Shown here: positions 1 to 64,000 of the stretch, one piece after another | Position numbering within the stretch: the stretch's first letter is position 1 | Layout of the letters: each line of letters begins with the position of its first letter | Assembly: GCA_008632985.1 (NCBI GenBank) | Contig: QPGO01000142.1 | Coordinates: 124,001-188,000, forward strand | Length of the DNA: 64,000 nucleotides | Source: Psammoneis japonica | Taxonomy: Eukaryota | Reading direction: 5' to 3' | Translations under genes and position numbers: made by a program | The notes under the pieces: generated by a model | What the model was told of the DNA's origin: nothing | Seen by the model: the letters and a program-made list of their open reading frames with translations, nothing else | Databases searched by the model: none

Positions 1-2
1 TG

Positions 3-635
3 AGAACAGATTTTGTGAAACTGCGACTGCGCAAGGTTTTAGTAGGTCCTTTGACGCTACCGGAAGCTCATTCCTTCTTGATGAAGCAGCTACCAGCGGG
101 ATGGACTGATGTCCAGAAACAAACAGTATCGCAGGAGGTCACATCAAAACTTGGATGTGTTGTTCTTATTCTAACCGATATCTGCAAGGAATTTACTGAA
201 GGAATGAGAACGGACGACTCGCTGAACATTGTGCGGAATACCCACAAAGCCAAAAAGACCCAAGTTTTTAATCGACTCAAAGAATTTGATTCTCTTGTGG
301 CCACGAAGCTAGGGGAATTGCCAAACAAACCACCTGCTCCATCGTTCAAGACGGAAGGCGGTCTGGATGAAGAGGGCTTGGGAAAGCTCACAGGATATTT
401 GACCTTCTCTGGGTTTATAAGGCTGATTGAAGAAATTGGATCACCCTACATCTTTGAAATCGACCCGTTCACTGAACAAGTGACATTAGGTGGTCCAGTT
501 GTGAAGGAAGCTTTCATGGAGCATTATACGTTGCATAAAAAACTGTGCATTTTTGTTAGAGACGCTAAGTCTTACGTGACGAGAGCGCCCGGCCTAGTCA
601 TGTCAGCCCCCAAATGTCTGCTGCTTCATCAATGA
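3..635 (+). CDS. 3' part of an uncharacterised protein (frame open to the window edge)
   Basis: Open frame of >200 codons with normal TA/CG content and natural amino-acid composition. VLVGPLTLPEAHSFL loosely resembles the segment following P-loop ATPase domains, but this is not diagnostic. Confidence 0.45.
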   Translation, partial: RTDFVKLRLRKVLVGPLTLPEAHSFLMKQLPAGWTDVQKQTVSQEVTSKLGCVVLILTDICKEFTEGMRTDDSLNIVRNTHKAKKTQVFNRLKEFDSLVATKLGELPNKPPAPSFKTEGGLDEEGLGKLTGYLTFSGFIRLIEEIGSPYIFEIDPFTEQVTLGGPVVKEAFMEHYTLHKKLCIFVRDAKSYVTRAPGLVMSAPKCLLLHQ

Positions 636-834
636 ATTTTTGGTGCTGTATCTTGACCTCCTCGACGGTCCACGCCTCATTTTCGGCCACTTCACGTGTC
701 GTAGGCCCTCCCCATCATTTTGTAGGCCCAAAAGATGCCCATCGTGAGGAAGGCATCACTTGGGCTGGGATGCTCCCCAAGGCCTGCAGCAGCCAGCACT
801 TCTTTGGCTTGTGCTGTGGCTTTCTTCAGGTTCA

Positions 835-1046
835 TTGTGGTGCCCCATGCTTGCATGGGGACCCCTCTGTGCAGAGGTCTACATGCATTTTTGCATGTGG
901 CGCTGAAACATGAAGCCTGCATGCACAAAAGTGGCGCAGTTTCTGCTGCAAAAATCCAAAAAAAGCCTGGTTTGTGAGAGAAACACTGGAAGAAAATGCG
1001 TGCAGACTGCTGCAGTGGGTTCCCATGTGCACATGGGGTGCCATGA
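835..1046. repeat. Degenerate inverted repeat (MITE-like relic), arms ~835-891 and ~993-1046
   Basis: Left arm ttgtggtgccccatgcttgcatggggacccc..gtctacatgcatttt aligns to the reverse complement of the right arm tcatggcaccccatgtgcacatgggaaccc..gtctgcacgcatttt. Confidence 0.55.
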
Positions 1047-1449
1047 CAAAGGTGGTCCAGCTGCTCTTCTGTGGGTGAGAGCCAAAAATCAAGAACTCCA
1101 GTGGCCGCTGACAAAACTGCATCTTGAAGTTGGCTTGGGACAAGTGCCCAAAAACATGCCAACAACCACAACAGTGGTGGTGGTGGAAGTGGGAGTCAGA
1201 GAGAGAGAGAGAGAGGGCAAATGAGCAATGCACAAGATGGGAAGTCATCTCAAGCAACATTCAAAAAACAACAACAGCGCAACAACGGTGCCCAAAAGCA
1301 CCTGCTTGGCATCAATGCGTGCATGCCCAACTTTTGTTGGGAGACTGTGCAAAGTTAAACCACCCATGTTGAGTGCTTTTGAGCAAAAGTGGCAACTTGG
1401 TCTGCTGATTGTCCACTCACAGGGGTCTGAACCACCAACCTGCTGCACA

Positions 1450-2620
1450 GCATGACTTGGTGCTCCTTGAGTGCACTCAAGTGGGTGCCCGATCATGGTC
1501 ACAATCTGTCGAGGTTCGCTGCACCCAAATTCTCAGGCCAGCACATCATCTCATCCAGCTTTTTTATCCAATGTTTTGGCTCCAGCTTTCTTGCAACCAT
1601 TGTCACATTTAGCAGTGAACATGTGGCATCCGTCTTTGGCCCAACAGATGGCAGTCGATGCAATGCCACATCTGCGATGAGCCCATCTTGTTTACATTTT
1701 CCAAATGCCAAGCCTGCGCAGTCAATGCTGCACTTCTCTTGAGCATTTCTGTTTTGCACAGTCAGGCATCAGATGTGCAACAAATGAAGAAAGAAGCAAC
1801 AAGCATGCTTGGTGCTGCACTTGTTGAGAACATCTGTGTTTGTCAGTCTGCTGTTGTCTTGTTGCAATGGAATCAGAGAGTCAGCCATGAGGGCTGCCGT
1901 CTCAGTGTGCACACCCCAAACAAACAAAAGAGATGCCACGGCTTGCCAATCTACATTGTTCAAAAACCCATTGATGCTGTTGACCTTGTTGAAACAAAAC
2001 TTGCCCGGTCCCTCCTTGCCCACGAAACGTTCATGGCGGTCAGTCATTTCTTTTCACAACATCTCCAATGCCTGCTTGCCTCTTTTGCATGCCGGCAACA
2101 ATTTTGATGCTGCAAGCAGACCACAGTTGTAATCCACAAAGTCCTGGACTTGTTCAGGAGACACTTTTTCACCTGAAAACATCTGGGCAAAGAGTTGGAG
2201 GCAGATGGCAGAGAATTCTGGAGTGACAAAGACTGAGGCATCTGGATTTTCCCTTGTGCACTGCTGCAAATTGACAATGCAACTGTCGAGTTCAGCATTT
2301 GCAATGCTTGTGTTGTGTTCCAATGCACTCTCACCCAAAAAAAGACATTGGGCAAGGCTGAGTGAATGACTCTGCTTGTCAATTCGTTGTCTCTGATGAA
2401 TTCTCCAACAGCATCAAGCCCACCAACAACCACAGCTGGTTTCAGAAAGAGATTTGTCACAAAAACAGGACCAAGCTCTTTTGATCTAACGTCAATGAAT
2501 TCTTCCAGATGCTTCAAGAAGCACAAAACAAAATCCTTTATTTTCCAAAATGGGCCTTGGGGGTGATGTGGTGGCAGAGAAGCAAAGACAAATCAGCTGA
2601 TGACAACATCTTTGTGCTTT
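1450..2620 (-). pseudogene. Decayed cytochrome P450
   Basis: Frameshifted fragments in colinear order: FIDVRSKELGPVFVTNLFLKPAVVVGG (N-terminal region), QDFVDYNCGLL..KRGKQALEML (F/G region), LLFVWGVHTETAALMA (I-helix, AGHETT-like). I could not recover the heme FxxGxxxC motif. Confidence 0.6.
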
Positions 2621-4212
2621 GTGCTGCCAAGATGTAGATTCTCTGCAAGGATCCTGCAACACCTGCAATCCCTGCAATGCCTGCAGTTCCCAGTGTGCAG
2701 AGCCTGACCATTCTGTCTTCTCCTGCTTTGCAATCACCAAGCTGATTGCCTTCTGTTGTTCTCCACCTCTCTCTTTTGTTTCTGTTGTGTGTGACAAGCC
2801 AAATGAGGGTGGGACCCAAAACATGGTGAAATGTGGAGTGTGTGATCATGAGTTTCAGCACAACATTGTTGTGGGACTCAGAGCAGTGGATGTCATCACA
2901 TCCTTGAATAATCCACAATCAACTTGACTCAGCTCATCCTTTGCACATGGTTGTGGATGACAGATGGACACTGTCATTGCCTCCCCTGGCCTGCTCTTGC
3001 CTCATCCTTTCCAAAGAACAAGCTCTCACAGCACCGCAAAAGCCACTGGGTGGGATGCATCCTCCCATGCTCTTAACAGGATCATGTGAAAAACTTCTAG
3101 AGCCAACCTGTCCCACAGTCTTCACACCTGTCACAACCAGTGCAGCCACATCAGATGCCTCAAAGCTCCAAAATGTGTGGAGCAGCATTGAGCTTCAAGT
3201 GCTTGAAAGATGATGTTGTGCTTGCCACAACTCTCACACCAGACACACTCATGCTGCACTGCACTCACAGCACTGAATCCTCATGATTGTGTCCTTCTAG
3301 CCCTTCACAGTGGTGAAATCAAACCATTGAGCAAGGGATCCAGAGCAGCTCAATGAACAAAATTTGTGTGTGAGTTTGACTCATCTCGCACCTGGCAAAC
3401 AGCTCCAGCTGTCAGAGTGTTTAGACCTGGGGCATCAACCCCCAAGCCAACTGCTCCACAGTCACAGACTGGATGAAAAGAACCCAAGCTGGCACCTGAA
3501 GCAGTCCTACAATGCAAAATGTCAGACTGAAAAGAAGAAAGAACACAGTGCACAAAATGCATTTCCTGACCTGGCAACCAGTCTGGAACATGCCCAACAC
3601 AGTGTGACAAAACAAGACAAAACTTCAAAGCTTCTTTCATTGAAAAAAAATCAGTGCAATGGACATCAGAGACTGCTTGAGGACACTCAGGACCTTGAAG
3701 CCCAACTGTTGCTTTGCACAAATCAAGTGGTCCTGCCACAAAATGTCTTGCCAAAGGAAAAGGAGCAGAAGGCTGCCAAACTAAAGAGCAATTTGTTGCC
3801 AGAATTTCACCTGTCTTCTGAGGCCTGACAGGAAAAGGCTCTGGCTTTTGATTGTCAGCACGAAGCTTTCAAACGTCAGGTCAGAGTCTGCTGATGGTCA
3901 AAAGGTGCAAATGTTGTCACAGCAGCAGAGTGCATTGCCGGAACAATTTTGTGTCCAGTGCTTCAACAACCCCCATGGAGCACACCACCCATGTCAGTTG
4001 TAGAGCCGTTTCACATGGTTCATTGCTGGAGTCACACAATGGGTTGGCAAATCCCCCAACACTGTCATCATGCTCACACTCAAGAGAGAATGCATGTCTC
4101 ACACCAAGAGAATGTTGTTGTGGACAAAAATCATAAAACAAAGGTCAAAAGAATCCAACAAATGCTCACAGTCTTGTTGGAAAAGTTGCCAACATCACAG
4201 TGCCAACTTGAC

Positions 4213-5549
4213 TTAAAGTGTCAAATCAAACTCCATGACTGCAAAGTGTTTTGACAACTCCAGAGGAGACACTTTTCCAAGATCTCTGCTGCCTCTACAG
4301 AATGAGTTGGTTGGAGAGTTTGACCAACAATCATTGAGATCTTCCACACCAGGAATGCCAGTTGCAAGTGAAAGGATGTTGTTGCATGTCTCCCCCATCT
4401 TGAGGGTGACTCGTCTACCTTGAGGGTGGCACAAAGTGATGTCTGAACCATTGATTGTCCAGCAGCTGCTGCAATGGCGCCAATGAAGAACCACGTTGTT
4501 TCCCAGTTTGATCATGAAAGACTTGGCAACTTCATTGACATTCAGGACCAGCTCTGAAGGAATCTTGCAGCAACGCACATCAGCCATGGTGCACACAGCA
4601 TGTCCATTGACAGGTTGCAAAGGCCTGGTTGCAAATGTCTGTTGCATTTTTGAATGCTTTCCTCTTCCTCTCCTTCCATCAAAGTTGAGATGAACATCTC
4701 TGCTCAGAGCAAGACAATTGAACTCAGGTCGGTCCAACCATTCACATGTGCCTTGACATTTGGCACTGGGAAACACATGTGCAGACTCAGGGTCTGCCAT
4801 TCCAAAGGAGTTGTCATTTTTGATCTGTTGAAACTGAAATGCAGGGTCATGTCTTGAAAGTAAAGTCACATCAATGGTGATGTCACCTGAGCACATGTCT
4901 GCAACAGTGTCAACCAGTGGCAATCTGGGCTCTGACTCTCTGTCTTGTGGCTTCCAATGCATCTGCAGCACAATGTCAGATGGGGTGATTTGACAGCTGG
5001 GCATCTGTGTCATTCTTGGCTCATCCACGGTGCTCCCTTCATCATTCAGGAGAATGAGATGATCTTTGTTCTTCATCAAATGCGTTGTGACACCGCTGAT
5101 GACATGAATGGAGATGAGTGTCACAGGTCTTAAAAAAACACAGCAAATTTGACAATGGAATGATGCACTTCTCTGTCTGCACCATTTGATGAAAAGATTG
5201 ATCTTTTGTCTGCCCCCAAGTCATCACGTGAACACAAACCACTGTGAGTGCATGCCAATTTAAACAACTTGCAATGGCCTCTGAATGGCTGACTGGCTGA
5301 GATGTTGTCCCTGAGACCTTGAATCAAGGCATTTGCTGTTGTTGCTGCTGCTGTGATGCACAGTTTTTAAGGGCCCCCCAACTCAGGCAAATTCAACCCG
5401 CAATCATTCCTGATTTCTTTCCACAACTCATTGTTGTTGTTTGCAGGCAAGTCTTCCAGAGGATGTGGTGTGGTGTGGCAGCACCTGAAAGCTGGCTTTT
5501 GGGTGCACTCTCCACCAAGAGTCCATGCGTCGATGGGGTTGTTGCACAC
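4213..5549 (-). pseudogene. Decayed HNH-endonuclease-domain gene (HNH_2 / Crinkler-like C-terminal nuclease)
   Basis: ESAHVFP...FNCLALSRDVHLNFDG fits the AHIxP...NxLxLxxxxHxxFD HNH_2 pattern. The 303-aa ORF has no Tyr. Upstream fragments are broken. Confidence 0.5.
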
Positions 5550-6339
5550 GCTTCACATGCCTGAGTGCACAGAGGCTCATGGTGGAGAGTGTTTTGGGTG
5601 ACCAAGTTGAAGGAGGATGCTTGTGTGGTTGCCATGGTGCTGTTTTTGTCTCAGTGATCATCGGGTGTGAGAACTCAGCAAAAGGATGATGGACAGACCA
5701 GACTCTTGTCCCTCTGAGGAGGAGAGAGCTGAAGCAGTTTAGAGGGAGCAGAGCAAGATTGTGGAGATGGTGGAACCTGAAGACGCTGATGATTTCAGCA
5801 GCTGCTTTGACACTTGTGACAACTTGGATTGGGATGATCTGATTGCTCTTTTTCCCTGTCCTCAATGTTGTTGAGCTGACTCTGATGGCAAGGTCTGGGG
5901 TGCAACCTCTGAGCCCAACACTCCAGGCACCCTTGAGCAGGCACCCACTCTCAGCTGGTTTGTCATTGGCTCTCATCCCCACTCAAGCTGCCCATTTTTT
6001 GGCTCTCTGCCATGGTTTGAGAAGGCAGCCTGTGTGGGGCTCTGGTGGGCACTGGCAGAAACCATTCTCTGGCTGCTGCCATCACATCTCTGTGCCACAC
6101 CATCTCTCCAGCACAAGCCCACCCTGTCAGACACCCACGTTGTTGGGGTGTCATTGCCTGTGCAACTGCCTTGTGTTTCCTTTCCACCCAACAAGAGGGC
6201 AGCCCAAGCTCTCAACAGATGCATCAATCAAGCATGTTGGACTTAGAAGCAGCTGCACATGAGGAGCTTCCAGTCACCAGGAGCGATTCTTTGATGCCAA
6301 GATGTTTTGTGAGACAGGTTGTTTCAGCTTCACACTGTC

Positions 6340-6960
6340 TTTGGCATCTCTGAGTTGTGTTGCAACCAATGCATCATTGACTGCACTGAGTTCCAGCCTG
6401 CCATTGCCACCAAGCCAGTTGTCCATGTCCCAGGCAGCACCAGTGCATCTCCTTCTCCCATTGTGCAACCCACTGCAGCTGCCACTTAGGCTCTTGCCAG
6501 AGGAGCTTCCCAGCTTTCATGCCTGGCTGGGGACCCCCACTTCCTCTCATGTCAACTGGGCAGCTCCAGCCCTGCCACACTCAAGAACAAAAACTTTGAC
6601 AAGACAACTGAACAAAACCACCTGCCCCTCTGTGACTTGGTGGCTGTGCCATCAATTGCACCAAGTTCTAGTCTGTCATTGCTGCTGGGCCAGTTGCCCA
6701 TGCCCCAGACAGCATTGCAGTGCACCTCCTTCTCCAACTGCACATCCCACTGCTGTTGCCATCCCCCCAGGCACTTGCCAGAGCTTCCCAGCAGTCATGT
6801 CTGGCTGGGGGGACCCCTGCTTCCTCTCAATGTCACCTGGGCAGCTGTCACACAGCAGGTCATCTTTGATGCTGGCACTTGTCCAGCCCCATCACATTTG
6901 GCAACAAAGACTTCAAAACAAGACAGCCAAACAACTGCGTGCCCCTCTGTGACTGTCTTG
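6340..6960. repeat. Diverged tandem duplication, unit ~310 bp
   Basis: Shared blocks in both units: ccagttg.ccatg.cccag.cagca, gagcttcccagc, tggctggggg, ctgggcagct, tgcccctctgtgact. Confidence 0.6.
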
Positions 6961-7799
6961 GGCATTGCAAGCAACTCACAGCAGCAAAGCTCACATGTTC
7001 AAACTTGAAGCTGATGTGCACCTGAGGCTGACATCTGCCTGCTCTTTCCACAGCATCTCTTCAGTCGTCTGCTGGTGTCCAAGAGCCCCACTGGGGCACA
7101 ACACAGTGAGATCTTCAAGTTGCATTTTTTTGGCACTCCCAAGACCCACATTGGGCAGGATGAACACAGTCACTCATCAGACCCCATGTTCTGCAGTGCA
7201 TTGCTGAGAGCACTCCATCTGGTCCATTTCCAATGTGGCATGGGCTGTCATCTCTTGGGCATCCACCCTTTTGTCACAGTGGCATCAACAGCTTGCCAGG
7301 GCTTGCAGCAGTTGCCTGTGCTGCCCCTGTCTGCAATGCTCCAGGGGTGATCTTTTTTCAATGGCTGCTGCACTGGTCAAAAGGGAGAGCACACCACCTG
7401 CACACTGAGAAAACACCTCTGTTTGAAGAGCATCACCCAAGAAATGCCATTGACTTGACTGACAAGCCATTGTTTCTCATGGATGATTGGCTTGCTTCTC
7501 AAGCAGAAATGACAACATGAGGGGTGGGAGCACAAAGTGTCAGAAACATGCATCAGCAGAACAGCACACCCAGAACTCCAGCACCAGCAGCCAACCAAGG
7601 CCATCTGCAGGTCCATCACCCCCCATGGCACCAACTGCCCTGGTGTCTTGCCACTGGATGGTTCAACCTCAGGAGAGCTGCCATTGCAGCCTCCTCTCAA
7701 ACATCCAATCCATCAATGAGTGAGTTGGCATTTTGGACATCCAAGGACGCTTGTGTCTTCTGCACTGCCAAGACCAAAAAAGACAAAGAAGCACCAAAT

Positions 7800-8400
7800 G
7801 TGTGAGCTCTCACACAGACAAGTTTGGACAGCAGCACATCAAGGGTGATGACACTGTTGTCCATTGCAAAACATGACAGTTTGTGGAGTGCAAGAAGCCC
7901 ATGAATGCACTAAGATTGACCTGGGCTTTTAAGTCAAAGGATCCACCTGGCAGGACTTCACTGAAATTCAAGGCATGGCTTTGTTGTTGAGATGATTTGC
8001 AAATGGAGGGAGTTGATCACTTTGAGAAGTTTGCTCCAGTGGTCCAGCAGTCAACTGTTGGTCTATTTTTGAGTGTCGCACTGTGCAAAAAGGCCAGGCT
8101 GCATGCCAGGTTGTCTGCACTGGTGCTCTTGCACAAGCCAAAACCTTTTAAGATGTCTGCATCCACCCCCCCCCCCCCCCCAAGTTTTTTTGCCCCAGCT
8201 CTGCTGGTGCCAGCATTGTTCTTGAGCCACTCAGATGTCTCTGTGCATCAATGCAAGCCCCAAAATGGTTTTCTTTTGCAGAGCTGCACAGTGGGTTGCT
8301 TGAGTGTGGGTGGACTCAGTCTCAAGTGGACGCATGCTTTTTTTCAAGGATGGTGTGCTGCAAAGTCCAAAGCCTTTCTGATGTGAAAGATGGCACAATC
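7800..8400 (+). mobile_element. Ty1/Copia reverse transcriptase relic
   Basis: TWAFK..., KFKA, QMEGVDHFEKFAPVVQQSTV (consensus QxEGVDYFETFAPVVxWxTV) and APKWF..LHSGLLECGWTQSQVDACFF (consensus GFxQSxxDPCLF). Confidence 0.75.
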
Positions 8401-8444
8401 CCTTCCATCTTTGTGAGGATGATTGAGACTTTCTCAAGTTTGCA

Positions 8445-9135
8445 AAGTCACAAACTTGCCAATCTGCTCTGTCATTTGATCTCTGCTCAGTTTGCAGCCA
8501 CACCTGCTTCCGAAGAGAAGCTTTTGCATCTCACACAAAACTGTCAATGCTGTGAGCAGCCTCAAGCAGCCACTCTTGCATTTACAATGCTGCACTGCTG
8601 TGCATGCCAGTTGCCAGTGCATGGAGCCTGACTGTTCTGTCTTCTCCTGCTTGGATGATGCAAACCACTTCTTGTCAGAACCACGCCCGCTCTCGATGGT
8701 GAATCCATCCAGAGTGCAATGCTGTCTGTTTGTGTGCCTTCCAGAAAATGTCCTTTTGGAACCTGAACAATGCCTTGCACATGCAAAGATTTCAGTGACA
8801 AATTTGCCAATCATTTGATCTCTGCTCAGTTTGCAGCCATGCCAGCTTCTGGAGCAACAAGGAAGCTTTTGCATCGCTGTCGATGATGCTGTCAGCAACC
8901 TCAAGCAACCACTCTTGCATTCGCAAAGCTGCATTGCCAGTGCATGGAGCCTGGCCATTCTATCTTCTGCTGCTTTGATGATGCAAACCACTTCTTGTCA
9001 GTTGTCAGAACGATGGTCGCTCTCGGCGCATCTATTTGGAATGCAATGCTTTCTGTTTGTCTGCCTTTCGGAAAAAGTCGTTTCCGAACCTGAACCACAC
9101 CTTGCACACACACACAAACATTCACCAATCTGCTC
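8445..9135. repeat. Tandem duplication, unit ~345 bp, with a partial third copy at ~2690-2740
   Basis: tcatttgatctctgctcagtttgcagcca, ctcaagca.ccactcttgcat, ttgccagtgcatggagcctg and gatgatgcaaaccacttcttgtcag each occur in both units. Confidence 0.75.
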
Positions 9136-9194
9136 TCTACTCTCTACGAGTAGTGCTTCTGTACATTTTAGATTTAGAAGTATGAAGGAACTCT

Positions 9195-12100
9195 TTAAAC
9201 AACATCGGCTACATCATCCGAAAAGCCTGTAGGATCAGCGGTTTCCTGTGAATTTTCACGTCCGTTGCCTTGGACTTCTGGCTGTGGCTCCAATAATGGA
9301 AATGTTCTGATTTGATTCTTTTCCCATTCCACTGTGCTAGTTGTGACCACGCACACTATTACCTCCCATATATAAGGAACGAAGAATATTTCTGGGTCTG
9401 CCTCTTCTTCATAAGTAAAGGTAAAGTCAGCCGGATCTTCCTGTAGACCCTCGTCATTGGTAGCAACGCTGTCAAAGGAATATTCATTGTACTTGAGCTG
9501 TACAGTTTGCTTAATGTCCTTTATGGATTTCGAAAGGACTCGCATCGCCTTGGGTGCGGTCCGGGCATCGCCGTCCTTTTGAATCGCCTTATCTGCCTCG
9601 GAAATGACTGCTCGGATGAAGCCAACTTGCGATTCAGTAAACGGACCTGATCATTGTTTATTGGAAACCGTGAACAAAAGGCAATCAGAAAACACTCGTG
9701 ACCAGGTTATCCATCAAATGCTACGAGAAGATTCCATACTTACTTTGTTCTGATGTGGCGCTGTGAAAGTCGCTCTGATGGTAAACGAGCGAATACACCA
9801 AATGTACGTTCTTGTCTATGTTCTTGGGTCCGACACAATGGCGTATCACTCGTAACAGTGTGCTCGACAACTGTAGGATCGCCCGAAATGCAGAGTCAGA
9901 TAAAATTTTAAGACGATGCTCGGCATCTGGTAGACAGTCTCGAAATACAATCAGCTTACCTCGCCGTACATGCCAACATCTGTGGTAATATCATGTTCTA
10001 GGGGAACGTCTCCGCCGGATTTCGCCACCAGCACCTTGTATCTTTTCATAGTCGACATTGTGAAAGATGCCAACCTAATGGCTGCATATTCATGAAGGTT
10101 GCAAATGTTGGGCGACAAGTTCATCAGAACGGCAATGCAATTGCTCAAAAGAAACGGGTCCTTCAAGCGGTTGAGATTGAAGGTAATGCATCGCAGCAAC
10201 ACCAAAATCAAAACAGAACCGAGATTGATATCTTTAAGTTGGCGTTCTTTGTACCAAACCACGTTGGACACTTTGACGCGACGAAAGCCATCGTCGGCAA
10301 AGGAAGGGTCTTGCGAAAAGAGCAAGAGCAAAATCAAAATGACATAGAGTTGCGATTGTGACCGAAAAGGGCAAGCGGCGGCTGTCGCACCATCACCACG
10401 AATTGTTGTAATTGACGCTCCGTCCTTTTGAGACCACTGTCCACTGGCGGATGCAAAGTACAATGTTCGCAACAGCGGCAGTACCAGGGTATCCAGATCG
10501 GATCGGACCGCAAGCGATGCTGCAAATATTGGTGACGATTGTATGAGTGTGTACAGAACGAGCGCTCCAAGCTCTGTGTGCAAAACGTTGCCAAAGGCAT
10601 CGAAAAGCGACTCAAAGTTCGCCGTCAAGAGTTGTCGACGGGGACCAAAAGCTTTTGCTGCCGATAATTGGGTTGAACCATTTCTGGTTTCCTCAATGCC
10701 ATCCTTGCCGTCATTGCCAAAGGATTGTAACTCGGTCTCGGAATCAAATCCTAGACCAGCTTTGGCAGCGTGACCCAATGGATCTAGAAAAGAAGCTTCC
10801 GCCTTGCCAAATCCTTCCCATCGATTGTCATTAAATGTTTTCAGTTCAGATCGAAATGGATTGCTTTCCAAATCATCACTCTGTTGACTCGAGGATGGTG
10901 CTGCTCGGTAATTGTTGGTCAAGAGCAAAAATAAGCAACATCCCAGATCAGCCACGGGAGACTCGGAAAGCCACAGCACATCATTGGTGCGGCGACTCCC
11001 ACCCGCAGACGAATTGAATTGAAGCATGCGGGTTTCATCATAGCCCGTCGACGACGAGTCGCCAGACGTGATACGATAGCCCTTGTATCCCCATAACCCC
11101 AACGCCAAGCTCATGAGACGAAACGGCAACATGATGAGCGTCGAAGACAAGACCAATACGCCTTTTGTTGCATCCAGAATCATTCGAGATGGTGGGCGCA
11201 AGTGATGATGACGAGCAGCGCCTTGTTGGTTGACTAGCGGCGTCAAATCAGAGTGGGATCCATTCTCGTGTTGTTTGACGTTATGATGACTTTCTTGGGC
11301 AGCCATTACAATGACGTGACTCTCATACATGCCATCGACACCCACCTTTTCACCTTTTGCCTCTGCTACGGCACGTGCCAATTCGGCATTGTGATGGGCA
11401 ATCGATCGTTCCGGAGCAGCCGGACGCTGGACAAGCCACGTGATGCATGCTTTTAATATCGATTGGGGAGACCAGCTCACATTGTGCTTCTTGCTATGCG
11501 TTCCACTCGCATTTTCACCATTGTTCCCGTCGCTACTAGTACCATTGGAAATAGCAAACGCCTCTTGCTGACGTCGCTGCCATTTTCGTTGTTGCTGTTG
11601 TATCTTGGTTGCTTCCGCCATTATTTGATCGAGTGCATAATTCGGCTTTTCTGTGGAACGTGTTTGTGTTTCTTCTTGTCGTTGCGCACTGGACACCATG
11701 GGTTGATAGAGTTGACTGGAAAGCATCACCAGCACAAGTTCGAGAGAAAGCACAGTCGCATCGTACAACTCTGGAATACTCGTGAGTTGAGACAGAGCGT
11801 CAGGATTGCCAGTAGTAACATCCTCGGATATCACAGGATCTCCCATGTGCGAAAGAAACGATAAAAGAGACGAAACCAACTCGGCATGGGCATTGCGTTG
11901 TTGTGTCCGGTCTGCTGTTGTCTCATCCCGCGATCGATAAATGAGAGCATCTCGCAACGTATATTGATCATCATTGCTGCACTTGATTACAACGGCATGG
12001 ACAAGTATTCTAAACAGTTGAAGTGCACCAGCAGTGGCTCGTGCCTTTCCCACGAGTGCAATCCGCTGTGTAAAGCCACTGCCTGCGGCGCTCTGGGGTT

Positions 12101-12564
12101 GTTGTTGTTGAGGAGTCGTTGTTGTTGTTGCCTTTTGCAATTCTCGCACCATTCGTGCCACGTGAAGCGCAAATGCTGCTAAATTGGAAGAGGTGGATGC
12201 GTGCTTGGCCATGCTTTGACATGCCGGTAACACCACATCTTCTTGACTCGATTCTAAATGCACCCATACATCGTATCCGTGAAACACTTCTTGCCATCTG
12301 GGGTCATTCCATGGGATATGCGCCGGACCCGATATTTGAAACAAAAGACCTGCAAGACTGTCTGATGGTTCCAAGAGATATGCTCTCTAAAGATACATGA
12401 AAAGAGAAACAAGGCAGTAATGATAAACGGCGTGAGTCGTGGCGTCAAACAACATCAATGTCAGATTTCTGAAATTTCCACAACGTCACCCAAGCATTTG
12501 AAAAAAAAAACATGCGGAACAATTGATTTTCTGAACCACGTCGTACCTGAGGATCACCCCACAT
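9195..12564 (-). CDS. DYM: Dymeclin (Dymeclin/HID1 family Golgi protein); predicted exons 12564-12547, 12386-9960, 9870-9744, 9646-9195
   Basis: RSDLDTLVLPLLRTLY, WYKERQLKDINLGSVLILVLLRCI and C-terminal FTYEEEADPEIFFVPYIW are dymeclin hallmarks. Three GT-AG introns join the exons in frame; the first short exon is the least certain. Confidence 0.9.
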
Positions 12565-12845
12565 GGCTCAATTTTCAGATCGAGCCGGTACAATCTAATG
12601 AATATCGTTGCTTCTTTCAGCGACGGTGCCGTTGGTCATTGCCGAATCTGAAATCCGTCAGAAATAATGCCTTGTCGCGCATGAGTGACGGGTGCGGACA
12701 GACCGTTCGAGTGAGCGCCCGGCGCCGCGCGCACAAAGCCGCGCATCCTCGTCTGGGCATGACACGCACATCTCGCAGATCAACCGACACAAGCCAAAGC
12801 GCAACGGCTGAAGCAAGGCAAAGTAACCTTACTGTCGAGCGGGAC

Positions 12846-12970
12846 CTCTACTCTAGAGTAGAGCTAGTAGTAGAGGTAGTCTAGCTAGCTAGAGAAATCT
12901 CTAGCTAGTAGAGCTTGCAATCTAGCAGCTACCTGGTCTCTACAACACATTTTTCACAAACAGCTCTAGA
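12846..12970. promoter_or_regulatory. CTAG/TAG-rich intergenic element containing a perfect 18-bp palindrome (12846-12863)
   Basis: ctctactctagagtagag followed by repeated ctag/gtag units, between the RRF stop codon and the dymeclin start. Function not known. Confidence 0.35.
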
Positions 12971-13118
12971 GAGAGAGAGCAAGCAACAGCAAAGCACCAA
13001 AAACTCCAGCGGTGGTCGTCTTACACAGCATGATTTCCATCGTGCACAGGGGAACACACAGGACATCGTGTTGAAATGTATATTCTTTGACAATTACACT
13101 GCTTAACCCACATTCATT

Positions 13119-13802
13119 CTACACCGTCATGACTTCCTTTTCTTTCTCAGACACAATCTTGTCAATCGACTTGACGCTGCTATCCGTAAGTTTCTGTACT
13201 TCATCAAGCCCATCCTTCATTTGATCTTCTCCTACCGTTCCAGCCTTTTCCAACTTTTTGACAGAATCTACTCCATCTCTTCGAATATTACGAACCGCCA
13301 CTTTGCCTTCTTCCCCGATAGCCTTGCACTGTTTGAGCATATCCTTGCGTCGATCTTCCGTCAGGGCAGGGATGTTGATGCGGATAATGGTTCCGTCGTT
13401 GTTGGGAGTCACGCCGGCATCCGATTCCACAATGGCTCGTTCAATGTCACCAAGGACAGACTTGTCGTAGGGCTCGACGGTGAGCTGTTGAGCACCCTGT
13501 GTCATGATGGTAGCCATTTGGTTGAGCGGAGTTGGGGCGCCATAGTAATCGACCGAAACGCGATCGAGAATGGCGGGATTCGCTCGACCTGTTCGTATCG
13601 TTAAGAGATTCTTCTTGACAGAGTCAACTGACTTGTTCATGCGGTCTTCTACGTCCATTGTCACTTCGTCAATCGATTCAAACGCATTTAGTTTTGTCAA
13701 TACAGGACGGCATGCAAAAGACCTTTGATGTCCAACGGTAAAAGCGCTCGTGGAAGTAACCATCATGGCACTCATGAGGAGCGTATGAAACAGAACTCTC
13801 AT
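13119..13802 (-). CDS. frr: Plastid-targeted ribosome recycling factor
   Basis: IRTGRANPAILDRVSVDYYG, PNNDGTIIRINIPALTEDRRK, KVAVRNIRRD. The N-terminus MRVLFHTLL...TSTSAFTV is a signal peptide with an ASAF-like cleavage motif followed by a transit peptide. Confidence 0.95.
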   Translation of the reverse strand: MRVLFHTLLMSAMMVTSTSAFTVGHQRSFACRPVLTKLNAFESIDEVTMDVEDRMNKSVDSVKKNLLTIRTGRANPAILDRVSVDYYGAPTPLNQMATIMTQGAQQLTVEPYDKSVLGDIERAIVESDAGVTPNNDGTIIRINIPALTEDRRKDMLKQCKAIGEEGKVAVRNIRRDGVDSVKKLEKAGTVGEDQMKDGLDEVQKLTDSSVKSIDKIVSEKEKEVMTV

Positions 13803-14080
13803 TGTCACAGAATCTTTCACTTGAACTAACAGTCGTCTGTAATGAAAACGAGGATTAAGAAGCGATTGTTGCCTCAGACTTGGACTGATGGATGACTGTA
13901 ACACAAAAAGATACCATTGTGACATCAACAGCCATCAACGCATCGCGAACACGTACGCGTGAAACGTACGCATTACAGACTGAATTTCGGTCGGAGGACG
14001 GATGTCCGTCCGTGCGTCCCCCCAAAAACGCAAAACAAAACCAACAAAACAACAAAACACCGGAAATCACGTCTGCGACC

Positions 14081-14845
14081 ATGGCGAAAAAGCGCAAAGA
14101 GAAAGCAGTGTCAAAGCCGCAAATAACGGAAAAGACTAAAAAGAAAAATGTCAGTGCTACGAATGGAAAACAAAAACCAACTCGACCGACTGGCTTCCCT
14201 CCAGAATTGCTCAAGAACAAAGTGTTTCAGAATAATTCTAAGTTACAAGTGTTGTATCCTGGTGCTGTCTTTGTAGCGAATAGTTTCCTTCTTCCAGAAG
14301 AGTGCCAGGCATGGATTGATTATTGTGACTCGAACAACATGGAGCACGTGGCGCATCCGGCGACGAAATGGATCGCAAATCGCGAATGCGGCCGGTTGCA
14401 GCTGGATGACTGGGTCATGGCGGATCGGCTTTTTGAACGTATGCAACAAACAATTTTACCTCAAGTCGCATCCCAAGTTGGCTTGAATACACCAAATTAC
14501 CATCCTGTGGCATGTAATGGAAACATTCGTCTCTACCGATACGACAAGGGCATGTCGTTTGGTCGGCATTTTGATGGATCGGACAAGATTGAGCGATATG
14601 AAAATGGCCACACGGAAATTACGGTACTCATTTATTTATCCGATTGTGTCGGTGGAGCCACACGCTTTTATCCGCCAAAGCGATCGAAAAGCTCTTTTTT
14701 CTTTGAGCCTCAAGGAGGAGCCATATTGCTTCACGTTCACGGGGACAGGTGTCTTGAACACGAGGCCGATCCCGTTCAACAGGGGGTCAAATATATTCTA
14801 AGAACCGATATTGTTTACGGCAGCAGTACGCATGTTCAACCGTGA
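14081..14845 (+). CDS. 2OG-Fe(II) oxygenase, prolyl-4-hydroxylase-like
   Basis: RLYRYDKGMSFGRHFD (HxD), TVLIYL..GGATRF, HEADPV..GVKYILRTD (distal His and 2OG-binding residues). Lys-rich N-terminus. Divergent from RRF across ~280 bp. Confidence 0.9.
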   Translation: MAKKRKEKAVSKPQITEKTKKKNVSATNGKQKPTRPTGFPPELLKNKVFQNNSKLQVLYPGAVFVANSFLLPEECQAWIDYCDSNNMEHVAHPATKWIANRECGRLQLDDWVMADRLFERMQQTILPQVASQVGLNTPNYHPVACNGNIRLYRYDKGMSFGRHFDGSDKIERYENGHTEITVLIYLSDCVGGATRFYPPKRSKSSFFFEPQGGAILLHVHGDRCLEHEADPVQQGVKYILRTDIVYGSSTHVQP

Positions 14846-14949
14846 AGATACAGTACACAAAAAGCACGTGTTTGTAAATAAAACGATTCTATTCAAAATT
14901 TATCGCACCATGTGCATTATGAACTACAAACAAAGTTCTTGTAACTTTG

Positions 14950-16190
14950 CTAATCGACGCGCAAGGCCCTCTTTCCACCTTTTCCTTTGCCACCTGTCTT
15001 TCTTCCGTAATATCCTTCTGAAGACCCTTTGCCTTTCGAGCGGTACTTGTTCCTTGCATACGAGTAGTGGCTGGAACCTTTGGAACCGCCCTTGTCACCA
15101 CATTTTTTCTTTTTCCTAGCAGGTGAAGGGAGGGGCCCAGGCGAAGGTCCAGGCGAAGGTCCAGGCGAAGGTCCAGGCGAAGGCCCAGGCGAAGGCCCAG
15201 GCGAAGGCCCAGGCGAAGGCCCACGTGCAGGCCCAGGCGAAGGTCCACGTGCTGGCCCAGGCGAAGGCCCAGGCGAGACACCGGGTCCATTTTTGGAATA
15301 TTTTCTTGGTTTCCACATCATTTTTTTCTTGTTGTGCATGGGACCTAGACCTTTCGTCCAACTCTGATAATGGAGAGGACCGGGCGTCCTCATGGCATGC
15401 TTTGTGGGTGACGGTCCAGGAGACTTAAGGGACTTCTGCATTCCTTTAGTTGGGTGGGTCTTGTTCACTTGCATCTTGTTCTTGCTATGGCCGTCAGAAT
15501 GCCAACCAAGTTTGACGTTCTTGTTGGTTTGCTGTCTGCTGTCCACAGAAGTTGGCGAGGAGAGGTTTGCTGCTCGTACGTGTCTCTTGTCTGGCTTGAC
15601 GATTCAACTGACCTCAGCCTGAATGTGGAGTGGTACCATTCACTCATGTCTCAGTATCTTCTAAAATAACAGTAACATCCAACAACAACTCCACTTCGCC
15701 ACCGTCGACATGCTTTGTAGTCAGAATCCCTTCGATGCCCGACTTGTCATCGCTAGACACGTGTGTTAGTCCTCCAGTTTTCCCCTCATTGTCTGTACAG
15801 ATTTCTGAGACTTGAACATCTACATCATCCACCATTGACTGAAGAAAGTCGGATGCGTCCACCTGTTCCATAGGGTCCTCGATTCGAACGAGAAACCCGC
15901 GGAAATGCTCTTTGCCTTGGGCCGCAGCTCGCACCTCGATCCTGTGTGGATTCATGGCAGTAACATCTAGTCGCTGGTCGGCGTCCAGCATTTTCCCATC
16001 AAGAAAAACCTGGAATCCTTGTTCTGCCAACAAACCGGTTACAATGTTTTTCGACTTGTGTGTGCTTGACATAAAGTCTCCGCCGCTGCATTCGAGGAGC
16101 CTTTCGACAGGATTCGCTGTGCAAGGGCGCCGACCAAAAGCAAGTGCTGCAGTAACGGCACAATACGAGATAGAGCTGGAAAACCCTCAT
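14950..16190 (-). pseudogene. Secreted Reeler-domain protein with (GPSP)n linker and Lys/Gly-rich tail; apparent frameshifts (pseudogene or assembly indels)
   Basis: FRGFLVRI and GLTHVSSDDKS are Reeler-like. A signal peptide appears if one G is removed from atgagggttt at ~16185. Further frame changes are needed at ~15650 and ~15600 to reach the GPSP/KGKG frame. Confidence 0.55.
15134..15277. repeat. 12 x 12-bp coding minisatellite (ggYccaggcgaa) encoding Gly-Pro-Ser-Pro on the minus strand
   Basis: Directly visible; two variant units (ggYccacgtgcW) encode GPAR. Confidence 0.95.
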
Positions 16191-16795
16191 GATGTGTCTC
16201 CACTGTGATCCACTCTGTTTCGCCTCTTGATATTGTGAGACAAATTGAATGAGCCGCTTTCGTGGCAAGCGACTTTTCGTGTGGATTCCCATTATTTTTA
16301 TGTTTGTCCCGTTTAACGCTTCGCTTTCCTATTCCCTATAAGTAGGATTGGTCATCCTCAAGACATTATGTTAAATAACGAAAACCGTTTTCGGCTGGCC
16401 CCGAAGTCACGAGAACTTTGTTTATGTCTGACGGGATCAGTACAGTACGAAGGAACACGAAAAAGCAGAGTCAATCAACGTGACGTGATCCTCATCTCCA
16501 TCCTTGCCATCCATCCAAATGATATGCTTTGCTCAGTGAATGCTTCTCGCTAAGATGCTGCGATGATGCTTTAGATAGCCAGGCAAAAGTAACGGAAGCA
16601 GCTGGATGATTGGCCCTTCATTTCTACATAAGCAACAAGCAACTACTCCTACGTCGTAGTGAACCATGGCATTGACAGCAAATTTTAGATTGAAACCATG
16701 TTATTTTTTTACAATATGCAACTCTGGGTACCTGGTTGCCAAGCAATCATTGGCACCGCTACTGACAATCACTGGAATGGATATCTACCCAGAAC

Positions 16796-18519
16796 TTAGA
16801 CGCTGTCTTCTCCGCTGATACTCTCTTCTTCGATTTCCCTCAACTTATGTTCAGTCATGGTCTGCGAGACAGGAATCCCATGTTCCATTTGGCTATTTTG
16901 CTCTTTGAGGGAAACCCACCTATCAATGTCAATGTCATCGCCATCGAGTAGGAGCAACTCCCATCCCTCAAAAAAACGAGGCAGAAAGAATAGACGTGCG
17001 GGGATGCACAAGAAGGTCATCAAGGGGAAAGCGATTGCGATCGGCTTGTAGTTCTGAACAAAGAACACGAGACCAAAGAAGCAGAACTCAAGACAAGTGT
17101 ACATGTGAACTCTCTTCTTCTTCATGTACTTGTTGAAGAAAGGCGTCTCGGGGTACTTGCTGGGTTGCATAAAGAAGAGGAGGAAGCGTCCCCACAATTC
17201 AATACCTGCGAGGCTTGAAAGCCCCATAAACAGAAACACTCCGTACAATACGGGAAGAGGCAGGAGCTTGAGTGCATCCAATGCAAAGATTGAACATAGA
17301 ACCAGCACGTGCGAGAAGAAGTGCGTCAATCTTGTCTCCTGAACGTTAAGGATCTCGCCATCACGGTCCTTCACGGAAAGGGCATTGACATGGACCATAC
17401 AAGGGACGGTTGTGGCGACAAGAGGCGGGAGGCCAAGAGCAGCGTTTACAAGGTTGAAGAAACCAGAAAGAATCAAGTCGTAATTGTACGCTTCACCGTG
17501 TCTGGAGCAAATACAGCAGGAGAAATAAAGGCGTGAGCGCTTCTGTTCAGATTCCAACGTGGTATCCTGATTTCCCGAAATCCTTGTACTTACTGGAGCT
17601 TGTTGCTCGGGTGAGCGATAAGATGCCAAGTGATACCATTGTCGAGGTATACCAAAAGGAAAGCGAGAACAGCTGGACCGGCCGCCATAATGGGAACCCA
17701 TGCCTTGCCGTTAAGGTTGCCGTAATCGACGAGCCAGTCACGAGTTCCCCATGACTCGTCTTGTTCAGGGCAGTCTTCGGGAAACGCCGTCGTACAAGAA
17801 GAGTCGCAGCACTGAAAGGTGGGTTCAATCGCGTCAGGAACCTTGAGAGTCTGGAGCGTTACTTCATCGTTCCAAATCCTGCTAATGCCGGTCCAAATAA
17901 GGACGGACAGGATGACCGCAAAGTCCGCAATGAATGTACGACAAAAGTCGTTGGGGAGAAAGCTCGAAAAGCGGAAACCACGGAAGAAAAAGATTGTAAA
18001 CGTGGTACCAAGACCGAGGATAAGACTTAGGAAGGCGACGGACAGATAGTTGTAGTTAGGGTCATCTGCGTTGTCTTCGTGGTGAGGATGATCTTTCTCG
18101 AAGTATCGCAACATTCCAGAGGTGGAGAATGGATCACCGAGGGCATCCATGACAAAAATACTGACAATCAAGCCGGCAAACACTTCATCGGTGAAGCGAG
18201 TCGCCAACCGGACGTAGCGAGTTAAGTCAAAGAAGCCTGAAATGACGGTGTAGATGAAGACCCAGACAAATACCCACGCGTTGAAGGTTAGGAAAGGGAC
18301 GCCAACATTGTCAGCGATATCAAAAAGGACGGTGGTCATAATGGAGAGAGGACCAGTGGACCCAATGATGCACATGGGCTGTCCTCCAATAAGGGCAAAG
18401 GTCGATCCGACCCAGCCAGTTGCAATAAGGGTTTCGATGGCACCCATGTATCCATTGGTGATATTGGTGTACACAGCACCAAAGGTCAAAGTTGGGACAA
18501 TGACGGAGATGAACATGAG
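16796..18519 (-). CDS. SLC4/BOR-family bicarbonate (anion) transporter, 5' end lost in the assembly gap; intron 17593-17502
   Basis: PTLTFGA, GGQPMCIIGSTGP, VRLATRFTDEVFA, VQETRLT, LPLPVLYGVFLFMG. The GTAAGT...CAG intron joins NKLQ to HGEAY in frame. Confidence 0.92.
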
Positions 18520-18988
18520 NNNNNNNNNNNNNNNNNNNNNNNNNNNNNNNNNNNNNNNNNNNNNNNNNNNNNNNNNNNNNNNNNNNNNNNNNNNNNNNNN
18601 NNNNNNNNNNNNNNNNNNNNNNNNNNNNNNNNNNNNNNNNNNNNNNNNNNNNNNNNNNNNNNNNNNNNNNNNNNNNNNNNNNNNNNNNNNNNNNNNNNNN
18701 NNNNNNNNNNNNNNNNNNNNNNNNNNNNNNNNNNNNNNNNNNNNNNNNNNNNNNNNNNNNNNNNNNNNNNNNNNNNNNNNNNNNNNNNNNNNNNNNNNNN
18801 NNNNNNNNNNNNNNNNNNNNNNNNNNNNNNNNNNNNNNNNNNNNNNNNNNNNNNNNNNNNNNNNNNNNNNNNNNNNNNNNNNNNNNNNNNNNNNNNNNNN
18901 NNNNNNNNNNNNNNNNNNNNNNNNNNNNNNNNNNNNNNNNNNNNNNNNNNNNNNNNNNNNNNNNNNNNNNNNNNNNNNNNNNNNNNNN
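18520..18988. other. Assembly gap (469 N)
   Basis: Run of N. Confidence 1.
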
Positions 18989-21900
18989 ATCATGACGTAT
19001 ACATATATTTTAAATAAGATTTGAATATATTTAATTGAACAATCATTCGCATTTTTTTCATCCATTCATTTAAATGATTTAAATTGTGACGTCAAACTCG
19101 TTCTTCAGCTGACGTCAATTGGAACAGTGGGCCTCGAACCTTTGCCAAAAGGTTTTCTTTATTTTGGCCTTGCATGCATTGCATTGGCCTGTTGCTTTTG
19201 GCTTCATGTTTTGGAGTGAAATTTCTGCAAACAAGAGCATGAGAGGATCAGCTGCAACTTGGCTCTTTGCAGAAATCCCCTGCCCCCCCCACACACACAC
19301 ACACTTTTTTTCAAAGTCACACCTCCTGCCTGGTGTGTGGGGCTGCTCTGCTTGCTGCCTGCTGGCTGTGTGTTTGAGCTGGTGACTGGGCTGCTTTGCC
19401 CCACACTGCACAGGCCAAGCTTGATGACAAGCACAAAGGCAGTTGCAAAAATTGCTGCTTGCAACTGCTGCAAGACTGTTCTTTCTCAACCAGTGCACTC
19501 TTTGCACACACCATGAAATGTTCGAAGGGTCGCGCAAATCATGCACTCTTTCTTGTTTCAAGCACACACACACATGAGAGTTTTTCCATCCACAATTTGG
19601 GATCCACTGGCAAACACTGCACACAGTGAACAGCTTGTGCACAAAGTGTTTGTGCACTCGGCAGCATGAAGTTGGCAAGGAGCAATCAAGTGCACAACCC
19701 CAACCACATGCCAGGCCAGCACAGCATTTGCTCAGTGGACTCAGTGCAAGCAATGTGGGCTTGTGCAGTGTGCAAGCACATTGTTTGTGTCATGCACCCT
19801 CACCTCTAAAAGGCTTGCACTGTGTGCACTGCAAGGCATTTGCTGCTTTGCCAGCAGCACAGCAGCACATGCTGCAGCAACTTGCCATTGCCACCTGGTG
19901 CCCCAGGCAGCTGTCAGCACAGGAGCAGGCACAAGCAAATGACATGCAAGAAAGAGGCACACGTTGGGGTTTGTCATTGCTCTCAATGGGGGGCACTTGC
20001 CAACAAGTTTGGCAATCTTGCCATGAAAGCAGCAAAGGACACCACAGTGTGCAAGATGAAAATGTTCATTAAGAAAAATTGTGTTTCTGAGATGCACAAA
20101 CAAAGCCGAGTGTGTTTGCAGCTGTGAGACATGTGTGTGGCACACTGGCCACATGCAGGGCAGTGGCCAAACTGTGGTGTGATTTTGTGTGCTGGGGAAA
20201 TGCACACTGCTTGTTGTGAACAGACACCCTGTCACATGCAGAGAGATTTGACAATCTCTCACACACTTTTCATCTGATCTGGCATGTGCTTGTTGCCATC
20301 CCAGGTGTTGTTGGATCATCCAATGGCTGCTGATTTGCAAGGTCATGAGCAGCGCTGTGCTGCACCATCTCTTTCCCATGTCATGTGCATTTGATGGTTT
20401 TCCATTGAGATGTGGCCATCATCACCACATCTGCCATTTTTCTTTCTTGACTGCAGCAATCACAATGGCCACCAAACACACACCAGAGCTCTGCACAGGA
20501 TTTTGATTTGTTTTTCCCAGCAGAGCCATGGTTCTGAGGAGCACAAATGCCATTGATTTGGTTGCCTCATGCCTGCACATGCACCCAGATGCATTTTGTT
20601 CCAACAAGACAGGCCCAAATCCAAAGTTCTTTTGAAATAATTTTTGCACACCTTGATCTTAAGAAAAACACTCTTGTGATTCTTTGTCTGGACCAACCAC
20701 CAACAAAGCTCCTCCTCTCTTTGTCAGGTTTTTCCAATGCCCTCCAACTTGTCTTGACAAGGCCAATCTTTGCAAGGTTGTGATTGAAGTGCCACAAGAT
20801 GGTGCCAGCATGTGTGGGCCAATGAGATGTCTTCTGTGTTTGTTGTGACAAATGAGAACAAGACACTTTCTGCTCTTTGCTGCAAGTTGTCTTCCTCACC
20901 CTCCACCTTTTGATGTGCTGGCTGAGCTTCTGGTTCAGCCCTTGAAGAGGGTTCTTGAGGAGGCTGGGCATCTCTTGTGGTGCCAACAACTGCTTGGCAG
21001 CCCCAGCAATCAACATGTTTGTGCCGCACACACAAGCACACAAAGGGCACACCAAATTTAAAAACCATGCCAACCCAGTGCTTGGTGTTTGCCTCCACCA
21101 ACAAGCATTCTGGTGAAACAAATCAAAACTCCTGTCAGTCCTCTCATTGCCTGCATGGCTGGTCAGGCTTGCCAAGGTCTCACTGTCAATTCTGCTGCTT
21201 TTGCTGGCAAGCTGTCAAAGAGTGCAGATCATCAGCCTGGCTGTGTTGGATGCAATGAAAAAGAGAGGTCTGTTGGGTTGCAGCAAACAACCACCACTCG
21301 TGTGTCCTCCCTGGCATTGTTTTTGTTTCTTCCAAGGCTGCCCACTGAGGAGTTGGCTTTGCTGCTGTTTTTTCTTTTCACCAGGAGGTTGTTGTGAAAA
21401 ACACATGTGTGTGGACCCAGGTGGCAAGCAGCAGAGGATGATGATTTCTTCAGTGAGGAGAACCCAAATGTGACATTTGCCCATCTGGTGCCAGCACTTC
21501 TGGTCAATGTGTGGACCTGTGTGAATGATCACATCTCATCATTGAGAACATGATCTGGGCAAGATGCCAGTCAGTGCTGATCTTCACATTTGACTCAGGC
21601 TGTGTTTTCCTGCTGCTCTGCCTGTGAATCAAGCTGTGCTTTCTGAGGACCAACAGGCTGCCCCAGCCAATGGATTTTACTTCAACACCATGTGCCTTGA
21701 GTTGCCATCTTTTGGTGTTTGCTTGCCAGCATGCCACGCACATTCCTTGGTGGTTTCCTTGCCCCCATGGTGTGAGAGAGACATTCTTTGACAGGACAAC
21801 AATGTGGACAAGGTCAAGATTGCAAAGCATGTCTGTTTTGAGGAAGGCACAAATGTTGCTCACATGCAGCACATGATCATGATGTGTTTCATTGAGCTTG

Positions 21901-23894
21901 TGATGAGTCACTGAGGCTTGCAGCCACTGTTGTGCTGCTGCGCCATCTTTGCACACATTTGCCAACCAAGTGTCTGACATCATTGCTTGTGTTTGTTCTT
22001 TGCAGGCCTTGTTGTGTGCCACCTCTTCCCAACAATGAACAAGCACACACCATCAGACATCTTGGCTGTCATGACAATCTTTGGTGGAACACATCTGCTT
22101 GAACTTGTCTGGATTGTGGGGAGTCTGGCAGCAACATGGAGGGATTTGATTGCATGGCAAGCACTTGCACAGGTTGCTGTTGGCTCTCTTTGTGATTGTT
22201 CTTCAGCTGCATGGTCTCAGTGCCCACTGTGGAATTCACAGAAAGGTGCTCAACATGCAGCAACAGGATGGAACAACATCAACCACCTGGTGGATGAGAC
22301 AACAGAGACCAAAAGCAATGAAACAATGCAGCCACCAGAGATGCTTGTGAGCAGAGGAGAGAACAGCAGTGTTGTTGTCAATGTGGAGTTGGGTGAGAAG
22401 AAGGGCCAAGACCACCTGCAAGTGCAGGACTGCACCCAAGGACTTCCAAAAAGGTGACTTGTGTTGCACCAACTCTGTCGCTCTCTGCATCATTTGCTGG
22501 CCTTGGAGTTCCCTGCATGTTCACACTGCAGCAATCTAGAAGTCTGCTGGATCTTTTTCCTTCAATGACAACAACTGGGCCTGCAAAATGGAAGAGACTG
22601 GGCAACAACCCAGAGTCAATGAGATGGACATTTTTTTCAGGCATGGGAACTGGCGTGGCACCACATGCAGATTCAGTTCCAGACATGTGTGGTGGCGCAC
22701 TCCAAATTGTCATGCAAGTGATGATGGGTTGAAGTTTGAATGGCTTCAGTTGCAGATGTGACTGGACGCTGTGCTTTTTTTTGGCTCTGTGCAGTCATTT
22801 CATTTTTTCATCATCACTTCACACAAACCCTGCCTTGGAGTCCTTCATTTTCACCACCATTGCTTTTGTGCCACACACTTAAAAAAGATTGCAACAGCCC
22901 ATGGAAACCAAGACACCAGCCCGGATTGTGCACATCACACATTGCTTTTTGCTTTGATTCAGCCAGACCCTGGTGTCAATGCTGTGGGAGTTGTGAGGAT
23001 GGATGCCAACAACAAAACTGCTCCCCATCATTTGGAAAGAACATTTGAAAACAGGCGCTTTGTTTGAGATGTGTGTTTTTGCTGTGTGGATGAGGGGTGG
23101 AAAAGATGCAGAGCCAAGCTTTGATTTGACATCAAAGTGCAAGCCATGTTGTTGTCTGTTTTGTTGTTGATTGTCGCTCACTGGATTTTGTGTGACACAA
23201 GTTGGAGAGAATGAAAACAGACACAGCACTGCCCCCTCCACAGTGAGAACAGCACCTCTTGTCAATCTGAGCTGGAGAGAGCAGTGTGTGTGAACCAGAC
23301 AAACACCATCACTTAGAAGCCACAGCATCTGCTCTTGTGCACAGCCAGGTTTCTTTTGTTTCTTGTCTTCCAGTGGATGTTCCAACAGCCTCACTTGCAT
23401 TGCAGTGTGTTTCATCCGTCGTTGTTGTCGTGCTTTGCTGTGGTGAAGCACCAAAAATCAGCACCCAAAACAGAAAGGAACCCGGCAATTGAGAAACCCG
23501 GAAGCATCTCCAATCTGTGACAAAATCACGCAATTTTTGAACATGCATGACCGAAGGTCATGCTTTTTTTGTCTGCCCGTGTGTCTTCGCTTTTGCCCCC
23601 ACAGCATGAAATTCTCAATCTGTGGCTGTCGGAGTCGCACAAATGCGCTCTGTTGACAATGACCCGCTCACCGTCGTTGCCGCTTGTGTGGCATGGCACT
23701 TTCATTGACGTGGGCACATCCTTCATTGTCTGACACACCTCGTGATGTGTTGGTGGATTGCTGAGGTGGCACGTGTGGCATTGCCGGTTGCCGTTTGTTC
23801 AAGTGCCGATGATTGAGGATTTCATTTTTGCACAGAATTTGTGTGGATGTCTGCAGGGCATCATTTTTGGTGTCAAGAGCATGCACTTGATTTG

Positions 23895-24290
23895 AGTGCC
23901 CCAAGTTTGTTGTGGATGATGACATGTTCCAGCTCCAGGTGGGACCTCGCACTGCTGAACTGCGACACAATTGTTTTTCATCATCCGTCGCATGTTTTGC
24001 ACGCACATTTCTGCATGTTCTGTTGTAAAAAAAAGTTCCACACTGCCTGTTTTGCGAAGCCAAAGGCTTTCTGTAACCCCACATTTGTGTCAACAAAAAT
24101 GCACTGGGTGCATTCTTTGGTGTCTGAAGAACACACCCGGGCATGCTGTGAAGAATGCACTTCAAATGTGGAGGAGGAGACACATTCGCAAAATTGCCTC
24201 TTTTTCTGTTGGCGATCATTCATGTGTCCATTGCTTGACAATTTTGCTGCGGAGCTCGCACACAGAATTCTACAGGCCCAATGTCACAAA
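23895..24290 (+). repeat. Dispersed repeat (~400 bp); inverted copy at ~59350-59740
   Basis: gttccagctc..ggtgggacctc..ctgctgaactg, gaagaacacacc, gtggaggaggagacacattc and cattgcttgaca..gcccaatgtcaca all match the reverse complement of 59350-59740. Confidence 0.8.
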
Positions 24291-24594
24291 AAGTCCCACC
24301 CAGGACTGGAACCCGTCTGATCCAGATTGTTGCATTTTGATGTCCAGTTGATGAGACGTGTCGATTCATGCCTTGGTGTTGCAGCACAGAACAGTGTGGG
24401 AGCAATGCAAGCAGCTTTCATCGCCATGGCCGCATCATTTTTTGCGTCAAAAATTTGGTGAGGGTCATTCTCGTTTTTGTGTGAGATTTTCAGATCCATT
24501 TAATCTGTTTTTTGTGGATTTTCAATGGGGTGTGTGCACACCTGCGTCACATCCGTTGAATCCCATGTGCAACACTCAGCTCTGCAGTGCCAGT

Positions 24595-25000
24595 TGCAAC
24601 TTTCTCTCTGGGGTCCTTGAGGTTGTGAATGCAAACTTTCTTGCTGGTGTTCCTGACGTTCCATGCATGCAAACTTCTCGAGCTTGCATTCCGGGTGGGG
24701 GGCCACAAACTTTCTCACAGGGGCTCCTGATGCTCGCCTCTAGAAACTTCTCGCGCTTGCGTTCCTGGGGGGCTGCAAACTTCTCTCGGGGCTTCCTGAC
24801 GCTCTACAAACTTCTCGTGCTTGCGTTCCTTGGGGGCTGGAAACTTTCTCGTGTTGGTTCCTGGTGCTCTACAAACTTCTCGTGCTTGCTTTCCTGGGGG
24901 GCTGCAAACACTTTCTCGCGGGGTTTCCAGACGCTTTGCAAACTTCCTCACGCTTGTGTTCCTTGGGGCTGCAAACTTTCTCTGGGGGTTCCTTGGGTGC
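24595..25000. repeat. Minisatellite: ~32-bp monomers arranged as ~65-bp dimers, about 6 dimers
   Basis: Alternating gcaaactttctc..ggg.tcctgacgctct and acaaacttctcgtgcttgcgttcctgggggct units. Confidence 0.85.
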
Positions 25001-26078
25001 TGAGACAGGGGATGGAGCAGTTGTTGCACGCAATGCGTTGCATTGGATGGAGACGTTTCAGACAGGGGATGGTCGAGTTGCTGCAGTGCACAAGTGCCTG
25101 TCCACCCCTGCGGGCAACACGTCATAAATGATCGCATTAAAGCCAGGAGCTGCTGGAAAAAATGATTGTGCTGCTGCGGCACAACTTGATGACACGTGGC
25201 GCCAGGCGCCATGTGCGTCCTGTGCATTGGGGGGGGGGGGGGGGCAGACAGACGCCACACGCAGCAGCACATGCATTGCCACAGATGCCAAACACCCAAA
25301 TCACAGCCTCACATGCATTTGACTCAATGCACAGATTAGGATTTAGGATCACTGGCAACTTATCAGCATGAGAAAATGCCACTTTAGACAACAGTCTTGG
25401 TGCAACCAGTTGTTCGTGTGAAATGCACAACTCGGCTCAATCTTCGGCTTGCGATTCATTGGCATGTGGTGCCGGTGCGGTGACATGCAGTCATCGTCTG
25501 CTCGTGTTTTTCACCGAAAAAACGTGCGAAACGATGCAAGACATTTTTTCCAGCAGCTCCCTGGACATCAGATTAGAAGGACCATTGCACAAAAAGTGTC
25601 TACATTTTCGATCGCTTGACAAAAAATGATGTTTTTAAAATCAACACAAAATTGTTGGTCGGGGTCTGCGGGAAATCGCGGATTGAGGCGAAAAACGCAA
25701 AAAATCTACAGCAGAAATGTTGGAAGCAGTGTGACAACACATTGCATCTAGCAGTGGCACCGGTGCGATTTCAGCCTAGAGATTACGAACTGTGCTGTTT
25801 TACAAAAAGAGAACAGTGCCCAGGCCTTCACAGAAATGCTCGTTGTTGCTTTTGAGGTTGCCTTGCGCACCATCATGTTCTCAGAATCGGAAACTGCGGC
25901 ATGTCGTGAAAGCCGTCGAGTCCCTGTGCCGTCGCCGAGCATTGGTGCTGTGCCAGGCTTGACACCTTCAACTGGTGGACACCAATTTGCTGTGGATGGC
26001 ACCAACTTTGGTTCACTGTCTGTTCGCAGGGCTGGAATAAAGAAAAATGATGTTTCTAAAGAAAATTGTCCTGTCTAA

Positions 26079-27080
26079 TTATAGATCCTTGTAATCTACA
26101 TTAAAAAGCAGTTCACCATTTTGAATCGCAAGCTGTGTCATGACAGCCACAGCCCGAAATGCATCGGCATGCTTCGACAGCGGTTTGTGGCGAAACCTTT
26201 TCTCCAGAATTGTCCAATTTTTGAAGCGTTCGTTGCACGTCTCCTGTCGATTAAGAGCACGCCTCTGCATTTCTTCCATCTCCTTCGGGTTTGCAAAACT
26301 GCTGGGGCACTTAACATAGATGGGGGACTCACCCACGCACCCATCGTCAGCCTCTACGCGTTCCCCCTTGTCCAGTTCCGTCTTCAATGCCGATCGAAAA
26401 ATGTCCAAGTCGTTGTACACGCCGGGCGCAAAGGGCCCATTAATCCACACAATGTGACCGGTCAAAATGCATGCTGCTGCTTCGTAACGAAGTCCGCAGT
26501 CGTTGAATTTATGAGAGTAAAACTTCCTGCCGTGATTCGGGACACGAAAGTCTGTTCCGTCCACAGCAACTAGACAATCGTTTCCGACGTCACCAGTGCG
26601 GCGATTCTCCCAAATTGTCTGGGCAGAACAAACAACAACACAAACAATGCGGGTGAGAATCAATTTTTGAAACATGTGGAAATGTTGTCGCAATTGGGTG
26701 CTCACCAAGTGTGGCTCGAGTGATGCAATAGCCTCAATCATTGGCCACTTCCATGTTCGGAAAGTTTTTTCGTCGACTCCCCCAGCTTTGCCGGCAAGGT
26801 CAGTTTCCTTGCCATCAGATTTCAAAAAATTAAGTGCCCACAGCATGTGGCAGGCATTTGCTCCGTGGGGCAGCACGTCGTGGTGGACAAGGAGGTTCCA
26901 CAGCGTGAGAGCCACGATTGGGCCGCAACCAAAAAACTCATGAAAACGCCTGTCCTCGGTCATTGTGGTGCCAAACTTCTTGTCGCCTCTGTTCATCATT
27001 CCACGCCCCAAATTCATGAGGTCCTGCAGTCCGAGGGCAAGCCAGCGCATCCTCTTTTTATCTGGTTGAAAAGCGGCCAT
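26079..27080 (-). CDS. Harbinger/IS5-like DDE transposase (probably inactivated by missense); intron 26705-26619
   Basis: VAVDGTDF, YSHKF..GLRYE, WINGPF..G..NDLDIFR, EADDG(C, consensus Y), RQETCNERFKNW. The GTGAG...CAG intron is 87 bp and stop-free. Confidence 0.85.
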   Translation of the reverse strand: MAAFQPDKKRMRWLALGLQDLMNLGRGMMNRGDKKFGTTMTEDRRFHEFFGCGPIVALTLWNLLVHHDVLPHGANACHMLWALNFLKSDGKETDLAGKAGGVDEKTFRTWKWPMIEAIASLEPHLVSTQLRQHFHMFQKLILTRIVCVVVCSAQTIWENRRTGDVGNDCLVAVDGTDFRVPNHGRKFYSHKFNDCGLRYEAAACILTGHIVWINGPFAPGVYNDLDIFRSALKTELDKGERVEADDGCVGESPIYVKCPSSFANPKEMEEMQRRALNRQETCNERFKNWTILEKRFRHKPLSKHADAFRAVAVMTQLAIQNGELLFNVDYKDL

Positions 27081-27842
27081 GGCGAGTGGCGGGCCGGAGC
27101 AAAACAATGTTGTCTCAGCGTGAAGCGTGAAGTGCAACAACAAAATCTCAACGATTGGTGGGACTGGGATGTCTTCCAGTGTGGACCGCAGCAGTGCCAC
27201 TGCGCGATGCGCACGTGGGACACTGCCTCCATGATGCGCAGATCTCTCGTTCAGCCAGGTGCACGATGTGATGCAGTTGGATGTTTTTGCAGCTCTTGCG
27301 CAGAAAAGACGCATTTTTACATCAGGCGAGCTCGCGCGTTTTCTGCCACACATTTTTAGAAAGTGTGACAAAACTTTGGCTCAACGGAAAGTTGTGGCCA
27401 CAGATGTTTCGCTGCACATCCGGGTTTCTTCTTCAATCCTACAGGGTTCTCAGTGCACTTTCTACACGAGCTTAGAGAACCCGGATGTACAGCGAAAATC
27501 TGTGACCAAAGCTTTGCATCCGGGTCTTTGTGTGACGTAGCTGCCAGCAGTGATTCTGTGCAACATCCGGGTTACATGCAAAGCCAAAGTTGCGCCATCA
27601 AAGTTTTTTGTCGAAAAGCTGTGACGCAACCAAATAGCCCACATAATTGGGGGCCCAAAAATGTGTGATAAAAATGTCATTTTCACGAGTTCGTCACAGA
27701 GATGTGCCAGAGATCGCGCCATTTGTCCGTTGGTGTCGGTCTTGTTGATCGATCGTTTCAGAAAAACCAAAGCAGCTCTGCTGTTTGCTGTTCACACGGC
27801 ACACTCAACACGGCCCACAACCCACAACAGGAGGAAGCCACA

Positions 27843-29166
27843 ATGAACGCCATGAGCAACGGCAGCTCTGCTCGTTGGATGAAAGAACACAACAAAAGGC
27901 TTGCAGAGCTTGTCAAAGCTGGCAAGATTGATCCGCAGCTCATTGACTTGCAACACGTCAAGAAGGCACACGAGAAGCACTTCAGTGACCTTCCGAAGCA
28001 CCAGACTTTCGCTCAGCAGCACCGCAAGAAGTGCAAGCAGTTGGAAGTCGACGAACTTCTTGCAGGCAGGCGGAAGCAAGGTGAGCACCACAACAATGCC
28101 ATTCTTGCTTGTTTTGTCATTCTTGTGCTCATGCCATCGTCTGCCGGTGTCTGCTTTGATTGCACGACTTGCCACAGGCACCAAGCGACGCGCCGAGGAA
28201 GAAGTGAAAGACCAAGAGGAGTCGAGCGAGGAAGAGGAAACCGAAGACGAATCCTCAGAAGACGAAGGCGCATGCTCAAGTGACGAGGAATTTGGCACCA
28301 GCATGCCGGGCAAGACAAAGACTGCCCCCAAGAAGTCCCAAGACGTGAACAACGACCTCGCGTCAAAGTTCAAGTCGTCTGCTGCGATTTCATCTTCTGG
28401 CAAGAAGAAGGTGGGGAGCAACAAGAAGGCAGACGCCTTTGTGAAGAAGGGAGCGATGACTCGTGAGTGTGGCTACTTTTTCTTAGCGTCTCCGTGGGTG
28501 GCGTCCGACAAGCGCATGCACGTGACCGTGGATGTCCTTGTTCCACCTTTTGCCACGTCACACTGGCACCCAAAGGTGTCTGATTGCGGCACCAAGGTGA
28601 TTGTCAACGAGCGCATCCCTTCTTGGATGTTTAAGAAGGATCGTGTGCGCGAATCTGTTCTCACTTCTAGGCTCTCTACAGAAGACCAAGTCCTGAAGGA
28701 AAGCGGAATCGAGCAAGCTGGACAGGCACTGCTCAAGTCTCAAGGCGTTGAAGAGACCATTGGTGACGGCAAATGCCGCATGGTTCTCTGCCACCCCCAC
28801 ACTATTTGCCTTCCATTCCCCTGTGAGAGTGATTTTTATTCTACAAGCAGCAAGGCCGGTTGGAAGCTCGAAGCATTTGTTCATGACAACGAAGAACTTG
28901 TGGAGCAGGCGCAAGGTTGCATGCTCCTTTCGATGGAGCTGGTGGCGGTGGAGAAGCCACCAGAAGAGGGTAAGGCAGTTGAAAGGATCAAGTTTCTTGG
29001 TCAGTCCCCTCTAGATGCTGCAATTGCCAAGAAGGAAGCGAGGCGCAGTCGTGAGGCACAGTGCGGACGTGCAGCGGCGGCGGGAGAGCACGTCAGCGGC
29101 TGTGATGACATGGATTCCGATTCGGACAGTGAGGGCAACCTCAAAGATGATGATGATTACTTGTAG
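27843..29166 (+). CDS. Harbinger second (accessory, putative DNA-binding) gene; intron 28081-28177
   Basis: Lies inside the TIRs, divergent from the transposase. Basic helical N-terminal exon (RWMKEHNKRLAELVKAGKIDP) splices via GTGAG...CAG to an acidic linker and globular region. Myb/SANT identity is not confirmed. Confidence 0.65.
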
Positions 29167-29391
29167 GCATTGTTCTGTTTTTCTAAATAGCACAGTTTGT
29201 AATCTCTAGCCTGATGTTGTAGATGCAATTGGCTTCGACAGCTTAGGCCTACCTGGCAGGCGTCCGTAAGATAAGTAAGACCGGACCCGCATTCGTCACA
29301 TTTCTGCAAGATTTATGTGCGTTTTTCGCCTCAATCCGCGATTTCCCGCAGACCCTCGAAAAGGACTGCCACGATCGCCGATGCCACCTTT

Positions 29392-31234
29392 CTACCGGAG
29401 GACTCAACCGGTCCCGGCGTCCGTGACTGAAATTTCACAACGGTGAAGCACGAGAGTCGAATAATTCGATTGGACTCAACCGGTCCCGATTTTGCATTGA
29501 AAACGGCATGTTGTACTTTGATGCATCTCGCCATGGCATACATCGTTGGGTCGATGTATCTTTCATGTGGGATCTTTTTCTATCGTTGTTATAAAGAGGT
29601 TGATGCATTGGTTTGGTTTCCTGGGGGGCTTTGGTGGCGACACACGGTACAAACGGTTGCGTGCCTCGACTCGTGACTCGATTGCTGCACGGTACGGGTG
29701 ACATCTGAATGGTCGACAACGTTGCCGTGGTAAGTTCTTTCTGTGTTTTCTCATTTTATACCGTTTATCTACTCACTAAAGATGTTGTTTGTGCTTTGTT
29801 ACAGCTTCATAGGAGGATATATCGTCTCGTACGGTCGATTATTGCATCTGCAATATTGGCATCTTTTTCACGTCGTCGTCATCACAAAAGCGCATCCGTT
29901 TGGGAGCCTTGTGCTTCATCCCACTCCACATCTTTTGGTACATCTATTTTTACTATTTATTTGGACTTGTGACAAGCTTGATATGATTTTGAAGGTCTTG
30001 GTCGGCTCGTAATCACAGCATGTCGTTTTTCGGCGATAACAATTTCTTGAAAGTGCATGCCGTGGGAACAAAACGATGCGATGGAGTCTCGGGGATACTC
30101 ACGACATTGGCATTTGTCAGACAGCCTTTTCATAGTCCAAAGAAGGTAACCCTGTGAGCATGTTGTGATTGATTGAGTTTTGGACTCGTTTTGACGAAAC
30201 TTGCATACCTCACGAGCCTTTTTTGGTGCGTCTCGATCATGCGCACAGGTGTCTGGTCCTTTTTGACCCTTTCCACCTACCCTTCAACCGCATTATCATC
30301 ATTATCTAAGACACAATATTGTCCACGTTATTTCGGGAGATCTTTGTGGTGCAACCATGACTCTAGGCTTTGCAATGGGTAAAATGGGAAGGTTGAGGCT
30401 TGTGTTGGCGGGTTCATCGCCTCCTCTTACTTGGGGGCATAAAAATTAGTAAGGCGACTCAGCTCTACATTTAAAAGGTGCCCTAGTGAGCATGCTGTGA
30501 CATGCAACCCCAATGGATTATTATTGTGTACGTTGTTCCACTCATATTTTCATTTTGCATGTCATTTTCCAGTGTGACTGTCGTTGACCGTTAAAGCTTG
30601 CAGTGGCATTTCCAGGCCCATGTTCTACATGACAGATATCTTTTGATACTCTTTGCTCATATGGGGAAATCAGATCCTGGAGCACTCAGTTCCTAGTCGG
30701 GTGTAGAGAGGTACAAGTGCAATGGATGAAATTTGGACCAGGGCACAGATGGAGTTGGGGCGAACGTGCTGTTTCTTCTCGCTGGCAGAGTTGGTTAGTG
30801 TGGGTGTGCGTGCGGATGGCCTCTCTATTTAGGGCTACTACTCTCTAGAGTGCTACAGTGCCACTCTAGAGTAGAACTTGGCGCAAAAGGTAAGAGATAT
30901 TTTTTTGTGATTTTCGACTCGTCGCGGCATCTTCGGCGTTGTCCGTTGACGACGACAAGCAATCCATTGAAATGACTTATAGACTTATAGCATTTTGTTG
31001 TTCTTTAGAGATATGATTGTATAGCTTCTAGTATTCTAGCTTTCTTCAAGGGTAGGATTGTATCGCATGTCCTTCGGGAAGAAGTCGCTTTGCGTTATCA
31101 TTGCGTTGTGGCGGCACTCTCAAACTCATCCATCGCGGCGGCTTGTGCGTAGGTACGTACTAATTCTAGCGAGCGTCCGTCAGTCAGCCGGCGGGACCGG
31201 TTGAGGCAGCGGGACCGGTTGAGTCCGCCGGTAG
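29392..31234. mobile_element. Non-autonomous TIR element (1843 bp), 25-bp TIRs (24/25), 4-bp flanking direct repeat CTTT
   Basis: ctaccggaggactcaaccggtcccg at 29392-29416 versus cgggaccggttgagtccgccggtag at 31210-31234. Internal copies of the core at ~29472 and ~31192. cttt on both sides. Confidence 0.8.
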
Positions 31235-31355
31235 CTTTCCAGATTTTTCTGTGACCAAACGGTTGAAAACTCTCGCTGCCATCATAGAGTTTAATCTCTG
31301 CTACCGTGATCGTGCCGCTGAAACTGTCAAACAATCATAAAAGCTGAACCGAACA

Positions 31356-32798
31356 ATGACATCGTATGAAATTCCGCAGCTGGCTGTCAGCACGAGCCTT
31401 TCGACTCTATCTTCGTCGTCGGTTGGCTTTAGCACCCCCATGAACGCGACGAGGACGTTGAAAGAACTGTACGAGGGAGCACAACTTACACCTCCTGCAA
31501 AAGCTGATCAATTTTCCGTTGCAGAAATGGAGCGACAAGTGAATGGTTTATTAGCTCCCGGGTATTGGGATAGCCTTGATTCGATTGGTCATGCAAAAAT
31601 ATCATTTCTTGTTATGCGCGAGCAACATGAATTGCTGTCGAAGCTCCTCAACGCGACACCGGAAAAGGTAGCTCAAGCATTTCATTATGCGTTGGACATG
31701 AACCATACATTTGGAAAGAGGCTCGATGCCCTCGTTAGGAAAGGGGGGGACATATTTTTTTCGGATGAGGATCGAGAAGTTGCTAGTTGCCCACTGGCGA
31801 CGTTTCTGAGCCGCCACAAGGAGTTTTTCGATCCGGACGATGCCCCGACCATTTTCAACTGCCAGGATAGGTTCAAACGGGTGGAAAAACCGTTGATCTG
31901 GATACAAGAAAATACTTCGACGGTGTGTTACCTTGTCACGGTAGCCTGTGCTATCTTTTACAACCAATGTATCCAAAATGGGGTGACTGCGAACGATGGT
32001 CCCGTTGCGGTTCAGAAGTACTCTCTGAATATCAGCCGGTTCATGAGGGATGAATTCGCAAATGAAGAAATCTGTGCCAATATCTTTATGACCCAAGGGG
32101 GTCATCCCGATGCAATGATGGAACGCCTTCTCAGGCCCCAGAACCCAAACAAGAAAAAGGTTGTAGAAGACTATTGTCTTGACGTCACCATGTCCATTGA
32201 CTTGATTTTTGCGAATGTCAAACATTGGCTTGGCAAGCATGGTGCGCTTGTGGCTTCTGACTTCAAAATGTTCCCAAAGTATGTGGCGGACAAAACAAAG
32301 TGTGTCTTTCATGGAAACTGGAACGACCTCAAGCAAGACGCCATCGAAAGGGAACTCCAAGAAGCCCCTATGGATGTCGACGAATACAACAATTTCTGGG
32401 GTCTCCCCCCAAACGACATCCAACTTCATGCTTTTCTCATTATCGGTGTACGACGTACGACAGGTGAGGATGACATGGGCGGGCTCGCGTTTCTCATTCA
32501 GGATTCGTCGGATGAAAGACCGTTTGTCATTATTGGCCTGGATTTGTTAGTTTCTGCTGGAGTGGAACGGTTGTATGCTGTTGCACAGGATGTAACGTTT
32601 GACTCGGAAAACTTTTGTCATGATAGAACAGCTAATCCGGCCTTCATCATGAGTGGGGGTCACAGTCCCAGAATCTATGACATCCCCTCGAGCGACAGCA
32701 GTGAGGAGGAGAATCTTGAGGAGAGCAACACGGTGAGGAACTTCCATCGCTATTGGACTCCCATTGACCCCGCTAAGATTTCTTACATCAAAACATAA
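31356..32798 (+). CDS. Papain-like (clan CA) cysteine-protease-fold protein
   Basis: IQENTSTVCYL (oxyanion Gln, catalytic Cys), LHAFLIIG (His), FLIQDS (Asp at the usual QNS Asn position). Intact 480-aa ORF with no signal peptide. Confidence 0.6.
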   Translation: MTSYEIPQLAVSTSLSTLSSSSVGFSTPMNATRTLKELYEGAQLTPPAKADQFSVAEMERQVNGLLAPGYWDSLDSIGHAKISFLVMREQHELLSKLLNATPEKVAQAFHYALDMNHTFGKRLDALVRKGGDIFFSDEDREVASCPLATFLSRHKEFFDPDDAPTIFNCQDRFKRVEKPLIWIQENTSTVCYLVTVACAIFYNQCIQNGVTANDGPVAVQKYSLNISRFMRDEFANEEICANIFMTQGGHPDAMMERLLRPQNPNKKKVVEDYCLDVTMSIDLIFANVKHWLGKHGALVASDFKMFPKYVADKTKCVFHGNWNDLKQDAIERELQEAPMDVDEYNNFWGLPPNDIQLHAFLIIGVRRTTGEDDMGGLAFLIQDSSDERPFVIIGLDLLVSAGVERLYAVAQDVTFDSENFCHDRTANPAFIMSGGHSPRIYDIPSSDSSEEENLEESNTVRNFHRYWTPIDPAKISYIKT

Positions 32799-33459
32799 TT
32801 GTGATGAAATGCTTTGCGCTTCCATTGCGTGACATGAATGTGTGTGATGTTGGCAATGGAGATGTGATGACGTGAGCTGTAGCACGTGACAGAGACGTTC
32901 AAAAAGACTCCACAAAAATAGGTAAATAAGTTCAAAAATGAAACTGAAATTTTGCTACCATCATGGTATCTTGAATCTACGCAACCATTTCAATGACACC
33001 GTGTAAATGGGGCTCCTAGTTGAGAGGAAAATGGGGTTTGCCATTCCCTGACAGCGGGGGAAAAAAGAATAACGTGTATGTTCACCTCCACATATCACCA
33101 CATTGTGCCTTTTCTGAAACTGAAGTCGTCCGTAATGGGGCACTCGCCCCATCTCGTGCACATGTTTCGAAAGATGACAATTGGAGACTAACAAATGTGG
33201 TGCCCAGCAAAGGCTCTACAAAATTTCGCACCGCCATTGCAGTTTTATGACGTACACAGTACATCATTGTTTCCGATAACCTTGCCGGTGCGTTGTTTTA
33301 ATTCTGGTGGACACTGTCTGACGCTCCATGTGATCACAGTGGAAATGGTGCCGTTTGAGTTGAGGAATGAAATGAAGTTAGTTGGCCTGGGTTCCACAGT
33401 TTTCCCTGAGACTAAAAGGTGCTTCGTAAGAGGTGTGCTCGTTTTAGTCATCCTTCTTT

Positions 33460-36400
33460 GACGTTGCGTCTGTTACGGATGCCAGCAAATCGAGAGGCGT
33501 CTCTGGTTGCATCTCCCGACTGTTCCACCATCGATTGGATCCCCTTGGCGCAAAAGTGAAGACCTCCAGTCTGCTGTGAACAAATCTCGGAGTCTTGCCT
33601 TGTGCAGCTCTGCCGGGACCAAATGGATCTTGAGCCAACAGCGCAATGACCTCTGGCTGTCGCGTCAAGAGTTTCTCCATTCTGGCGGTTCGCCACCTCG
33701 CCTTGCATGCAACGGCAAAAACCAGACTCTCCAATCTGATCTTGGAAGATGGAGAGGCAACACTCTCCCACACTCGTTTGGTCCCTTGTTCAGTTTGTAT
33801 TTCCAAATGCACTGATGCCAAGTCACCCCGTCCCGACTCCCCTCGAGGATTGGCTCCCACCAGAAGTCATGCATGCATGCTTGCAAACTTTCCTTGGCAG
33901 CTGCAAAGCCGCAAGCTTTGCTGCCGTCTGCAGAGCAGATGGATTCTGGTTGACAGAGTCTTGATTTGATCTTGGAGCGGCAATGCTCTCAGAGGCCAAG
34001 CTTCTGCAAAGTTGTTCATTGAGAACTTGCCATGGCCAGCTCGGCTCAATGTCGGAATCAAGGAAACGGCCAAACATGTCATCACCATTGAAGCAACAAG
34101 CACCCTAAAACCAATCAACAGCGCATCTGGCAAAATGATTCATTTTACAAGGCTGTGTCTTTTGTGAGTTGCAGTTTTTGTCTCTGCCCCAAATGAACAT
34201 GTGGGCATTTTTGTCGTGATCATGTCCTTGTCGTTGATTGGAAAGAGAAGAGCCCTGAGAACATTTGGCATTCTCCCCTTGTTTTGATTGTCATTTCCTG
34301 CTCTCTCAGCAAATGCTGGGTTCTGCATTGAAATGTTTTGCACTTGTGTCACAGCAAAAAAAGAAGTCATCAATGGGACTTGTGCTTCAATTGTGGTGTC
34401 AAAGGCAACCTCAAGAAGATGGGTCTGGGCAAGAGTGGGGGGCAGGTGTCAAGAAGCTTTTGTTTGACATGAGATCTCATCCTGCTTGCCTGCATCCAAG
34501 AAAAATGTGACACAACACCAAAAATTTTGCGAGACAACTGTCATGATGGCGTTGGCGGTGATGAAGATTCACATTGTCCCTCGTGTGCAGCAACCACTCA
34601 AGATGTTGAGCTCACCCAGATCTGGGTGCGTCATGCTGCAGTCATTTGAGGGAAGCCAGCAATTGTTTGCACTGAGCTTGAGCTCTGCAGAGAAGTCTTT
34701 CATTTGTTTCATGATGCTGGCATTTGTGTGGCGGTGCGTCATGCAGTGCACGCACAGCCAGATGACATGTCAGGAGCCCAAGGTGCACTTGGACCAATGC
34801 TGTGCATGTGCTCCACCTCCTGCATTCACCCCAGCATTGGCAGCACCTGAAGCCACAAGAAACACAATTTCCTTTGTCATCAACAAGGATTTTGTCCCTT
34901 CCATGTCAACTCACAATGCTTGGCTGCTCTTTTCTCACCTGCAGGATTCGAGAAATGCTTGGGTCAAATTTCAATGTGCCGCTGGGCTGCCATTTGGCAA
35001 TGCTTTCAAAATGATTTTTGCCATGACAAGCAAGCTGGGTCAGAGTTCCAACATGTGTTTCAAGCAAGCATGTTGCATCAAAGGACCTGACCAAACTTGC
35101 AGTTGCTCCCATGCTGGAAATTTCCACATGTGTGCCAGTGTGGGGGTTGCAAGAAGACAACACCAGCTTGTTGCACCAGCTGCACAAACACCATTCTTGC
35201 AAGCATGCAGGCTGTGCTTTGGATGTTCGTTCTTGCATGGTTTTTGACCATGTTGCAACCAATTGTGAGTGGGCATTTGCCTTGATCCTTGATGCAAATG
35301 AGCCCCACATCAAGTGGCAGAATCCTTTGCAGGCCTCAAATCAACACAAAGTGTTGCAAAAAGAGCAAGGACAAAAAACCCGCTGGATGCCTGGCCCAAA
35401 CACCTTCTCCAAAGAAGGCCTCAATTGTTGCAAAGCCCCCACCCTGAACATGAGACCATGTCAACATGCCCTTCTTCTTGCAAGCTCCTGTTTGCAAGGC
35501 AGAGGCAGCGCCCAAAGAACTGCAATGCATTGCAGTTTTCTGGGCAATCAAAGCAGGTCTAGAGTGGGCATCATCACTGGGATTGTTTGGCTGGCATGGG
35601 CTCAAGTTGCAACACTGCACTCCCACTGCACATCACCAGTTTCCCATGTGTTTTACATGCAGAACAGTGAGGGTCCTCTTGCAGCAAACAGCACTTCAAA
35701 TCTGGCATCTCTGAATGCTCCAGGCACTGGGCCATCAAAAAAGTGCTGCCCCCTGGCTGTCAACCTTGTCTGGGTCTTGATGCAAATGCCAAAGCAAACT
35801 TGCAAACAACCCATCAACCACTGTCTGTCCCATCAATCTGATTTGCTTGGGGTGTCATTGATTTGCTCAGAACAGCTCACACCAAGGCATGCTCCATTTG
35901 TGAGTCAGCAAGTGACCCACCCCTTGACCATTGGAAGAGAAGATCTGTGACATCACCCTTGCCAAAAGCCAAGAAAAAGAGCATGCATTTAGAGACCAGG
36001 TGTCTTGTGTGCAGATTCAAGGAAGCTTCATTTTGATTTCACAAGTGGCTGAAAAGTTTTTTGTGCAAGTGAGTGGGTGTGTCAGTCACTGACAATTTCC
36101 AGCACAGAAATGCACACAGGGAATGTGACAAGTCTGGGTGTTTGGCAGGACCTTGTTTCCTTGAATTTACATGAACAGAGCAACATTGGTCAATTTGAGA
36201 CACTTCAGCATGAAGTGAACATTGAAGCAGCAACCAACCAAAGCGCTCAAAAACAATGGCAAATGTTTTGTTTGCTCTGTTGTCTGCAGAAACAGAGATG
36301 AAATGATGCACAATGTGTTTCTTGCTCCACTCCACAGACAAGCATTTGTGAAATTTTGCTGGACTGGGGTTTGCCGTTCAGCCATCTTTTGCATGTGAGT

Positions 36401-36880
36401 GCAGCTGTCACATGCCATGATCATCACGCCCAAAACAACCCCTGCAGTTCAGCATTCACACTTTTGCCTCTGAGCACTTCTTGACATTTACCCATGATGT
36501 GCTGATTGCTTGCATGTGCACAAACTGCCTGCGCCTCAGAGCAGCATCATGACTTCACCGCTGGCTGGGCAGCTTTTCTGTGCGCACCGTCTCTCGCTGG
36601 TGGTGCACTCGCCATGCTGGAAACTTTTCAGCACTGACACATCAGAGCAGCCAGAGCCACGTTCTCTGCTCCACTCTGCTGGAGAGGGCTGTGTCTGTTG
36701 TCAGTCCTCCAGGGCTTTTTATCCTTTGTGGCAGAGGAAAAGCACGAGCTTGGCGCTTGGCACATTTTGTGTGCACTCGGATCTCACTTTCGCGCGAGCG
36801 CCGCGGTGTCGCGCGACTCGAAGATCTGCCGCTCTGCCCTCTCGCCCGCCTCGTCTCTCGCGTGTCGACGATGAACGATG
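33460..36880. other. TpA/CpG-depleted block of unidentified decayed sequence
   Basis: Same dinucleotide signature as the other blocks. Ends at a CpG-rich patch (36790-36880) upstream of the thioredoxin gene. Confidence 0.85.
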
Positions 36881-37008
36881 ACCGTTAAAGATCGCAATCG
36901 ACAACAACATTACAGGAGACGAAGCGTTCTCAACATTCAGCAGACAACTGTATTCATTCTGTATCGTATCTCTACCGCACTTCTATCCTGAAGTAATCGT
37001 TCCACACA

Positions 37009-37677
37009 ATGCGTTTCTGGACCGGACAAACGCTCTTTGCATCATGCTTGTTATTGTTGCTGATGCTTGATTCGGCTCGCAGTAGCGAGGTTGTCGTGTT
37101 GACGGACGCCAACTTTGAGCACTTGACGCAAGCATCGACTGGTCAGACTACCGGCAAGTGGTTTGTCAAGTTCTTTGCACCCTGGTGCGGACATTGCAAA
37201 CGCATGAGTGAAACGTGGAAAGAACTGGCGGCCGACATGGAAGCGAACCATTCGGACGATGGTATTGTCATTGCCGAACTGGACGCCACGGAAAACCGAG
37301 AAACCAATGAACGATTCGGAGTCCGTGGTTTCCCCACGTTGCTCTTTTTTGCATCCGGCAAGGTGTACAAGTATCAGGGCGATCGGTCGTTGCAGCACAT
37401 GACAGACTTTTGTCTCGGGGAATACACAAAGGCAGAGGCTTCCGACATTGCTCCGCCGCCTAGTTGGATCGAAAAGCAGCGCAAAAAGTGGAAGAAATTT
37501 TACAACCAACAAAAGATATTGACTGATTTGTCAGCTGACTTTGAACACATTATGAGGTTGAGGAAGAACGCGGCGGCCGTTTTGATTGGCATGGGATTTG
37601 TGGCGGGTACTCTTGTGACTGTGATCATTAGCATTTTGTTTGGCCCAAAGTCGGCGAAGAAGACCAAAACGGACTAA
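37009..37677 (+). CDS. Thioredoxin/PDI-like ER membrane protein
   Basis: Signal peptide, FFAPWCGHCK, GFPTL, C-terminal transmembrane helix and Lys-rich ER-retrieval-like tail KKTKTD. Confidence 0.92.
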   Translation: MRFWTGQTLFASCLLLLLMLDSARSSEVVVLTDANFEHLTQASTGQTTGKWFVKFFAPWCGHCKRMSETWKELAADMEANHSDDGIVIAELDATENRETNERFGVRGFPTLLFFASGKVYKYQGDRSLQHMTDFCLGEYTKAEASDIAPPPSWIEKQRKKWKKFYNQQKILTDLSADFEHIMRLRKNAAAVLIGMGFVAGTLVTVIISILFGPKSAKKTKTD

Positions 37678-38153
37678 ATAGATGAAATAGCGAGAAGACA
37701 TGTCAATACCAACCTATAAATTGTTCTTTTTAGCGCAGGTTAGTAGAGAGTGTGCCTTGAGTATACAGCTTTCTCTCCAAATTTTACTGTATTCAGTGTG
37801 TCAAGCACACGAAAACAATAGCGGCGATGTAGAGCAACCCTAATTCTATGCATGACCCCTCCCAGAAAAGGATGAAAGGATTAGATTAGTCCGTAATGCA
37901 ATTCTGAAGCCGACCAAAAGCCCCAATCTCCACAACCCATCCAAAGTTTGAGCGGCATCTCCGGGTGCCTGCATACAGTTGAGATTCGGATCGTGACGTC
38001 ATCAGCGCGATCTTTCCGCGATCGATAAATTCTCTCGCTGCGATGATGACCCCAGACCGCGATGTAACGCGACCATGACACAGAAGTCTTCTGAATCTGT
38101 TCGGTTCCGACTTTTTGCACAGTGCTAAGGTCAACGACAATCGTTACAGCACC

Positions 38154-39734
38154 ATGGTTCCAAACCCGACGCATCGACTCATACCCTCAGGTTCCGATCC
38201 ATACGCGTATCCGTATTTTCATTCGAACGGAACAGCACCTCTTCTTTATGAATTAGTGGACCGGTTTGTTGCAGACGCTAAAGGCGAAAGACTTCGTCTA
38301 CTCAAGCGCATTCAATCTAGATGCATTGTGAAACCTACAGAAATTTCGTGGAGGGACAGTTGCGGCGAAACCGCTTTGCATCGTTTGTGCCAGAAAACGT
38401 CCAATTTGCAAGACGAAGATGCCGTGCACATGCTTTTGCACGTGGCTCGAGCCTTTGTTGTTGCATGCCCACAAGCCATTACGTTTCAAAACAATTGGAA
38501 AGAGACGCCCTTGCATCTCTTCGCGACTCATTGTTTCATGACGGTTGCCTGTTGTAATGACGGTCAGCAACAAGAACGCCTTCTCGGACACGTAGTGGAC
38601 CTTGTTCGGTTGCTTCTTAACGAACACGTTGCAGCTTGCCCAAACTACATGGGGTCGTTGCCGCTCCATACAGCGTGTGTGCTTGCGGAAGCTGTCAAAA
38701 AGAAAAATGGCCAAGTCGTGAACCATAATGATGACTGGGCCGTTGTGCTCCATACGGCAATCATAAGGCACCTTGTGAAACTGAATCCAGACGCGTTGTA
38801 CGTTGCCGATCGCTCGGGAATGACACCCCTGCATCACGCTGCTTTCTCCGAGACCTGCAGTCCTCAGGTAGTTCAGGTGTTGCTGGACCAGATATTGTCA
38901 CAAAATACAAACGATCGGCAAATGAATATAGAATCAAGAACAGAGTTATGCAAAGGTGCTTTGGCGAGACTTAGGAGGCTCTATTTTGAATCTGGCGGCC
39001 CCGGGAAAACTCCTATCGATTACATTGAACGCGCTTTGAGAAGCAGCCTGGAAGGTATTCCAAAGGAAAGGATGCAACGGTGCATACGCAACTTTGATGC
39101 TTTGTGGACGAAAACTGTTCTCTTGATCCAAACCGGTGGCACGCTGATGCTATCTACCAAACCTGCCCAACAAGAACCGAAACTTGTTCATTCTAGCATG
39201 ATGCTGAGCGCTTCACTTGCAGTCGTTTTGGCGACAGTTTCACTGAATCAGCCTGAGTTGCTTCAAGCAGACGGAATTACCAACAAGACACCCTTGATCA
39301 TGGCACTGTTGAACACACCCGTGGTTGACTCTGAAGCCATCCGACGTGACCTCGAATATGATCACTTGAAGAGGCCATTTTATGCTTGTTATTGCAACGG
39401 GGATTGGATCCAAAGACCCCACATGGTTGATTCGATTTCTCAACGCATTTTGTTGAGTCATTTGATTGCTACCGAGCCTCGAGCTGCTCGCGTGGTGGAT
39501 GGCAACGGTCGATTGCCTTTGCATTACGCCGCCGAAAATGGTGTCGGTTGGCAGAATGGCTTGGAAATACTGTTTGAAGCAGAGCCACGCGCTGTTGCTG
39601 CTCGAGATCCGGTGACACACCTATACCCGTTTTGTTTGGCGGCAACCGCAAGCAGAAACGAACCGGACGCTTCTCAAGTGTCCGACATTTTTGAGTTACT
39701 CCGAGCTGATCCTTGTGTGTTGAACTTTTCGTGA
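38154..39734 (+). CDS. Ankyrin-repeat protein
   Basis: GETALHRLC, ETPLHLFA, GSLPLHTAC, GMTPLHHAA, GRLPLHYAA, and C-terminal DPVTHLYPFCLAA...IFELLRADP. Confidence 0.88.
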   Translation: MVPNPTHRLIPSGSDPYAYPYFHSNGTAPLLYELVDRFVADAKGERLRLLKRIQSRCIVKPTEISWRDSCGETALHRLCQKTSNLQDEDAVHMLLHVARAFVVACPQAITFQNNWKETPLHLFATHCFMTVACCNDGQQQERLLGHVVDLVRLLLNEHVAACPNYMGSLPLHTACVLAEAVKKKNGQVVNHNDDWAVVLHTAIIRHLVKLNPDALYVADRSGMTPLHHAAFSETCSPQVVQVLLDQILSQNTNDRQMNIESRTELCKGALARLRRLYFESGGPGKTPIDYIERALRSSLEGIPKERMQRCIRNFDALWTKTVLLIQTGGTLMLSTKPAQQEPKLVHSSMMLSASLAVVLATVSLNQPELLQADGITNKTPLIMALLNTPVVDSEAIRRDLEYDHLKRPFYACYCNGDWIQRPHMVDSISQRILLSHLIATEPRAARVVDGNGRLPLHYAAENGVGWQNGLEILFEAEPRAVAARDPVTHLYPFCLAATASRNEPDASQVSDIFELLRADPCVLNFS

Positions 39735-39769
39735 GCTGGAAACGTGTCCATATGGGTTACGACATTGCC

Positions 39770-40859
39770 TCAAGCTCTACAACAACAGGTGCCCAACAAA
39801 TGGCCTAGTCGTCTTCTGCGGTCTTGCCGAGGTACAAGACAGTCGAAAGGAAGCCACCTCAACCAGTCCAATTCCTTCTTTATCGCTGCGACAGTCGTTT
39901 CCATACAGATCAACTAACTCCATTGTGCATGAAGGAATGTGAAGAGCCATACGGTTTTATTATCGTGGATGTTAACGGGGCGCTCCTTGGTGGTCAAGAA
40001 GAAGAGTTTGGCACAGGTTTTCAGTCGATCTTCCCAACAAGACTCGTCGCGGAGGACTATCGGCTTTCGTTTTGATCGCATCCTAGTAGAAAAGCGAAAC
40101 GTGATGCGCAAGGTCGCCGAGTTAGCCATGATATGAATTCTTTTCTTTCCCACGGTGACCATCCCAATGTGGCCGGTCTTGTCCTTGCTGGAAAAGCAGA
40201 CTGTAAAGACGACCTTGTCCAGAGTAGCCACTTTGAGCGTCTCGTCTCCGCGCACATGTTGTGGCTTGTTTGGAAGTGTCGTTTGGAGGAGAATGTTGAT
40301 TTGCCCAGGCAATTGACAAAAGTGCTGAAACGATCGGATGCGTCACGCTGGCTCGCGAAAAGCGTCTGTTGGAGAACTGTTTTGAACACGTCGAGCGCGA
40401 TACAGGAAAGCATTGTTACTCCATAGAGGAAACCTTGCATGCTTTAGAAATGGGAGCCGTGAAAGATTTGATTGTATGGGACGGTCTCGATGTTACCCGC
40501 TGCGAGATGCAAAGCAAAGAAAAAGGGGAGAAAGTGGTTTCCTCTATCTTCGAGGAGCAGGAGGAAGCAATGAGCGTCGCTTCGTTTGCAGTTACCAAGA
40601 CAGAACCACTCCTGGATTGGATTGTCGACCATTACAGCAATTTTGGCTGCAACTTTTGTCAGACAGAAGCGGAGTTGGAAAACAGTTTGCCGCAGGATTT
40701 GGCGGAATTGGTGGCATAGTGAGGTGGCGAGTAGATTTTGAGTCATTGAACACTGGTAGCAATAAGGAGGAATTCATACCTAAACGAGAGACCGCATTTG
40801 ATATGGAGGAGAAGGGCAAGGATGACTACGATTTTGAGGACGGAGATTTCGCGTTTTAA
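39770..40859 (+). pseudogene. eRF1 pseudogene copy A (5' deleted, frameshifted, GGQ changed to GGL)
   Basis: LYRCDSRFH, YGFIIVD, ALEMGAV, GFGGIGGIVRW. Several indels relative to copy B. ggaggactatcg at 40051-40062. Confidence 0.9.
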
Positions 40860-40974
40860 ATGAATAAATAACATTCCTGAACTAGAGTACTAAAGACGAC
40901 AGATGAAACTGCAGTCTAGTGCATCTGCCACAACAAATTGAATGAAGGTTTTTTGCTAGAGTACTGATTAGAAA

Positions 40975-42501
40975 TTACATGTTTCTAGCTTTGTGGGGGC
41001 ATGAGGGATCGGACAAACTTGAGGGATTAATCACAGAGGTTATTTTTCCGGCAGCTTCTCGTACATTTCGCATGGCCATGGACGCTTTGCCTTCTCCGTT
41101 AAATTGAACCACATTGCGTGCTTGTAGAACAAGGCTCATATCCAAAAAGAAGCACGTGGGTCCCACACACCTATTAAAGGCACCGCAGTTGGCACTGTAT
41201 TGCACGGGAATGTGCCAGGAGATCTTGGACGCAACGAGTTCTTTCAAACGGTCAAGAGAAGGAATGGCATCGGGAGGATTCTTGAATGTCTTTGACCCCG
41301 TCTCGCCCAAATCATGCACAATGACAATGGCGGTAGTATCATTTGTCCCTTGTCGTTTTTGTAACAACTCTTCCATCGATCGGTCGATACAAGCTTCCGA
41401 CAAGGCAAGGGACGCATTCCGGTTCGTGGTGAGAAGGGTGGGTGGCGAGGCATTCTCTAACATAATGTAAAACTTTTCGAGTCGATAGTGCAGCACATCA
41501 AATTCGTGTACGCCCCATTCCCTCAAGCACGCCATCGATTCAACCAAAAATTGCGGGGACGGGACCACGCCGGTGGTGGTGCTGGTGATAAAAGAAGAGT
41601 AATACTTGTCCAAGGCAGCCTTTCCCTCTTCCCACGCAGCCTGCTGGGCCACTGCCGTGCCCGAATGTTCCCAGTGCAATGTCGCACGCGATTCTCGTAA
41701 CCCACGAAACCCCGCAAGCACCAAACAATTTTCATCTCCACCATTGACTCCTATAAAAAACGTAATGTTGAGTTGAAAGGAATGAATGCAATCCACTGTA
41801 TGGGCATTCCACATGGATTGGACCTTTCGTATTTGTTTTTGTTCTGTGTCTGGAAGAATGTCGCAAGAAATTGTGCTGTCGCCGCGCATTTGGGACAAAT
41901 GTTCCCGATCATGCACCACAAAGGCAATTCGAGTACGTCCACGACAGGACGCAAGTGCTGAATCAAACGATGCCCATCCTCCCGGAACAGGCAAGCTCAA
42001 GAGGAGAACATGATCGGCAGGCTCCAAGGCATGCCTGTGTGACACATGTCCCACAAAGGAAGCCGAACCGCCGCTGAAAAAGGGCATGACGGGTGTCCTA
42101 GACGACAAGGCTGCAATGTAGGCAAAATCACGTACGGTGTATTTCGCGGCATTAAATTGCTCCCAACTATCGTCGAGAAACATGTGTCGGTAGTTGACTG
42201 AACCATCGGTGGCAGCAAATGTAGAAGAACGTGCAAAAGGTTTTGTTACGTTGTCCTTGGCGAAACTATCGGTGGTGCCAGCAGATGCCTTGATGGCCAA
42301 AGAAGGATTCGTCTGCTGCTGTGAAACAAACCAGGCAGTCATGGCCACTACCAGCACCGTCCAGAGGACCAAGCAGCAAAACAAAATGAGCCAGCAATTC
42401 TTATTCCATGATGAAATTTCCGCTTTTTTTGCAGGTTTGTTTTTGCTCAGATCGTTCTTCTCCAACAATTCCACCACTTCTTCCATGTTCAATTCTTTCA
42501 T
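40975..42501 (-). CDS. Type II membrane protein, O-fucosyltransferase-like glycosyltransferase (tentative)
   Basis: Single N-terminal transmembrane helix. FDVLHYRLE resembles the LHLRxE motif and FLDMSLVLQARNVV..S resembles the C-terminal D...S motif of GDP-fucose transferases. Confidence 0.5.
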   Translation of the reverse strand: MKELNMEEVVELLEKNDLSKNKPAKKAEISSWNKNCWLILFCCLVLWTVLVVAMTAWFVSQQQTNPSLAIKASAGTTDSFAKDNVTKPFARSSTFAATDGSVNYRHMFLDDSWEQFNAAKYTVRDFAYIAALSSRTPVMPFFSGGSASFVGHVSHRHALEPADHVLLLSLPVPGGWASFDSALASCRGRTRIAFVVHDREHLSQMRGDSTISCDILPDTEQKQIRKVQSMWNAHTVDCIHSFQLNITFFIGVNGGDENCLVLAGFRGLRESRATLHWEHSGTAVAQQAAWEEGKAALDKYYSSFITSTTTGVVPSPQFLVESMACLREWGVHEFDVLHYRLEKFYIMLENASPPTLLTTNRNASLALSEACIDRSMEELLQKRQGTNDTTAIVIVHDLGETGSKTFKNPPDAIPSLDRLKELVASKISWHIPVQYSANCGAFNRCVGPTCFFLDMSLVLQARNVVQFNGEGKASMAMRNVREAAGKITSVINPSSLSDPSCPHKARNM

Positions 42502-42702
42502 CTTTCATGTTCCATATGATAAATTCAACGTGCTCGTCGAGACCAGGTTTTGCGCCGAAGCAGAGTATAAAATTCCAAAATATGCTTCGAACTTTGAATA
42601 CCGGTACATTATCCCGGGAATACAACCCATGTTGTATTCCGTAGTATTTCTCCGTTGAATTCTACACATTGTACTGACCGTTACCCCACTTCAGCGACCG
42701 TA

Positions 42703-43021
42703 CTACGAATTGCTGAACAATTGCGCGATACACGTGCCCGAACGGTGATTGTTGCTTCGGGCACGAAATTCGAGCTTCGCGCACGTAGAGACCGTAGAAT
42801 ATGTACCAGCATTCGAGAATGTCCGATTTGTGTAGATCACGTAGCACCGTACCACAGAGGTCATTTCCTGAAATTCCCGCGACGACTCATACGACTCCAA
42901 TGGTATTTTCAATACCATATACTATGTAGAATGGACATCTGCGCGAACGATGATTGTTGCTTCGGGCAACGATATTCGAGCTTCGGGCACGTGTATCGCG
43001 CAATTGTTCAGCAATTCGTAG
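42703..43021. mobile_element. Intact MITE (319 bp), 40-bp perfect TIRs, TA target-site duplication (Tc1/mariner-type)
   Basis: ta|ctacgaattgctgaacaattgcgcgatacacgtgcccgaa ... ttcgggcacgtgtatcgcgcaattgttcagcaattcgtag|ta, plus an internal ~48-bp direct repeat. Confidence 0.92.
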
Positions 43022-44399
43022 TATCTTCCGTGTTCTTGTGGAGGAAGCACGGGAATTTTTCCCGTATCGAAACAACCGGGTTGTTGCATGGTACGTCGCG
43101 TTTTTGATAGATTTATGCAACAATACAACCGAGACCATGCCGTCTAAAAAGTATTACAAGCCAACCTTGATAGCACTCACGTTATTTCTTGGCGGGGTGA
43201 CTTGTCAATGTGAACAAGACTTCACCAACCAGAGGCCATTCAAACAACCCCCAACGATGTCGTGGTGGATGGGTCTAAAGGCGCATGGAACGCCCGAACC
43301 AGGCGACAACAGCTTGCCCATGCAAGCAAGGTCAAATTGGTTGGAACACTGGAGGAAGCCGATTTCCAGCTACATGTCAAACCGGTTGGTGCCGTGGAAT
43401 GTTCTGTCAAATCAAGGCAACCCGACACGATCAACTGACGCAAAAAACCCCGTGCCATGTTTGACATTCATGTTTGATGTTCTTGTTACATGCAGTGCGT
43501 GTCCAGGGCTTCATTCTTCCTTGTTCAATCCACAACATCGCTGGAGCGCCCCTTCCAATTGAAGCATCATTTCTGTGCGCACGGCATCCAACAAATCCAT
43601 CTGCACAGAATGGAGTTTTGCACAACAAAACCAAGCCTCTTGGATTCCTTGTACAATTTCCATTGATGATGAAACAAGAATCGCGAAAATCGGCCCAAGG
43701 GATGTTGAGATATCACCGCCGCCAACTCTTCACCATAAATTCCAGTGGCAGCTCAATTTTGATCATTCAACGACAAGTTCTGAAGAGAAAGTCAGCACCA
43801 TAAAAACCCAAGCCCCGTGGACACCTCACAGCACACACGTCAAAACAATGACAAGAAGTGAGAAACAACACCAAAGATGCAACAGCACATCACAAAAATC
43901 CGTCATGTTGATGCTGCATTCTCACAATTTCTGCACTGCACCTTCAGCGACAAATCCGCCTCGACGGATTGAACTCAACGCCAGCACCACTGGCCCATCA
44001 CATTGCTCGCATAAAAGCTCCGAATGCTGCGAAAAGAAACGGGAAAATACGGCAAAAACAGACATAGATGTCAGCGACGCAAGGGAGGCCATTGTCGCGA
44101 TCGTTTTCTTTTTTGGTTGTCTTCGCAGCTGCGCGTCTTGGAGGGTGCTGCAGGTTGATGTAGCGGAAGTCGGTGTCTGTGCTTTCCTGGTGACCCTGTA
44201 GAAGAAGTGCCAGACCCTACGCAGTTGCACCCAGGGTTGTATTCTTTCCGTCTACCTCCACAGCACTGCAAACTGAGGGGGAAAATAGGGGGGGTGCCGA
44301 CGGAAGAAGAGGGGGGGAGAGGGGGAGCGAAGCGACCCCGTTGCTGCTGCAACGAGTCAAGGAAAAATTCAAGTCAGAAGTGTAAAAAACATGCCAGAG

Positions 44400-44575
44400 C
44401 CTGCGCCACCAGTGGCGTAGAATGGTTCAGGGTGCACACAAATTTTGTGCCACAGTGGCGTGCGTGATTTTGACATGAGATTCTACATGCGCCTGGTGGC
44501 GTAGACCCAGTGCAAAAGCAACAAATTTTTGAAGTTTTGTGGCATACAAAGTCAGCATGTTGTGGCGTAGATTCG
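44400..44575. repeat. Cluster of GTGGCGTAG motifs (probable transposon subterminal repeats)
   Basis: gtggcgtag at ~44412, 44496 and 44562; variants gtggcgtgc (~44455) and gtggcatac (~44539); inverted ctgcgccac at 44401. Confidence 0.5.
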
Positions 44576-46050
44576 ACATCAACAAGACTTCGCGCAACAC
44601 TCGCAACATTCAAGACAACAGACAACCGCTCGCAAAATCTCGCTCCCACTTTACACGTTGCAGCTGATGTGGTGTTGTTCATTCGTCCCACTCGTTTTCA
44701 TCGTGGAACCTCCTGATGACACAGGGTGTCTTTCAGGCATGTGCATCGGTCTGATTGCCCCCCCCCTCTTTGGGCAAGAATGGGGTGTGTGGTTTGCTTC
44801 TTGAAGACACCAGACCAGCCACAAGGAGCTTGCAGTGGAGAGCTGGCAAGCAAAGCACTGGGCTGCGCCACAAGGCACTGGCTGATGGGACAGCATTGGG
44901 CAAGCACAACTGCAAGCATTTTCCTGAGGGCACTTTGCACCACATGTGACAAAGCCAGAAACATGGACTGTGAGAAACACATGCAGAGCCAGGTTTTGCT
45001 CAGCTGGCCACCCAGAATTCAAGCAGGGGTGCAGCCGGAATGAAGAAGGCTGCAGGTCAATTTGAGGTCCCAGTGGGAACTTGCTTTGCATGTTTGTTAA
45101 CAGCCTGCTGCAGAAGCCGTGGCTGCACTGGAAACCCAAAGGTGGCGGTGCGTGATGGGGTGGATCTTGCAAATTCTCTCAAGATTTTGTGGTGCACGGG
45201 GCCAAAATTTGGGTGCAGCATCCACAGATGCTTTGGGAGAGATGCTGTGAATTCGTCAAGGCAGGCACTTCTGACAGCATGGGTGGGGAAGGCCAGTGCT
45301 TGTTGCCAGGGATCTTTGTGAAGATCTTTTAAAGAGGATGACACTGCGTTTTCTCACTTGGAAACTTCAGAGAATTGTTTGGGCACAGTGCTGGGGCCAA
45401 ACCCGCCAAAGTGTGCACTGAATTTTGGAGAACAAAGAAGACACAGATCCGCGGCAGTGGCCACCAAGCTGGCAGGGCAAGGCTTGGAAAACAAGCTGCC
45501 CAAAAAGCCATGATGGGCTGGCAGCAAAGCACTCCTCACAAAAGATGCTGCTGTCAAGCTGTGCCACAGACTGGCACAACTCCACAGTTCTCCAGCACGC
45601 TGTGGGAGCTTTGCTGCCAAGCATGTAAAACCGCAGCACCTCAAGTCACAGACAAGCTGCTTTGCAGGCAGAAGCCCAGCCAAGGGCCGCAAGTTGACAG
45701 CCCCACAGCGTCTTCTCTTTTTCTCCTTTTTCCTTCTTTTCCTCTCTCTCTTCTCCTTTTCTCCTTTTCAGTTTGTTCTTCTGGGCTGCCTCCGGCGGCC
45801 ACCTCTTTCATTCTTCCTACATGCCAAAATCTCCAACAAGAGAGAAGGAAGGAAGAGAGGAGAAGAATGCAGCAATGGCGGAAGTGAGTGCAAGATGCGA
45901 GACGTTGTTGCGTTTTCGTGGCGTCGAAGACAGAGGACATCAGCCCATCGCGCATAAAAAGATACGAAGGTTGATTTTATTTAGGCGGCATCGCCCCCCA
46001 TTTCCCATCTTCCATCTTGTCCTTGATTCGAGATGCAACATGGGACAGAA

Positions 46051-49000
46051 TCACAGTTGCAATGATGTGTCTACATTTGCAGGCTGCTTTGATGAGCAAT
46101 GATGTGGTGCTCTTCCTCGAGCAGCCACCCCCAACAAGTTTGTTTTTGAAAGGTGAAAATCTCGTGCTCGGAAACAACAGAATTTTTGAGTCAGACCCGA
46201 CTGCAGATTCGGCGGCATCTGCAACGGTGGCAAAAATGTTGGCAAACTGGTCCAAAGAGGAATCGGCACGCAACATGGAAGGGGTCATGGCACAATCGGC
46301 ACTGGTGTTGGCTTTCGTGGCAAGACCACCTCCTCTTGCAAATTGGAAGGTTTCATTTTTTTGGCGCGCGGTTCCTCAGACGGCGGCGGCTGCAGTGACT
46401 TGGATTTTTTTTGAATGGGTTCTCCATGATCGGCATCGGGTTGGAACGAGTCGAGTGTGGATTTTTTGTGCCACACTTGTTGCACATGCATCTGTCCGAA
46501 TCTTTTTTGGAGGATGCTGCTGTCGCGCCGGCGGGTGCCTTCCTCGACTCAAGCTCCTCTCTCAAACGTTCAAGTTGCTTTGGGCAAGCTGAAAAATGTT
46601 GCTCTCCATTGTCCTGTGCTAGCTCTCTAACGTTCTCATGCACAGGATGTTGAACTCCAGCTTTTTGGGCCAGCTTGTTGTTGCAGTCGAGGCGGCTGTG
46701 ATTCAGAAAGGTGGGGACGCCTCGAAAGGCGTGCGGAATCTTGGCGCGCTCGTCAGCCGTCATGTCATCAACTGGGAGACGCTGTCTTGTTCCTGTGTTG
46801 TGCTCGCATGTTCCAGCAAGACAGAGAGCATCAATGAGGGTGCTTCTGGAACCGGTGTTCCCAAAATGCTTGACGACGTGATGGCATTTTTCTGGCTTCG
46901 ACTCGGTGCCTGTGGTGGTGACGCACGTGTCTAGCTTGCACTTCGACCATTTTGAAGGGTGCACAACACGGTGCAAGTCTTGACGCGCAAGTGGCTCGTC
47001 AAGTCCACGAGCTGACGCTGTTGCATTTTGCACTGCCAACTCAGTGTCTTCCATGAAAAGGGGCTTGCCAGAATCAGGGTCATGTCGTCCGCCGGCTTCA
47101 GCTGCTCCAGGAGACGCCGTGCACTTGTGGCGATTGAACCACGCCTCAAGATTTTTGTTTCGAGTTTCTAGAGGGTAAGTCCACCTTCGTGTGCACTTGT
47201 TGTAGTTCTTCCATTTCTTGCTGTTCTTGACATCTTCAATTTCTTCCCTTGCATTCTTCTTCCCACCGAGTCTCCCAAAGACAAGTGCATCGACCACACG
47301 CGACTCGTCAGATTCGTCGTTGCATCGTGCACAGTCCTTCAAATCACGGACTGCACGACAACAATCAACATGAGTGGCCCGCAGTGTGTGAACAATTTGG
47401 TTGGTCCAGCGCCAAAGGCCAAGCCGACGTGCAACATCCTGACCAAAAATTTGTTTCCAAAATTCTTCTTTGTTTGGCCAGGTGTCCGAGTGGTGAACGC
47501 GAGGCTTCACGTTTGGACGTCGAGCAAATTGCTCCGCGGCATGTGCGTGATCTTTTGTTTCAAGTGTTGGCACAACTGCCGCCACTCCAATCTCCCCCGT
47601 CTCACTTGCCATGGTGAACAGTCCCTTGCCATCCGCTTCTCTGTAATTTTTCAGTTGATCAAAAGTGTGGTCTGATGCGACACTTACACGACAACCAACG
47701 GACTGGATTTCTCTGGTGTGCCGCATGTTGTCGCTGATGCCAGTCTCGGTAAGATCTGACTTGCGCACAGCATCGTGCACGTCGCGCACATTTTGTCCTG
47801 TTGGCCCATGTCGACCCATCCAGTCCTCAAATGCTGATGATGGGCTTGTTGCGTCGCTGCCAGCATCAACCGACTGCAAAAAATGCCGCTCTTCCCTGTC
47901 AAGAAAATTGCGTCCTCGTTGTTGATGCAAGAAGGCGGGTGTGTCGTCACCATTGCTGCACTTCTGCATGGAGTGGTCGATGCATCGTGTCGTTGGTGAG
48001 GTTAGATGAAACGATGGATTGGCGTCAGCATGACGTAGATCCACGGGATGACAAAGTTGCAGATGTCTTGGAAGCTTTTTAAGCAGCTTGGCGTCATTGC
48101 CTCTGCACTTGCAACCGCATTTATTGCATTTGTAGCACACAGACGTTCCCCAATCAGCAGTGCCACTTACATCAAAGATTGGAGTCGGCGAATGCTCCCT
48201 CTTGATGTCAAACTGTTGATGGATCATCTCACCATCTTCGCACCCATCAACACAAGGCAAGCAGACACCAAGCACAACAAGTTCCCAATGGAGAATGTGG
48301 ACAGTCACTCCTTCAATCTCGGCATGCATGGCATCAGGAGCCATGGATGCATCATCCCGAGGCACGGCAAATGACATGGTGCCGGCAGGAAAGTTCTTCT
48401 GGTGCCATTTCAATTTCTTGGCATTCACGTCTCCACCCATGATCTCATTCGAGTTGGCATGAAACCGAGATGGACACAAGTCCAGAAGACACACAATCAA
48501 AGCCTGAATGGGCGCGGGACAAGGAATCTTCTTTTTTTTGCACGTCTCAATTCGTTTCCGGATCTCTCTCTTTAGCACCGGTGGAGAAAGAAGATCTTCT
48601 TCAATGTCATTGTTAGAATGCTCCGTGCCATTTGACGTGACAGTGCTGATGGCAGCAGCAGCAGCAGCATTCGCACTCAACGTGACAGTGCCAGCAGCAG
48701 CAGCATTCGACGAGACGGCGGTTGCAGACGGCTCAGTGTTTTTTGAAGCCCTGGTGCGAGAGCAAAAGAGTGTCTCCATGCCTTCCTCAGTTGGAGCCTG
48801 ACAACCCGGTGGCTTTTTTGCGTTCTTTCTTGCGCCACCAGTGATGAAGCGATGGACAGCCGCGTTTCGCTCGGTGCTCATGTTCTTTCCACAGTGGATG
48901 GATTTTGGGCAGGTCGTGTCATGACCCTTTTTGTAGGACGGCCCTTGTTTGCACCTTTTGCACTCAACAAGCTTCTCTTGAGCAGTGTGACTGTTTGGCA

Positions 49001-49070
49001 GAGTCAGAATTTGCGATTCTGCCTCTGCCGCCGGTGATGTTGCAAACCGAGGCGCATTTTTCCCCGACAA
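46051..49070 (-). mobile_element. Zisupton-like (KDZ group) transposase, heavily missense-mutated; C-terminal FCC..RGR..H..C motif in a shifted frame
   Basis: YKCNKCG..DAKLLKKLPRHL (DUF6729-like), SDHTF, ETGEI, SDTWP, DPDSGKPLF and GTESKPEKCHH..F occur in Zisupton order. Only 5 Tyr in 905 aa. Termini not found. Confidence 0.7.
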
Positions 49071-50824
49071 CTTAGCGATTCCAGAAAAAGCTCGCTCCTT
49101 TGCTTTTTTCGTGGCTGCCTTTCAAGTCTGAGACTGAACACCCATGGTGCTGGGAAGCTTGCGGGAGCAATGCTTCTCCATTCTGCTGCAATTCCTTCTC
49201 TCAGAACTCTCTTGTGCAGGTCGGCACTGATGATGAGTGAGATGAAAAAAGACTGGAGGAGTTTGAATTTTGTGTGTGGTGTCTTTGTCAGAGCGCAGGT
49301 GCTCAGACTGTGGTGCATCCGTCTGAGATGGATGAACCGAGGTGGCTGTGTCTGAGTTGCATTGATCGTCAAGCAATGATGATGTGCATTCTTTCAGAAA
49401 GCCCCAAGCATTGCAACGTGTGTTCTTGGAATGAAGCGTTCTGATTGGTCCAATCTTCCATCGGCAGGGGGCTTTCGTCGGAGGGGCTACGTGGCCAATG
49501 ATCGATGACGTCACAGCATCCCTGCGCCGCCGCGTGCATTGTCTTCTGCATTGCCGCGAGCTTCAGACAACGTTGCTGAGGCAGGTTTACTTGTCTGAAG
49601 CTTGCTGTGCATTTGGCATTTTTGGCTCAAGTTTCAAGTGCCTCTGTGGAGTGTGTGTTCTCTCAGTTGAAAAGGACTCTCCAGAACTCCCAGTGCCAGG
49701 CCCTGCACAAGCGAGGGATTGTGCGCCAAAGTCCTGCGCAACTTTCTTGAGGCCCGCATGTTTGAATGACTGAACAACAAGCACCATCACTTGCTTGAGC
49801 AGGTGACAGCTGCAAATGCATGCAACATTGAGTTCTGTGGCTGTCACTTGTTTCCAATCACTTCTGTGCAGCTGCTTGCTCATCACAAGTGTGTTTCAAT
49901 GTTTCGGTGCAATGCCACATAGAGTCCTGGTGCGTTTCTGCACATTGGTGCATTTTTGCACATTTCCCAGAAACTCAAAAATGTGCCCTGCACATTTAGC
50001 TGGTCCTTGACAGTGCTGCATGTTTGCCATGCAGCATTCCAGCATGAGAAGGTGTTCTCACCGGAGATTCTCGCCTCTCAACCTTTGGGCCGACACTGGC
50101 ACAAACGGCAAACCGGGCGGTGCCACAGCAGCAGCACGCACAGCAATTGCTCTCTTGGTCTGAAAACAGTCCATGCATTTTTCATCACTGAGCACAATGA
50201 GCAATGTGAGGGAATTTGTTTTCTGGCACTCACTCACCACCTGGTGAGGGAGACTCCCCAAAGGGCCCCAAAGGGGTGCAGTTGGACACCACTTGAATGT
50301 TTGGAGCCCTCTGGCATTTCTTGACATGCAGTTGAAGATGGGCTGCATCATGCTTTCCAATGAGTGTAATGAGTGGTGTGAGGGAACTTGCTTTCTGGTG
50401 CTCACTTGCCACCTGGTGAGCAAGACTCCCCAAGGGTGCAATTGGACCACTTGAGTGTTTGGAGCCCTCTGGCATTTCTTTCAATTAAAGGTGGGCTGTG
50501 TCATGCTTTCCATGGCCTGAAGCTGGCTGATTGCTGTGAGTGTTCAATCAGAGAACAAATGATGTGGACACAGTGAAACAAGTGACTCAGCTCAGCTGGA
50601 GCAGTGTGTGGAGAGACATTCTTGCATGTGCACAATGCTGTCACCTTCATGTGTGGGTGCTGACGAATGTCGCCACAGTGATGTGGTCACCAATGGGTGA
50701 GGCAACCAGGGTGTGGAACTCATGCACACTTGGAGTTGCCACAGTGTGCCAAACATGACCAGCTCTCCCTCTCCATTTTGCTGAAAATGGCTGACAAAAC
50801 TGCAACCAGAATGTCTGCCACAAC

Positions 50825-51172
50825 AGCTCTGGGGCATCAAGACATGAGATGCAGAAACATTGAAAGGAAAGACACTTTTGAATCCTGGTGTGGCACAGAA
50901 CAATGATTCTCTCTCAAGAGAGATGATGCACCATCACTTGTCCCCTGTGCATTGTTTTTTGTTTTGTTCTCACCCTTTGGAGTGAGTCATTTGGTTTGCA
51001 TGATTTGTCTTTCAGCATCAGGAGGTGCCTGTCATGTCGTTGGTTTGAAGATTGTTCTGGCACCACAGGCAACCCCCATGGCCACTGCAGACTGCTGAGG
51101 CAAGTGCAGAGAGAGTGTTGCAAAAGACCTTGCAGGATTCCCTTTTGGTGACATTGACTTGCTGGTTCAACA
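50825..51172 (+). repeat. 5' LTR of the Copia element (start approximate)
   Basis: Homologous to 57768-58116; both end ...gacttgctggttcaaca. Confidence 0.75.
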
Positions 51173-54100
51173 TTCACTCCAAAGAGGCTCAAGCAAAAAT
51201 GGCAAGTGCTTGTAACTTCTGGCCTGCATGCAGCCAACAACTGAACACTGAGACCCTGCACTGTGAGTGGCATGGGAGGTGACAGGAACCAAGTCTGAGA
51301 GGTTGTGGCCATGGAAGAGGTGACAAACATCACAGGTCTTTCAATGCAAACACAAGTGCCACATTGAAGAAATCCCTGATGGCACCCAATCTGTCAAAAG
51401 GAGGCAGCCTGGAGAAGGTGCAAGAGAAAAAGCAAGAGGACAAAGAGCTGCAGTGCAAGCACAAAGTGGAGCTGCATGACTGCCATGTGAAGGCAAGGCA
51501 GTTTGATGAGAACAAAGCAACAACATTCTCCAAGATGCTGGATGGCTTTTGCACCAAGCAAATGAGGCAGAGAGTGCAAGATGATCCAACCAATTCAACA
51601 ACCAGGGCTGATCCAATCAAGCTGTTGAAGCTGATCCAGACCCTTGCATTCAACTCAATGAGAGGCCAACATCCATTCTGTGCACTTGTCAAGTCTCTGA
51701 AGAACATTTTAGATGTGAGACAACAAGAAAATGAAGGAACAGGCAATTGCTCATCAACATTTAAGAACCAGCATGACACTGCGAGCAAAAGGCCAGAAAA
51801 AATGTCAGATGGATTGGTGTTTGAGACATGGGTGACACATCTGTTCACAGAGAACATTGGTGATCACTGTTGCAAGAGCCTCAAGGAGAGCTTCATGAGA
51901 GACTGCAATCTGGGCAAAGACACCCTTCCAAAGACTCCAGAGAAAGCAACAGATGTGTGACTGAAGCAACCATCCAAAGGACAATCATCCCCAAGCAATC
52001 ATGTCAGGAGAAGAAATGACAGCCAAGGAGGCAATGAGAAAGACAATGGCAACAATGACAGCAAAAATGACAAGGGCCAGAGCCATGCCCAGACAAGAAA
52101 CCAGGGCAACACTGCACAATGTGCCACTGCTGTGGCAACAATGTTGCACATGGCAGTTGGTTTGAGGCTGCCAGAAGGAAACTGGACATTGGGGGACAGA
52201 GTCATGCACAGACTCAGAGTGGAGAAGAAGACCATTCATTGGTGGAAAGCAACAGCACAAGCATTGACATCACAAGATCTGACAGACTGACCCATTCCAG
52301 CCAAAGCAAAGGTCATGCATGGAATGGGCTGCACAGCTGGCAAATGAGAAACCGCAGAAGAGAGCATGAACCAGATGACGTGGTTCCAACTGTGGAATGG
52401 AATGCCACAGGGTGTGCACCAAGAGGGAGGCAGCTGACACTGAGTGAGCACTCATGTGTTGTGGAGTGTGAGAAATTCAAAACAATTTTGCACTCAAATC
52501 AGGTGAAGAATCTGTCAATTGTGCCTGAAGACATGGACAAGATGGTGGCAATTTGGGGACCACCACCAGATGTGACAAAAGGCAATGCCAAACACATGCA
52601 TCATTCCCACAAGAGGAATGACATGACAGTGATTCCACCTGACTGAGTCTCATGAGAATCAGAGAGGCAATGTGACTCTCTGCATTGGCATCATGGAAGC
52701 GTGCACAGTCATGAAGATGCAGCGCAAAATTGACAAGACAATCAAGAACCAATCAAGTGTGACACTGAGGTCCAAGAAGCACATTGATGTTTGGTGCAAC
52801 GCACTGGACACAATCCTTCAACAGCACTGCATGGCTTCATTCAAGATTTTGTGAAATGCAATCCCAAGTTCATGAAGATGCTGGCAAAAGTTGCTGATGG
52901 CATGAACCTGGAACTGCTTTCCACAAATGCTGTGGAGCATGTTCTGGAAGTTGAGCAGAGCATTGAGACTGTCAAAGAATGAACTTGTGCCACTGTGCAT
53001 CACCTGCCACACAAGACAACACCCAAATTGCTGTGCAAGCATGCCATCACAGAGACCACTGTCATGACAAACGTGTGCCTGCAGAAGGAAGGAATTTCCA
53101 ACAAGGGCAGATTGAAGAAATGTGTCTGATGGAAAGGACCAAGGATGTGGTCATGCTGATGTTCCTGTGATGGAGAAACAAGATGGCAGCACAAAAGGGT
53201 GGATGGTTGGAGGTGGGGAGCCAACAAGAAAATTGGCCAAACAAGGATGAGTCAGCCAGTCTGACAGCATTGTTCATTGGAGTCATGATGACTGCAACTG
53301 TCAATGCCATGAGGAAGAGTGTGATGAAATGACTGCTGATGTGCCAACTGTGTTCACACAGACACAAGTGACAGATTCAGACTGAGGAGGGTGAAAAACA
53401 GATTGTGATGAAGATCACAGTAAAGTTGGTCAACTTGCCAGTGAGCATCAGCTCCAGCCTGTGTGAACCACATGTGGTCCTGGAAAACGAGCATGGAGTC
53501 CTCTGCATCCAATTCATCAGAGCAATTTGTGGCATGTTGGTCACAGCTCCACCATGGTGCAAACAGCTTCAAAAAGACTTTGAGAAAACAGGGTTTAAGT
53601 TCAACCCATGCAACCCATGCACTGTCAACTGGGCAGTCAATGGCAAGCAGCAAACTGCCTGTTTCCTGTTTCCATTTGAACAACCTGATGTTGAGCCACA
53701 AGAACCCAAAAGCAAACAACAAGTTTCCAAGCTGGCTGAACAAAATGTGTGGAAGCCACATGGCAAAGTCATTGCAACTCAAGGAAAAAGGCATGAGTGC
53801 CTGGGGATGACCCTGAACTTCAGTGAAAAGGGCAAGGTGAAGGGCAGTGTGACTGACTGTGTCAAGAAGATGTCAGACATCAGCTCCTGGAGAAGATCAA
53901 GAGTGCAGATGTTGCCATGGCACCAGCTGGAGAAAAACCATTTGAGGCTGGTGGGGTGATGTTGCCGACCAACAAAGCAGAGACACACCACACCTGGGTG
54001 GCCAAGGGGCTGTTTGCATCCAAGAGAGGCCACACAGATGCACACCCCACCATTGCAGCATTGTGCACGTGAGTCAAAGAGGAGCCTGCAAACAAAGATT

Positions 54101-57100
54101 GGGACAATTTGGTCTGCTGTTTAAGACATTTGAGTCAGACACAAAATGAACAGTCACTGCATTTGGTGCAGATGGCTTGCAAACAACAAAGTGGTTTGTG
54201 AGTTCACCATTCATGGTGCACTCAGCTTTCAAGCACCACACACAGGAGGAGTTGTGACAATGGGCAATGGAGCACTGCAGGCCATGTCAAAGTGCCAGAA
54301 GGTCAACATGACATGAACCAGCACAGAGGCCAAACTTGCATGAATTGATGATGTGCAATTGATGGACCATGATCCTTTGGACAAAGTGTTGTTCATGGAG
54401 CACCAAGGGCATCCAATTGACAAGAACATCCTGCATCAGGATGACAAGAGCATCGTCATTCTGTTGGAAATGAATGGGCACAGGAGGGCAGACAAGAGAT
54501 CCAGAGCACTTCACATTTTGCATTTCTTTGTTGCCAATCAGATTGAGAAGGGCAGCTTGAGAGAACACAGCATTGCCCAGCAGATGATGTGCTTGGAGAC
54601 TTCATGACAAGAAAGCCATTGCACATCAAGAAGTTTTGCAAGTTCAAGCAAGCCGTTGTGGGTGGCAAAGAACAAGCATGACAGGAGTGCATCCTGTTTG
54701 TGACATCAGATGAGAACTCTGATGCATGTGGGTGAAAGACACCCCTGTTCAATGAGAGATGGGCAACAGTGCCTCAGATTTGACAGAACACAATGCACAA
54801 CATCAGCAATTTGTTCATCAACAACAGCCATCAACCATGAGTGAGTGAGGTCAATGAAGCAGTGAAACTCAATGATGAGTTGGGCACACTCTGTGATGTG
54901 ATTGTGCAACAGTGCTCAGAAAATTGCTGGAAAGATGTGATGGCCATGACGGGTGTGTCACAAATGCCAAGAGACAGTTGTTGAGTGCAGATGTTGACAA
55001 GAGAATGCCAAGGGCTTGAAATCCACATTTCAAGGAAACAAGTGATGAACCAACACAATGGCTTGGGGGCAACAAGAGCCAATTGAGTTGTGACCCTTGC
55101 ACCCACCATCATGATGTTTTGGATGTGCGCCAGATGATTCTGGCAATGAAGGACAGCAGAAGGAGTCAGGTGTTGCAGCATGACTAGATCCCATTCTTGC
55201 AGGTGGGCTGGGGCATGCCCTGTGTGTCAAGAGGCATGAGCCAACAAAGATTGCATGTGAAGATGTTTGCAAGTGGACTGATGAAACACAAATGCATGTC
55301 TGCCACTGCACTGATGTTTTTGTTGTTGCACATGATGGTCTGAGTGCACCACACAAGATGGCCACCATGCACCAATGGAGCTTGCACAAAATCAAGGAGC
55401 TTTGGCAGATTGGCATGTGCTGAGCCTCAAGGCAGGGCAAGGTGTGCATCTCCCACCATGGGACTTGATCGTTTGTAGATCGACGGCCGCAACGTCGATC
55501 AAGATGAGAGTGCAGTCACACCACTGTCAAACAGTGCTCATTTCGATGGTTGTGCTGGATTTCTCGGCAATGTTGACTGTTGTGCCGCATTTGGACACAC
55601 CAACAAGCAGTGTGTTTGCTGACTTTTTCTGCAGGGCTCTCACGACCGCTGCATGAATGAGTTTGCAATCACCAGGTTTGCCTCCACTGCAGATGATGTG
55701 ATGACCAGTGTCCAAGGAATGCACACGTGTGGGCAGCATCATTTTTGTTTCTGCTGTTTCTCATGACAGATGCAGAAAATGACATTGTGATTTCCAATGT
55801 CGACAATGCACCGTGTGCGACATGGAAAAGGAACAATGGAATGTTTTTTTTTCAAAGAGAGAAGAGGAGCTAATTTGTGTGGTGAGTGCAGTTGTTGGAC
55901 GCTGCAAACAATTGTTGGCACCTTGTTTGGAATGTTTTTTTCTTCCCTGTCAAAGCGACAGCAGCAATCACAGCACCTTGCTCATTTTTGCCCCATGGTG
56001 TCAATGCAGCTTGGCTGCGTGATGTGGCACGTGGTTTGCTTTATCACGGGACAGTGCGTGAAACCAAAAGTGCAATGGACAGGAGCTCCGAACCATCGGC
56101 GATCGGATCTGGAACCAGCTCGTCGAGCTCGTTCCAAATCCGTGCTCAAATGGATCGGAGCGGCTGTCCTTCGTTGCGTCTGTACGTCGTCCGCACGGAA
56201 ACTAATTTTACCACCATTGGACACTCTAACTGGCCAACCACCCCAATGGGCAATGAAGCACAGAAGCTCAACACATGAAACAGCACAGAGGCCAAGCATG
56301 CAGGAGTTGACAATGCAATGACCATGATCCTGTGGATGAAGTTGCTTGTGGAGCACCAAGGGCATCCAATTGACAACAACATCCTCACTCAACATTTGGC
56401 AGTTTTTTGTCACACCAGCCAGACTGAGAAGGGCAACCTGAGAGCACAGCACTGCCCAGCAGATGATGTGGTTGGAGATTTCATGACTGAGCCCATGTGG
56501 GGCAAGAGGTTTTGCAAGTTCAAGCAAGCTGTTGTGGGTGGTCAAGGATGAGTTTGACAGGAGTGCATCCTGTTTGTGACATCAGAAAAGAGTTCTGACA
56601 CATGTGGGTGAAAGATCCCTTTTCAACGAGAGATGGGCAATGCCTCAGACTCAACAGAACACAGTTTGCAACACCATTGATTTGTTCATTTAAGAGCAGT
56701 CATCAACCATGAGCAAGGTCACCAAACAATGCAGCTCAATGACAAGCTGGGCACACTGCATGACATGCTTGTGCAACAGTGGCCAGAGAGCTGCTGGAAG
56801 GATGTGATGATTGCAATGGAGACATTGCATGATGCCAGCAAATGGCTGTTGAATGTGGACATCAACAAGACAATGTTGAGGGCTTGGAGCCACACTTTGT
56901 GACAGCACATGATGAGCTGACACTGTGGCTCAAGGGAGGTGAGAGCCAACAGAGTTGCAACCCTTGCATCCATTGTGACATTTGGATGTGCACCAGATGG
57001 TTCTGGACACAAGAGAAAACAGAAAGAGTCAGCAGTGTTGGCACAGTGAGATCCCACATCTGCAGGCATTGAAGAGAGTGTGTGAAGATGTCAAGAAGTG

Positions 57101-57767
57101 GGCTGATGAAGCCACTGCCACACCAATGTTTTTGACACATGATGGTCCAAATGCACCACAAGAGATGATGGAAATGGATGGAATGTGCACAAGACCAAGG
57201 AACACTGGCAGATCATTGGATGTTGAGCCTCAAGGCAGGGTGAAGCATGTTGTCATCACTGCAGGAGCCACACAATGAGAGCAACAAGCACATGATTGAT
57301 GATGAGCACATTGCAGGTTCCAGGGGGCAGCAAACTGAAGCTGGTCCTGGACAGAACTGACATTGCAAAACTGAGTGAAATGTTCATGGTCAGTCATCCT
57401 GCACTTGACACAAGCAGAAAAGGCCCACTTGTGAAGCTCAACCCCAGGTGCCCGGAGGACACAGTGAGTCAGCATGGACTCACATGGGACAAGAGTGGCA
57501 TCATTTTTTGTGACAGAGAGAAGTCAGTGTTTTTCTTTCATTGTGTGGAGAATGTTCAAGACAGCACAGATGTGCTCAACAACACAGTTGATTTCTCTGA
57601 TGGGAGATGGCATGCCTGCATGCACCTCTGTGCTCTGTCTGACTAAGAAGAAGTCAGCATGGCAAGGCACTGAGAGAACCACGTGTGGGCATTGTGTGGC
57701 AGTTGGAACTGCTTGCAAGCAGAGTGGATGAATCAGTGGTTGAAAACATCAATGCAAGTGGGAGGAG

Positions 57768-58116
57768 TGTGTTGGGACATGTCAAAATGTGAGACCTGGA
57801 AGTGTTGAAAGGAAAGATGCTTTTGGATCCTGATGTGGTGCAGAGTGATGATTGGTGTCTTGGACAAAAGATTCACTGTTGCAAATCCCCCATCTGTTGT
57901 TTTTGTTTTGTTCTCACTCTTTGGAGTGAGTGAGTCATTTGGTTTGTGCAATTTGTCATTTGGCATCAGGAGGTGCATGTCACATTGTCAGTTTGAAGGT
58001 TGTTCTGGTGCCATGGGCAACCCATGGCTGCCACAGACTGCCAAGGCAAGTGCAATGAGTGTCACAGGAGACCTTGCAGGACTCCCTTTTGGCAACACAG
58101 ACTTGCTGGTTCAACA
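57768..58116 (+). repeat. 3' LTR of the Copia element
   Basis: Starts TG after the purine tract ggaggag and ends CA. Shares ttgaaaggaaaga, ttgttctcac.ctttggagtgagt and gcatcaggaggtgc with the 5' LTR. Confidence 0.75.
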
Positions 58117-59349
58117 GCTTGGTCATGTCACTCAGGTCAAGTGAGGCCTTGAGAAAGGCCACTGCATCCTTCTCATGAACATGATGATGGGAACCACACT
58201 TTGGACACTGCAGACCACCCAAAGTGGTGGCACTTGACTTGGTGCAGCATGATTGGCCAGCTGCACAACAGGTCATTGTGGTGGGTTCCTCAGGGTTGGG
58301 TGGGTGAGTGATGGTGTCCATTCTTCAGTCATCCTTGAGATGTGCCAAAACACTCTTTGCAAATGCTGGCAGATCACCCTGCTTGGCAAAGTGAGTGAAA
58401 AGGCCTGCAGCCTGGCAGGTCTTGCTCTTCTGGGTGGCAGCACCAACAACATGGGTGCCAGTGGCAATGATGATGGCACCTTGAGGGGGGCTGACAGGTC
58501 AAAGCCCAGCCAGCTGGCCTTGAGCTTGTCTCTGGTTCATGCCACATGACAAAAGGATCCTGCCGGCACCAGCTCACCATGTTGGGGACAGGAGGGCTGT
58601 GGGAGTCCAGCAAACCTTGTGGCCATGCAGTGCATGATTTGGCAACAAAATGATGACACCAACTCCTCATTGTCCAATGACTTGCAATCATCATGGCATC
58701 AAGGCAGAGGTGGTGCGGAGTCATCATGAGCATCCTCAGCATCCAGAGGAGGAGGGTCCTTGGCATCCTGAGGAGGCAGAGGATGATCTTGATGGGGTGG
58801 ATCCTCCCTGCCCCATGACATCAGGGTCATCCGCCACTGCACTCACATTGCAAAGCATTGGTGCAAACCAATTGTCTGGGGGATTCTTTCCCAGAGAATG
58901 CTGGCTCAGAGAGTTGTGTCTTGAGCCTCAGGAGGGCCATGGAGTGGAGCAGTGCCTGAGACAGTGGCATGTGTGGCAGATGCAATGATCTGACAATCAA
59001 CATTTGGTGGGCCCAGACTTGAGGAAAACTGCTGGTGGAGCCAGTGCGGAGCACACAACAAAACAAGCACAGAGTGCAACCCCCAGGTGTTGCTCTGACA
59101 GAACCAGAGCCAAAGGCAGATGCTCTGGCTTTTGGGTGTCCCCAAACTGAAGCACACAATGGGTTGAGTTGCATCAATTGGGCGACGATGCAACCACCAG
59201 CTAAAGCTTAACACCTCAGACTGATGGTGGAGCGCAGACAGTCTCTGCTGATGAGCAGCAATGCAGTGTTCGGTCAAAAGCACATCACAAACAAAGCTGG
59301 CCAGTGCCTCAACCCACTCATCTAGAATCTGCTGAGTGCAAATGCGTTG

Positions 59350-59740
59350 CGTGTGACATTGGGCCCACAGAATTCCACGTGCGAGATCCACAGCAAAAGT
59401 GTCAAGCAATGAACACACATGAGTCATCAGCAACAGAAAATGAGGCCATTTTGGGAATGTGTCTCCTCCTCCACACTTCAAGTGCACCACTTGCAGTTTG
59501 CCTGGGTGTGTTCTTCAAACATTGGAGAATGTGTCTGGCCCATTTTTGCACTCACAATGAAGAAAATAGAAAGCCTTTGGTTTTGCAAGGCACAAAGCAT
59601 GAAACAATTTTGTAGAAAATCACATGCAGAAATGCACATGCATGATGTGGGATGTGATCCAAAAAACTGTTGATGTCACAGTTCAGCAGCATGAGGTCCC
59701 ACCCAGAGAGCTGGAACGTGTCCGCAGCTCCACAAACCAC
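59350..59740 (-). repeat. Inverted copy of the 23895-24290 dispersed repeat
   Basis: Reverse-complement alignment by eye; homology stops at tgtgaca in both copies. Confidence 0.8.
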
Positions 59741-59750
59741 AGCGTGAAAA

Positions 59751-60500
59751 TCCATGCCATCTGCTGGTGCACTGGAGGCAACACCAGTTTCCTGACAATC
59801 AACCCAACACCAAAAAGAACCAAAAATGGTCTTGTGACACTCATGGGGGCCAATTGTTGTCAAGCTGTGGGCTCTGGCAATTTAGACCAATGTGGCAGAA
59901 TTTTGGAAGGAAAATCATCTCTCACAGATTTGACGGACAAACAGACAGATGAAAGACAGTGTCAATTGGCAGAACAGTGTGCAAGTGCTGTTTGAAGCAG
60001 AGCCATGCACTGTTGCTGCTCAAGATCTGGTGACACACCTGCACCCATTTTGTTTGATGGCAGCCGCAAGCAGAAACAAAACGAGCACGCACCTCAAATG
60101 TCCATGCCATCTGCTGGTGCACTGGAGGCAACACCAGTTTCCTGACAGTCAACCCAACACCAAAGAGAACCAAAAATGGTCTTGTGACACTCATGGGGGC
60201 CAATTGTTGTCAAGCTGTGGGCTCTGGCAATTTAGACCAATGTGGCAGAATTTTGGAAGGAAAATCTCTCACAGATTCAACGGACAAACAGACAGATGAA
60301 AGACAGTGTCAATTGGCAGAATGGTGTGCAAGTGCTGTTTGAAGCAGAGCCATGCACTGTTGCTGCTCAAGATCTGGTGACACACCTGCACCCATTTTGT
60401 TTGATGGCAACCGCAAGCAGAAACAAAACGAGCACGCACCTCAAATGTCCAACTTTTTGAGTTGCCCGGAGCTGACCCTTGTGTGTTGAAGTTTTCTTGA
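59751..60500 (+). pseudogene. 3' relic of an ankyrin gene paralog, with a near-identical 350-bp tandem duplication (59751-60100 / 60101-60449)
   Basis: WQNGVQVLFEAEPCTVAAQDLVTHLHPFCLMA versus WQNGLEILFEAEPRAVAARDPVTHLYPFCLAA in the intact gene at 39540-39734. Confidence 0.9.
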
Positions 60501-60784
60501 GCTTCAAACCTGTCTGTTTGTGGGTTTCGATGTCACCTCAAAGATCTCCTTGACCATGCCACGATCTGTTCCAACTTGCTGCAGCAAAGAAATTGTTCTC
60601 TCTGCTCTCTAGCTGCTCTTGTGTCCTGGTGGCATCAGGTTGTGATGCCACATCTTCATCCTCTCAGTTTGAGTCATGGGGTGACACGGGATTGAGTTGA
60701 TGCGTGCACGCCTCGGCCTCCTCGAGAAAGACAAGGCTTGTGAGGCTCATAAAAACACATTGTCGTTGCAACTTAAGAAGAACA

Positions 60785-62014
60785 ATGAGCACCTGCAAAA
60801 TGAAGCAACGTGAGACCAACAAGCAGATCGAGCTGCTGCGATTGAAGAATCAAACAAACGAACTGGAATCAGCCATCAGAAAGGGAACATCGATGATTTT
60901 GCCACTCATCCCGCCCGGCAACGCCCAGCTCATTCGTGCCACCAAGTTGCTCAATGACGAGTTGCGAGTGGCCACCAACATCAAATCTCGGGTTTAACAG
61001 GCAATCTGTCCAGAGCGCCATCAAGTCGGCTCAGCAGCGACTCAAGCTCTACAACAACAGGTGCCCAGCAAATGGCCCAGTCGTCTTTTGCGGTCTTGCC
61101 GAGGTGCAAGACAGTCGAAAGGAAAGGATGACAACTGTTGATCTTGAGCCCCCTCAACCAGTCAAATTCTTTCTTTATCGCTGTGACAATCGTTTCCATG
61201 TGGATCGCCCAACTTCATCATGTGTTGAGGAAGGTGAAGAGCCATGCGGTTTCATTGTCGTGGATGGCAACGGGGCGCTCCTTGGTTTGCTGCAAGGGTC
61301 GCGAAGAAGAGTTTTGCACAAGTTTTCAGTCGATCTTCCCAGCAAGACTCATCGCGGAGGACAATCGGCTTTGCGTTTTGATCGGATCCGAGTGGAAAAG
61401 CGAAACATTTGCATGCGCAAGGTCACCAAGTTGGCCATGAATTCTTTTCTTTCTCACGGCGACCAGCTCAATGTGGCCGGTCTTGTCCTTGCTGGAAAAG
61501 CAGACTGCAAAAATGACCTTGTCCAGAGCAGCCACTTCAGGCGTCTCTGCGCTCATGTTGTGGCTTGTTTGGATGTGTCGTTTGGAGGAGAACGTGGATT
61601 TGATCAGGCAATCGACAAAAGTGCTGAAACGATCGGATGCGTCACGCTGGTTCGCGAAAAGCGTCTGTTGGAGAACTTCTTTGAACACGTCGAGTGCGAC
61701 ACAGGAAAGCATTGTCACTCCGCAGAGGAAACCTTGCACGCTTTAGAAATGGGAGCCGTGAAAGATTTGATTGTATGGGACGGTCTTGATGTGACCCGCT
61801 GCGAGATGCAAAACAAAGAATCAGGGAAGCAAGTGGTTTCCTTTTTCTCCAAGTTGCAGGAGGAAACAAAGAGCGTCGATTCGTTTGCAGTTGCCAAGAC
61901 AGAACCACTCCTTGATTGGATTGTCGACCATTGCAGTAATTTTGGTTGCAACTTGGAGCTAATGTCAGACAGAAGCGGAGTCGGAAAACAGTTTGCCGCA
62001 GGATTTGGCGGAAT
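60785..62014 (+). pseudogene. eRF1 pseudogene copy B (frameshift at ~60995, 3' truncated)
   Basis: GTSMI, ATNIKSRV, LYRCDNRFH, RGGQSALRF, DVSFGGERGFDQAI, ALEMGAV. An extra T in gtttaac creates a stop. Confidence 0.92.
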
Positions 62015-62335
62015 TTTCGTTAGCAGTTAGGGGTGTCTATGGGGTCGTAAGGGACAACGGTTGTCCCATTCTTGTACGCTGTATTTTCAGCCAAATATCA
62101 TATCATGTCTTCAGTGAATTATGACTCAGCAATCCCCAATTATGACGATGCAACATTTAACAACATCAACATCCTTTCTGGCAATTATGACGCATCATCA
62201 CTTAACACTGCCAAAATAGAAATGGAAAATGGACAGACGCAGTGGCGGGAAAACTGCATGCGTGCATCAACGCATCATCAACCATCACCACACCGCGGCG
62301 ACACCATGGCCACTCGGTTCCGTTCATACCGCCAC

Positions 62336-62686
62336 GCTGGGATGATAAGACGGGTAAGAGCATTCATATAAGGTAATGTAAATGCCTCCAGTTTTATGGT
62401 GGTATTTTTTATTTGATGACTCCTCAAAGTTATTGTGTTATTTTCTATTTTCTACCAGTGCAGGTGGTTGGTGTTTTTTCTCTGCCGCCGACAAGATCGT
62501 TCATGAATCGACTGGTACTGGCGTGATAAGACGGGTGAGAGAATTTACAAAGGTAATTTAAATGTCTCGAGTTTGATGGTGGTATTTGTTATTTGACAAC
62601 TCCTAAAACTTATTGTGCTCTTTTCTATTTTCTACCAGTGCAGATGTTTGGTGTTCTTTGTTTTGTTCTCTGCCGACGACAAGATC
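62336..62686. repeat. Tandem duplication, unit ~180 bp, each unit with an intron-like ggtaat...ttctaccag segment
   Basis: gataagacgggt, atggtggtattt, ttttctattttctaccagtgcag and gacaagatc each occur twice. Confidence 0.8.
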
Positions 62687-62974
62687 ACGGCGGACAATCA
62701 GCCTTGAAAAGACACAGATTAGTGGTTAGTTGGCACCATCAGGACTTTGCTCCTCTTTTCAATGAATTGAATATTGGTTGACTACAATACATTAGCTCTA
62801 GAAGAAACCCTCAGGTAGGAGCATGCACCATGCGACCACGTTTGCCTTTGTACACATGATGCTTCCGGCCCTCACACCAAAACTGTTCTCTTCTTTAATG
62901 CAGATGCTACTGGCTATGGAGTGTGCATTGCTGCCACTGGATTGCTAACAAAAAATTGATTACAATACATTAAT

Positions 62975-64000
62975 TCACTCTAAAAGAATCCCGCGGTGGT
63001 TTTTTGTGCATGGAAAGGTATGCACGACGCGACCGCGTAAACCGTTTTGCACATAATGCTTCCGGCCCTCACAGCAAAATTCTTCTTCAGTTCTTCTTCT
63101 CTTCTTTGATGCAGGTGCTGCTGGCTCTGGAGTAGGGATTGCTGCCGCAGAATTAGCTACTTGCAGGTTGGTGGGGAAGCAAAATAGTGGACTGACAAAC
63201 GAACCAACGCTTGTTTCAATCCATGGCGATGGCGGCGTCGGAACCGGGCGGAAGGGCGATGATGGGAGTTTGTGGAGAGTTGTTTCCTGCTTCAGAGTCT
63301 CTTCATACAAAATGTCTTCCACTATTGACTCAAAGTCTGGACCAAAATATTCAAAATCCGGCGGATCAGCAACTCCAACATTGTCGGTCAAGCGTGCCGT
63401 CGTATCGGTTGGACCGACGAGCGAGTGATTCGGGTTCAGCAAAGGTGGAGTTTGTAAGCCAGCATCTGGTGTGGGAGCCAAGCAATGCAAAGGATCCACA
63501 GCGGGGATGCTTTCCCACAAATGGTCTAAAACCGAGTGGCCCAGCAGTCCACCGCCCTCTTGAGTTGCAAGAAATGTGTTCTCCAATGGACCCCTCCTGA
63601 ATAAATTGTTTTTGCATTCCTTTGGCAGCACCAGAAGGAAATTGGGTTGCACCTCTTTCAAAACCCGAACAGTCAGTTCATCTGGTGGATGGCAATTGGA
63701 AGCATTCGGATTTCTGTGGCACGTCGCATCGTGACCCTTCTTGCAGCTCGGTCCCCTCACACACCGTGGGCACATTTTTGCACCAAAGTCAACTCGAGTG
63801 AGCACGTTCTTTCGTATTTCTTCACTCTCATTGAACAGACAGCATGCACATCTAAACATTGCTTGTTCCTGTTGCTGGGCATGATTCGCAAACCCATTCC
63901 AGCAAGTCGGCGTGTTCTGTTGAAACATGTTTAACTTTGAGGAAGACGGCGTGGGTGCTCCTTTTTGCACTCGTACCCATTTTGACAAAGAGCAGAGCCA
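62975..64000 (-). CDS. Zn-motif protein related to the termini of the Zisupton-like transposase (frame open to the window edge)
   Basis: CPRCVRGPSCKKGHDATC and FCCEGRKHYVQNGLRGRVVHTFPC match motifs in the 46-49 kb element. A degenerate duplicate of its 3' end lies at ~62822-62935. Confidence 0.55.
   Translation of the reverse strand, partial: WLCSLSKWVRVQKGAPTPSSSKLNMFQQNTPTCWNGFANHAQQQEQAMFRCACCLFNESEEIRKNVLTRVDFGAKMCPRCVRGPSCKKGHDATCHRNPNASNCHPPDELTVRVLKEVQPNFLLVLPKECKNNLFRRGPLENTFLATQEGGGLLGHSVLDHLWESIPAVDPLHCLAPTPDAGLQTPPLLNPNHSLVGPTDTTARLTDNVGVADPPDFEYFGPDFESIVEDILYEETLKQETTLHKLPSSPFRPVPTPPSPWIETSVGSFVSPLFCFPTNLQVANSAAAIPTPEPAAPASKKRRRTEEEFCCEGRKHYVQNGLRGRVVHTFPCTKNHRGILLE

What the first reader, a model, noticed from the sequence alone, without database searches (positions are those of the whole stretch)
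46353..49070. TA loss precedes CpG loss, and inactivates by missense without closing the ORF
Seen: the Zisupton-like ORF, the Harbinger element and eRF1 copy B keep many CG dinucleotides yet have lost most TA. More decayed relics (Copia, P450) have lost both. The 905-codon frame remains open with only 5 Tyr and many Cys/His. TA to TG/CA cannot turn a sense codon into a stop. Inference: the TA process is faster than, or mechanistically separate from, 5mC deamination, giving a two-stage clock for element age.
Basis: partly seen in the sequence, partly recalled or inferred. Interest (0 to 1): 0.72.

Follow-up and report, generated by a model that had tools for sequence, protein, structure and literature searches.

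The report
Fast TA-erasing mutation outpaces CpG decay
In the jumping genes of this alga, TA steps are rewritten to TG or CA roughly 5 to 25 times faster than CG steps decay, in the same patches of DNA; this scrambles the encoded proteins first, and stop codons come later from CG decay, so it marks a targeted mutation process with an unknown enzyme rather than a usable clock.

Summary
The composition is real: TpA o/e 0.12, CpG 0.84, 5 Tyr in 905 codons, against a median 3.5% Tyr in homologs. TA→TG/CA outruns CpG decay about 5-25-fold in young copies, and 326 genome windows form an L. The reading needs three corrections. (1) There are not two stages: CpG loss runs alongside and concentrates in the TA-hit copies and tracts. 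(2) It is a poor clock: TA loss spans 0-80% among equally young copies. (3) This gene is not open: it has a CGA→TGA stop at codon 8 and a frameshift. The element is a DDE transposon without Zisupton's 8-bp target duplication. Added here: a context code (ATAT hit most, TTAA least), A→G leakage at NAY, no strand runs, and the same TA-first pattern in one copy pair of a distant relative (29% identical protein) from a metagenome. TpA hypermutation is published for Bigelowiella natans; this scan noted it, and the order, on other DNA of this genome. The enzyme is unknown.

The parts
45834..49481 (-). DDE DNA transposon copy (about 3.65 kb), lacking the family's 3' terminus
   Evidence: extent from alignment to genome copies; fold like IS256/Mutator and hAT transposases
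49143..49145 (-). native ATG of the transposase gene (1,028 codons in the open copy L006)
49122..49124 (-). premature TGA at codon 8; CGA in 10 of 14 other aligned copies (CpG-type change)
   Evidence: window allele not seen in the laid run
46353..49121 (-).
47670..47672 (-). first Asp of the presumed DDE triad, retained
   Evidence: invariant in 62 homologs; mapped
47484..47486 (-). second Asp of the presumed triad, retained
46890..46892 (-). Glu of the presumed triad, retained
47409..47411 (-). invariant His changed to Arg (CAC→CGC), an A→G change outside TpA
   Evidence: His invariant in 62 homologs; CAC in 13 of 13 other copies covering it
46405..46412 (-). A-run one base short: frameshift that cuts off the C-terminal ~110 residues (assembly slip not excluded)
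46084..46086 (-). native stop TAG now CAG
   Evidence: TAG in 9 other copies shown
25662..29355 (.). young Harbinger-type element with inverted termini; TA survival 0.46, CG survival 0.89
43021..44263 (.). copy of a very young 1.34-kb repeat family (Y): 26 of 58 TA kept, 60 of 61 CG kept, one end untouched
44361..45833 (.). copy of a second young repeat family (X): 10 of 35 TA, 31 of 36 CG kept
31235..32956 (+). unedited block with a 485-codon ORF; its twin on C326 lost 37 of 56 TA and 4 of 87 CG, giving 25 missense changes and no stop
60897..62030 (+). eRF1-like copy B: keeps 4 of the 25 TA sites of copy C; copy A (39769-40936) keeps 20
50001..60000 (.). old relic block, both steps lost (TA 0.04, CG 0.14); composition only

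Best explanation
After insertion, some transposon copies (and DNA next to them) enter a silenced domain. Inside that domain two processes run at the same time. A host activity changes A:T to G:C almost only at TpA steps, one site at a time and on either strand, preferring ATAT/ATAC and avoiding TTAA/CTAA/CTAG, with a small leak to other N-A-Y sites. CpG decays C→T about 5-25 times more slowly. TpA therefore runs out first, down to a floor of resistant contexts, and CpG follows: the L-shape. Because TA→TG/CA cannot make a stop and removes TAA/TAG, young copies collect 50-66 missense changes per 1,028 codons, Tyr→His/Cys above all; nonsense arrives mainly by CGA→TGA. Shown: spectrum, rates, contexts, co-location, protein effects. 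Inferred: that the domain is CG-methylated silent chromatin, that CpG loss is 5mC deamination, that the missense load kills the transposase, and that the activity is a DNA adenine deaminase (my preferred enzyme class, about 0.45).
For: Rates. Polarised pair 31235-32956 vs C326: 37/56 TA, 4/87 CG, 3 other changes (all A>G/T>C), none private to the window copy. Family Y: copies with TA loss under 20% lost 4/501 CG, those with 50% or more lost 44/917, at equal non-A>G divergence (8/8056 vs 15/14740). CG loss 41/883 in heavily hit tracts vs 5/652 in spared tracts; within-copy permutation on 47 events p=0.0024. Context model on 3,154 site-copy observations, similar in two disjoint subsets; check on other DNA: ATAT 0 of 491 surviving TA in depleted windows vs 478 of 5,999 in gene-like windows, TTAA 5.9-fold enriched. 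Off-target A>G 44 vs 3, 53 of 56 with a 3' pyrimidine. No strand runs: 566 same-direction neighbours vs 568 expected. Missense counts. Stops: 42 of 50 are TGA, 33 of them at Arg-majority codons. Diatom CG methylation sits on TE islands (PMC9998398, passages). De novo TpA-only A→G/T→C mutation measured in B. natans.
Against: No methylation, chromatin or expression data for this genome were seen. No enzyme was identified; deaminase-family loci exist but were not read. Age resolution in family Y rests on 23 changes, some perhaps inherited or errors, and tandem copies share events (47 unique of 53 CG losses). Spared tracts could be gene conversion from intact copies, which would also make TA and CG co-vary. 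The presumed DDE residues survive in the window copy, and no assay shows loss of function. The hazard ratio is not constant (4.5-8 in Harbinger, 21-23 in the youngest sets). A few tandem changes (TAA→TGG) look more like polymerase errors or short processive runs.
Confidence: 0.7

Rival explanations
1. One reading: two independent, sequential processes; TA loss dates young elements and CpG loss dates old ones.
For: L-shaped scatter: 44 of 145 windows with TA<0.2 keep CG>=0.4, and all 144 with TA>=0.45 have CG>=0.6. In the window copy's clade CG loss rises from 0.23 to 0.94 as private divergence rises from about 1% to 8%. A young Harbinger inside CG-poor DNA keeps CG (L046); an old copy between gene-like flanks has lost it (L004).
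Against: TA loss 0-80% at equal non-A>G divergence; CG loss tied to TA loss across and within copies. Near-identical duplicates differ completely.
Confidence: 0.12
2. Error-prone repair: 5mC deamination (T:G mismatch) triggers patch resynthesis by a Pol-eta-like polymerase that writes A→G at W-A, so TA loss is a by-product of CpG damage.
For: TA and CG losses co-locate; the commonest off-target context is AAT/AAC (34 of 56); tandem TAA→TGG changes occur. Pol eta acts downstream of deamination in antibody genes (abstract starts in listing; the WA preference is recalled).
Against: In heavily hit family Y copies 588 of 908 TA sites changed against 44 other A>G changes in 14,740 sites, far sharper than the few-fold TA:AA contrast I recall for Pol eta; no same-strand runs; few transversions.
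Confidence: 0.12
3. The target is the T, not the A: a thymine modification at R-T-A (for example by a TET/JBP-type or methylating enzyme) that mispairs with G.
For: Sequence cannot tell A→G in TAY from T→C in RTA; much of the context effect is symmetric about the TpA dyad.
Against: No such mutagenic thymine mark is known to me in diatoms; nothing was tested here.
Confidence: 0.05
4. Native composition or assembly artefact: the family is naturally TA- and Tyr-poor.
For: Coding DNA here is mildly TA-poor anyway (o/e 0.4-0.55).
Against: Inferred ancestral TA o/e 0.47-0.67; family Y copies with 67/67 TA exist; homolog Tyr median 3.55%, minimum 1.69%, n=119; five pieces of 129-216 bases in a public run match the window copy with no difference (possibly the source sample).
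Confidence: 0.01

Closest known systems
TpA hypermutation of integrated NCLDV and virophage DNA in Bigelowiella natans (Mettrop et al., bioRxiv 10.64898/2026.01.13.699255; read parts 1-3 of 5, abstract to conclusion, plus two term searches; supplements closed)
   Same: TpA→TpG/CpA on both strands; confined to foreign DNA; patchy in activity; TpA-poor CDS enriched for DDE and reverse-transcriptase domains; enzyme unknown, ADAT2-like deaminase proposed.
   Different: There measured de novo in two viral regions of a rhizarian. Here a standing footprint in 145 of 326 sampled 1-kb windows, on DNA transposons, small repeats and duplicated genes. The main text has no occurrence of 'diatom', 'CpG', 'context', 'tyrosine' or 'missense', so order against CpG, flanking-base code and protein effects are not treated there; its supplementary tables list the mutations and could bear on context.
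Repeat-induced point mutation (RIP) of ascomycetes (abstract start of PMC7296669 in listing; details recalled)
   Same: Repeat-directed transition mutagenesis far above background, linked to DNA methylation.
   Different: RIP is C→T, creates TpA and stops, and (recalled) mutates both partners of a duplication. Here TpA is destroyed, stops are erased, and one of two near-identical copies can be untouched.
5mC-deamination decay of CpG in methylated transposons (established knowledge; diatom CG methylation by DNMT5, PMC9998398 abstract start and passages)
   Same: The slow arm here fits it: CG→TG/CA on both strands, rising with divergence.
   Different: It cannot make A:T→G:C changes; here it is the minor process in young copies.
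TadA/ADAT2 and ADAR deaminases (PMC10661471, passages: ADAR 5'UAG, TadA/ADAT2 5'ACG)
   Same: A→G outcome with a 5' T; a 3' pyrimidine is favoured, as in the ACG motif.
   Different: TAG, the ADAR optimum, is disfavoured here (relative rate about 0.3-0.4). No enzyme was linked to the process.
DUF6729-associated eukaryotic DDE transposases, structurally near IS256/Mutator (ISCth4) and hAT (Hermes)
   Same: Model of homolog P0001 matches ISCth4 transposase (E 6.6e-5) and, weakly, Hermes; nearest Atlas clusters carry DUF6729 on 24-96% of members.
   Different: No Pfam family passes its cut-off in 30 homologs; target duplication 5 bp where readable, asymmetric ends, head-to-tail tandem copies.

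Membership tests
B. natans-type TpA hypermutation | A→G/T→C transitions almost only at TpA | tested here: met
   37 of 44 differences in the 31235-32956 pair; 588 TA changes vs 44 other A>G in hit family Y copies
B. natans-type TpA hypermutation | both strands (TG and CA products) | tested here: met
   994 TG, 930 CA pooled
B. natans-type TpA hypermutation | confined to foreign/mobile DNA, host genes spared | tested here: met
   three gene blocks differ from their C326 twins at 5-8 TA sites each, both ways; duplicated eRF1 copy B is hit, so not strictly foreign DNA
B. natans-type TpA hypermutation | de novo rate about 1000-fold above background, active in only some lines | not testable with these tools
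   needs mutation-accumulation lines; copy-to-copy patchiness is compatible
B. natans-type TpA hypermutation | same enzyme (ADAT2-like candidate) | not tested
   5 MafB19-deam and 4 A_deamin matches (2 loci) exist; sequences not read
Fungal RIP | C→T transitions that raise TpA | tested here: not met
   TpA falls to o/e 0.03-0.07
Fungal RIP | both copies of a duplication mutated (recalled) | tested here: not met
   0 vs 37 TA changes in a 97%-identical pair; 67/67 TA kept in two members of a 32-copy set
Zisupton (KDZ) | 8-bp target-site duplication (PMC12730594, passages) | tested here: not met
   5-bp duplications in 2 insertions, a likely third, unclear in 5 others with both ends fetched; none of 8 bp seen (read by eye)
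Zisupton (KDZ) | terminal inverted repeats | tested here: inconclusive
   short inverted motif at the 5' end and about 20 bp inside the 3' end; termini asymmetric
Zisupton (KDZ) | KDZ transposase family match | tested here: not met
   window protein: no Pfam hit; 30 homologs: one CxC5 at E 0.038, one DUF6729 at E 1e-4, none over cut-off
DDE transposases (RNase H fold) | D, D, E triad on a transposase-like fold | tested here: met
   invariant D503, D568, E753 and H592 in 62 homologs; fold match to ISCth4. Catalytic role inferred.
5mC-driven CpG decay | CG methylation of these tracts | not testable with these tools
   no methylome available

The most novel reading that the evidence does not exclude
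Diatoms, and perhaps other algae, encode a natural DNA adenine editor that works on duplex TpA steps (best ATAT/ATAC) and is steered by the same silent, CG-methylated domains that cause CpG decay. It disables new transposons by Tyr-directed missense before neutral divergence accrues, and its spread across eukaryotes can be read from protein databases alone as mixed Tyr→His/Cys at conserved Tyr columns (4 of 60 homologs; DNA checked for one).
Probability: 0.35. Interest if true: 0.88.

Novelty: new variant of a known kind. Interest (0 to 1): 0.64.

Why it matters
A repeat-directed A:T→G:C process runs against the usual mutation bias and against RIP. Here it has marked 145 of 326 sampled kilobases. 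It silently corrupts repeat consensus building, TE dating and gene calling: copies look old or diverged when they are very young, and dead DNA gains long open frames. The context code and the co-location with CpG loss give direct handles for finding the enzyme (deaminase, Pol eta and DNMT5 knockouts make different predictions). A natural DNA adenine editor would also interest the base-editing field. The Tyr→His/Cys fingerprint makes the range of the process testable without genomes.

Tried and rejected
Strand-coordinated tracts: looked likely by eye in L005, rejected (566 vs 568). Pure edge effect for CG retention: rejected by L046 and L004. Lag before CpG decay: not seen; CG loss is 4.8% at 0.1% non-A>G divergence in hit copies. 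Word-index homolog search found nothing; the HMM search found 997. No solved-structure hit by sequence. DNA for homolog P0033 not found. No RNA holder listed, so 'intact expressed members' could not be tested. Laid contigs sum over all family copies and cannot show ongoing mutation. CA→CG rates from 3-5-copy families are confounded by convergent CpG loss, so the order of the minor 5' contexts (A > C >= G in family Y; G highest) is unsettled. Rows dropped: 3 diverged family Y copies of 32; L008 as non-independent of L007; L048 as partial; 2 diverged MITE rows; 4 of 330 windows with N. The 33 sample stretches were picked at round coordinates, not drawn at random. Literature searches: diatom+TpA+depletion+transposable elements+CpG gave 2 unrelated papers; TpA/A-to-G/repeats/hypermutation/genome defense gave 7, none on this by title or abstract start; DUF6729 gave 0; PMC9399415 was irrelevant. 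The library lacks most subscription papers. That the organism is a diatom is my inference from gene style and the earlier notes, not a test.

Full report
1. Observation. The stretch 46353-49070 is TA-poor and CG-rich: 18 TA (o/e 0.115), 151 CG (0.84), 5 Tyr, 39 Cys, 44 His. Six host-like ORFs have TA 0.42-0.54. The Harbinger and eRF1 copy B behave like the stretch; three relic blocks have lost both steps at an unchanged 48-49% G+C. In 326 one-kilobase windows from 33 stretches elsewhere in the genome, 145 have TA<0.2 and 44 of those keep CG>=0.4; all 144 windows with TA>=0.45 have CG>=0.6, and only 1 of 174 with TA>=0.3 has CG<0.4.

2. The element. It spans 45834-49481, lacks its 3' end, and the genome search gave 51 matching pieces. 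A profile search found 997 homologs. Sixty-two of them share invariant D, D, H and E residues; a model of one (pLDDT 79.8) matches the ISCth4 transposase at E 6.6e-5. No KDZ family passes cut-off, and the target duplication is 5 bp where readable against 8 bp for Zisupton. It is an unclassified DDE transposon.

3. The ORF is not intact. Copies align on an ATG at 49143-49145 and a TAG 1,028 codons later (L006). The window copy stops after 7 codons at TGA (CGA in 10 of 14 other copies), lacks one base at 46405-46412, and has CAG for the native TAG. Only 2 of 10 near-full copies are open from ATG to end. Of 50 in-frame stops in the family, 42 are TGA, 16 at codons where the majority is CGA and 33 at Arg-majority codons. 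The code allows CGA→TGA but no TA-derived stop. Caveat: the A-run may be an assembly slip, and the laid run did not show the codon-8 allele.

4. Missense load. Thirty-seven inferred ancestral Tyr codons (16 with Tyr seen in some copy) now read 5 Tyr, 19 His, 13 Cys. Homologs have a median 3.55% Tyr; of 25 Tyr-majority columns the window copy keeps 3 and has His or Cys at 16. Five young copies carry 50-66 TA-derived missense changes each; Tyr codons are hit hardest (28 of 148 kept). The triad survives; an invariant His became Arg by A→G outside TpA. The cleanest case lies elsewhere in the window: the twin of 31235-32956 on C326 lost 37 of 56 TA and 4 of 87 CG, with 3 other changes, 25 missense, no stop, Tyr 14→4. 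Loss of function is inferred, not shown.

5. Order. A star-tree likelihood fit gives ancestral TA o/e 0.47-0.67 and TA/CG hazard ratios of 4.5-8.1 (Harbinger), 11-17, 12-24 and 8-20 (three other subfamilies). Polarised sets give 21, 23 and 10. In older copies CG loss climbs from 0.23 to 0.94 with private divergence. TA is faster; CG does not wait.

6. Clock or state. In family Y, 29 young copies range from 67/67 to 13/67 TA kept. TA loss does not follow non-A>G divergence (rho 0.16, p 0.42) but follows CG loss (rho 0.77) and off-target A>G (rho 0.78). Family X agrees (rho 0.71 with CG, -0.06 with other changes). Within copies, hits form tracts, often sparing one end, and CG losses fall inside the hit tracts (41/883 vs 5/652; p=0.0024). 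So TA loss records whether and where a copy entered a mutable domain. CpG loss dates copies only after that entry. Conversion from intact copies remains an alternative cause of spared tracts.

7. Mechanistic clues. Direction is random along a copy, so events are many and independent. Relative rates by the base 3' of the changed A are T 1.0, C 0.7, G 0.38, A 0.25; A at -2 is favoured, T at -3 and A at +2 disfavoured, much of it symmetric about the TpA dyad. Survivors in depleted DNA confirm this. Leakage goes to N-A-Y. TAG is disfavoured, which argues against an ADAR-like preference. A deaminase acting on duplex TpA fits best, but Pol-eta-type repair and a thymine lesion are not excluded.

8. 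Beyond this genome. Four of 60 homologs show His/Cys at 32-42% of conserved Tyr columns (median 2.5%). DNA was found for one of two tried: P0020, 29% identical to the window protein. Its two metagenome copies, L161 and L162, differ over 1,473 bases at 20 TA steps (10 TG, 10 CA, all lost in L162; 27 kept), 2 CG steps, 1 other base and one 6-base gap. L162 has no match in G000 (an empty search is weak evidence). This is one pair from an unidentified organism.

9. Comparison and verdict. The spectrum is that reported for B. natans, whose text does not treat CpG, context or protein effects. The scan had noted the process many times in this genome and the order twice; those notes led me to the preprint.

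Noticed in passing
window 16469-41000 vs G000:C326:1-20041: C326 repeats this region at about 97% (haplotype or duplicate) but lacks the Harbinger and the 1.85-kb insert at 29392-31234.
   Followed up: partly
window 16469-18260, 36701-39747 vs 19290-23000: Against C326, gene blocks differ at 1.6-2.9% of other sites (many transversions) but the old relic at only 0.5%. Unexplained.
   Followed up: no
window 39769-40936, 60897-62030, L065: All three eRF1-like copies found look broken: B and C share a frameshift just after the N-terminal NIKS motif (motif recalled), A has deletions. The working gene was not looked for.
   Followed up: partly
window 31341-32798: 485-codon ORF without Pfam hit, part of a low-copy block (C326, two places on C120); unedited here, edited on C326 where it abuts a repeat island.
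   Followed up: partly
L005/L009, L007/L008, L010/L016; L145-L147: Both the transposon and family Y form head-to-tail tandem arrays; L007 and L008 share most TA changes, so that duplication followed the mutation.
   Followed up: partly
L044-L047 flanks: Harbinger 3-bp target duplications read TTT, TTA, TGT, TGT; TGT may be an edited TAT.
   Followed up: no
window 23921-24318: A 0.4-kb MITE-like repeat with very many candidates in the genome; 2 of 37 TA sites kept here.
   Followed up: partly
L162:1-489 (minus): Open frame resembling a Harbinger-type nuclease N-terminus by eye, next to the transposon; not searched.
   Followed up: no
G000:C40:112674-113392 and C79:344558-345390: Two separate A_deamin-family loci; one ADAT1 would be the usual expectation (recalled). 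Not read.
   Followed up: no
window 42701-43023: A perfect 42-bp inverted repeat with a nested 53-bp one, just left of the family Y copy.
   Followed up: no

Follow-up and report, generated by a model that had tools for sequence, protein, structure and literature searches.

Introduction

The window studied here, i.e., the whole stretch of 64,000 nucleotides of Psammoneis japonica DNA, contains five separate blocks depleted of the dinucleotide TA, and the question is why the TA sites left in them should prefer particular flanking bases. An earlier note on this DNA had proposed that TA is protected by T two bases upstream or A two bases downstream (TNTA/TANA, or T at -2 and A at +2, counted outwards from the dinucleotide), so that the target would be about VNTANB. 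The features are collected in Table 1.

Table 1 Blocks and genes considered in the analysis, with coordinates in the window and residual TA counts.
Feature	Position	Strand	Remark
TA+CG-depleted block	774..8962		32/36 residual TA are TNTA/TANA
TA-depleted block	19227..25185		15/18 TNTA/TANA; CG depleted only to ~23500
Partly TA-depleted block, CG kept	26686..28603		9/16 TNTA/TANA; least depleted
TA+CG-depleted block	33500..36767		9/9 TNTA/TANA
eRF1 pseudogene copy A, normal TA content	39769..40709	+	reference for ancestral TA sites
TA-depleted block	44619..61828		66 TA in 17.2 kb; 54/66 TNTA/TANA
TA-depleted open 922-aa ORF	46356..49121	-	in a TA-only depleted stretch
Core of the largest TA-depleted block	49600..59750		25 TA in 10,151 bases, 21 TNTA/TANA
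TA-depleted tandem copies of ankyrin gene 3' end (39541-39773)	59751..60541	+	
eRF1 pseudogene copy B, TA-depleted	61041..62015	+	keeps 4/25 of copy A's TA

Results

Conversion of TA in bounded blocks

We have compared the dinucleotide composition of the depleted blocks with that of the normal DNA of the window. In normal DNA the observed/expected ratio (o/e) is 0.55 for TA, 0.98 for CG and 1.22 for CA/TG, while the blocks depleted of both TA and CG show 0.04, 0.13 and 1.88, respectively. AA (1.14 in depleted blocks vs 1.18 in normal DNA), AT (0.87 vs 0.96) and the GC content (0.485 vs 0.474) are unchanged, and neither TC/GA (0.99 vs 1.09) nor CC (0.89 vs 0.92) is depleted. That is, the loss of TpA is matched by a gain of CpA and TpG, and other A/T dinucleotides are spared. 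TG and CA are about equal within every block, without overall strand bias. TA has been converted almost totally to TG or CA in these blocks of repeat-derived DNA.

GC-biased gene conversion or drift was considered and rejected, since GC content, AA and AT do not change, only TA and CG fall, and CA/TG rises.

The blocks are sharply bounded. The right edge of the largest one is actually at ~62020, matching the last position of the eRF1 homology, 62015. Its core (~50000-55500 and 56500-59000) has lost CG as well, and its flanks are depleted of TA only. As for the type of target, the blocks are repetitive in the source sequencing run, and they include one duplicated host pseudogene and one weak transposase match, namely a DDE_Tnp_4 match below the Pfam cut-off in the ORF at 26082-27380 (minus strand), which overlaps the least depleted block. 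No Pfam match was found among the ORFs of at least 110 aa in block 774..8962, and no viral gene was recognised in the window. Degenerate LMF1_C fragments lie at the left edge of block 33500..36767. The plastid-type RRF encoded in the window has diatom sequences as its nearest clusters.

In three pairs of paralogues with both members in depleted DNA, one copy shows TG where the other shows CA at 27 of 140, 19 of 63 and 12 of 68 sites, counted only where either dinucleotide occupies each copy. Therefore the ancestral TA or CG was resolved independently in each copy, after duplication.

Flanking bases of the residual TA

The earlier estimate of about 25-30 TA between 49600 and 59750, some four in five of them TNTA/TANA, holds on recounting, and so does the similar bias that had been noticed at 700-9100 and 19100-25600 (Table 1). 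Pooled over the depleted blocks, 119 of 145 residual TA (82%) are TNTA/TANA, against 388 of 826 (47%) in non-depleted DNA (odds ratio 5.2, Fisher p=8.1e-16), where normal DNA of the same window, mostly genes, substitutes for the ancestors of the blocks. The chance level had been put at about half, in agreement with the 47%, and the residual flanks clearly depart from this background. By comparison, no shift is seen around AT, GC, AA, TT, TG and CA, where the share of T(-2)/A(+2) is 0.42-0.46 in the depleted blocks vs 0.41-0.51 in normal DNA.

The protection is graded, and loss rates are unequal across contexts. Survival is 3.6% with no protective flank, 15.3% with one and 34.2% with two, which gives hazard ratios of about 1 : 0.57 : 0.32 in TA-only and doubly depleted blocks alike. 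If T at -1 and -2 and A at +1 and +2 are scored together from 0 to 4, survival is 1.6, 5.3, 27, 53 and 56%, respectively. Among half-sites it ranges from 0.03 (AGTA, CGTA, GGTA, GATA) up to 0.25-0.35 (TCTA, CTTA, TTTA). In a joint model the odds ratios for survival are 3.7 for T at -1, 2.2 for C at -1 and 2.6 for T at -2. Thus T(-2) and A(+2) do protect as proposed, but positions -1 and +1 weigh as much, the N given to them in VNTANB is wrong, and the fast target is nearer to VRTAYB. This also accounts for the TTAA and CTAA sites, which had been listed as exceptions to the rule. They are real, but they are not stray and reflect the second effect at -1/+1: the four exceptions in 49600-59750 (three CTAA and one TTAA) all carry A at +1, and 19 of the 26 in the pooled set carry T(-1) or A(+1).

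When the expectation is taken from the YR sites of the blocks themselves, the departure is strong at -2 (p~6e-12) and at -1 (p~3.5e-13; T 0.43 and C 0.29, expected 0.21 and 0.22), marginal at -3 (p~0.04), and does not reach p<0.05 from -4 to -6. In the doubly depleted blocks T stands at -2 in 0.60 and at -1 in 0.52 of the residual TA. A bias confined to two bases on either side is expected of a local, enzyme-like or repair-like step.

Around the 137 CG that survive in the TA+CG-depleted blocks, the flanks from -1 to -4 are unbiased (p 0.21-0.73). The CG loss in the block cores, which accompanies the gain of CA/TG, is a separate and narrower process without flank bias, presumably deamination of methylated CpG.

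Ancestral sites in the eRF1 and ankyrin duplicates

The 25 TA of eRF1 copy A are represented in copy B by TG (8), CA (9), TA (4) and other states (4), so 17 of the 21 lost sites are now TG or CA. The background divergence of the pair is 53 of 751 columns (7.1%). Only once among the aligned columns does copy B have a TA that copy A lacks. Counting a further one in an indel, two TA are specific to copy B (the aligned one stands opposite CA), and both have A at +1 and neither T at -2 nor A at +2. The four TA common to both copies are those listed previously (ctcTAc, cttTAt, cttTAg and ttgTAt), and all of them have T at -2; true survivors carry the bias. In the small sample given by the eRF1 and ankyrin duplicates, survivors number 4 among 17 TA in a protected context and 0 among 16 in an unprotected one (p=0.10). 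These 33 rows count three copy-A sites twice (once per tandem copy), and two more rows were omitted for a gap or low local identity. At the protein level, three Tyr of human eRF1 are Cys or His in copy B (HNY/NIC, NNY/DHC and GKY/GKH), and at the NNY site copy A retains Tyr (DHY).

Tyrosine codons of the 922-aa ORF

The 922-aa ORF, a putative Zisupton according to the earlier note, has no Pfam match, and its only two relatives (30-31% identity) are both without a Pfam domain. Tyr makes up 0.5% of its residues compared with 4.1% and 5.4% in these homologues. At the 11 alignment positions that are Tyr in both homologues, it has His six times, Tyr three times, and Cys and Phe once each. This replacement, together with that in eRF1 copy B, sets the direction: TpA changes by A->G / T->C, as opposed to a C->T change of CpA. 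Its five remaining Tyr codons are all TAC; four of them, as had been reported, are followed by A. In this small sample the kept and lost codons do not differ significantly in context: 4 of 5 kept Tyr columns are protected vs 11 of 21 lost ones (p=0.36).

Discussion

Origin of the flank bias

We consider it fairly probable that the blocks arose by insertion or duplication and were attacked by a TpA-specific mutator whose rate is set by the two bases on each side. Alternatively, most residual TA might be new, made from the abundant CA/TG by ordinary C->T mutation, and the bias would then be the context of that mutation. The numbers would allow this, since back-mutation of ~1% of the ~8,100 CA and TG sites yields TA of the order of the 145 seen, and the divergence of the eRF1 pair suffices for 1-2 new TA per kb of CA/TG-rich DNA. 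UV-type C->T changes occur in dipyrimidines, so the pyrimidine excess at -1 fits such a process (YCA->YTA), as does the context of the two TA specific to copy B. However, we know of no C->T process that depends on T at -2, and the -2 effect is present separately for C, G and T at -1 (p 5e-5, 2e-7 and 2e-5). TC/GA and CC are intact in the blocks, the hazard ratios are equal in the less depleted TA-only and the more heavily depleted blocks, and of the six TA in copy B four go back to the ancestor, all with T at -2. Besides, if the mutator is still active, new TA would meet an identical flank-dependent filter. Re-creation is therefore unlikely to be the main source of the bias. It is very improbable that the bias was simply inherited, i.e., that the transposons and other inserts from which the blocks descend had their TA mainly in T- or A-rich flanks from the start. 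Being mostly coding, the normal DNA of the window may use contexts differently from these ancestors, but T at -2 is found in 0.26 of all YR sites of the blocks and in 0.55 of their TA, and the six control dinucleotides do not shift. Moreover, the bias is repeated in five separate blocks, it is seen in the eRF1/ankyrin duplicate, whose ancestral contexts are visible in copy A, and it rises with depletion, from the least depleted block to the two most depleted ones (Table 1).

As long as the elements were active, selection could in principle have kept those TA that had a function (in essential Tyr codons or in signals for splicing or regulation). Three of the five remaining Tyr of the 922-aa ORF (Y330, Y493 and Y640) are at columns invariant in the three aligned proteins, and some may indeed be selected. 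Its reading frame is also still open, though no selection is needed for this, as TA->TG/CA cannot make a new stop. On the other hand, the TA+CG-depleted blocks, without a Pfam match in ORFs of at least 110 aa, have a bias at least as strong, and selection does not predict the base after a Tyr codon, so we give this explanation very little credence. Hardly credible at all is a sequencing or base-calling artefact in which modified bases were misread, 6mA as G and 5mC as T. With some long-read base callers, modified A and C would be expected to give TA->TG/CA and CG->TG/CA, and the two depletions overlap here. However, contigs built from exact 31-letter words of a public DNA run agree with depleted stretches of 794 to 2,567 bases at every position, and the run also yields a contig of 315 kb. 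This speaks for accurate reads, although the assembly may have been made from this very run, which is then not independent. A flank-graded conversion that is 96% complete, has sharp edges at a duplication boundary and turns Tyr into His or Cys in a long open frame is unlike consensus errors.

A proposed TpA-directed mutator

Such a mutator would turn the T:A pairs of 5'-TA-3' into C:G, with TG or CA arising about equally. Its rate per site would be highest at V-R-T-A-Y-B and several-fold lower with a 5' T (or C at -1) or a 3' A (or G at +1), and the residual TA would be mostly survivors of the slow class. The flank preference would then belong to the enzyme that mutates TA or to repair of the lesion it leaves, not to re-creation of TA. 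The chemistry may be adenine deamination, on either strand, though modification of T at TpA would leave an identical signature.

The earlier note had read the bias as the sign of an enzyme or shape-dependent step rather than drift. TA specificity, gradation, local range and the exclusion of drift all favour this part, while symmetry lends it no support. VNTANB had been taken, as its own reverse complement, for a sign of such a step, but its symmetry is no evidence for double-strand or shape recognition. A palindromic TA survives only if both strands escape, so any one-strand preference looks symmetric among survivors because neither strand may be hit. As for the strand on which the flank acts, a k-mer balance indicates that sites with T at -2 only lose TA to TG in a fraction of 0.74 (bootstrap 0.56-0.96), and in a hand tally of polarised one-sided eRF1/ankyrin sites 7 fit and 7 do not. 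None of the 121 ORFs scanned, out of the window's 152 of at least 110 aa, showed a deaminase domain.

To date, hypermutation of DNA directed at TpA is described in one 2026 preprint, in one alga and without an identified enzyme. A near-complete TpA signature in a diatom would extend the process to a major phytoplankton group, and if the reading is true, DNA editing as genome defence would be common to distant algal lineages. With the flank rule a TpA mutator gains its first quantitative fingerprint, which can be compared with published de novo mutations and with the preferences of candidate deaminases or T-modifying enzymes. There is also a warning for annotation: as TA->TG/CA never makes a stop codon, hypermutated genes keep long open frames, and hypermutated pseudogenes may pass as genes.

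Comparison with known systems

The flank rule speaks against Pol eta and against an ADAT2/3 of fungal specificity. In the A:T phase of somatic hypermutation, Pol eta makes A->G changes at A after T or A (the WA motif). The change at A preceded by T is shared with the window, but WA also predicts a loss of AA, which is intact, so the comparison with Pol eta that had been suggested earlier fails on this point. A further difference from Pol eta is the lack of an overall strand bias in the window, where every block has about as much TG as CA.

Fungal RIP resembles the window as a transition hypermutation of repeats and duplicates that has sharp edges, disables transposons and mutates every copy independently. 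Its chemistry and footprint are opposite: according to the preprint on Bigelowiella natans (10.64898/2026.01.13.699255), RIP changes C to T at CpA and hence enriches TpA, which is destroyed here. RIP also affects both duplicates, whereas of the eRF1 pair only copy B, within the repeat block, is mutated. We have rejected fungal RIP on these two grounds, TpA being depleted instead of enriched and a single eRF1 copy being affected.

The A-to-I editing of mRNA by fungal ADAT2/ADAT3 is described as having an obligatory U/T directly 5' of the edited A, with C/U preferred at -2, A/G at +1 and G at +2, all relative to that A (PMC9600606). The comparison with TadA/ADAT profiles proposed earlier thus holds for the core, since the loss here is TA-specific and has T at -1 of the edited A. 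It breaks down at the flanks: the preferred Y at -2 and R at +1 are opposite to the fast class, and Y before T, and by symmetry R after A, mark the survivors of the window, if the strand of flank action is as assumed. The substrate also differs, being DNA here and mRNA in fungi. We suggest, tentatively, that the mutator is an undescribed kind of DNA adenine deaminase or T-modifying enzyme that serves as genome defence and erases TpA nearly completely from inserted and duplicated DNA in diatoms as well as in B. natans, i.e., in distant algal lineages; its flank profile (fast at VRTAYB, slow with T-rich 5' or A-rich 3' flanks) would, on the same tentative reading, be unlike the known preferences of ADAT/TadA, ADAR and Pol eta.

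The closest parallel is B. natans itself, in which mutation-accumulation lines have allowed TpA->TpG/CpA hypermutation to be measured de novo in integrated viral DNA, and an ADAT2-like enzyme has been proposed (Mettrop et al., bioRxiv 2026, 10.64898/2026.01.13.699255). As in the window, the preprint reports TpA->TpG/CpA transitions only and a long-term footprint of depleted TpA and enriched CpA and TpG; the regions affected there are delimited and foreign or repeat-like, and the clusters include transposon-type genes (10.64898/2026.01.13.699255). The blocks of the window are delimited and repetitive as well. Its main text does not use the words 'context', 'flank' or 'trinucleotide' and presents no flank analysis, nor does it mention 'CpG', while CpG depletion is nested within the TpA depletion here (10.64898/2026.01.13.699255). 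B. natans is a chlorarachniophyte, and the present organism is a diatom whose genes have long uninterrupted frames. The targets differ as well, being integrated viral DNA there and, here, including duplicated host pseudogene DNA with no recognised viral gene. Finally, the TA o/e of the doubly depleted blocks is far deeper than the Rho of 0.45 given for the NCLDV region of B. natans (10.64898/2026.01.13.699255).

Blocks of TA depletion and their composition

Sliding counts along the window show that TA is nearly absent inside sharply bounded blocks, which we have delimited at no more than 5 TA per 400 bases (see the table). In the most depleted 23.5 kb, the observed/expected ratio (o/e) of TA is 0.04, against 0.55 in 21 kb of normal DNA outside the blocks; that of CG is 0.13 vs 0.98, while that of CA/TG is 1.88 vs 1.22. 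That is, TA and CG, two palindromic YR dinucleotides, have been turned into TG/CA. The o/e of AA (1.14 vs 1.18) and AT (0.87 vs 0.96) and the GC content (0.485 vs 0.474) are nearly as in normal DNA, which rules out GC-biased conversion or drift. In a test for strand coordination, the counts of TG and CA on the plus strand were about equal in every block.

Coordinates of the features discussed (window positions)
Feature	Position	Strand	Remark
TA-depleted block	774–8962		segmentation
TA-depleted block	19227–25185		segmentation
TA-depleted block	26686–28603		segmentation
TA-depleted block	33500–36767		segmentation
TA-depleted block	44619–61828		segmentation; largest
Copy A	39541–40709		eRF1 pseudogene and part of the adjoining ankyrin gene; normal DNA
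Copy B	59751–62015		eRF1 pseudogene and ankyrin part; right end of the largest block
Extra bases of copy B	60515–61040		526 bases
922-aa ORF	46356–49121	minus	TA-only depleted
High-copy repeat	58969–60116		in the largest block
Tandem repeats	24630–25001		in a TA-only depleted stretch
Lipase maturation factor fragments	33447–33988	minus	two C-terminal fragments
Ribosome recycling factor gene	13122–13799	minus	plastid-type
HCO3- transporter gene	16799–19065	minus	broken by the gap
Assembly gap	18520–18988		469 N; sole gap of the window

The depletion of CG (o/e 0.0–0.15) is narrower than that of TA and is nested within it, covering 50000–59000 in the largest block, 19227–23500 in the block 19227–25185, and 34000–36500 in the block 33500–36767. 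At 44.6–49.5 kb, 60–62 kb, and 23.5–25.2 kb, TA is lost and CG kept (o/e 0.5–0.97), and at 26.7–28.6 kb TA is lost with most CG kept. This nesting indicates that the two processes differ in reach or speed. Sharp edges lie at ~730, 9100, 19160, 33480, 36880, and 62020. At ~62020 the TA density passes from depleted to normal (61937–62040) only a few bases from the end of the eRF1 duplication at 62015, and the targeting seems to stop where the inserted or duplicated segment ends.

Comparison of the largest block with contigs of two sequencing runs shows that the region is repetitive, and its high-copy repeat reaches a summed contig word depth of 6,570–18,105, vs 35–140 across much of the remaining block (source run). 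The tandem repeats have units of ~70–145 bases with 76–77% identity. The lipase maturation factor fragments, which are frame-shifted and score 29.4 and 21.8 bits, under the Pfam cut-off of 34.2, sit immediately inside a depleted block, at its left end, and may be what is left of a host-type gene trapped there.

The window is eukaryotic DNA with a GC content of ~48%, and long uninterrupted frames are typical of its ordinary genes, i.e., those for Dymeclin, a plastid-type ribosome recycling factor, a 2OG oxygenase, an HCO3- transporter, a thioredoxin protein, and an ankyrin protein. For the ribosome recycling factor, the closest atlas clusters are diatom (scores 0.97 and 0.95), and its N-terminal extension resembles a signal peptide ending in 'SAF', a motif of plastid targeting in diatoms, which fits complex-plastid import. 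The organism is accordingly regarded as probably a diatom; an atlas query with Dymeclin yielded no informative taxon. We have scanned 121 of the 152 window ORFs of at least 110 aa against Pfam and have found no deaminase among them; the other 31 are mainly overlapping frames in normal DNA, with a few within depleted blocks.

Direction of change

The two copies of the eRF1 pseudogene and ankyrin 3' end provide a direct comparison. The main aligned part of copy A has 25 TA, at which copy B shows TG 8 times, CA 9 times, TA 4 times, and other dinucleotides 4 times, while B has a single aligned TA that A lacks. Between the two eRF1 copies, 22/53 TA columns and 19/127 CG columns differ, vs 53/751 elsewhere. 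At the protein level, the sites of the Tyr motifs HNY, NNY, and GKY of human eRF1 read NIC, DHC, and GKH in copy B, with Cys or His for Tyr, and copy A still has Tyr (DHY) at the NNY site. Both eRF1 copies carry frame breaks, with TA depletion in copy B only. Its extra bases, missing from copy A, include eRF1 domain 1, and its ankyrin fragment is doubled in tandem with 97% identity. Since this duplicate is host-derived, it refutes a TA avoidance intrinsic to transposable elements.

The 922-aa ORF, taken for a Zisupton in the earlier note, has no Pfam match and only two relatives (30–31% identity) among 5.8 billion clustered proteins. Its Tyr content is 0.5%, vs 4.1% and 5.4% in the relatives, and at the 11 columns with Tyr in both of them it shows His 6 times, Tyr 3 times, Cys once, and Phe once. 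Its codon counts are TAT 0, TAC 5, CAT 23, CAC 21, TGT 13, and TGC 26. Heavy mutation has not closed the frame, which is expected, as TA→TG/CA cannot make a stop codon. Together, the comparison of the eRF1 copies and the loss of Tyr in this ORF indicate that TA is ancestral and TG/CA derived. In paralogue pairs with both copies in depleted DNA, TG stands opposite CA at 27/140, 19/63, and 12/68 of the sites with TG or CA in each copy; such adjacent double differences are what would be produced if each copy had independently resolved an ancestral TA or CG.

Flanking bases of the residual TA

The earlier note had described the TA left in 49600–59750 as sparse and biased to TNTA or TANA, i.e., with T at −2 or A at +2 (hereafter the protected context). 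Our count bears this out: 21 of the 25 TA there are in the protected context, and the four exceptions, all recounted, are CTAA (three) and TTAA. The bias extends to the other blocks, with 32/36 (774–8962), 15/18 (19227–25185), 9/16 (26686–28603), and 9/9 (33500–36767), and the block 44619–61828 as a whole has 54/66. When pooled, the protected context accounts for 119/145 TA in depleted blocks vs 388/826 in normal DNA (odds ratio 5.2, p = 8e-16), so that the flank observation is confirmed and strongly significant. Also right on recount are the TAC-A context given for four of the five remaining Tyr codons of the 922-aa ORF, and the TA retained by both eRF1 copies (ctctac, ctttat, ctttag, and ttgtat).

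T occupies −2 in 0.55 of block TA vs 0.26 of all block YR sites. Taking the expected ancestral TA as the blocks' own YR sites multiplied by the normal TA share per context, we have obtained survival of 3.6%, 15.3%, and 34.2% for sites with 0, 1, and 2 protective flanks, with cumulative hazards of ~1 : 0.57 : 0.32, both in TA-only blocks and in blocks depleted in both dinucleotides. The effect of T at −2 is present for C, G, and T at −1 taken separately, and therefore CGTA→TGTA (CpG decay) or TATA→TGTA can explain only part of the TGTA. No flank bias was observed for residual CG in the blocks (137 sites), nor any flank shift around six control dinucleotides.

The motif proposed earlier, VNTANB, holds in its −2/+2 term, but its N at −1/+1 does not, since these positions are as informative as −2/+2. 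The symmetrised −1 base of residual TA is T 0.43, C 0.29, G 0.19, and A 0.09, where 0.21, 0.22, 0.33, and 0.24 are expected; farther out, the effect at −3 is marginal, and p<0.05 is not reached at −4 to −6. In a joint logistic model with G as the reference base, the odds ratios are 3.7 (95% interval 2.5–5.5) for T at −1, 2.2 (1.5–3.2) for C at −1, and 2.6 (1.8–3.9) for T at −2. T at −1/−2 or A at +1/+2 is found at 138/145 residual TA vs 572/826 in normal DNA, and survival climbs from 1.6% for sites without any such base to ~55% for those with 3–4. Half-site survival is 0.03 for AGTA, CGTA, GGTA, and GATA, and 0.14, 0.25, 0.29, and 0.35 for TGTA, TCTA, CTTA, and TTTA, respectively, while that of TATA is 0/42 (no half-site counts across all depleted blocks vs 42 in a smaller amount of normal DNA). 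These odds ratios and half-site values give a fast class of approximately V-R-T-A-Y-B.

Strand symmetry and the origin of the survivors

The symmetry of VNTANB had been read as a sign of an enzyme or a DNA-shape-dependent step. This argument fails: TA reads alike on both strands, either of which can be hit, and it survives only if both escape. A one-strand preference would therefore also look symmetric among survivors, and the symmetric motif is no evidence for double-strand or shape recognition. In a k-mer balance, which presumes that normal DNA represents the ancestor and that CG loss is evenly split, 0.74 (bootstrap 0.56–0.96) of the TA loss is assigned to TG for sites with T at −2 but without A at +2, and 0.70 (0.47–0.94) for sites with T at −1. 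This would suggest that an upstream T suppresses TA→CA more than TA→TG; by a hand tally of those one-sided sites that are polarised in the eRF1 and ankyrin pairs, 7 fit and 7 do not. Overall, a local, enzyme-like context dependence survives from the initial interpretation, without the symmetry argument and with a −1/+1 term added.

The residual TA could instead have been re-created by background C→T on ~8,100 CA and TG sites, which could give TA numbers of the same order as observed. On the other hand, four of the six TA of copy B are retained ancestral sites, all four with T at −2; TC and CC show no depletion; and the hazard ratios do not differ between the TA-only blocks, where depletion is milder, and the more heavily depleted blocks. 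Nor are we aware of any ordinary C→T process with a dependence on T at −2, which we have counted against re-creation. For context-dependent survival, the polarised pairs give 4/17 protected vs 0/16 unprotected TA (p = 0.10, small sample).

Selection is a possible reason for the retention of some Tyr codons: of the five Tyr left in the 922-aa ORF, three are at invariant columns; among its Tyr columns, the protected context is found at 4/5 kept vs 11/21 lost codons, which is not significant in this small sample (p = 0.36). Selection cannot, however, account for the bias in blocks without a Pfam match in ORFs of at least 110 aa, and no such match was found in the blocks depleted in both TA and CG (121/152 window ORFs scanned). 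When contigs are assembled by exact word matching from a public DNA run, possibly the assembly's own source, they agree with depleted stretches as long as 2,567 bases with 0 differences, which speaks for accurate reads rather than base-calling errors at modified bases.

Comparison with known systems

Fungal RIP changes C to T at CpA and creates TpA, which is the opposite of the process here; as TpA is lost in the window, a RIP of the fungal type is rejected. Mutagenesis by Pol eta has a WA motif and should deplete AA, and it is rejected by the intact AA. Modification of the T of TpA, e.g., to 5-hydroxymethyluracil, would give the same footprint and is a possible alternative; this base is enriched at TpA in dinoflagellate DNA.

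The mRNA editing by fungal ADAT2/3 prefers C/U at −2 and A/G at +1 (PMC9600606). T/U at −1 is shared with the window, whereas the −2/+1 preferences are the reverse of those of the fast class. The closest description comes from the alga Bigelowiella natans, where a bioRxiv preprint of 2026 describes two integrated viral regions that had acquired 231 de novo mutations, almost all of them A→G or T→C and every one of those on TpA, together with clusters depleted in TpA and enriched in CpA and TpG, and proposes an ADAT2-like adenine deaminase (10.64898/2026.01.13.699255). Its main text does not analyse wider flanks and nowhere mentions CpG (10.64898/2026.01.13.699255). For diatoms, the literature searched yielded no account of TpA depletion.

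The process underlying the blocks would be a TpA-erasing hypermutation acting on inserted and duplicated DNA. Such hypermutation is known so far from that one preprint, on another alga; the organism appears to be new for it, and the window adds two new details, the flank rule and the nested CpG loss.

Follow-up and report, generated by a model that had tools for sequence, protein, structure and literature searches.

Sharply bounded tracts in the genome of the diatom Psammoneis japonica have lost most of their TpA dinucleotides and have gained TpG and CpA in their place. We consider it probable, at roughly 80%, that a TpA-specific DNA mutational process acted in place on these tracts, as a defence of the type described in Bigelowiella natans and working through adenine deamination. 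The tracts would be diverged repeats, transposase-like genes and duplicated pseudogene fragments, with adjacent genes spared. Within them, nearly every T:A pair in a 5'-TA-3' would be converted to C:G, giving TG or CA according to the strand hit, and the two strands would be hit independently; targeting is probably by repeat or silent-chromatin identity. A conversion of CpG to TpG or CpA would be a second process within some of the same tracts. Because the main process can only take away TAA and TAG, never introduce an in-frame stop, damage would come by missense (Tyr to His or Cys, Leu to Pro) while reading frames stay open.

The initial annotation of this DNA had proposed that TpA is the target of an A:T-to-G:C process, one separate from CpG decay and opposite to fungal RIP in what it produces. 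That proposal is borne out by the polarity of changes against outgroups, by the mass balance of YpR dinucleotides, by independent CA and TG outcomes in different copies, by sharp edges and by the uncoupling of TA loss from CG loss.

Blocks depleted of TpA

We mapped the observed/expected ratio (o/e) of TpA and CpG across the window, that is, the whole 64,000-nucleotide stretch analysed, including in 1-kb windows. With block limits set by us, the following features were distinguished.

900..9030: block depleted of both TpA and CpG, with internal repeats at 6382-6846 and 8446-9108
19200..25000: TpA-depleted block, CpG low to ~23400 and normal over 23400-25000
25000..28600: intermediate block (TA o/e 0.16-0.30, CpG normal), containing a 433-aa ORF at 26082-27380, minus strand
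33500..36800: block depleted of both TpA and CpG, with a frameshifted LMF1_C (lipase maturation factor) fragment at its edge (33444-33985, minus strand)
43200..49600: TpA-depleted block with near-normal CpG, intermediate over 43200-45000, containing a 922-aa ORF
46356-49121, minus strand: this 922-aa stop-to-stop ORF, of a large, Pfam-less, transposase-like repeat family
49700..60300: block depleted of both TpA and CpG, with diverged repeats (50860-51172 versus 57805-58116; 54507-55437 versus 56386-57240)
62016..64000: normal-composition flank, with a TA about every 10 bp from 62021 and a gene with a spliced record over 62345-63537

The blocks are sharp-edged and make up ~38 of the 64 kb; their TpA o/e is 0.05-0.22, where neighbouring genes have 0.54. 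By our limits, 24.8 kb are depleted of both TA and CG, 7.8 kb of TA only, and 5.4 kb are intermediate, a sum of 38.1 kb that agrees with the earlier estimate that roughly 40 of the 64 kb carry the signature; the neighbouring genes had been described as normal, and both the host genes and the paralog we call copy A have the TA o/e of 0.54. Each 1-kb window holds 0-9 TA in depleted blocks versus 19-56 in normal ones, and CA/TG o/e in the depleted windows is 1.3-2.3. Over whole blocks, TpA o/e falls as low as 0.05, with CpA and TpG rising to 1.85 and 1.92. Four edges could be placed within tens of bases and a fifth within ~0.3 kb.

What was lost as TA and CG is recovered as CA and TG. If the depleted blocks originally had the composition of today's normal blocks, which this argument and those from context presuppose, the sum of TA, CG, CA and TG is conserved, at 244 per kb in normal DNA, 245 where both are depleted, 238 in TA-only and 250 in intermediate blocks. 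On the same footing, both-depleted blocks have lost 81.9 TA plus CG per kb and gained 82.5 CA plus TG per kb, and TA-only blocks have a GC content of 0.505 instead of 0.475, as the loss of ~31 TA per kb would give.

Loss of CpG (CG o/e of 0.12 in the 24.8 kb of both-depleted DNA) is a separate process, CpG to TpG/CpA, nested in a subset of the TpA-depleted tracts, and the two losses are spatially uncoupled: TA loss reaches beyond the CG-depleted cores, up to the block edges. The same holds between the two paralogous copies described below, where 18 of 22 changed CG sites became CA or TG. There, CG loss is uneven, at 9/15 in 60306-60541 versus 9/54 in 61041-62015; TA loss is uniform across the pieces (5/6, 8/10, 4/6, 5/9).

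The depleted blocks contain repeats, the transposase-like family of the 922-aa ORF, a weak DDE_Tnp_4 match, and host-derived fragments (eRF1, ankyrin, LMF1_C). We scanned 114 ORF entries of at least 110 aa against Pfam (113 distinct, 112 of them in or beside depleted blocks and one from a normal block); only two of the 114 had a match, both below Pfam cutoffs, and neither a reverse transcriptase nor a viral hallmark was found among them. The 433-aa ORF, in which the ADDGC string lies at 26337 on the minus strand, had been labelled Harbinger; the basis of that name is DDE_Tnp_4, which scores 20.2 bits where the cutoff is 24.8, and the label could not be confirmed. Nor could the label Copia for the ORF at 53372-53956 (NPCNPC at 53603, HECLGM at 53792), in which Pfam recognised neither a reverse transcriptase nor a Copia domain with the threshold relaxed to E <= 5. 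An exact protein look-up matched 0 of six window ORFs; for two host proteins, the named best matches were all from diatoms, at 40-53% identity.

We give very little credence to a sequencing or assembly artefact, such as modified bases being miscalled systematically or the assembly being chimeric. Contigs from a public run (X1; depth ~31-41) had 0 mismatching letters over seven pieces, with exact matches in the 49700..60300 block at 49798-53723, 54681-55474 and 56591-59379; these contigs, built from reads, are exact over ~9 kb of depleted DNA. As a raw-read check this stands in part: one public run's contigs equal the assembled bases exactly, but the run, whose library type is unrecorded, may be the assembly's own source and thus not independent. 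Two further points against an artefact are that the blocks also show ordinary transversions and indels relative to paralogs, and that the amino-acid changes agree with what relatives in other data sets show.

Direction and independence of the changes

The right end of the depleted DNA is one member of a paralog pair whose other member lies in a normal-composition block.

39541..40709, plus strand: copy A, the 3' end of an intact ankyrin ORF (38079-39731) plus an eRF1-like pseudogene, in a normal-composition block
59959..62015, plus strand: copy B, a segmental duplicate with a tandem ankyrin 3' fragment, an intergenic stretch and an eRF1-like pseudogene, TA-depleted up to the breakpoint

That 59950..62015 duplicates 39540-40710, as had been noted earlier, is upheld by blastn at 81.0-85.0% identity. 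Copy B consists of homologous pieces at 59959-60103, 60306-60541 and 61041-62015; identity is 85.0% over the 985 columns that pair A 39769-40709 with B 61041-62015, and A 39541-39773 aligns at 81.0% with B 60306-60541 and at 81.4% with the tandem copy, 59959-60103. The view of B as a degraded copy is right for its TA sites, where B is derived, but not for its reading frame: A is itself a frameshifted, deleted pseudogene, its eRF1-like part split into three frames with stops (tblastn, query P0004), whereas B keeps a 358-aa ORF (60954-62030) with Pfam eRF1_1/2/3 matches. Copy A lacks 526 bp present in B, and the joint, 60514 to 61041, has 20 other letters and is seen in contigs. Data set X2 contains a spliced record adjoining the depleted block, and pieces of A type instead of B type; we attach no weight to the lack of cover for B.

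The two copies differ by 134 substitutions. The 31 aligned TA of copy A appear in B as 12 TG, 10 CA, five other changes and only four TA, so that 22 of the 27 changed sites became TG or CA, the B. natans type of spectrum. Other dinucleotides, excluding CG, were kept at 860 of 1051 positions (82%; Fisher p = 6e-16 against TA). Copy B holds five TA in total, four in common with A and one from CA. Five of the twelve TA-to-TG/CA examples quoted by the initial annotation were traced individually (39567/39569, 39623/39624, 39698/39700, 39806, 39834), and the dinucleotide tally covers all aligned TA. The last two TA within depleted copy B are at 61937 and 61960; homology stops at 62015, and TA then follow at 62021, 62028, 62038 and onward, so the depleted block ends at the duplication breakpoint.

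The same alignment bears on error-prone repair synthesis in heterochromatin by a Y-family, Pol eta-like polymerase, as in phase 2 of somatic hypermutation, which had also been put forward as a candidate. Pol eta produces A-to-G changes at WA motifs, with TA the hottest, and to that extent the idea fits. AA is untouched, however, with 80 of 91 kept between A and B and only three changed to AG, as against four of 31 TA kept; AA o/e is 1.12-1.37 in depleted blocks versus 1.17 in normal DNA. Near-saturation at a single dinucleotide is unlike a polymerase error spectrum, and in B. natans the hypermutations are all at TpA (bioRxiv 10.64898/2026.01.13.699255). We regard the polymerase as highly improbable.

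Comparison with 14 outgroup eRF1 proteins gives the direction that had been claimed, TA to TG or CA with B derived. At non-synonymous TA sites, A agrees with 13-14 of the 14 at positions 42 (L), 83 (T), 86 (L) and 327 (Y), and at positions 98 and 255 the residue in A is nearer the outgroup (Y against F); position 102 is the sole site where B agrees with the outgroup (V in 10, I in 4). Two protein strings cited for the same polarity were located as described, LYPF at 39621 against LHPF at 60039 and 60386, and HYSNFG at 40630 against HCSNFG at 61929.

Repeat copies within the blocks were changed independently of one another. Across seven repeat pairs (2057 aligned columns), 67 sites read CA in one member and TG in its partner; the next commonest double difference occurs eight times. 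Such discordant sites require independent changes after the copies separated. We found no strand-coordinated bursts, with 13 runs versus 11.9 expected in the A/B pair and 34 versus 35.5 in the repeats.

That interspersion, together with the balanced 12:10 ratio of TG to CA, counts against ADAR-like A-to-I editing of RNA that became fixed in DNA through retroelement reverse transcription. ADAR typically prefers a 5' U, according to the B. natans preprint (bioRxiv 10.64898/2026.01.13.699255), and this would suit TpA. Yet copy B arose by segmental duplication of DNA, an intergenic stretch included, and the 114 ORFs include 0 reverse transcriptases. The order of 3' bases reported below (T > C > G > A) also differs from the 3' G of ADAR. 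RNA editing is scarcely credible as the source.

The 922-aa ORF is a second element with the signature. It has 864 relatives at E <= 0.001, and its Tyr content is 0.54% versus 3.66% in relatives. Across 16 conserved-Tyr columns, Tyr was kept in three and replaced by His in nine and Cys in one; most other well-sampled conserved residues were kept in 61-100% of columns, with F, S and K at 38-47%. A second alignment gave 12 His, two Cys and three Tyr in 23 columns. Two environmental relatives are nearly Tyr-free, P0325 (0.33%) and P0381 (0%), and single-protein metagenome scans with the 922-aa ORF and P0325 returned no relative. For naming the family there are leads only: one weak DUF6729 Pfam match among 12 relatives, and DUF6729 plus Mutator-like in the Atlas.

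These properties raise the alternative that TA was scarce in the elements before they ever amplified or arrived, through adaptation to a TA-targeting host factor or a foreign composition, with no mutation in place. The intact 922-aa ORF, its summed contig depth of ~310-390 against ~32-41 for single pieces (a summed depth is not a copy number) and the nearly Tyr-free relatives P0325 and P0381 are in keeping with it, although open ORFs are expected anyway because TA-to-TG/CA changes cannot make a stop. Against it, copy B is of host origin and the outgroup shows its lost TA to be ancestral, the 67 discordant sites arose between copies, and the mass balance fits host composition. We judge prior TA poverty very unlikely.

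Flanking context and candidate chemistry

Within TpA, the process strikes 5'-TAY-3' (equivalently 5'-RTA-3') at several times the rate of TAR. Surviving TA in depleted versus normal DNA number 3 versus 259 in RTAY, 55 versus 418 in mixed contexts and 64 versus 148 in YTAR (chi-square p = 4e-20). In the TA-only blocks, the products expected of this preference, YTGY plus RCAR, rise from 44.3 to 58.8 per kb, while YCAY plus RTGR go from 37.3 to 38.0 (Fisher p = 0.003). The base 3' of the edited A follows the order T > C > G > A. Between copies A and B, 8 of the 11 outcomes in mixed contexts are as the TAY rule predicts, a result that by itself does not reach significance (p = 0.23). The conserved Tyr codons of the 922-aa ORF run opposite to the rule, with four YTAY changed to YCAY and none to YTGY; to account for them one would need either selection favouring His above Cys or a strand bias of local extent.

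The most likely chemistry is enzymatic deamination of adenine to inosine by a deaminase of TadA/ADAT2 type, our leading guess and a candidate enzyme class only. The natural tRNA target of ADAT2-type enzymes is an A after U (U33-A34), and a T ahead of the A is the one feature in which the present tracts agree with them. ADAR prefers a 3' G, and in the anticodons edited by eukaryotic ADAT2/3 position 35 is G, A or C; the order found here disagrees with both of these preferences.

Duplex data read A-to-G and T-to-C alike, and the context is equally 5'-RTA-3', so the same pattern could be written from the complementary strand: a TET/JBP-type dioxygenase would oxidise T in RTA to 5-hydroxymethyl- or 5-formyl-uracil, which would mispair with G and give T-to-C. 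5-Formyluracil is mutagenic in the A:T-to-G:C direction, and dinoflagellate 5hmU is enriched at TpA. 5hmU base-pairs normally with A, however, and the window's sole 2OG-Fe(II) oxygenase (13889-14842, PF13640) is by Pfam of the prolyl-hydroxylase type. We think oxidation of thymine unlikely and keep adenine deamination as the working chemistry.

Comparison with known systems

Decay of CpG by deamination of 5mC has a spectrum that fits the nested CG-to-TG/CA component of the blocks, but such decay cannot remove TpA. Fungal RIP, as in Neurospora, resembles the present case in being a transition-only hypermutation of repeats or foreign DNA with a dinucleotide context, sharp limits at duplicate ends and copies mutated independently. 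RIP changes C to T at CpA, creating TpA, hits both copies and is premeiotic. Here, by contrast, TpA is destroyed and CpA and TpG are created, copy A keeps its TA sites, and only one of the five TA in B is not common with A.

TadA, ADAT2/3 and the TadA-derived base editors share the A-to-I, hence A-to-G, reaction and a T or U before the target A, and early adenine base-editor variants preferred YAC. The natural substrates of TadA and ADAT2/3 are, however, RNA loops, and the 3' order here is T > C > G > A. We know of no natural enzyme of the family established as an editor of TpA in duplex DNA. Nor, to our knowledge, was any cellular system that hypermutates A:T pairs in DNA as a defence known before the 2026 preprint.

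AID/APOBEC enzymes target C, leave strand-coordinated clusters on single-stranded DNA and often create stops. The present changes show no strand clustering, and at TpA they cannot create a stop. The likeness, discussed also in the preprint, is to host-encoded, context-specific editing that inactivates mobile DNA.

In B. natans, mutation-accumulation lines revealed de novo TpA-to-TpG/CpA hypermutation. There, 231 of 302 de novo single-nucleotide mutations lay in two viral-origin regions, 230 of these 231 were A-to-G or T-to-C, all at TpA, and ADAT2 was named as a candidate enzyme (Mettrop et al., bioRxiv 10.64898/2026.01.13.699255). The two cases are alike in having only TpA-to-TpG/CpA transitions, in discrete regions, with the remaining genome normal and a defence proposed. 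By this analogy, the process in P. japonica would be the same kind of genome-defence hypermutation. The initial annotation knew of no description in diatoms, and our literature search likewise found no report of TpA hypermutation in diatoms, but the process itself has a precedent in B. natans.

The differences from B. natans are several. Its host is a chlorarachniophyte, ours a diatom (a stramenopile), and its targets are viral, whereas here they are repeats, transposase-like genes and host-derived pseudogene fragments. Depletion is much deeper here, at TpA o/e of 0.05-0.10 versus 0.45 in the B. natans NCLDV region. CpG loss is nested here and a TAY flanking preference is seen; the preprint text has no mention of CpG and none of the words 'context', 'flanking' or 'trinucleotide'. 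De novo changes were measured in lines of B. natans, while our signature is known from assembled sequence alone.

The B. natans evidence concerns one chlorarachniophyte with regions only ~two-fold depleted of TpA, and here the same signature is near-saturated. Its presence in a different major lineage argues that the system is old and widespread in marine algae. The depth of depletion yields the strand-resolved TAY preference, which constrains the enzyme, and separates the TpA process clearly from CpG decay; the coincidence of an edge with a duplication breakpoint constrains targeting. Genes predicted in depleted tracts are open but Tyr-free pseudo-proteins, and maps of TpA o/e would reveal putatively silenced mobile DNA that Pfam-based annotation overlooks. 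An enzyme that proved to be a duplex-DNA adenine deaminase would be of direct interest for base editing.

More tentatively, and with the odds somewhat against it, diatoms and chlorarachniophytes may share an ancient natural 5'-TAY-3' DNA base editor that marks repeat or foreign DNA with near base-pair precision, erasing TpA to saturation and making no stop codons, alongside cytosine methylation but independent of it. If so, it would be a eukaryotic genome defence as general as RIP or piRNA silencing, and the natural counterpart of engineered adenine base editors.

TA loss in a duplicated segment

The TA-depleted part of the window includes a duplicate of a segment whose other copy lies in DNA of normal composition.

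39541-40709, forward strand: copy A, the end of an intact ankyrin ORF and an eRF1-like pseudogene
59959-62015, forward strand: copy B, the TA-depleted duplicate, with a 358-aa ORF at 60954-62030

By blastn, copy A matches 60306-60541 and 61041-62015 of copy B at 81-85% identity, and a tandem extra copy of the first homologous piece lies at 59959-60103. Among the 31 TA dinucleotides of A aligned to B, 4 are kept, 12 are TG, 10 are CA and 5 are something else; B itself has five TA, four in common with A and one from CA. For the remaining dinucleotides, CG excluded, 860 of 1051 positions are unchanged (p = 6e-16 versus TA), so the loss of TA is highly specific. Of 69 CG sites, 47 are unchanged and 18 have become CA or TG (p = 0.01). 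The initial annotation had listed TA-to-TG/CA examples and altered peptide strings; five of the 12 examples, traced singly, all appear in our A/B substitution list, and the strings are present in the window.

We read the direction of change from an alignment of B's 358-aa ORF with 14 outgroup eRF1 proteins (diatom proteins wherever the source is named), onto which the codons of A were placed via the A/B DNA alignment. Of the non-synonymous TA sites, positions 42 (L, 14/14), 83 (T, 13/14), 86 (L, 14/14) and 327 (Y, 14/14) show the outgroup residue in A; at 98 and 255 A has Y, nearer the outgroup F, where B has C and H. B matches the outgroup majority at position 102 alone (V in 10, I in 4). Except at 102, outgroup residues thus side with the annotated direction, TA ancestral and B derived. 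At non-TA sites A is itself frequently derived (W for L, L for Q, L for R, stop for G), and it is a pseudogene with several frameshifts and stops that lacks 526 bp kept by B. B is therefore not just "more decayed"; its derived changes are specifically TA to TG/CA, plus some CG to TG/CA. At the joint (39748-39769 versus 60514-61041), A has 20 letters in place of the 526 bp, part of which codes, in another frame, for a piece of the eRF1 N terminus; the joined form occurs in contigs from two public sequencing runs, X1 and X2.

A 350-bp tandem duplication within the depleted block (59751-60451) has units that are 97-99% identical. The derived LHPF is found in both units (60039 and 60386), so the Tyr-to-His change is older than the duplication, itself young and of possible use in dating the process.

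Within depleted blocks, alignment of seven pairs of diverged repeats gave 2057 dinucleotide columns, with 303 transitions and 128 transversions. The commonest double difference was CA in one copy and TG in the other (67 sites; next class, 8). Such a site takes one substitution per copy from a TA or CG ancestor and two by direct change of CA to TG, which means that the copies were mutated in place, after separating. Two members of one repeat family, 23910-24288 and 59352-59735, form an inverted pair, 74% identical, lying in different depleted blocks 35 kb apart.

The bases themselves, which the annotation had proposed to check in reads, recur in X1 contigs (depth 31-41), which match the window with no other letters over seven stretches (49798-51162, 51157-53723, 54681-55474, 56591-58063, 58045-59379, 60422-60832 and 61037-61498). 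Because the assembly may itself have been built from X1, the match excludes consensus or scaffolding error, not chemistry-specific error. Differences in the many paralogous X1 contigs comprised 278 transitions and 58 transversions.

Extent and edges of the depleted blocks

Over the whole window, observed/expected (o/e) ratios were 0.26 for TpA, 0.58 for CpG and 1.55-1.57 for CpA/TpG. The depletion is not uniform along the window. Rather, 1-kb windows fall into two states, normal (19-56 TA per kb, TA o/e 0.4-0.7) and depleted (0-11 TA per kb, TA o/e 0.00-0.16, CA/TG o/e 1.3-2.3). Mapped with 200-bp windows and exact TA positions, the transitions between blocks are abrupt, most edges being resolved to tens of bases. 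The signature had been put at "roughly 40 of the 64 kb", close to the 38.1 kb obtained with block limits that we set ourselves and on which all block totals rest.

Edges of depleted blocks
TA at 8961 and 9033; dense TA from 9138
19160, final TA of a TA run
TA at 33474; next TA only at 33798
TA at 36720; dense TA from 36886
TA at 61937 and 61960; then 62021, 62028, 62038 and on

Block classes: length; TA o/e; CG o/e; TA+CG+CA+TG per kb
Both TA and CG depleted: 24.8 kb; 0.05; 0.12; 245
TA-only: 7.8 kb; 0.10; 0.71; 238
Intermediate: 5.4 kb; 0.22; 0.78; 250
Normal (remaining DNA analysed): 22.2 kb; 0.54; 0.98; 244

The last column would be invariant if there were solely transitions within YpR steps. 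In both-depleted blocks, TA + CG loss is 81.9 per kb and CA + TG gain 82.5 per kb. GC content rises from 0.475 in normal to 0.505 in TA-only DNA, which fits the change of ~31 TA per kb to TG or CA.

All CpG depletion lies within TA-depleted DNA, of which it takes up only a part; CpG is near normal in the TA-depleted stretches 23400-25000, 45000-49600 and 60400-62015. Within B, CG loss is 9/15 at 60306-60541 versus 9/54 at 61041-62015, and TA loss is uniform up to the breakpoint (5/6, 8/10, 4/6, 5/9). TpA loss and CpG loss are thus two processes.

A bicarbonate-transporter host gene fragment (16799-17710, PF00955) lies beside an assembly gap of 469 N (18520-18988), at its junction with a depleted block. 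Directly after the gap comes a short stretch rich in TA (18998-19160). At another block edge, 33444-33985 (reverse strand) holds a lipase-maturation-factor C-terminal domain (PF25179) in two frames, its pieces scoring 29.4 and 21.8 bits, under the Pfam cutoff of 34.2. This is a second host-derived pseudogene fragment within hypermutated DNA.

Tyrosine codons, flanking bases and strands

46356-49121, reverse strand: 922-codon stop-to-stop ORF in a TA-only block

A Pfam search of the 922-aa ORF gave no match. In a representative library, 864 sequences were related to it at E <= 0.001, with 198 reaching 1e-30 or better. Of 12 relatives, one matches DUF6729 weakly; DUF6729 and Mutator-like clusters come up in the Atlas, as a lead only. 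Tyr content is 0.54%, versus 3.66% in 30 relatives. At 16 conserved-Tyr columns the ORF has 3 Tyr, 9 His, 1 Cys and 3 other residues; for most other conserved residues with good sampling it is unchanged in 61-100% of columns (38-47% for F, S and K). A second alignment gave 12 His, 2 Cys and 3 Tyr at 23 such columns; in control comparisons, three ordinary relatives retain Tyr at 9/18, 14/16 and 12/20. Among the 150 best relatives, two environmental protein records have <1% Tyr and at least 10% Cys+His: P0325 (5 His, 3 Cys and 1 Tyr at 13 conserved-Tyr columns) and P0381 (3 His, 7 Cys and 0 Tyr at 15). The same signature is therefore present in other public data sets.

We then compared surviving TA by context between 32.6 kb of depleted and 22.2 kb of normal DNA, presuming that depleted blocks once resembled today's normal DNA.

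Surviving TA by context: depleted; normal
ATAT: 0; 64
GTAC: 1; 71
ATAC/GTAT: 2; 124
ATAG/CTAT: 4; 76
ATAA/TTAT: 11; 121
CTAC/GTAG: 18; 110
GTAA/TTAC: 22; 111
CTAG: 12; 42
CTAA/TTAG: 28; 74
TTAA: 24; 32

Grouped, depleted versus normal counts are 3/259 for RTAY, 55/418 for mixed and 64/148 for YTAR contexts (chi-square p = 4e-20). The counts fit a model of independent hits on the two strands, where the base following an A on its 3' side determines how fast that A is hit (in log-survival units, T ~2.5, C ~1.5, G ~0.8, A ~0.34), with predicted versus observed survivors of 0.7 and 0 for ATAT, 5.0 and 1 for GTAC, and 3.3 and 2 for ATAC/GTAT. From normal to TA-only DNA, mixed-context TA falls from 18.8 to 3.3 per kb; among products, YTGY+RCAR rises from 44.3 to 58.8 per kb and YCAY+RTGR goes from 37.3 to 38.0 (p = 0.003), and intermediate blocks behave likewise. 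Survivors and products together give the motif as 5'-TAY-3' for A-to-G, equivalently 5'-RTA-3' for T-to-C. Two observations run counter to this rule, however: in the polarised A/B pair the prediction holds for just 8 of 11 mixed sites (p = 0.23), and conserved Tyr codons of the 922-aa ORF changed from YTAY to YCAY four times and to YTGY never. Either a local strand bias or selection that favoured His against Cys in a still-active element could lie behind the YCAY excess.

Strand bursts, sought as runs along the A/B pair and the repeat pairs, were not found: TG and CA outcomes are intermixed, with 13 runs versus 11.9 expected in the former and 34 versus 35.5 in the latter (z = -0.4). Together with the 12:10 balance of TG to CA in the A/B pair, this speaks against both a single-strand processive event and the editing of a sense RNA that was then fixed by reverse transcription.

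By codon logic, TA to TG/CA is unable to make an in-frame stop (TAA becomes TGA or CAA; TAG becomes TGG or CAG), and the damage to ORFs is missense. TAA + TAG trinucleotides on both strands fall from 32.2 per kb in normal to 8.2 in TA-only DNA. It follows that function cannot be read from the open frames of B (358 aa) and the 922-aa ORF.

Mechanism, targeting and precedent

As far as sequence can reveal it, the process consists of duplex-symmetric, TpA-specific transitions with a flanking-base bias, bounded by tracts and acting per copy; a TpA-targeted mutagen, the essential interpretation of the initial annotation, was right. Fungal RIP, from which the annotation had distinguished it, yields the opposite product; here, moreover, one copy alone was mutated, and RIP was excluded as a family on both grounds. 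Pol eta, also among the annotated candidates, is disfavoured since AA dinucleotides are untouched in the A/B pair.

We infer that enzymatic adenine deamination is the leading mechanism: an enzyme would deaminate adenine preceded by T, giving A-to-G at TpA. The tRNA substrates of TadA/ADAT2 present U33-A34. The need for T before A mirrors this arrangement, and such a deaminase is also the candidate in the one precedent described below. An oxidised thymine from a TET/JBP-type enzyme fits equally well and is inseparable from adenine deamination by sequence alone. A host gene at 13889-14842 (forward strand) has a 2OG-Fe(II) oxygenase domain (PF13640, E = 1e-8), of prolyl-hydroxylase type by Pfam; nothing ties its product to thymine or cytosine oxidation.

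No more than 88 bp separate the end of TA loss from the duplication breakpoint at 62015, and a gene with a spliced record lies beside it. This abrupt end suggests that, instead of spreading diffusely, the targeting recognises either a sequence unit or a sharp boundary in the chromatin. The record, 954 letters from X2, falls on four pieces of 62345-63537, skipping 62551-62636, 62812-62900 and 63016-63088, and resembles a spliced transcript from the gene abutting this edge; the region has internal direct repeats (D9 and D16). Elsewhere, in a normal-composition block, 15110-15300 is a tandem array of 12-bp period with units like GGCCCAGGCGAA in at least 11 registers, probably encoding a repeat peptide.

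A literature search for TpA hypermutation in diatoms found no report, in agreement with the annotation, which knew of none there; the process as such, in another lineage, does have a precedent. The window is not B. natans DNA: for two of its host proteins, every best hit that carries a name is from a diatom, with 40-53% identity. According to the main text of a preprint on Bigelowiella natans mutation-accumulation lines (bioRxiv 10.64898/2026.01.13.699255), 231 of 302 de novo single-nucleotide mutations fell in integrated NCLDV and virophage regions, where the rate was ~1000-fold above the rest of the genome. Of those 231, 230 were A-to-G or T-to-C, all at TpA; the hypermutations arose in some lines only, and an ADAT2-like deaminase was proposed. 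That main text does not contain the TAY preference, nor the words "CpG", "diatom", "flanking", "context" or "trinucleotide" (10.64898/2026.01.13.699255). We conclude that the feature is real and striking and, set against the preprint's main text, adds a new lineage and new detail to a kind of process described in one 2026 preprint.
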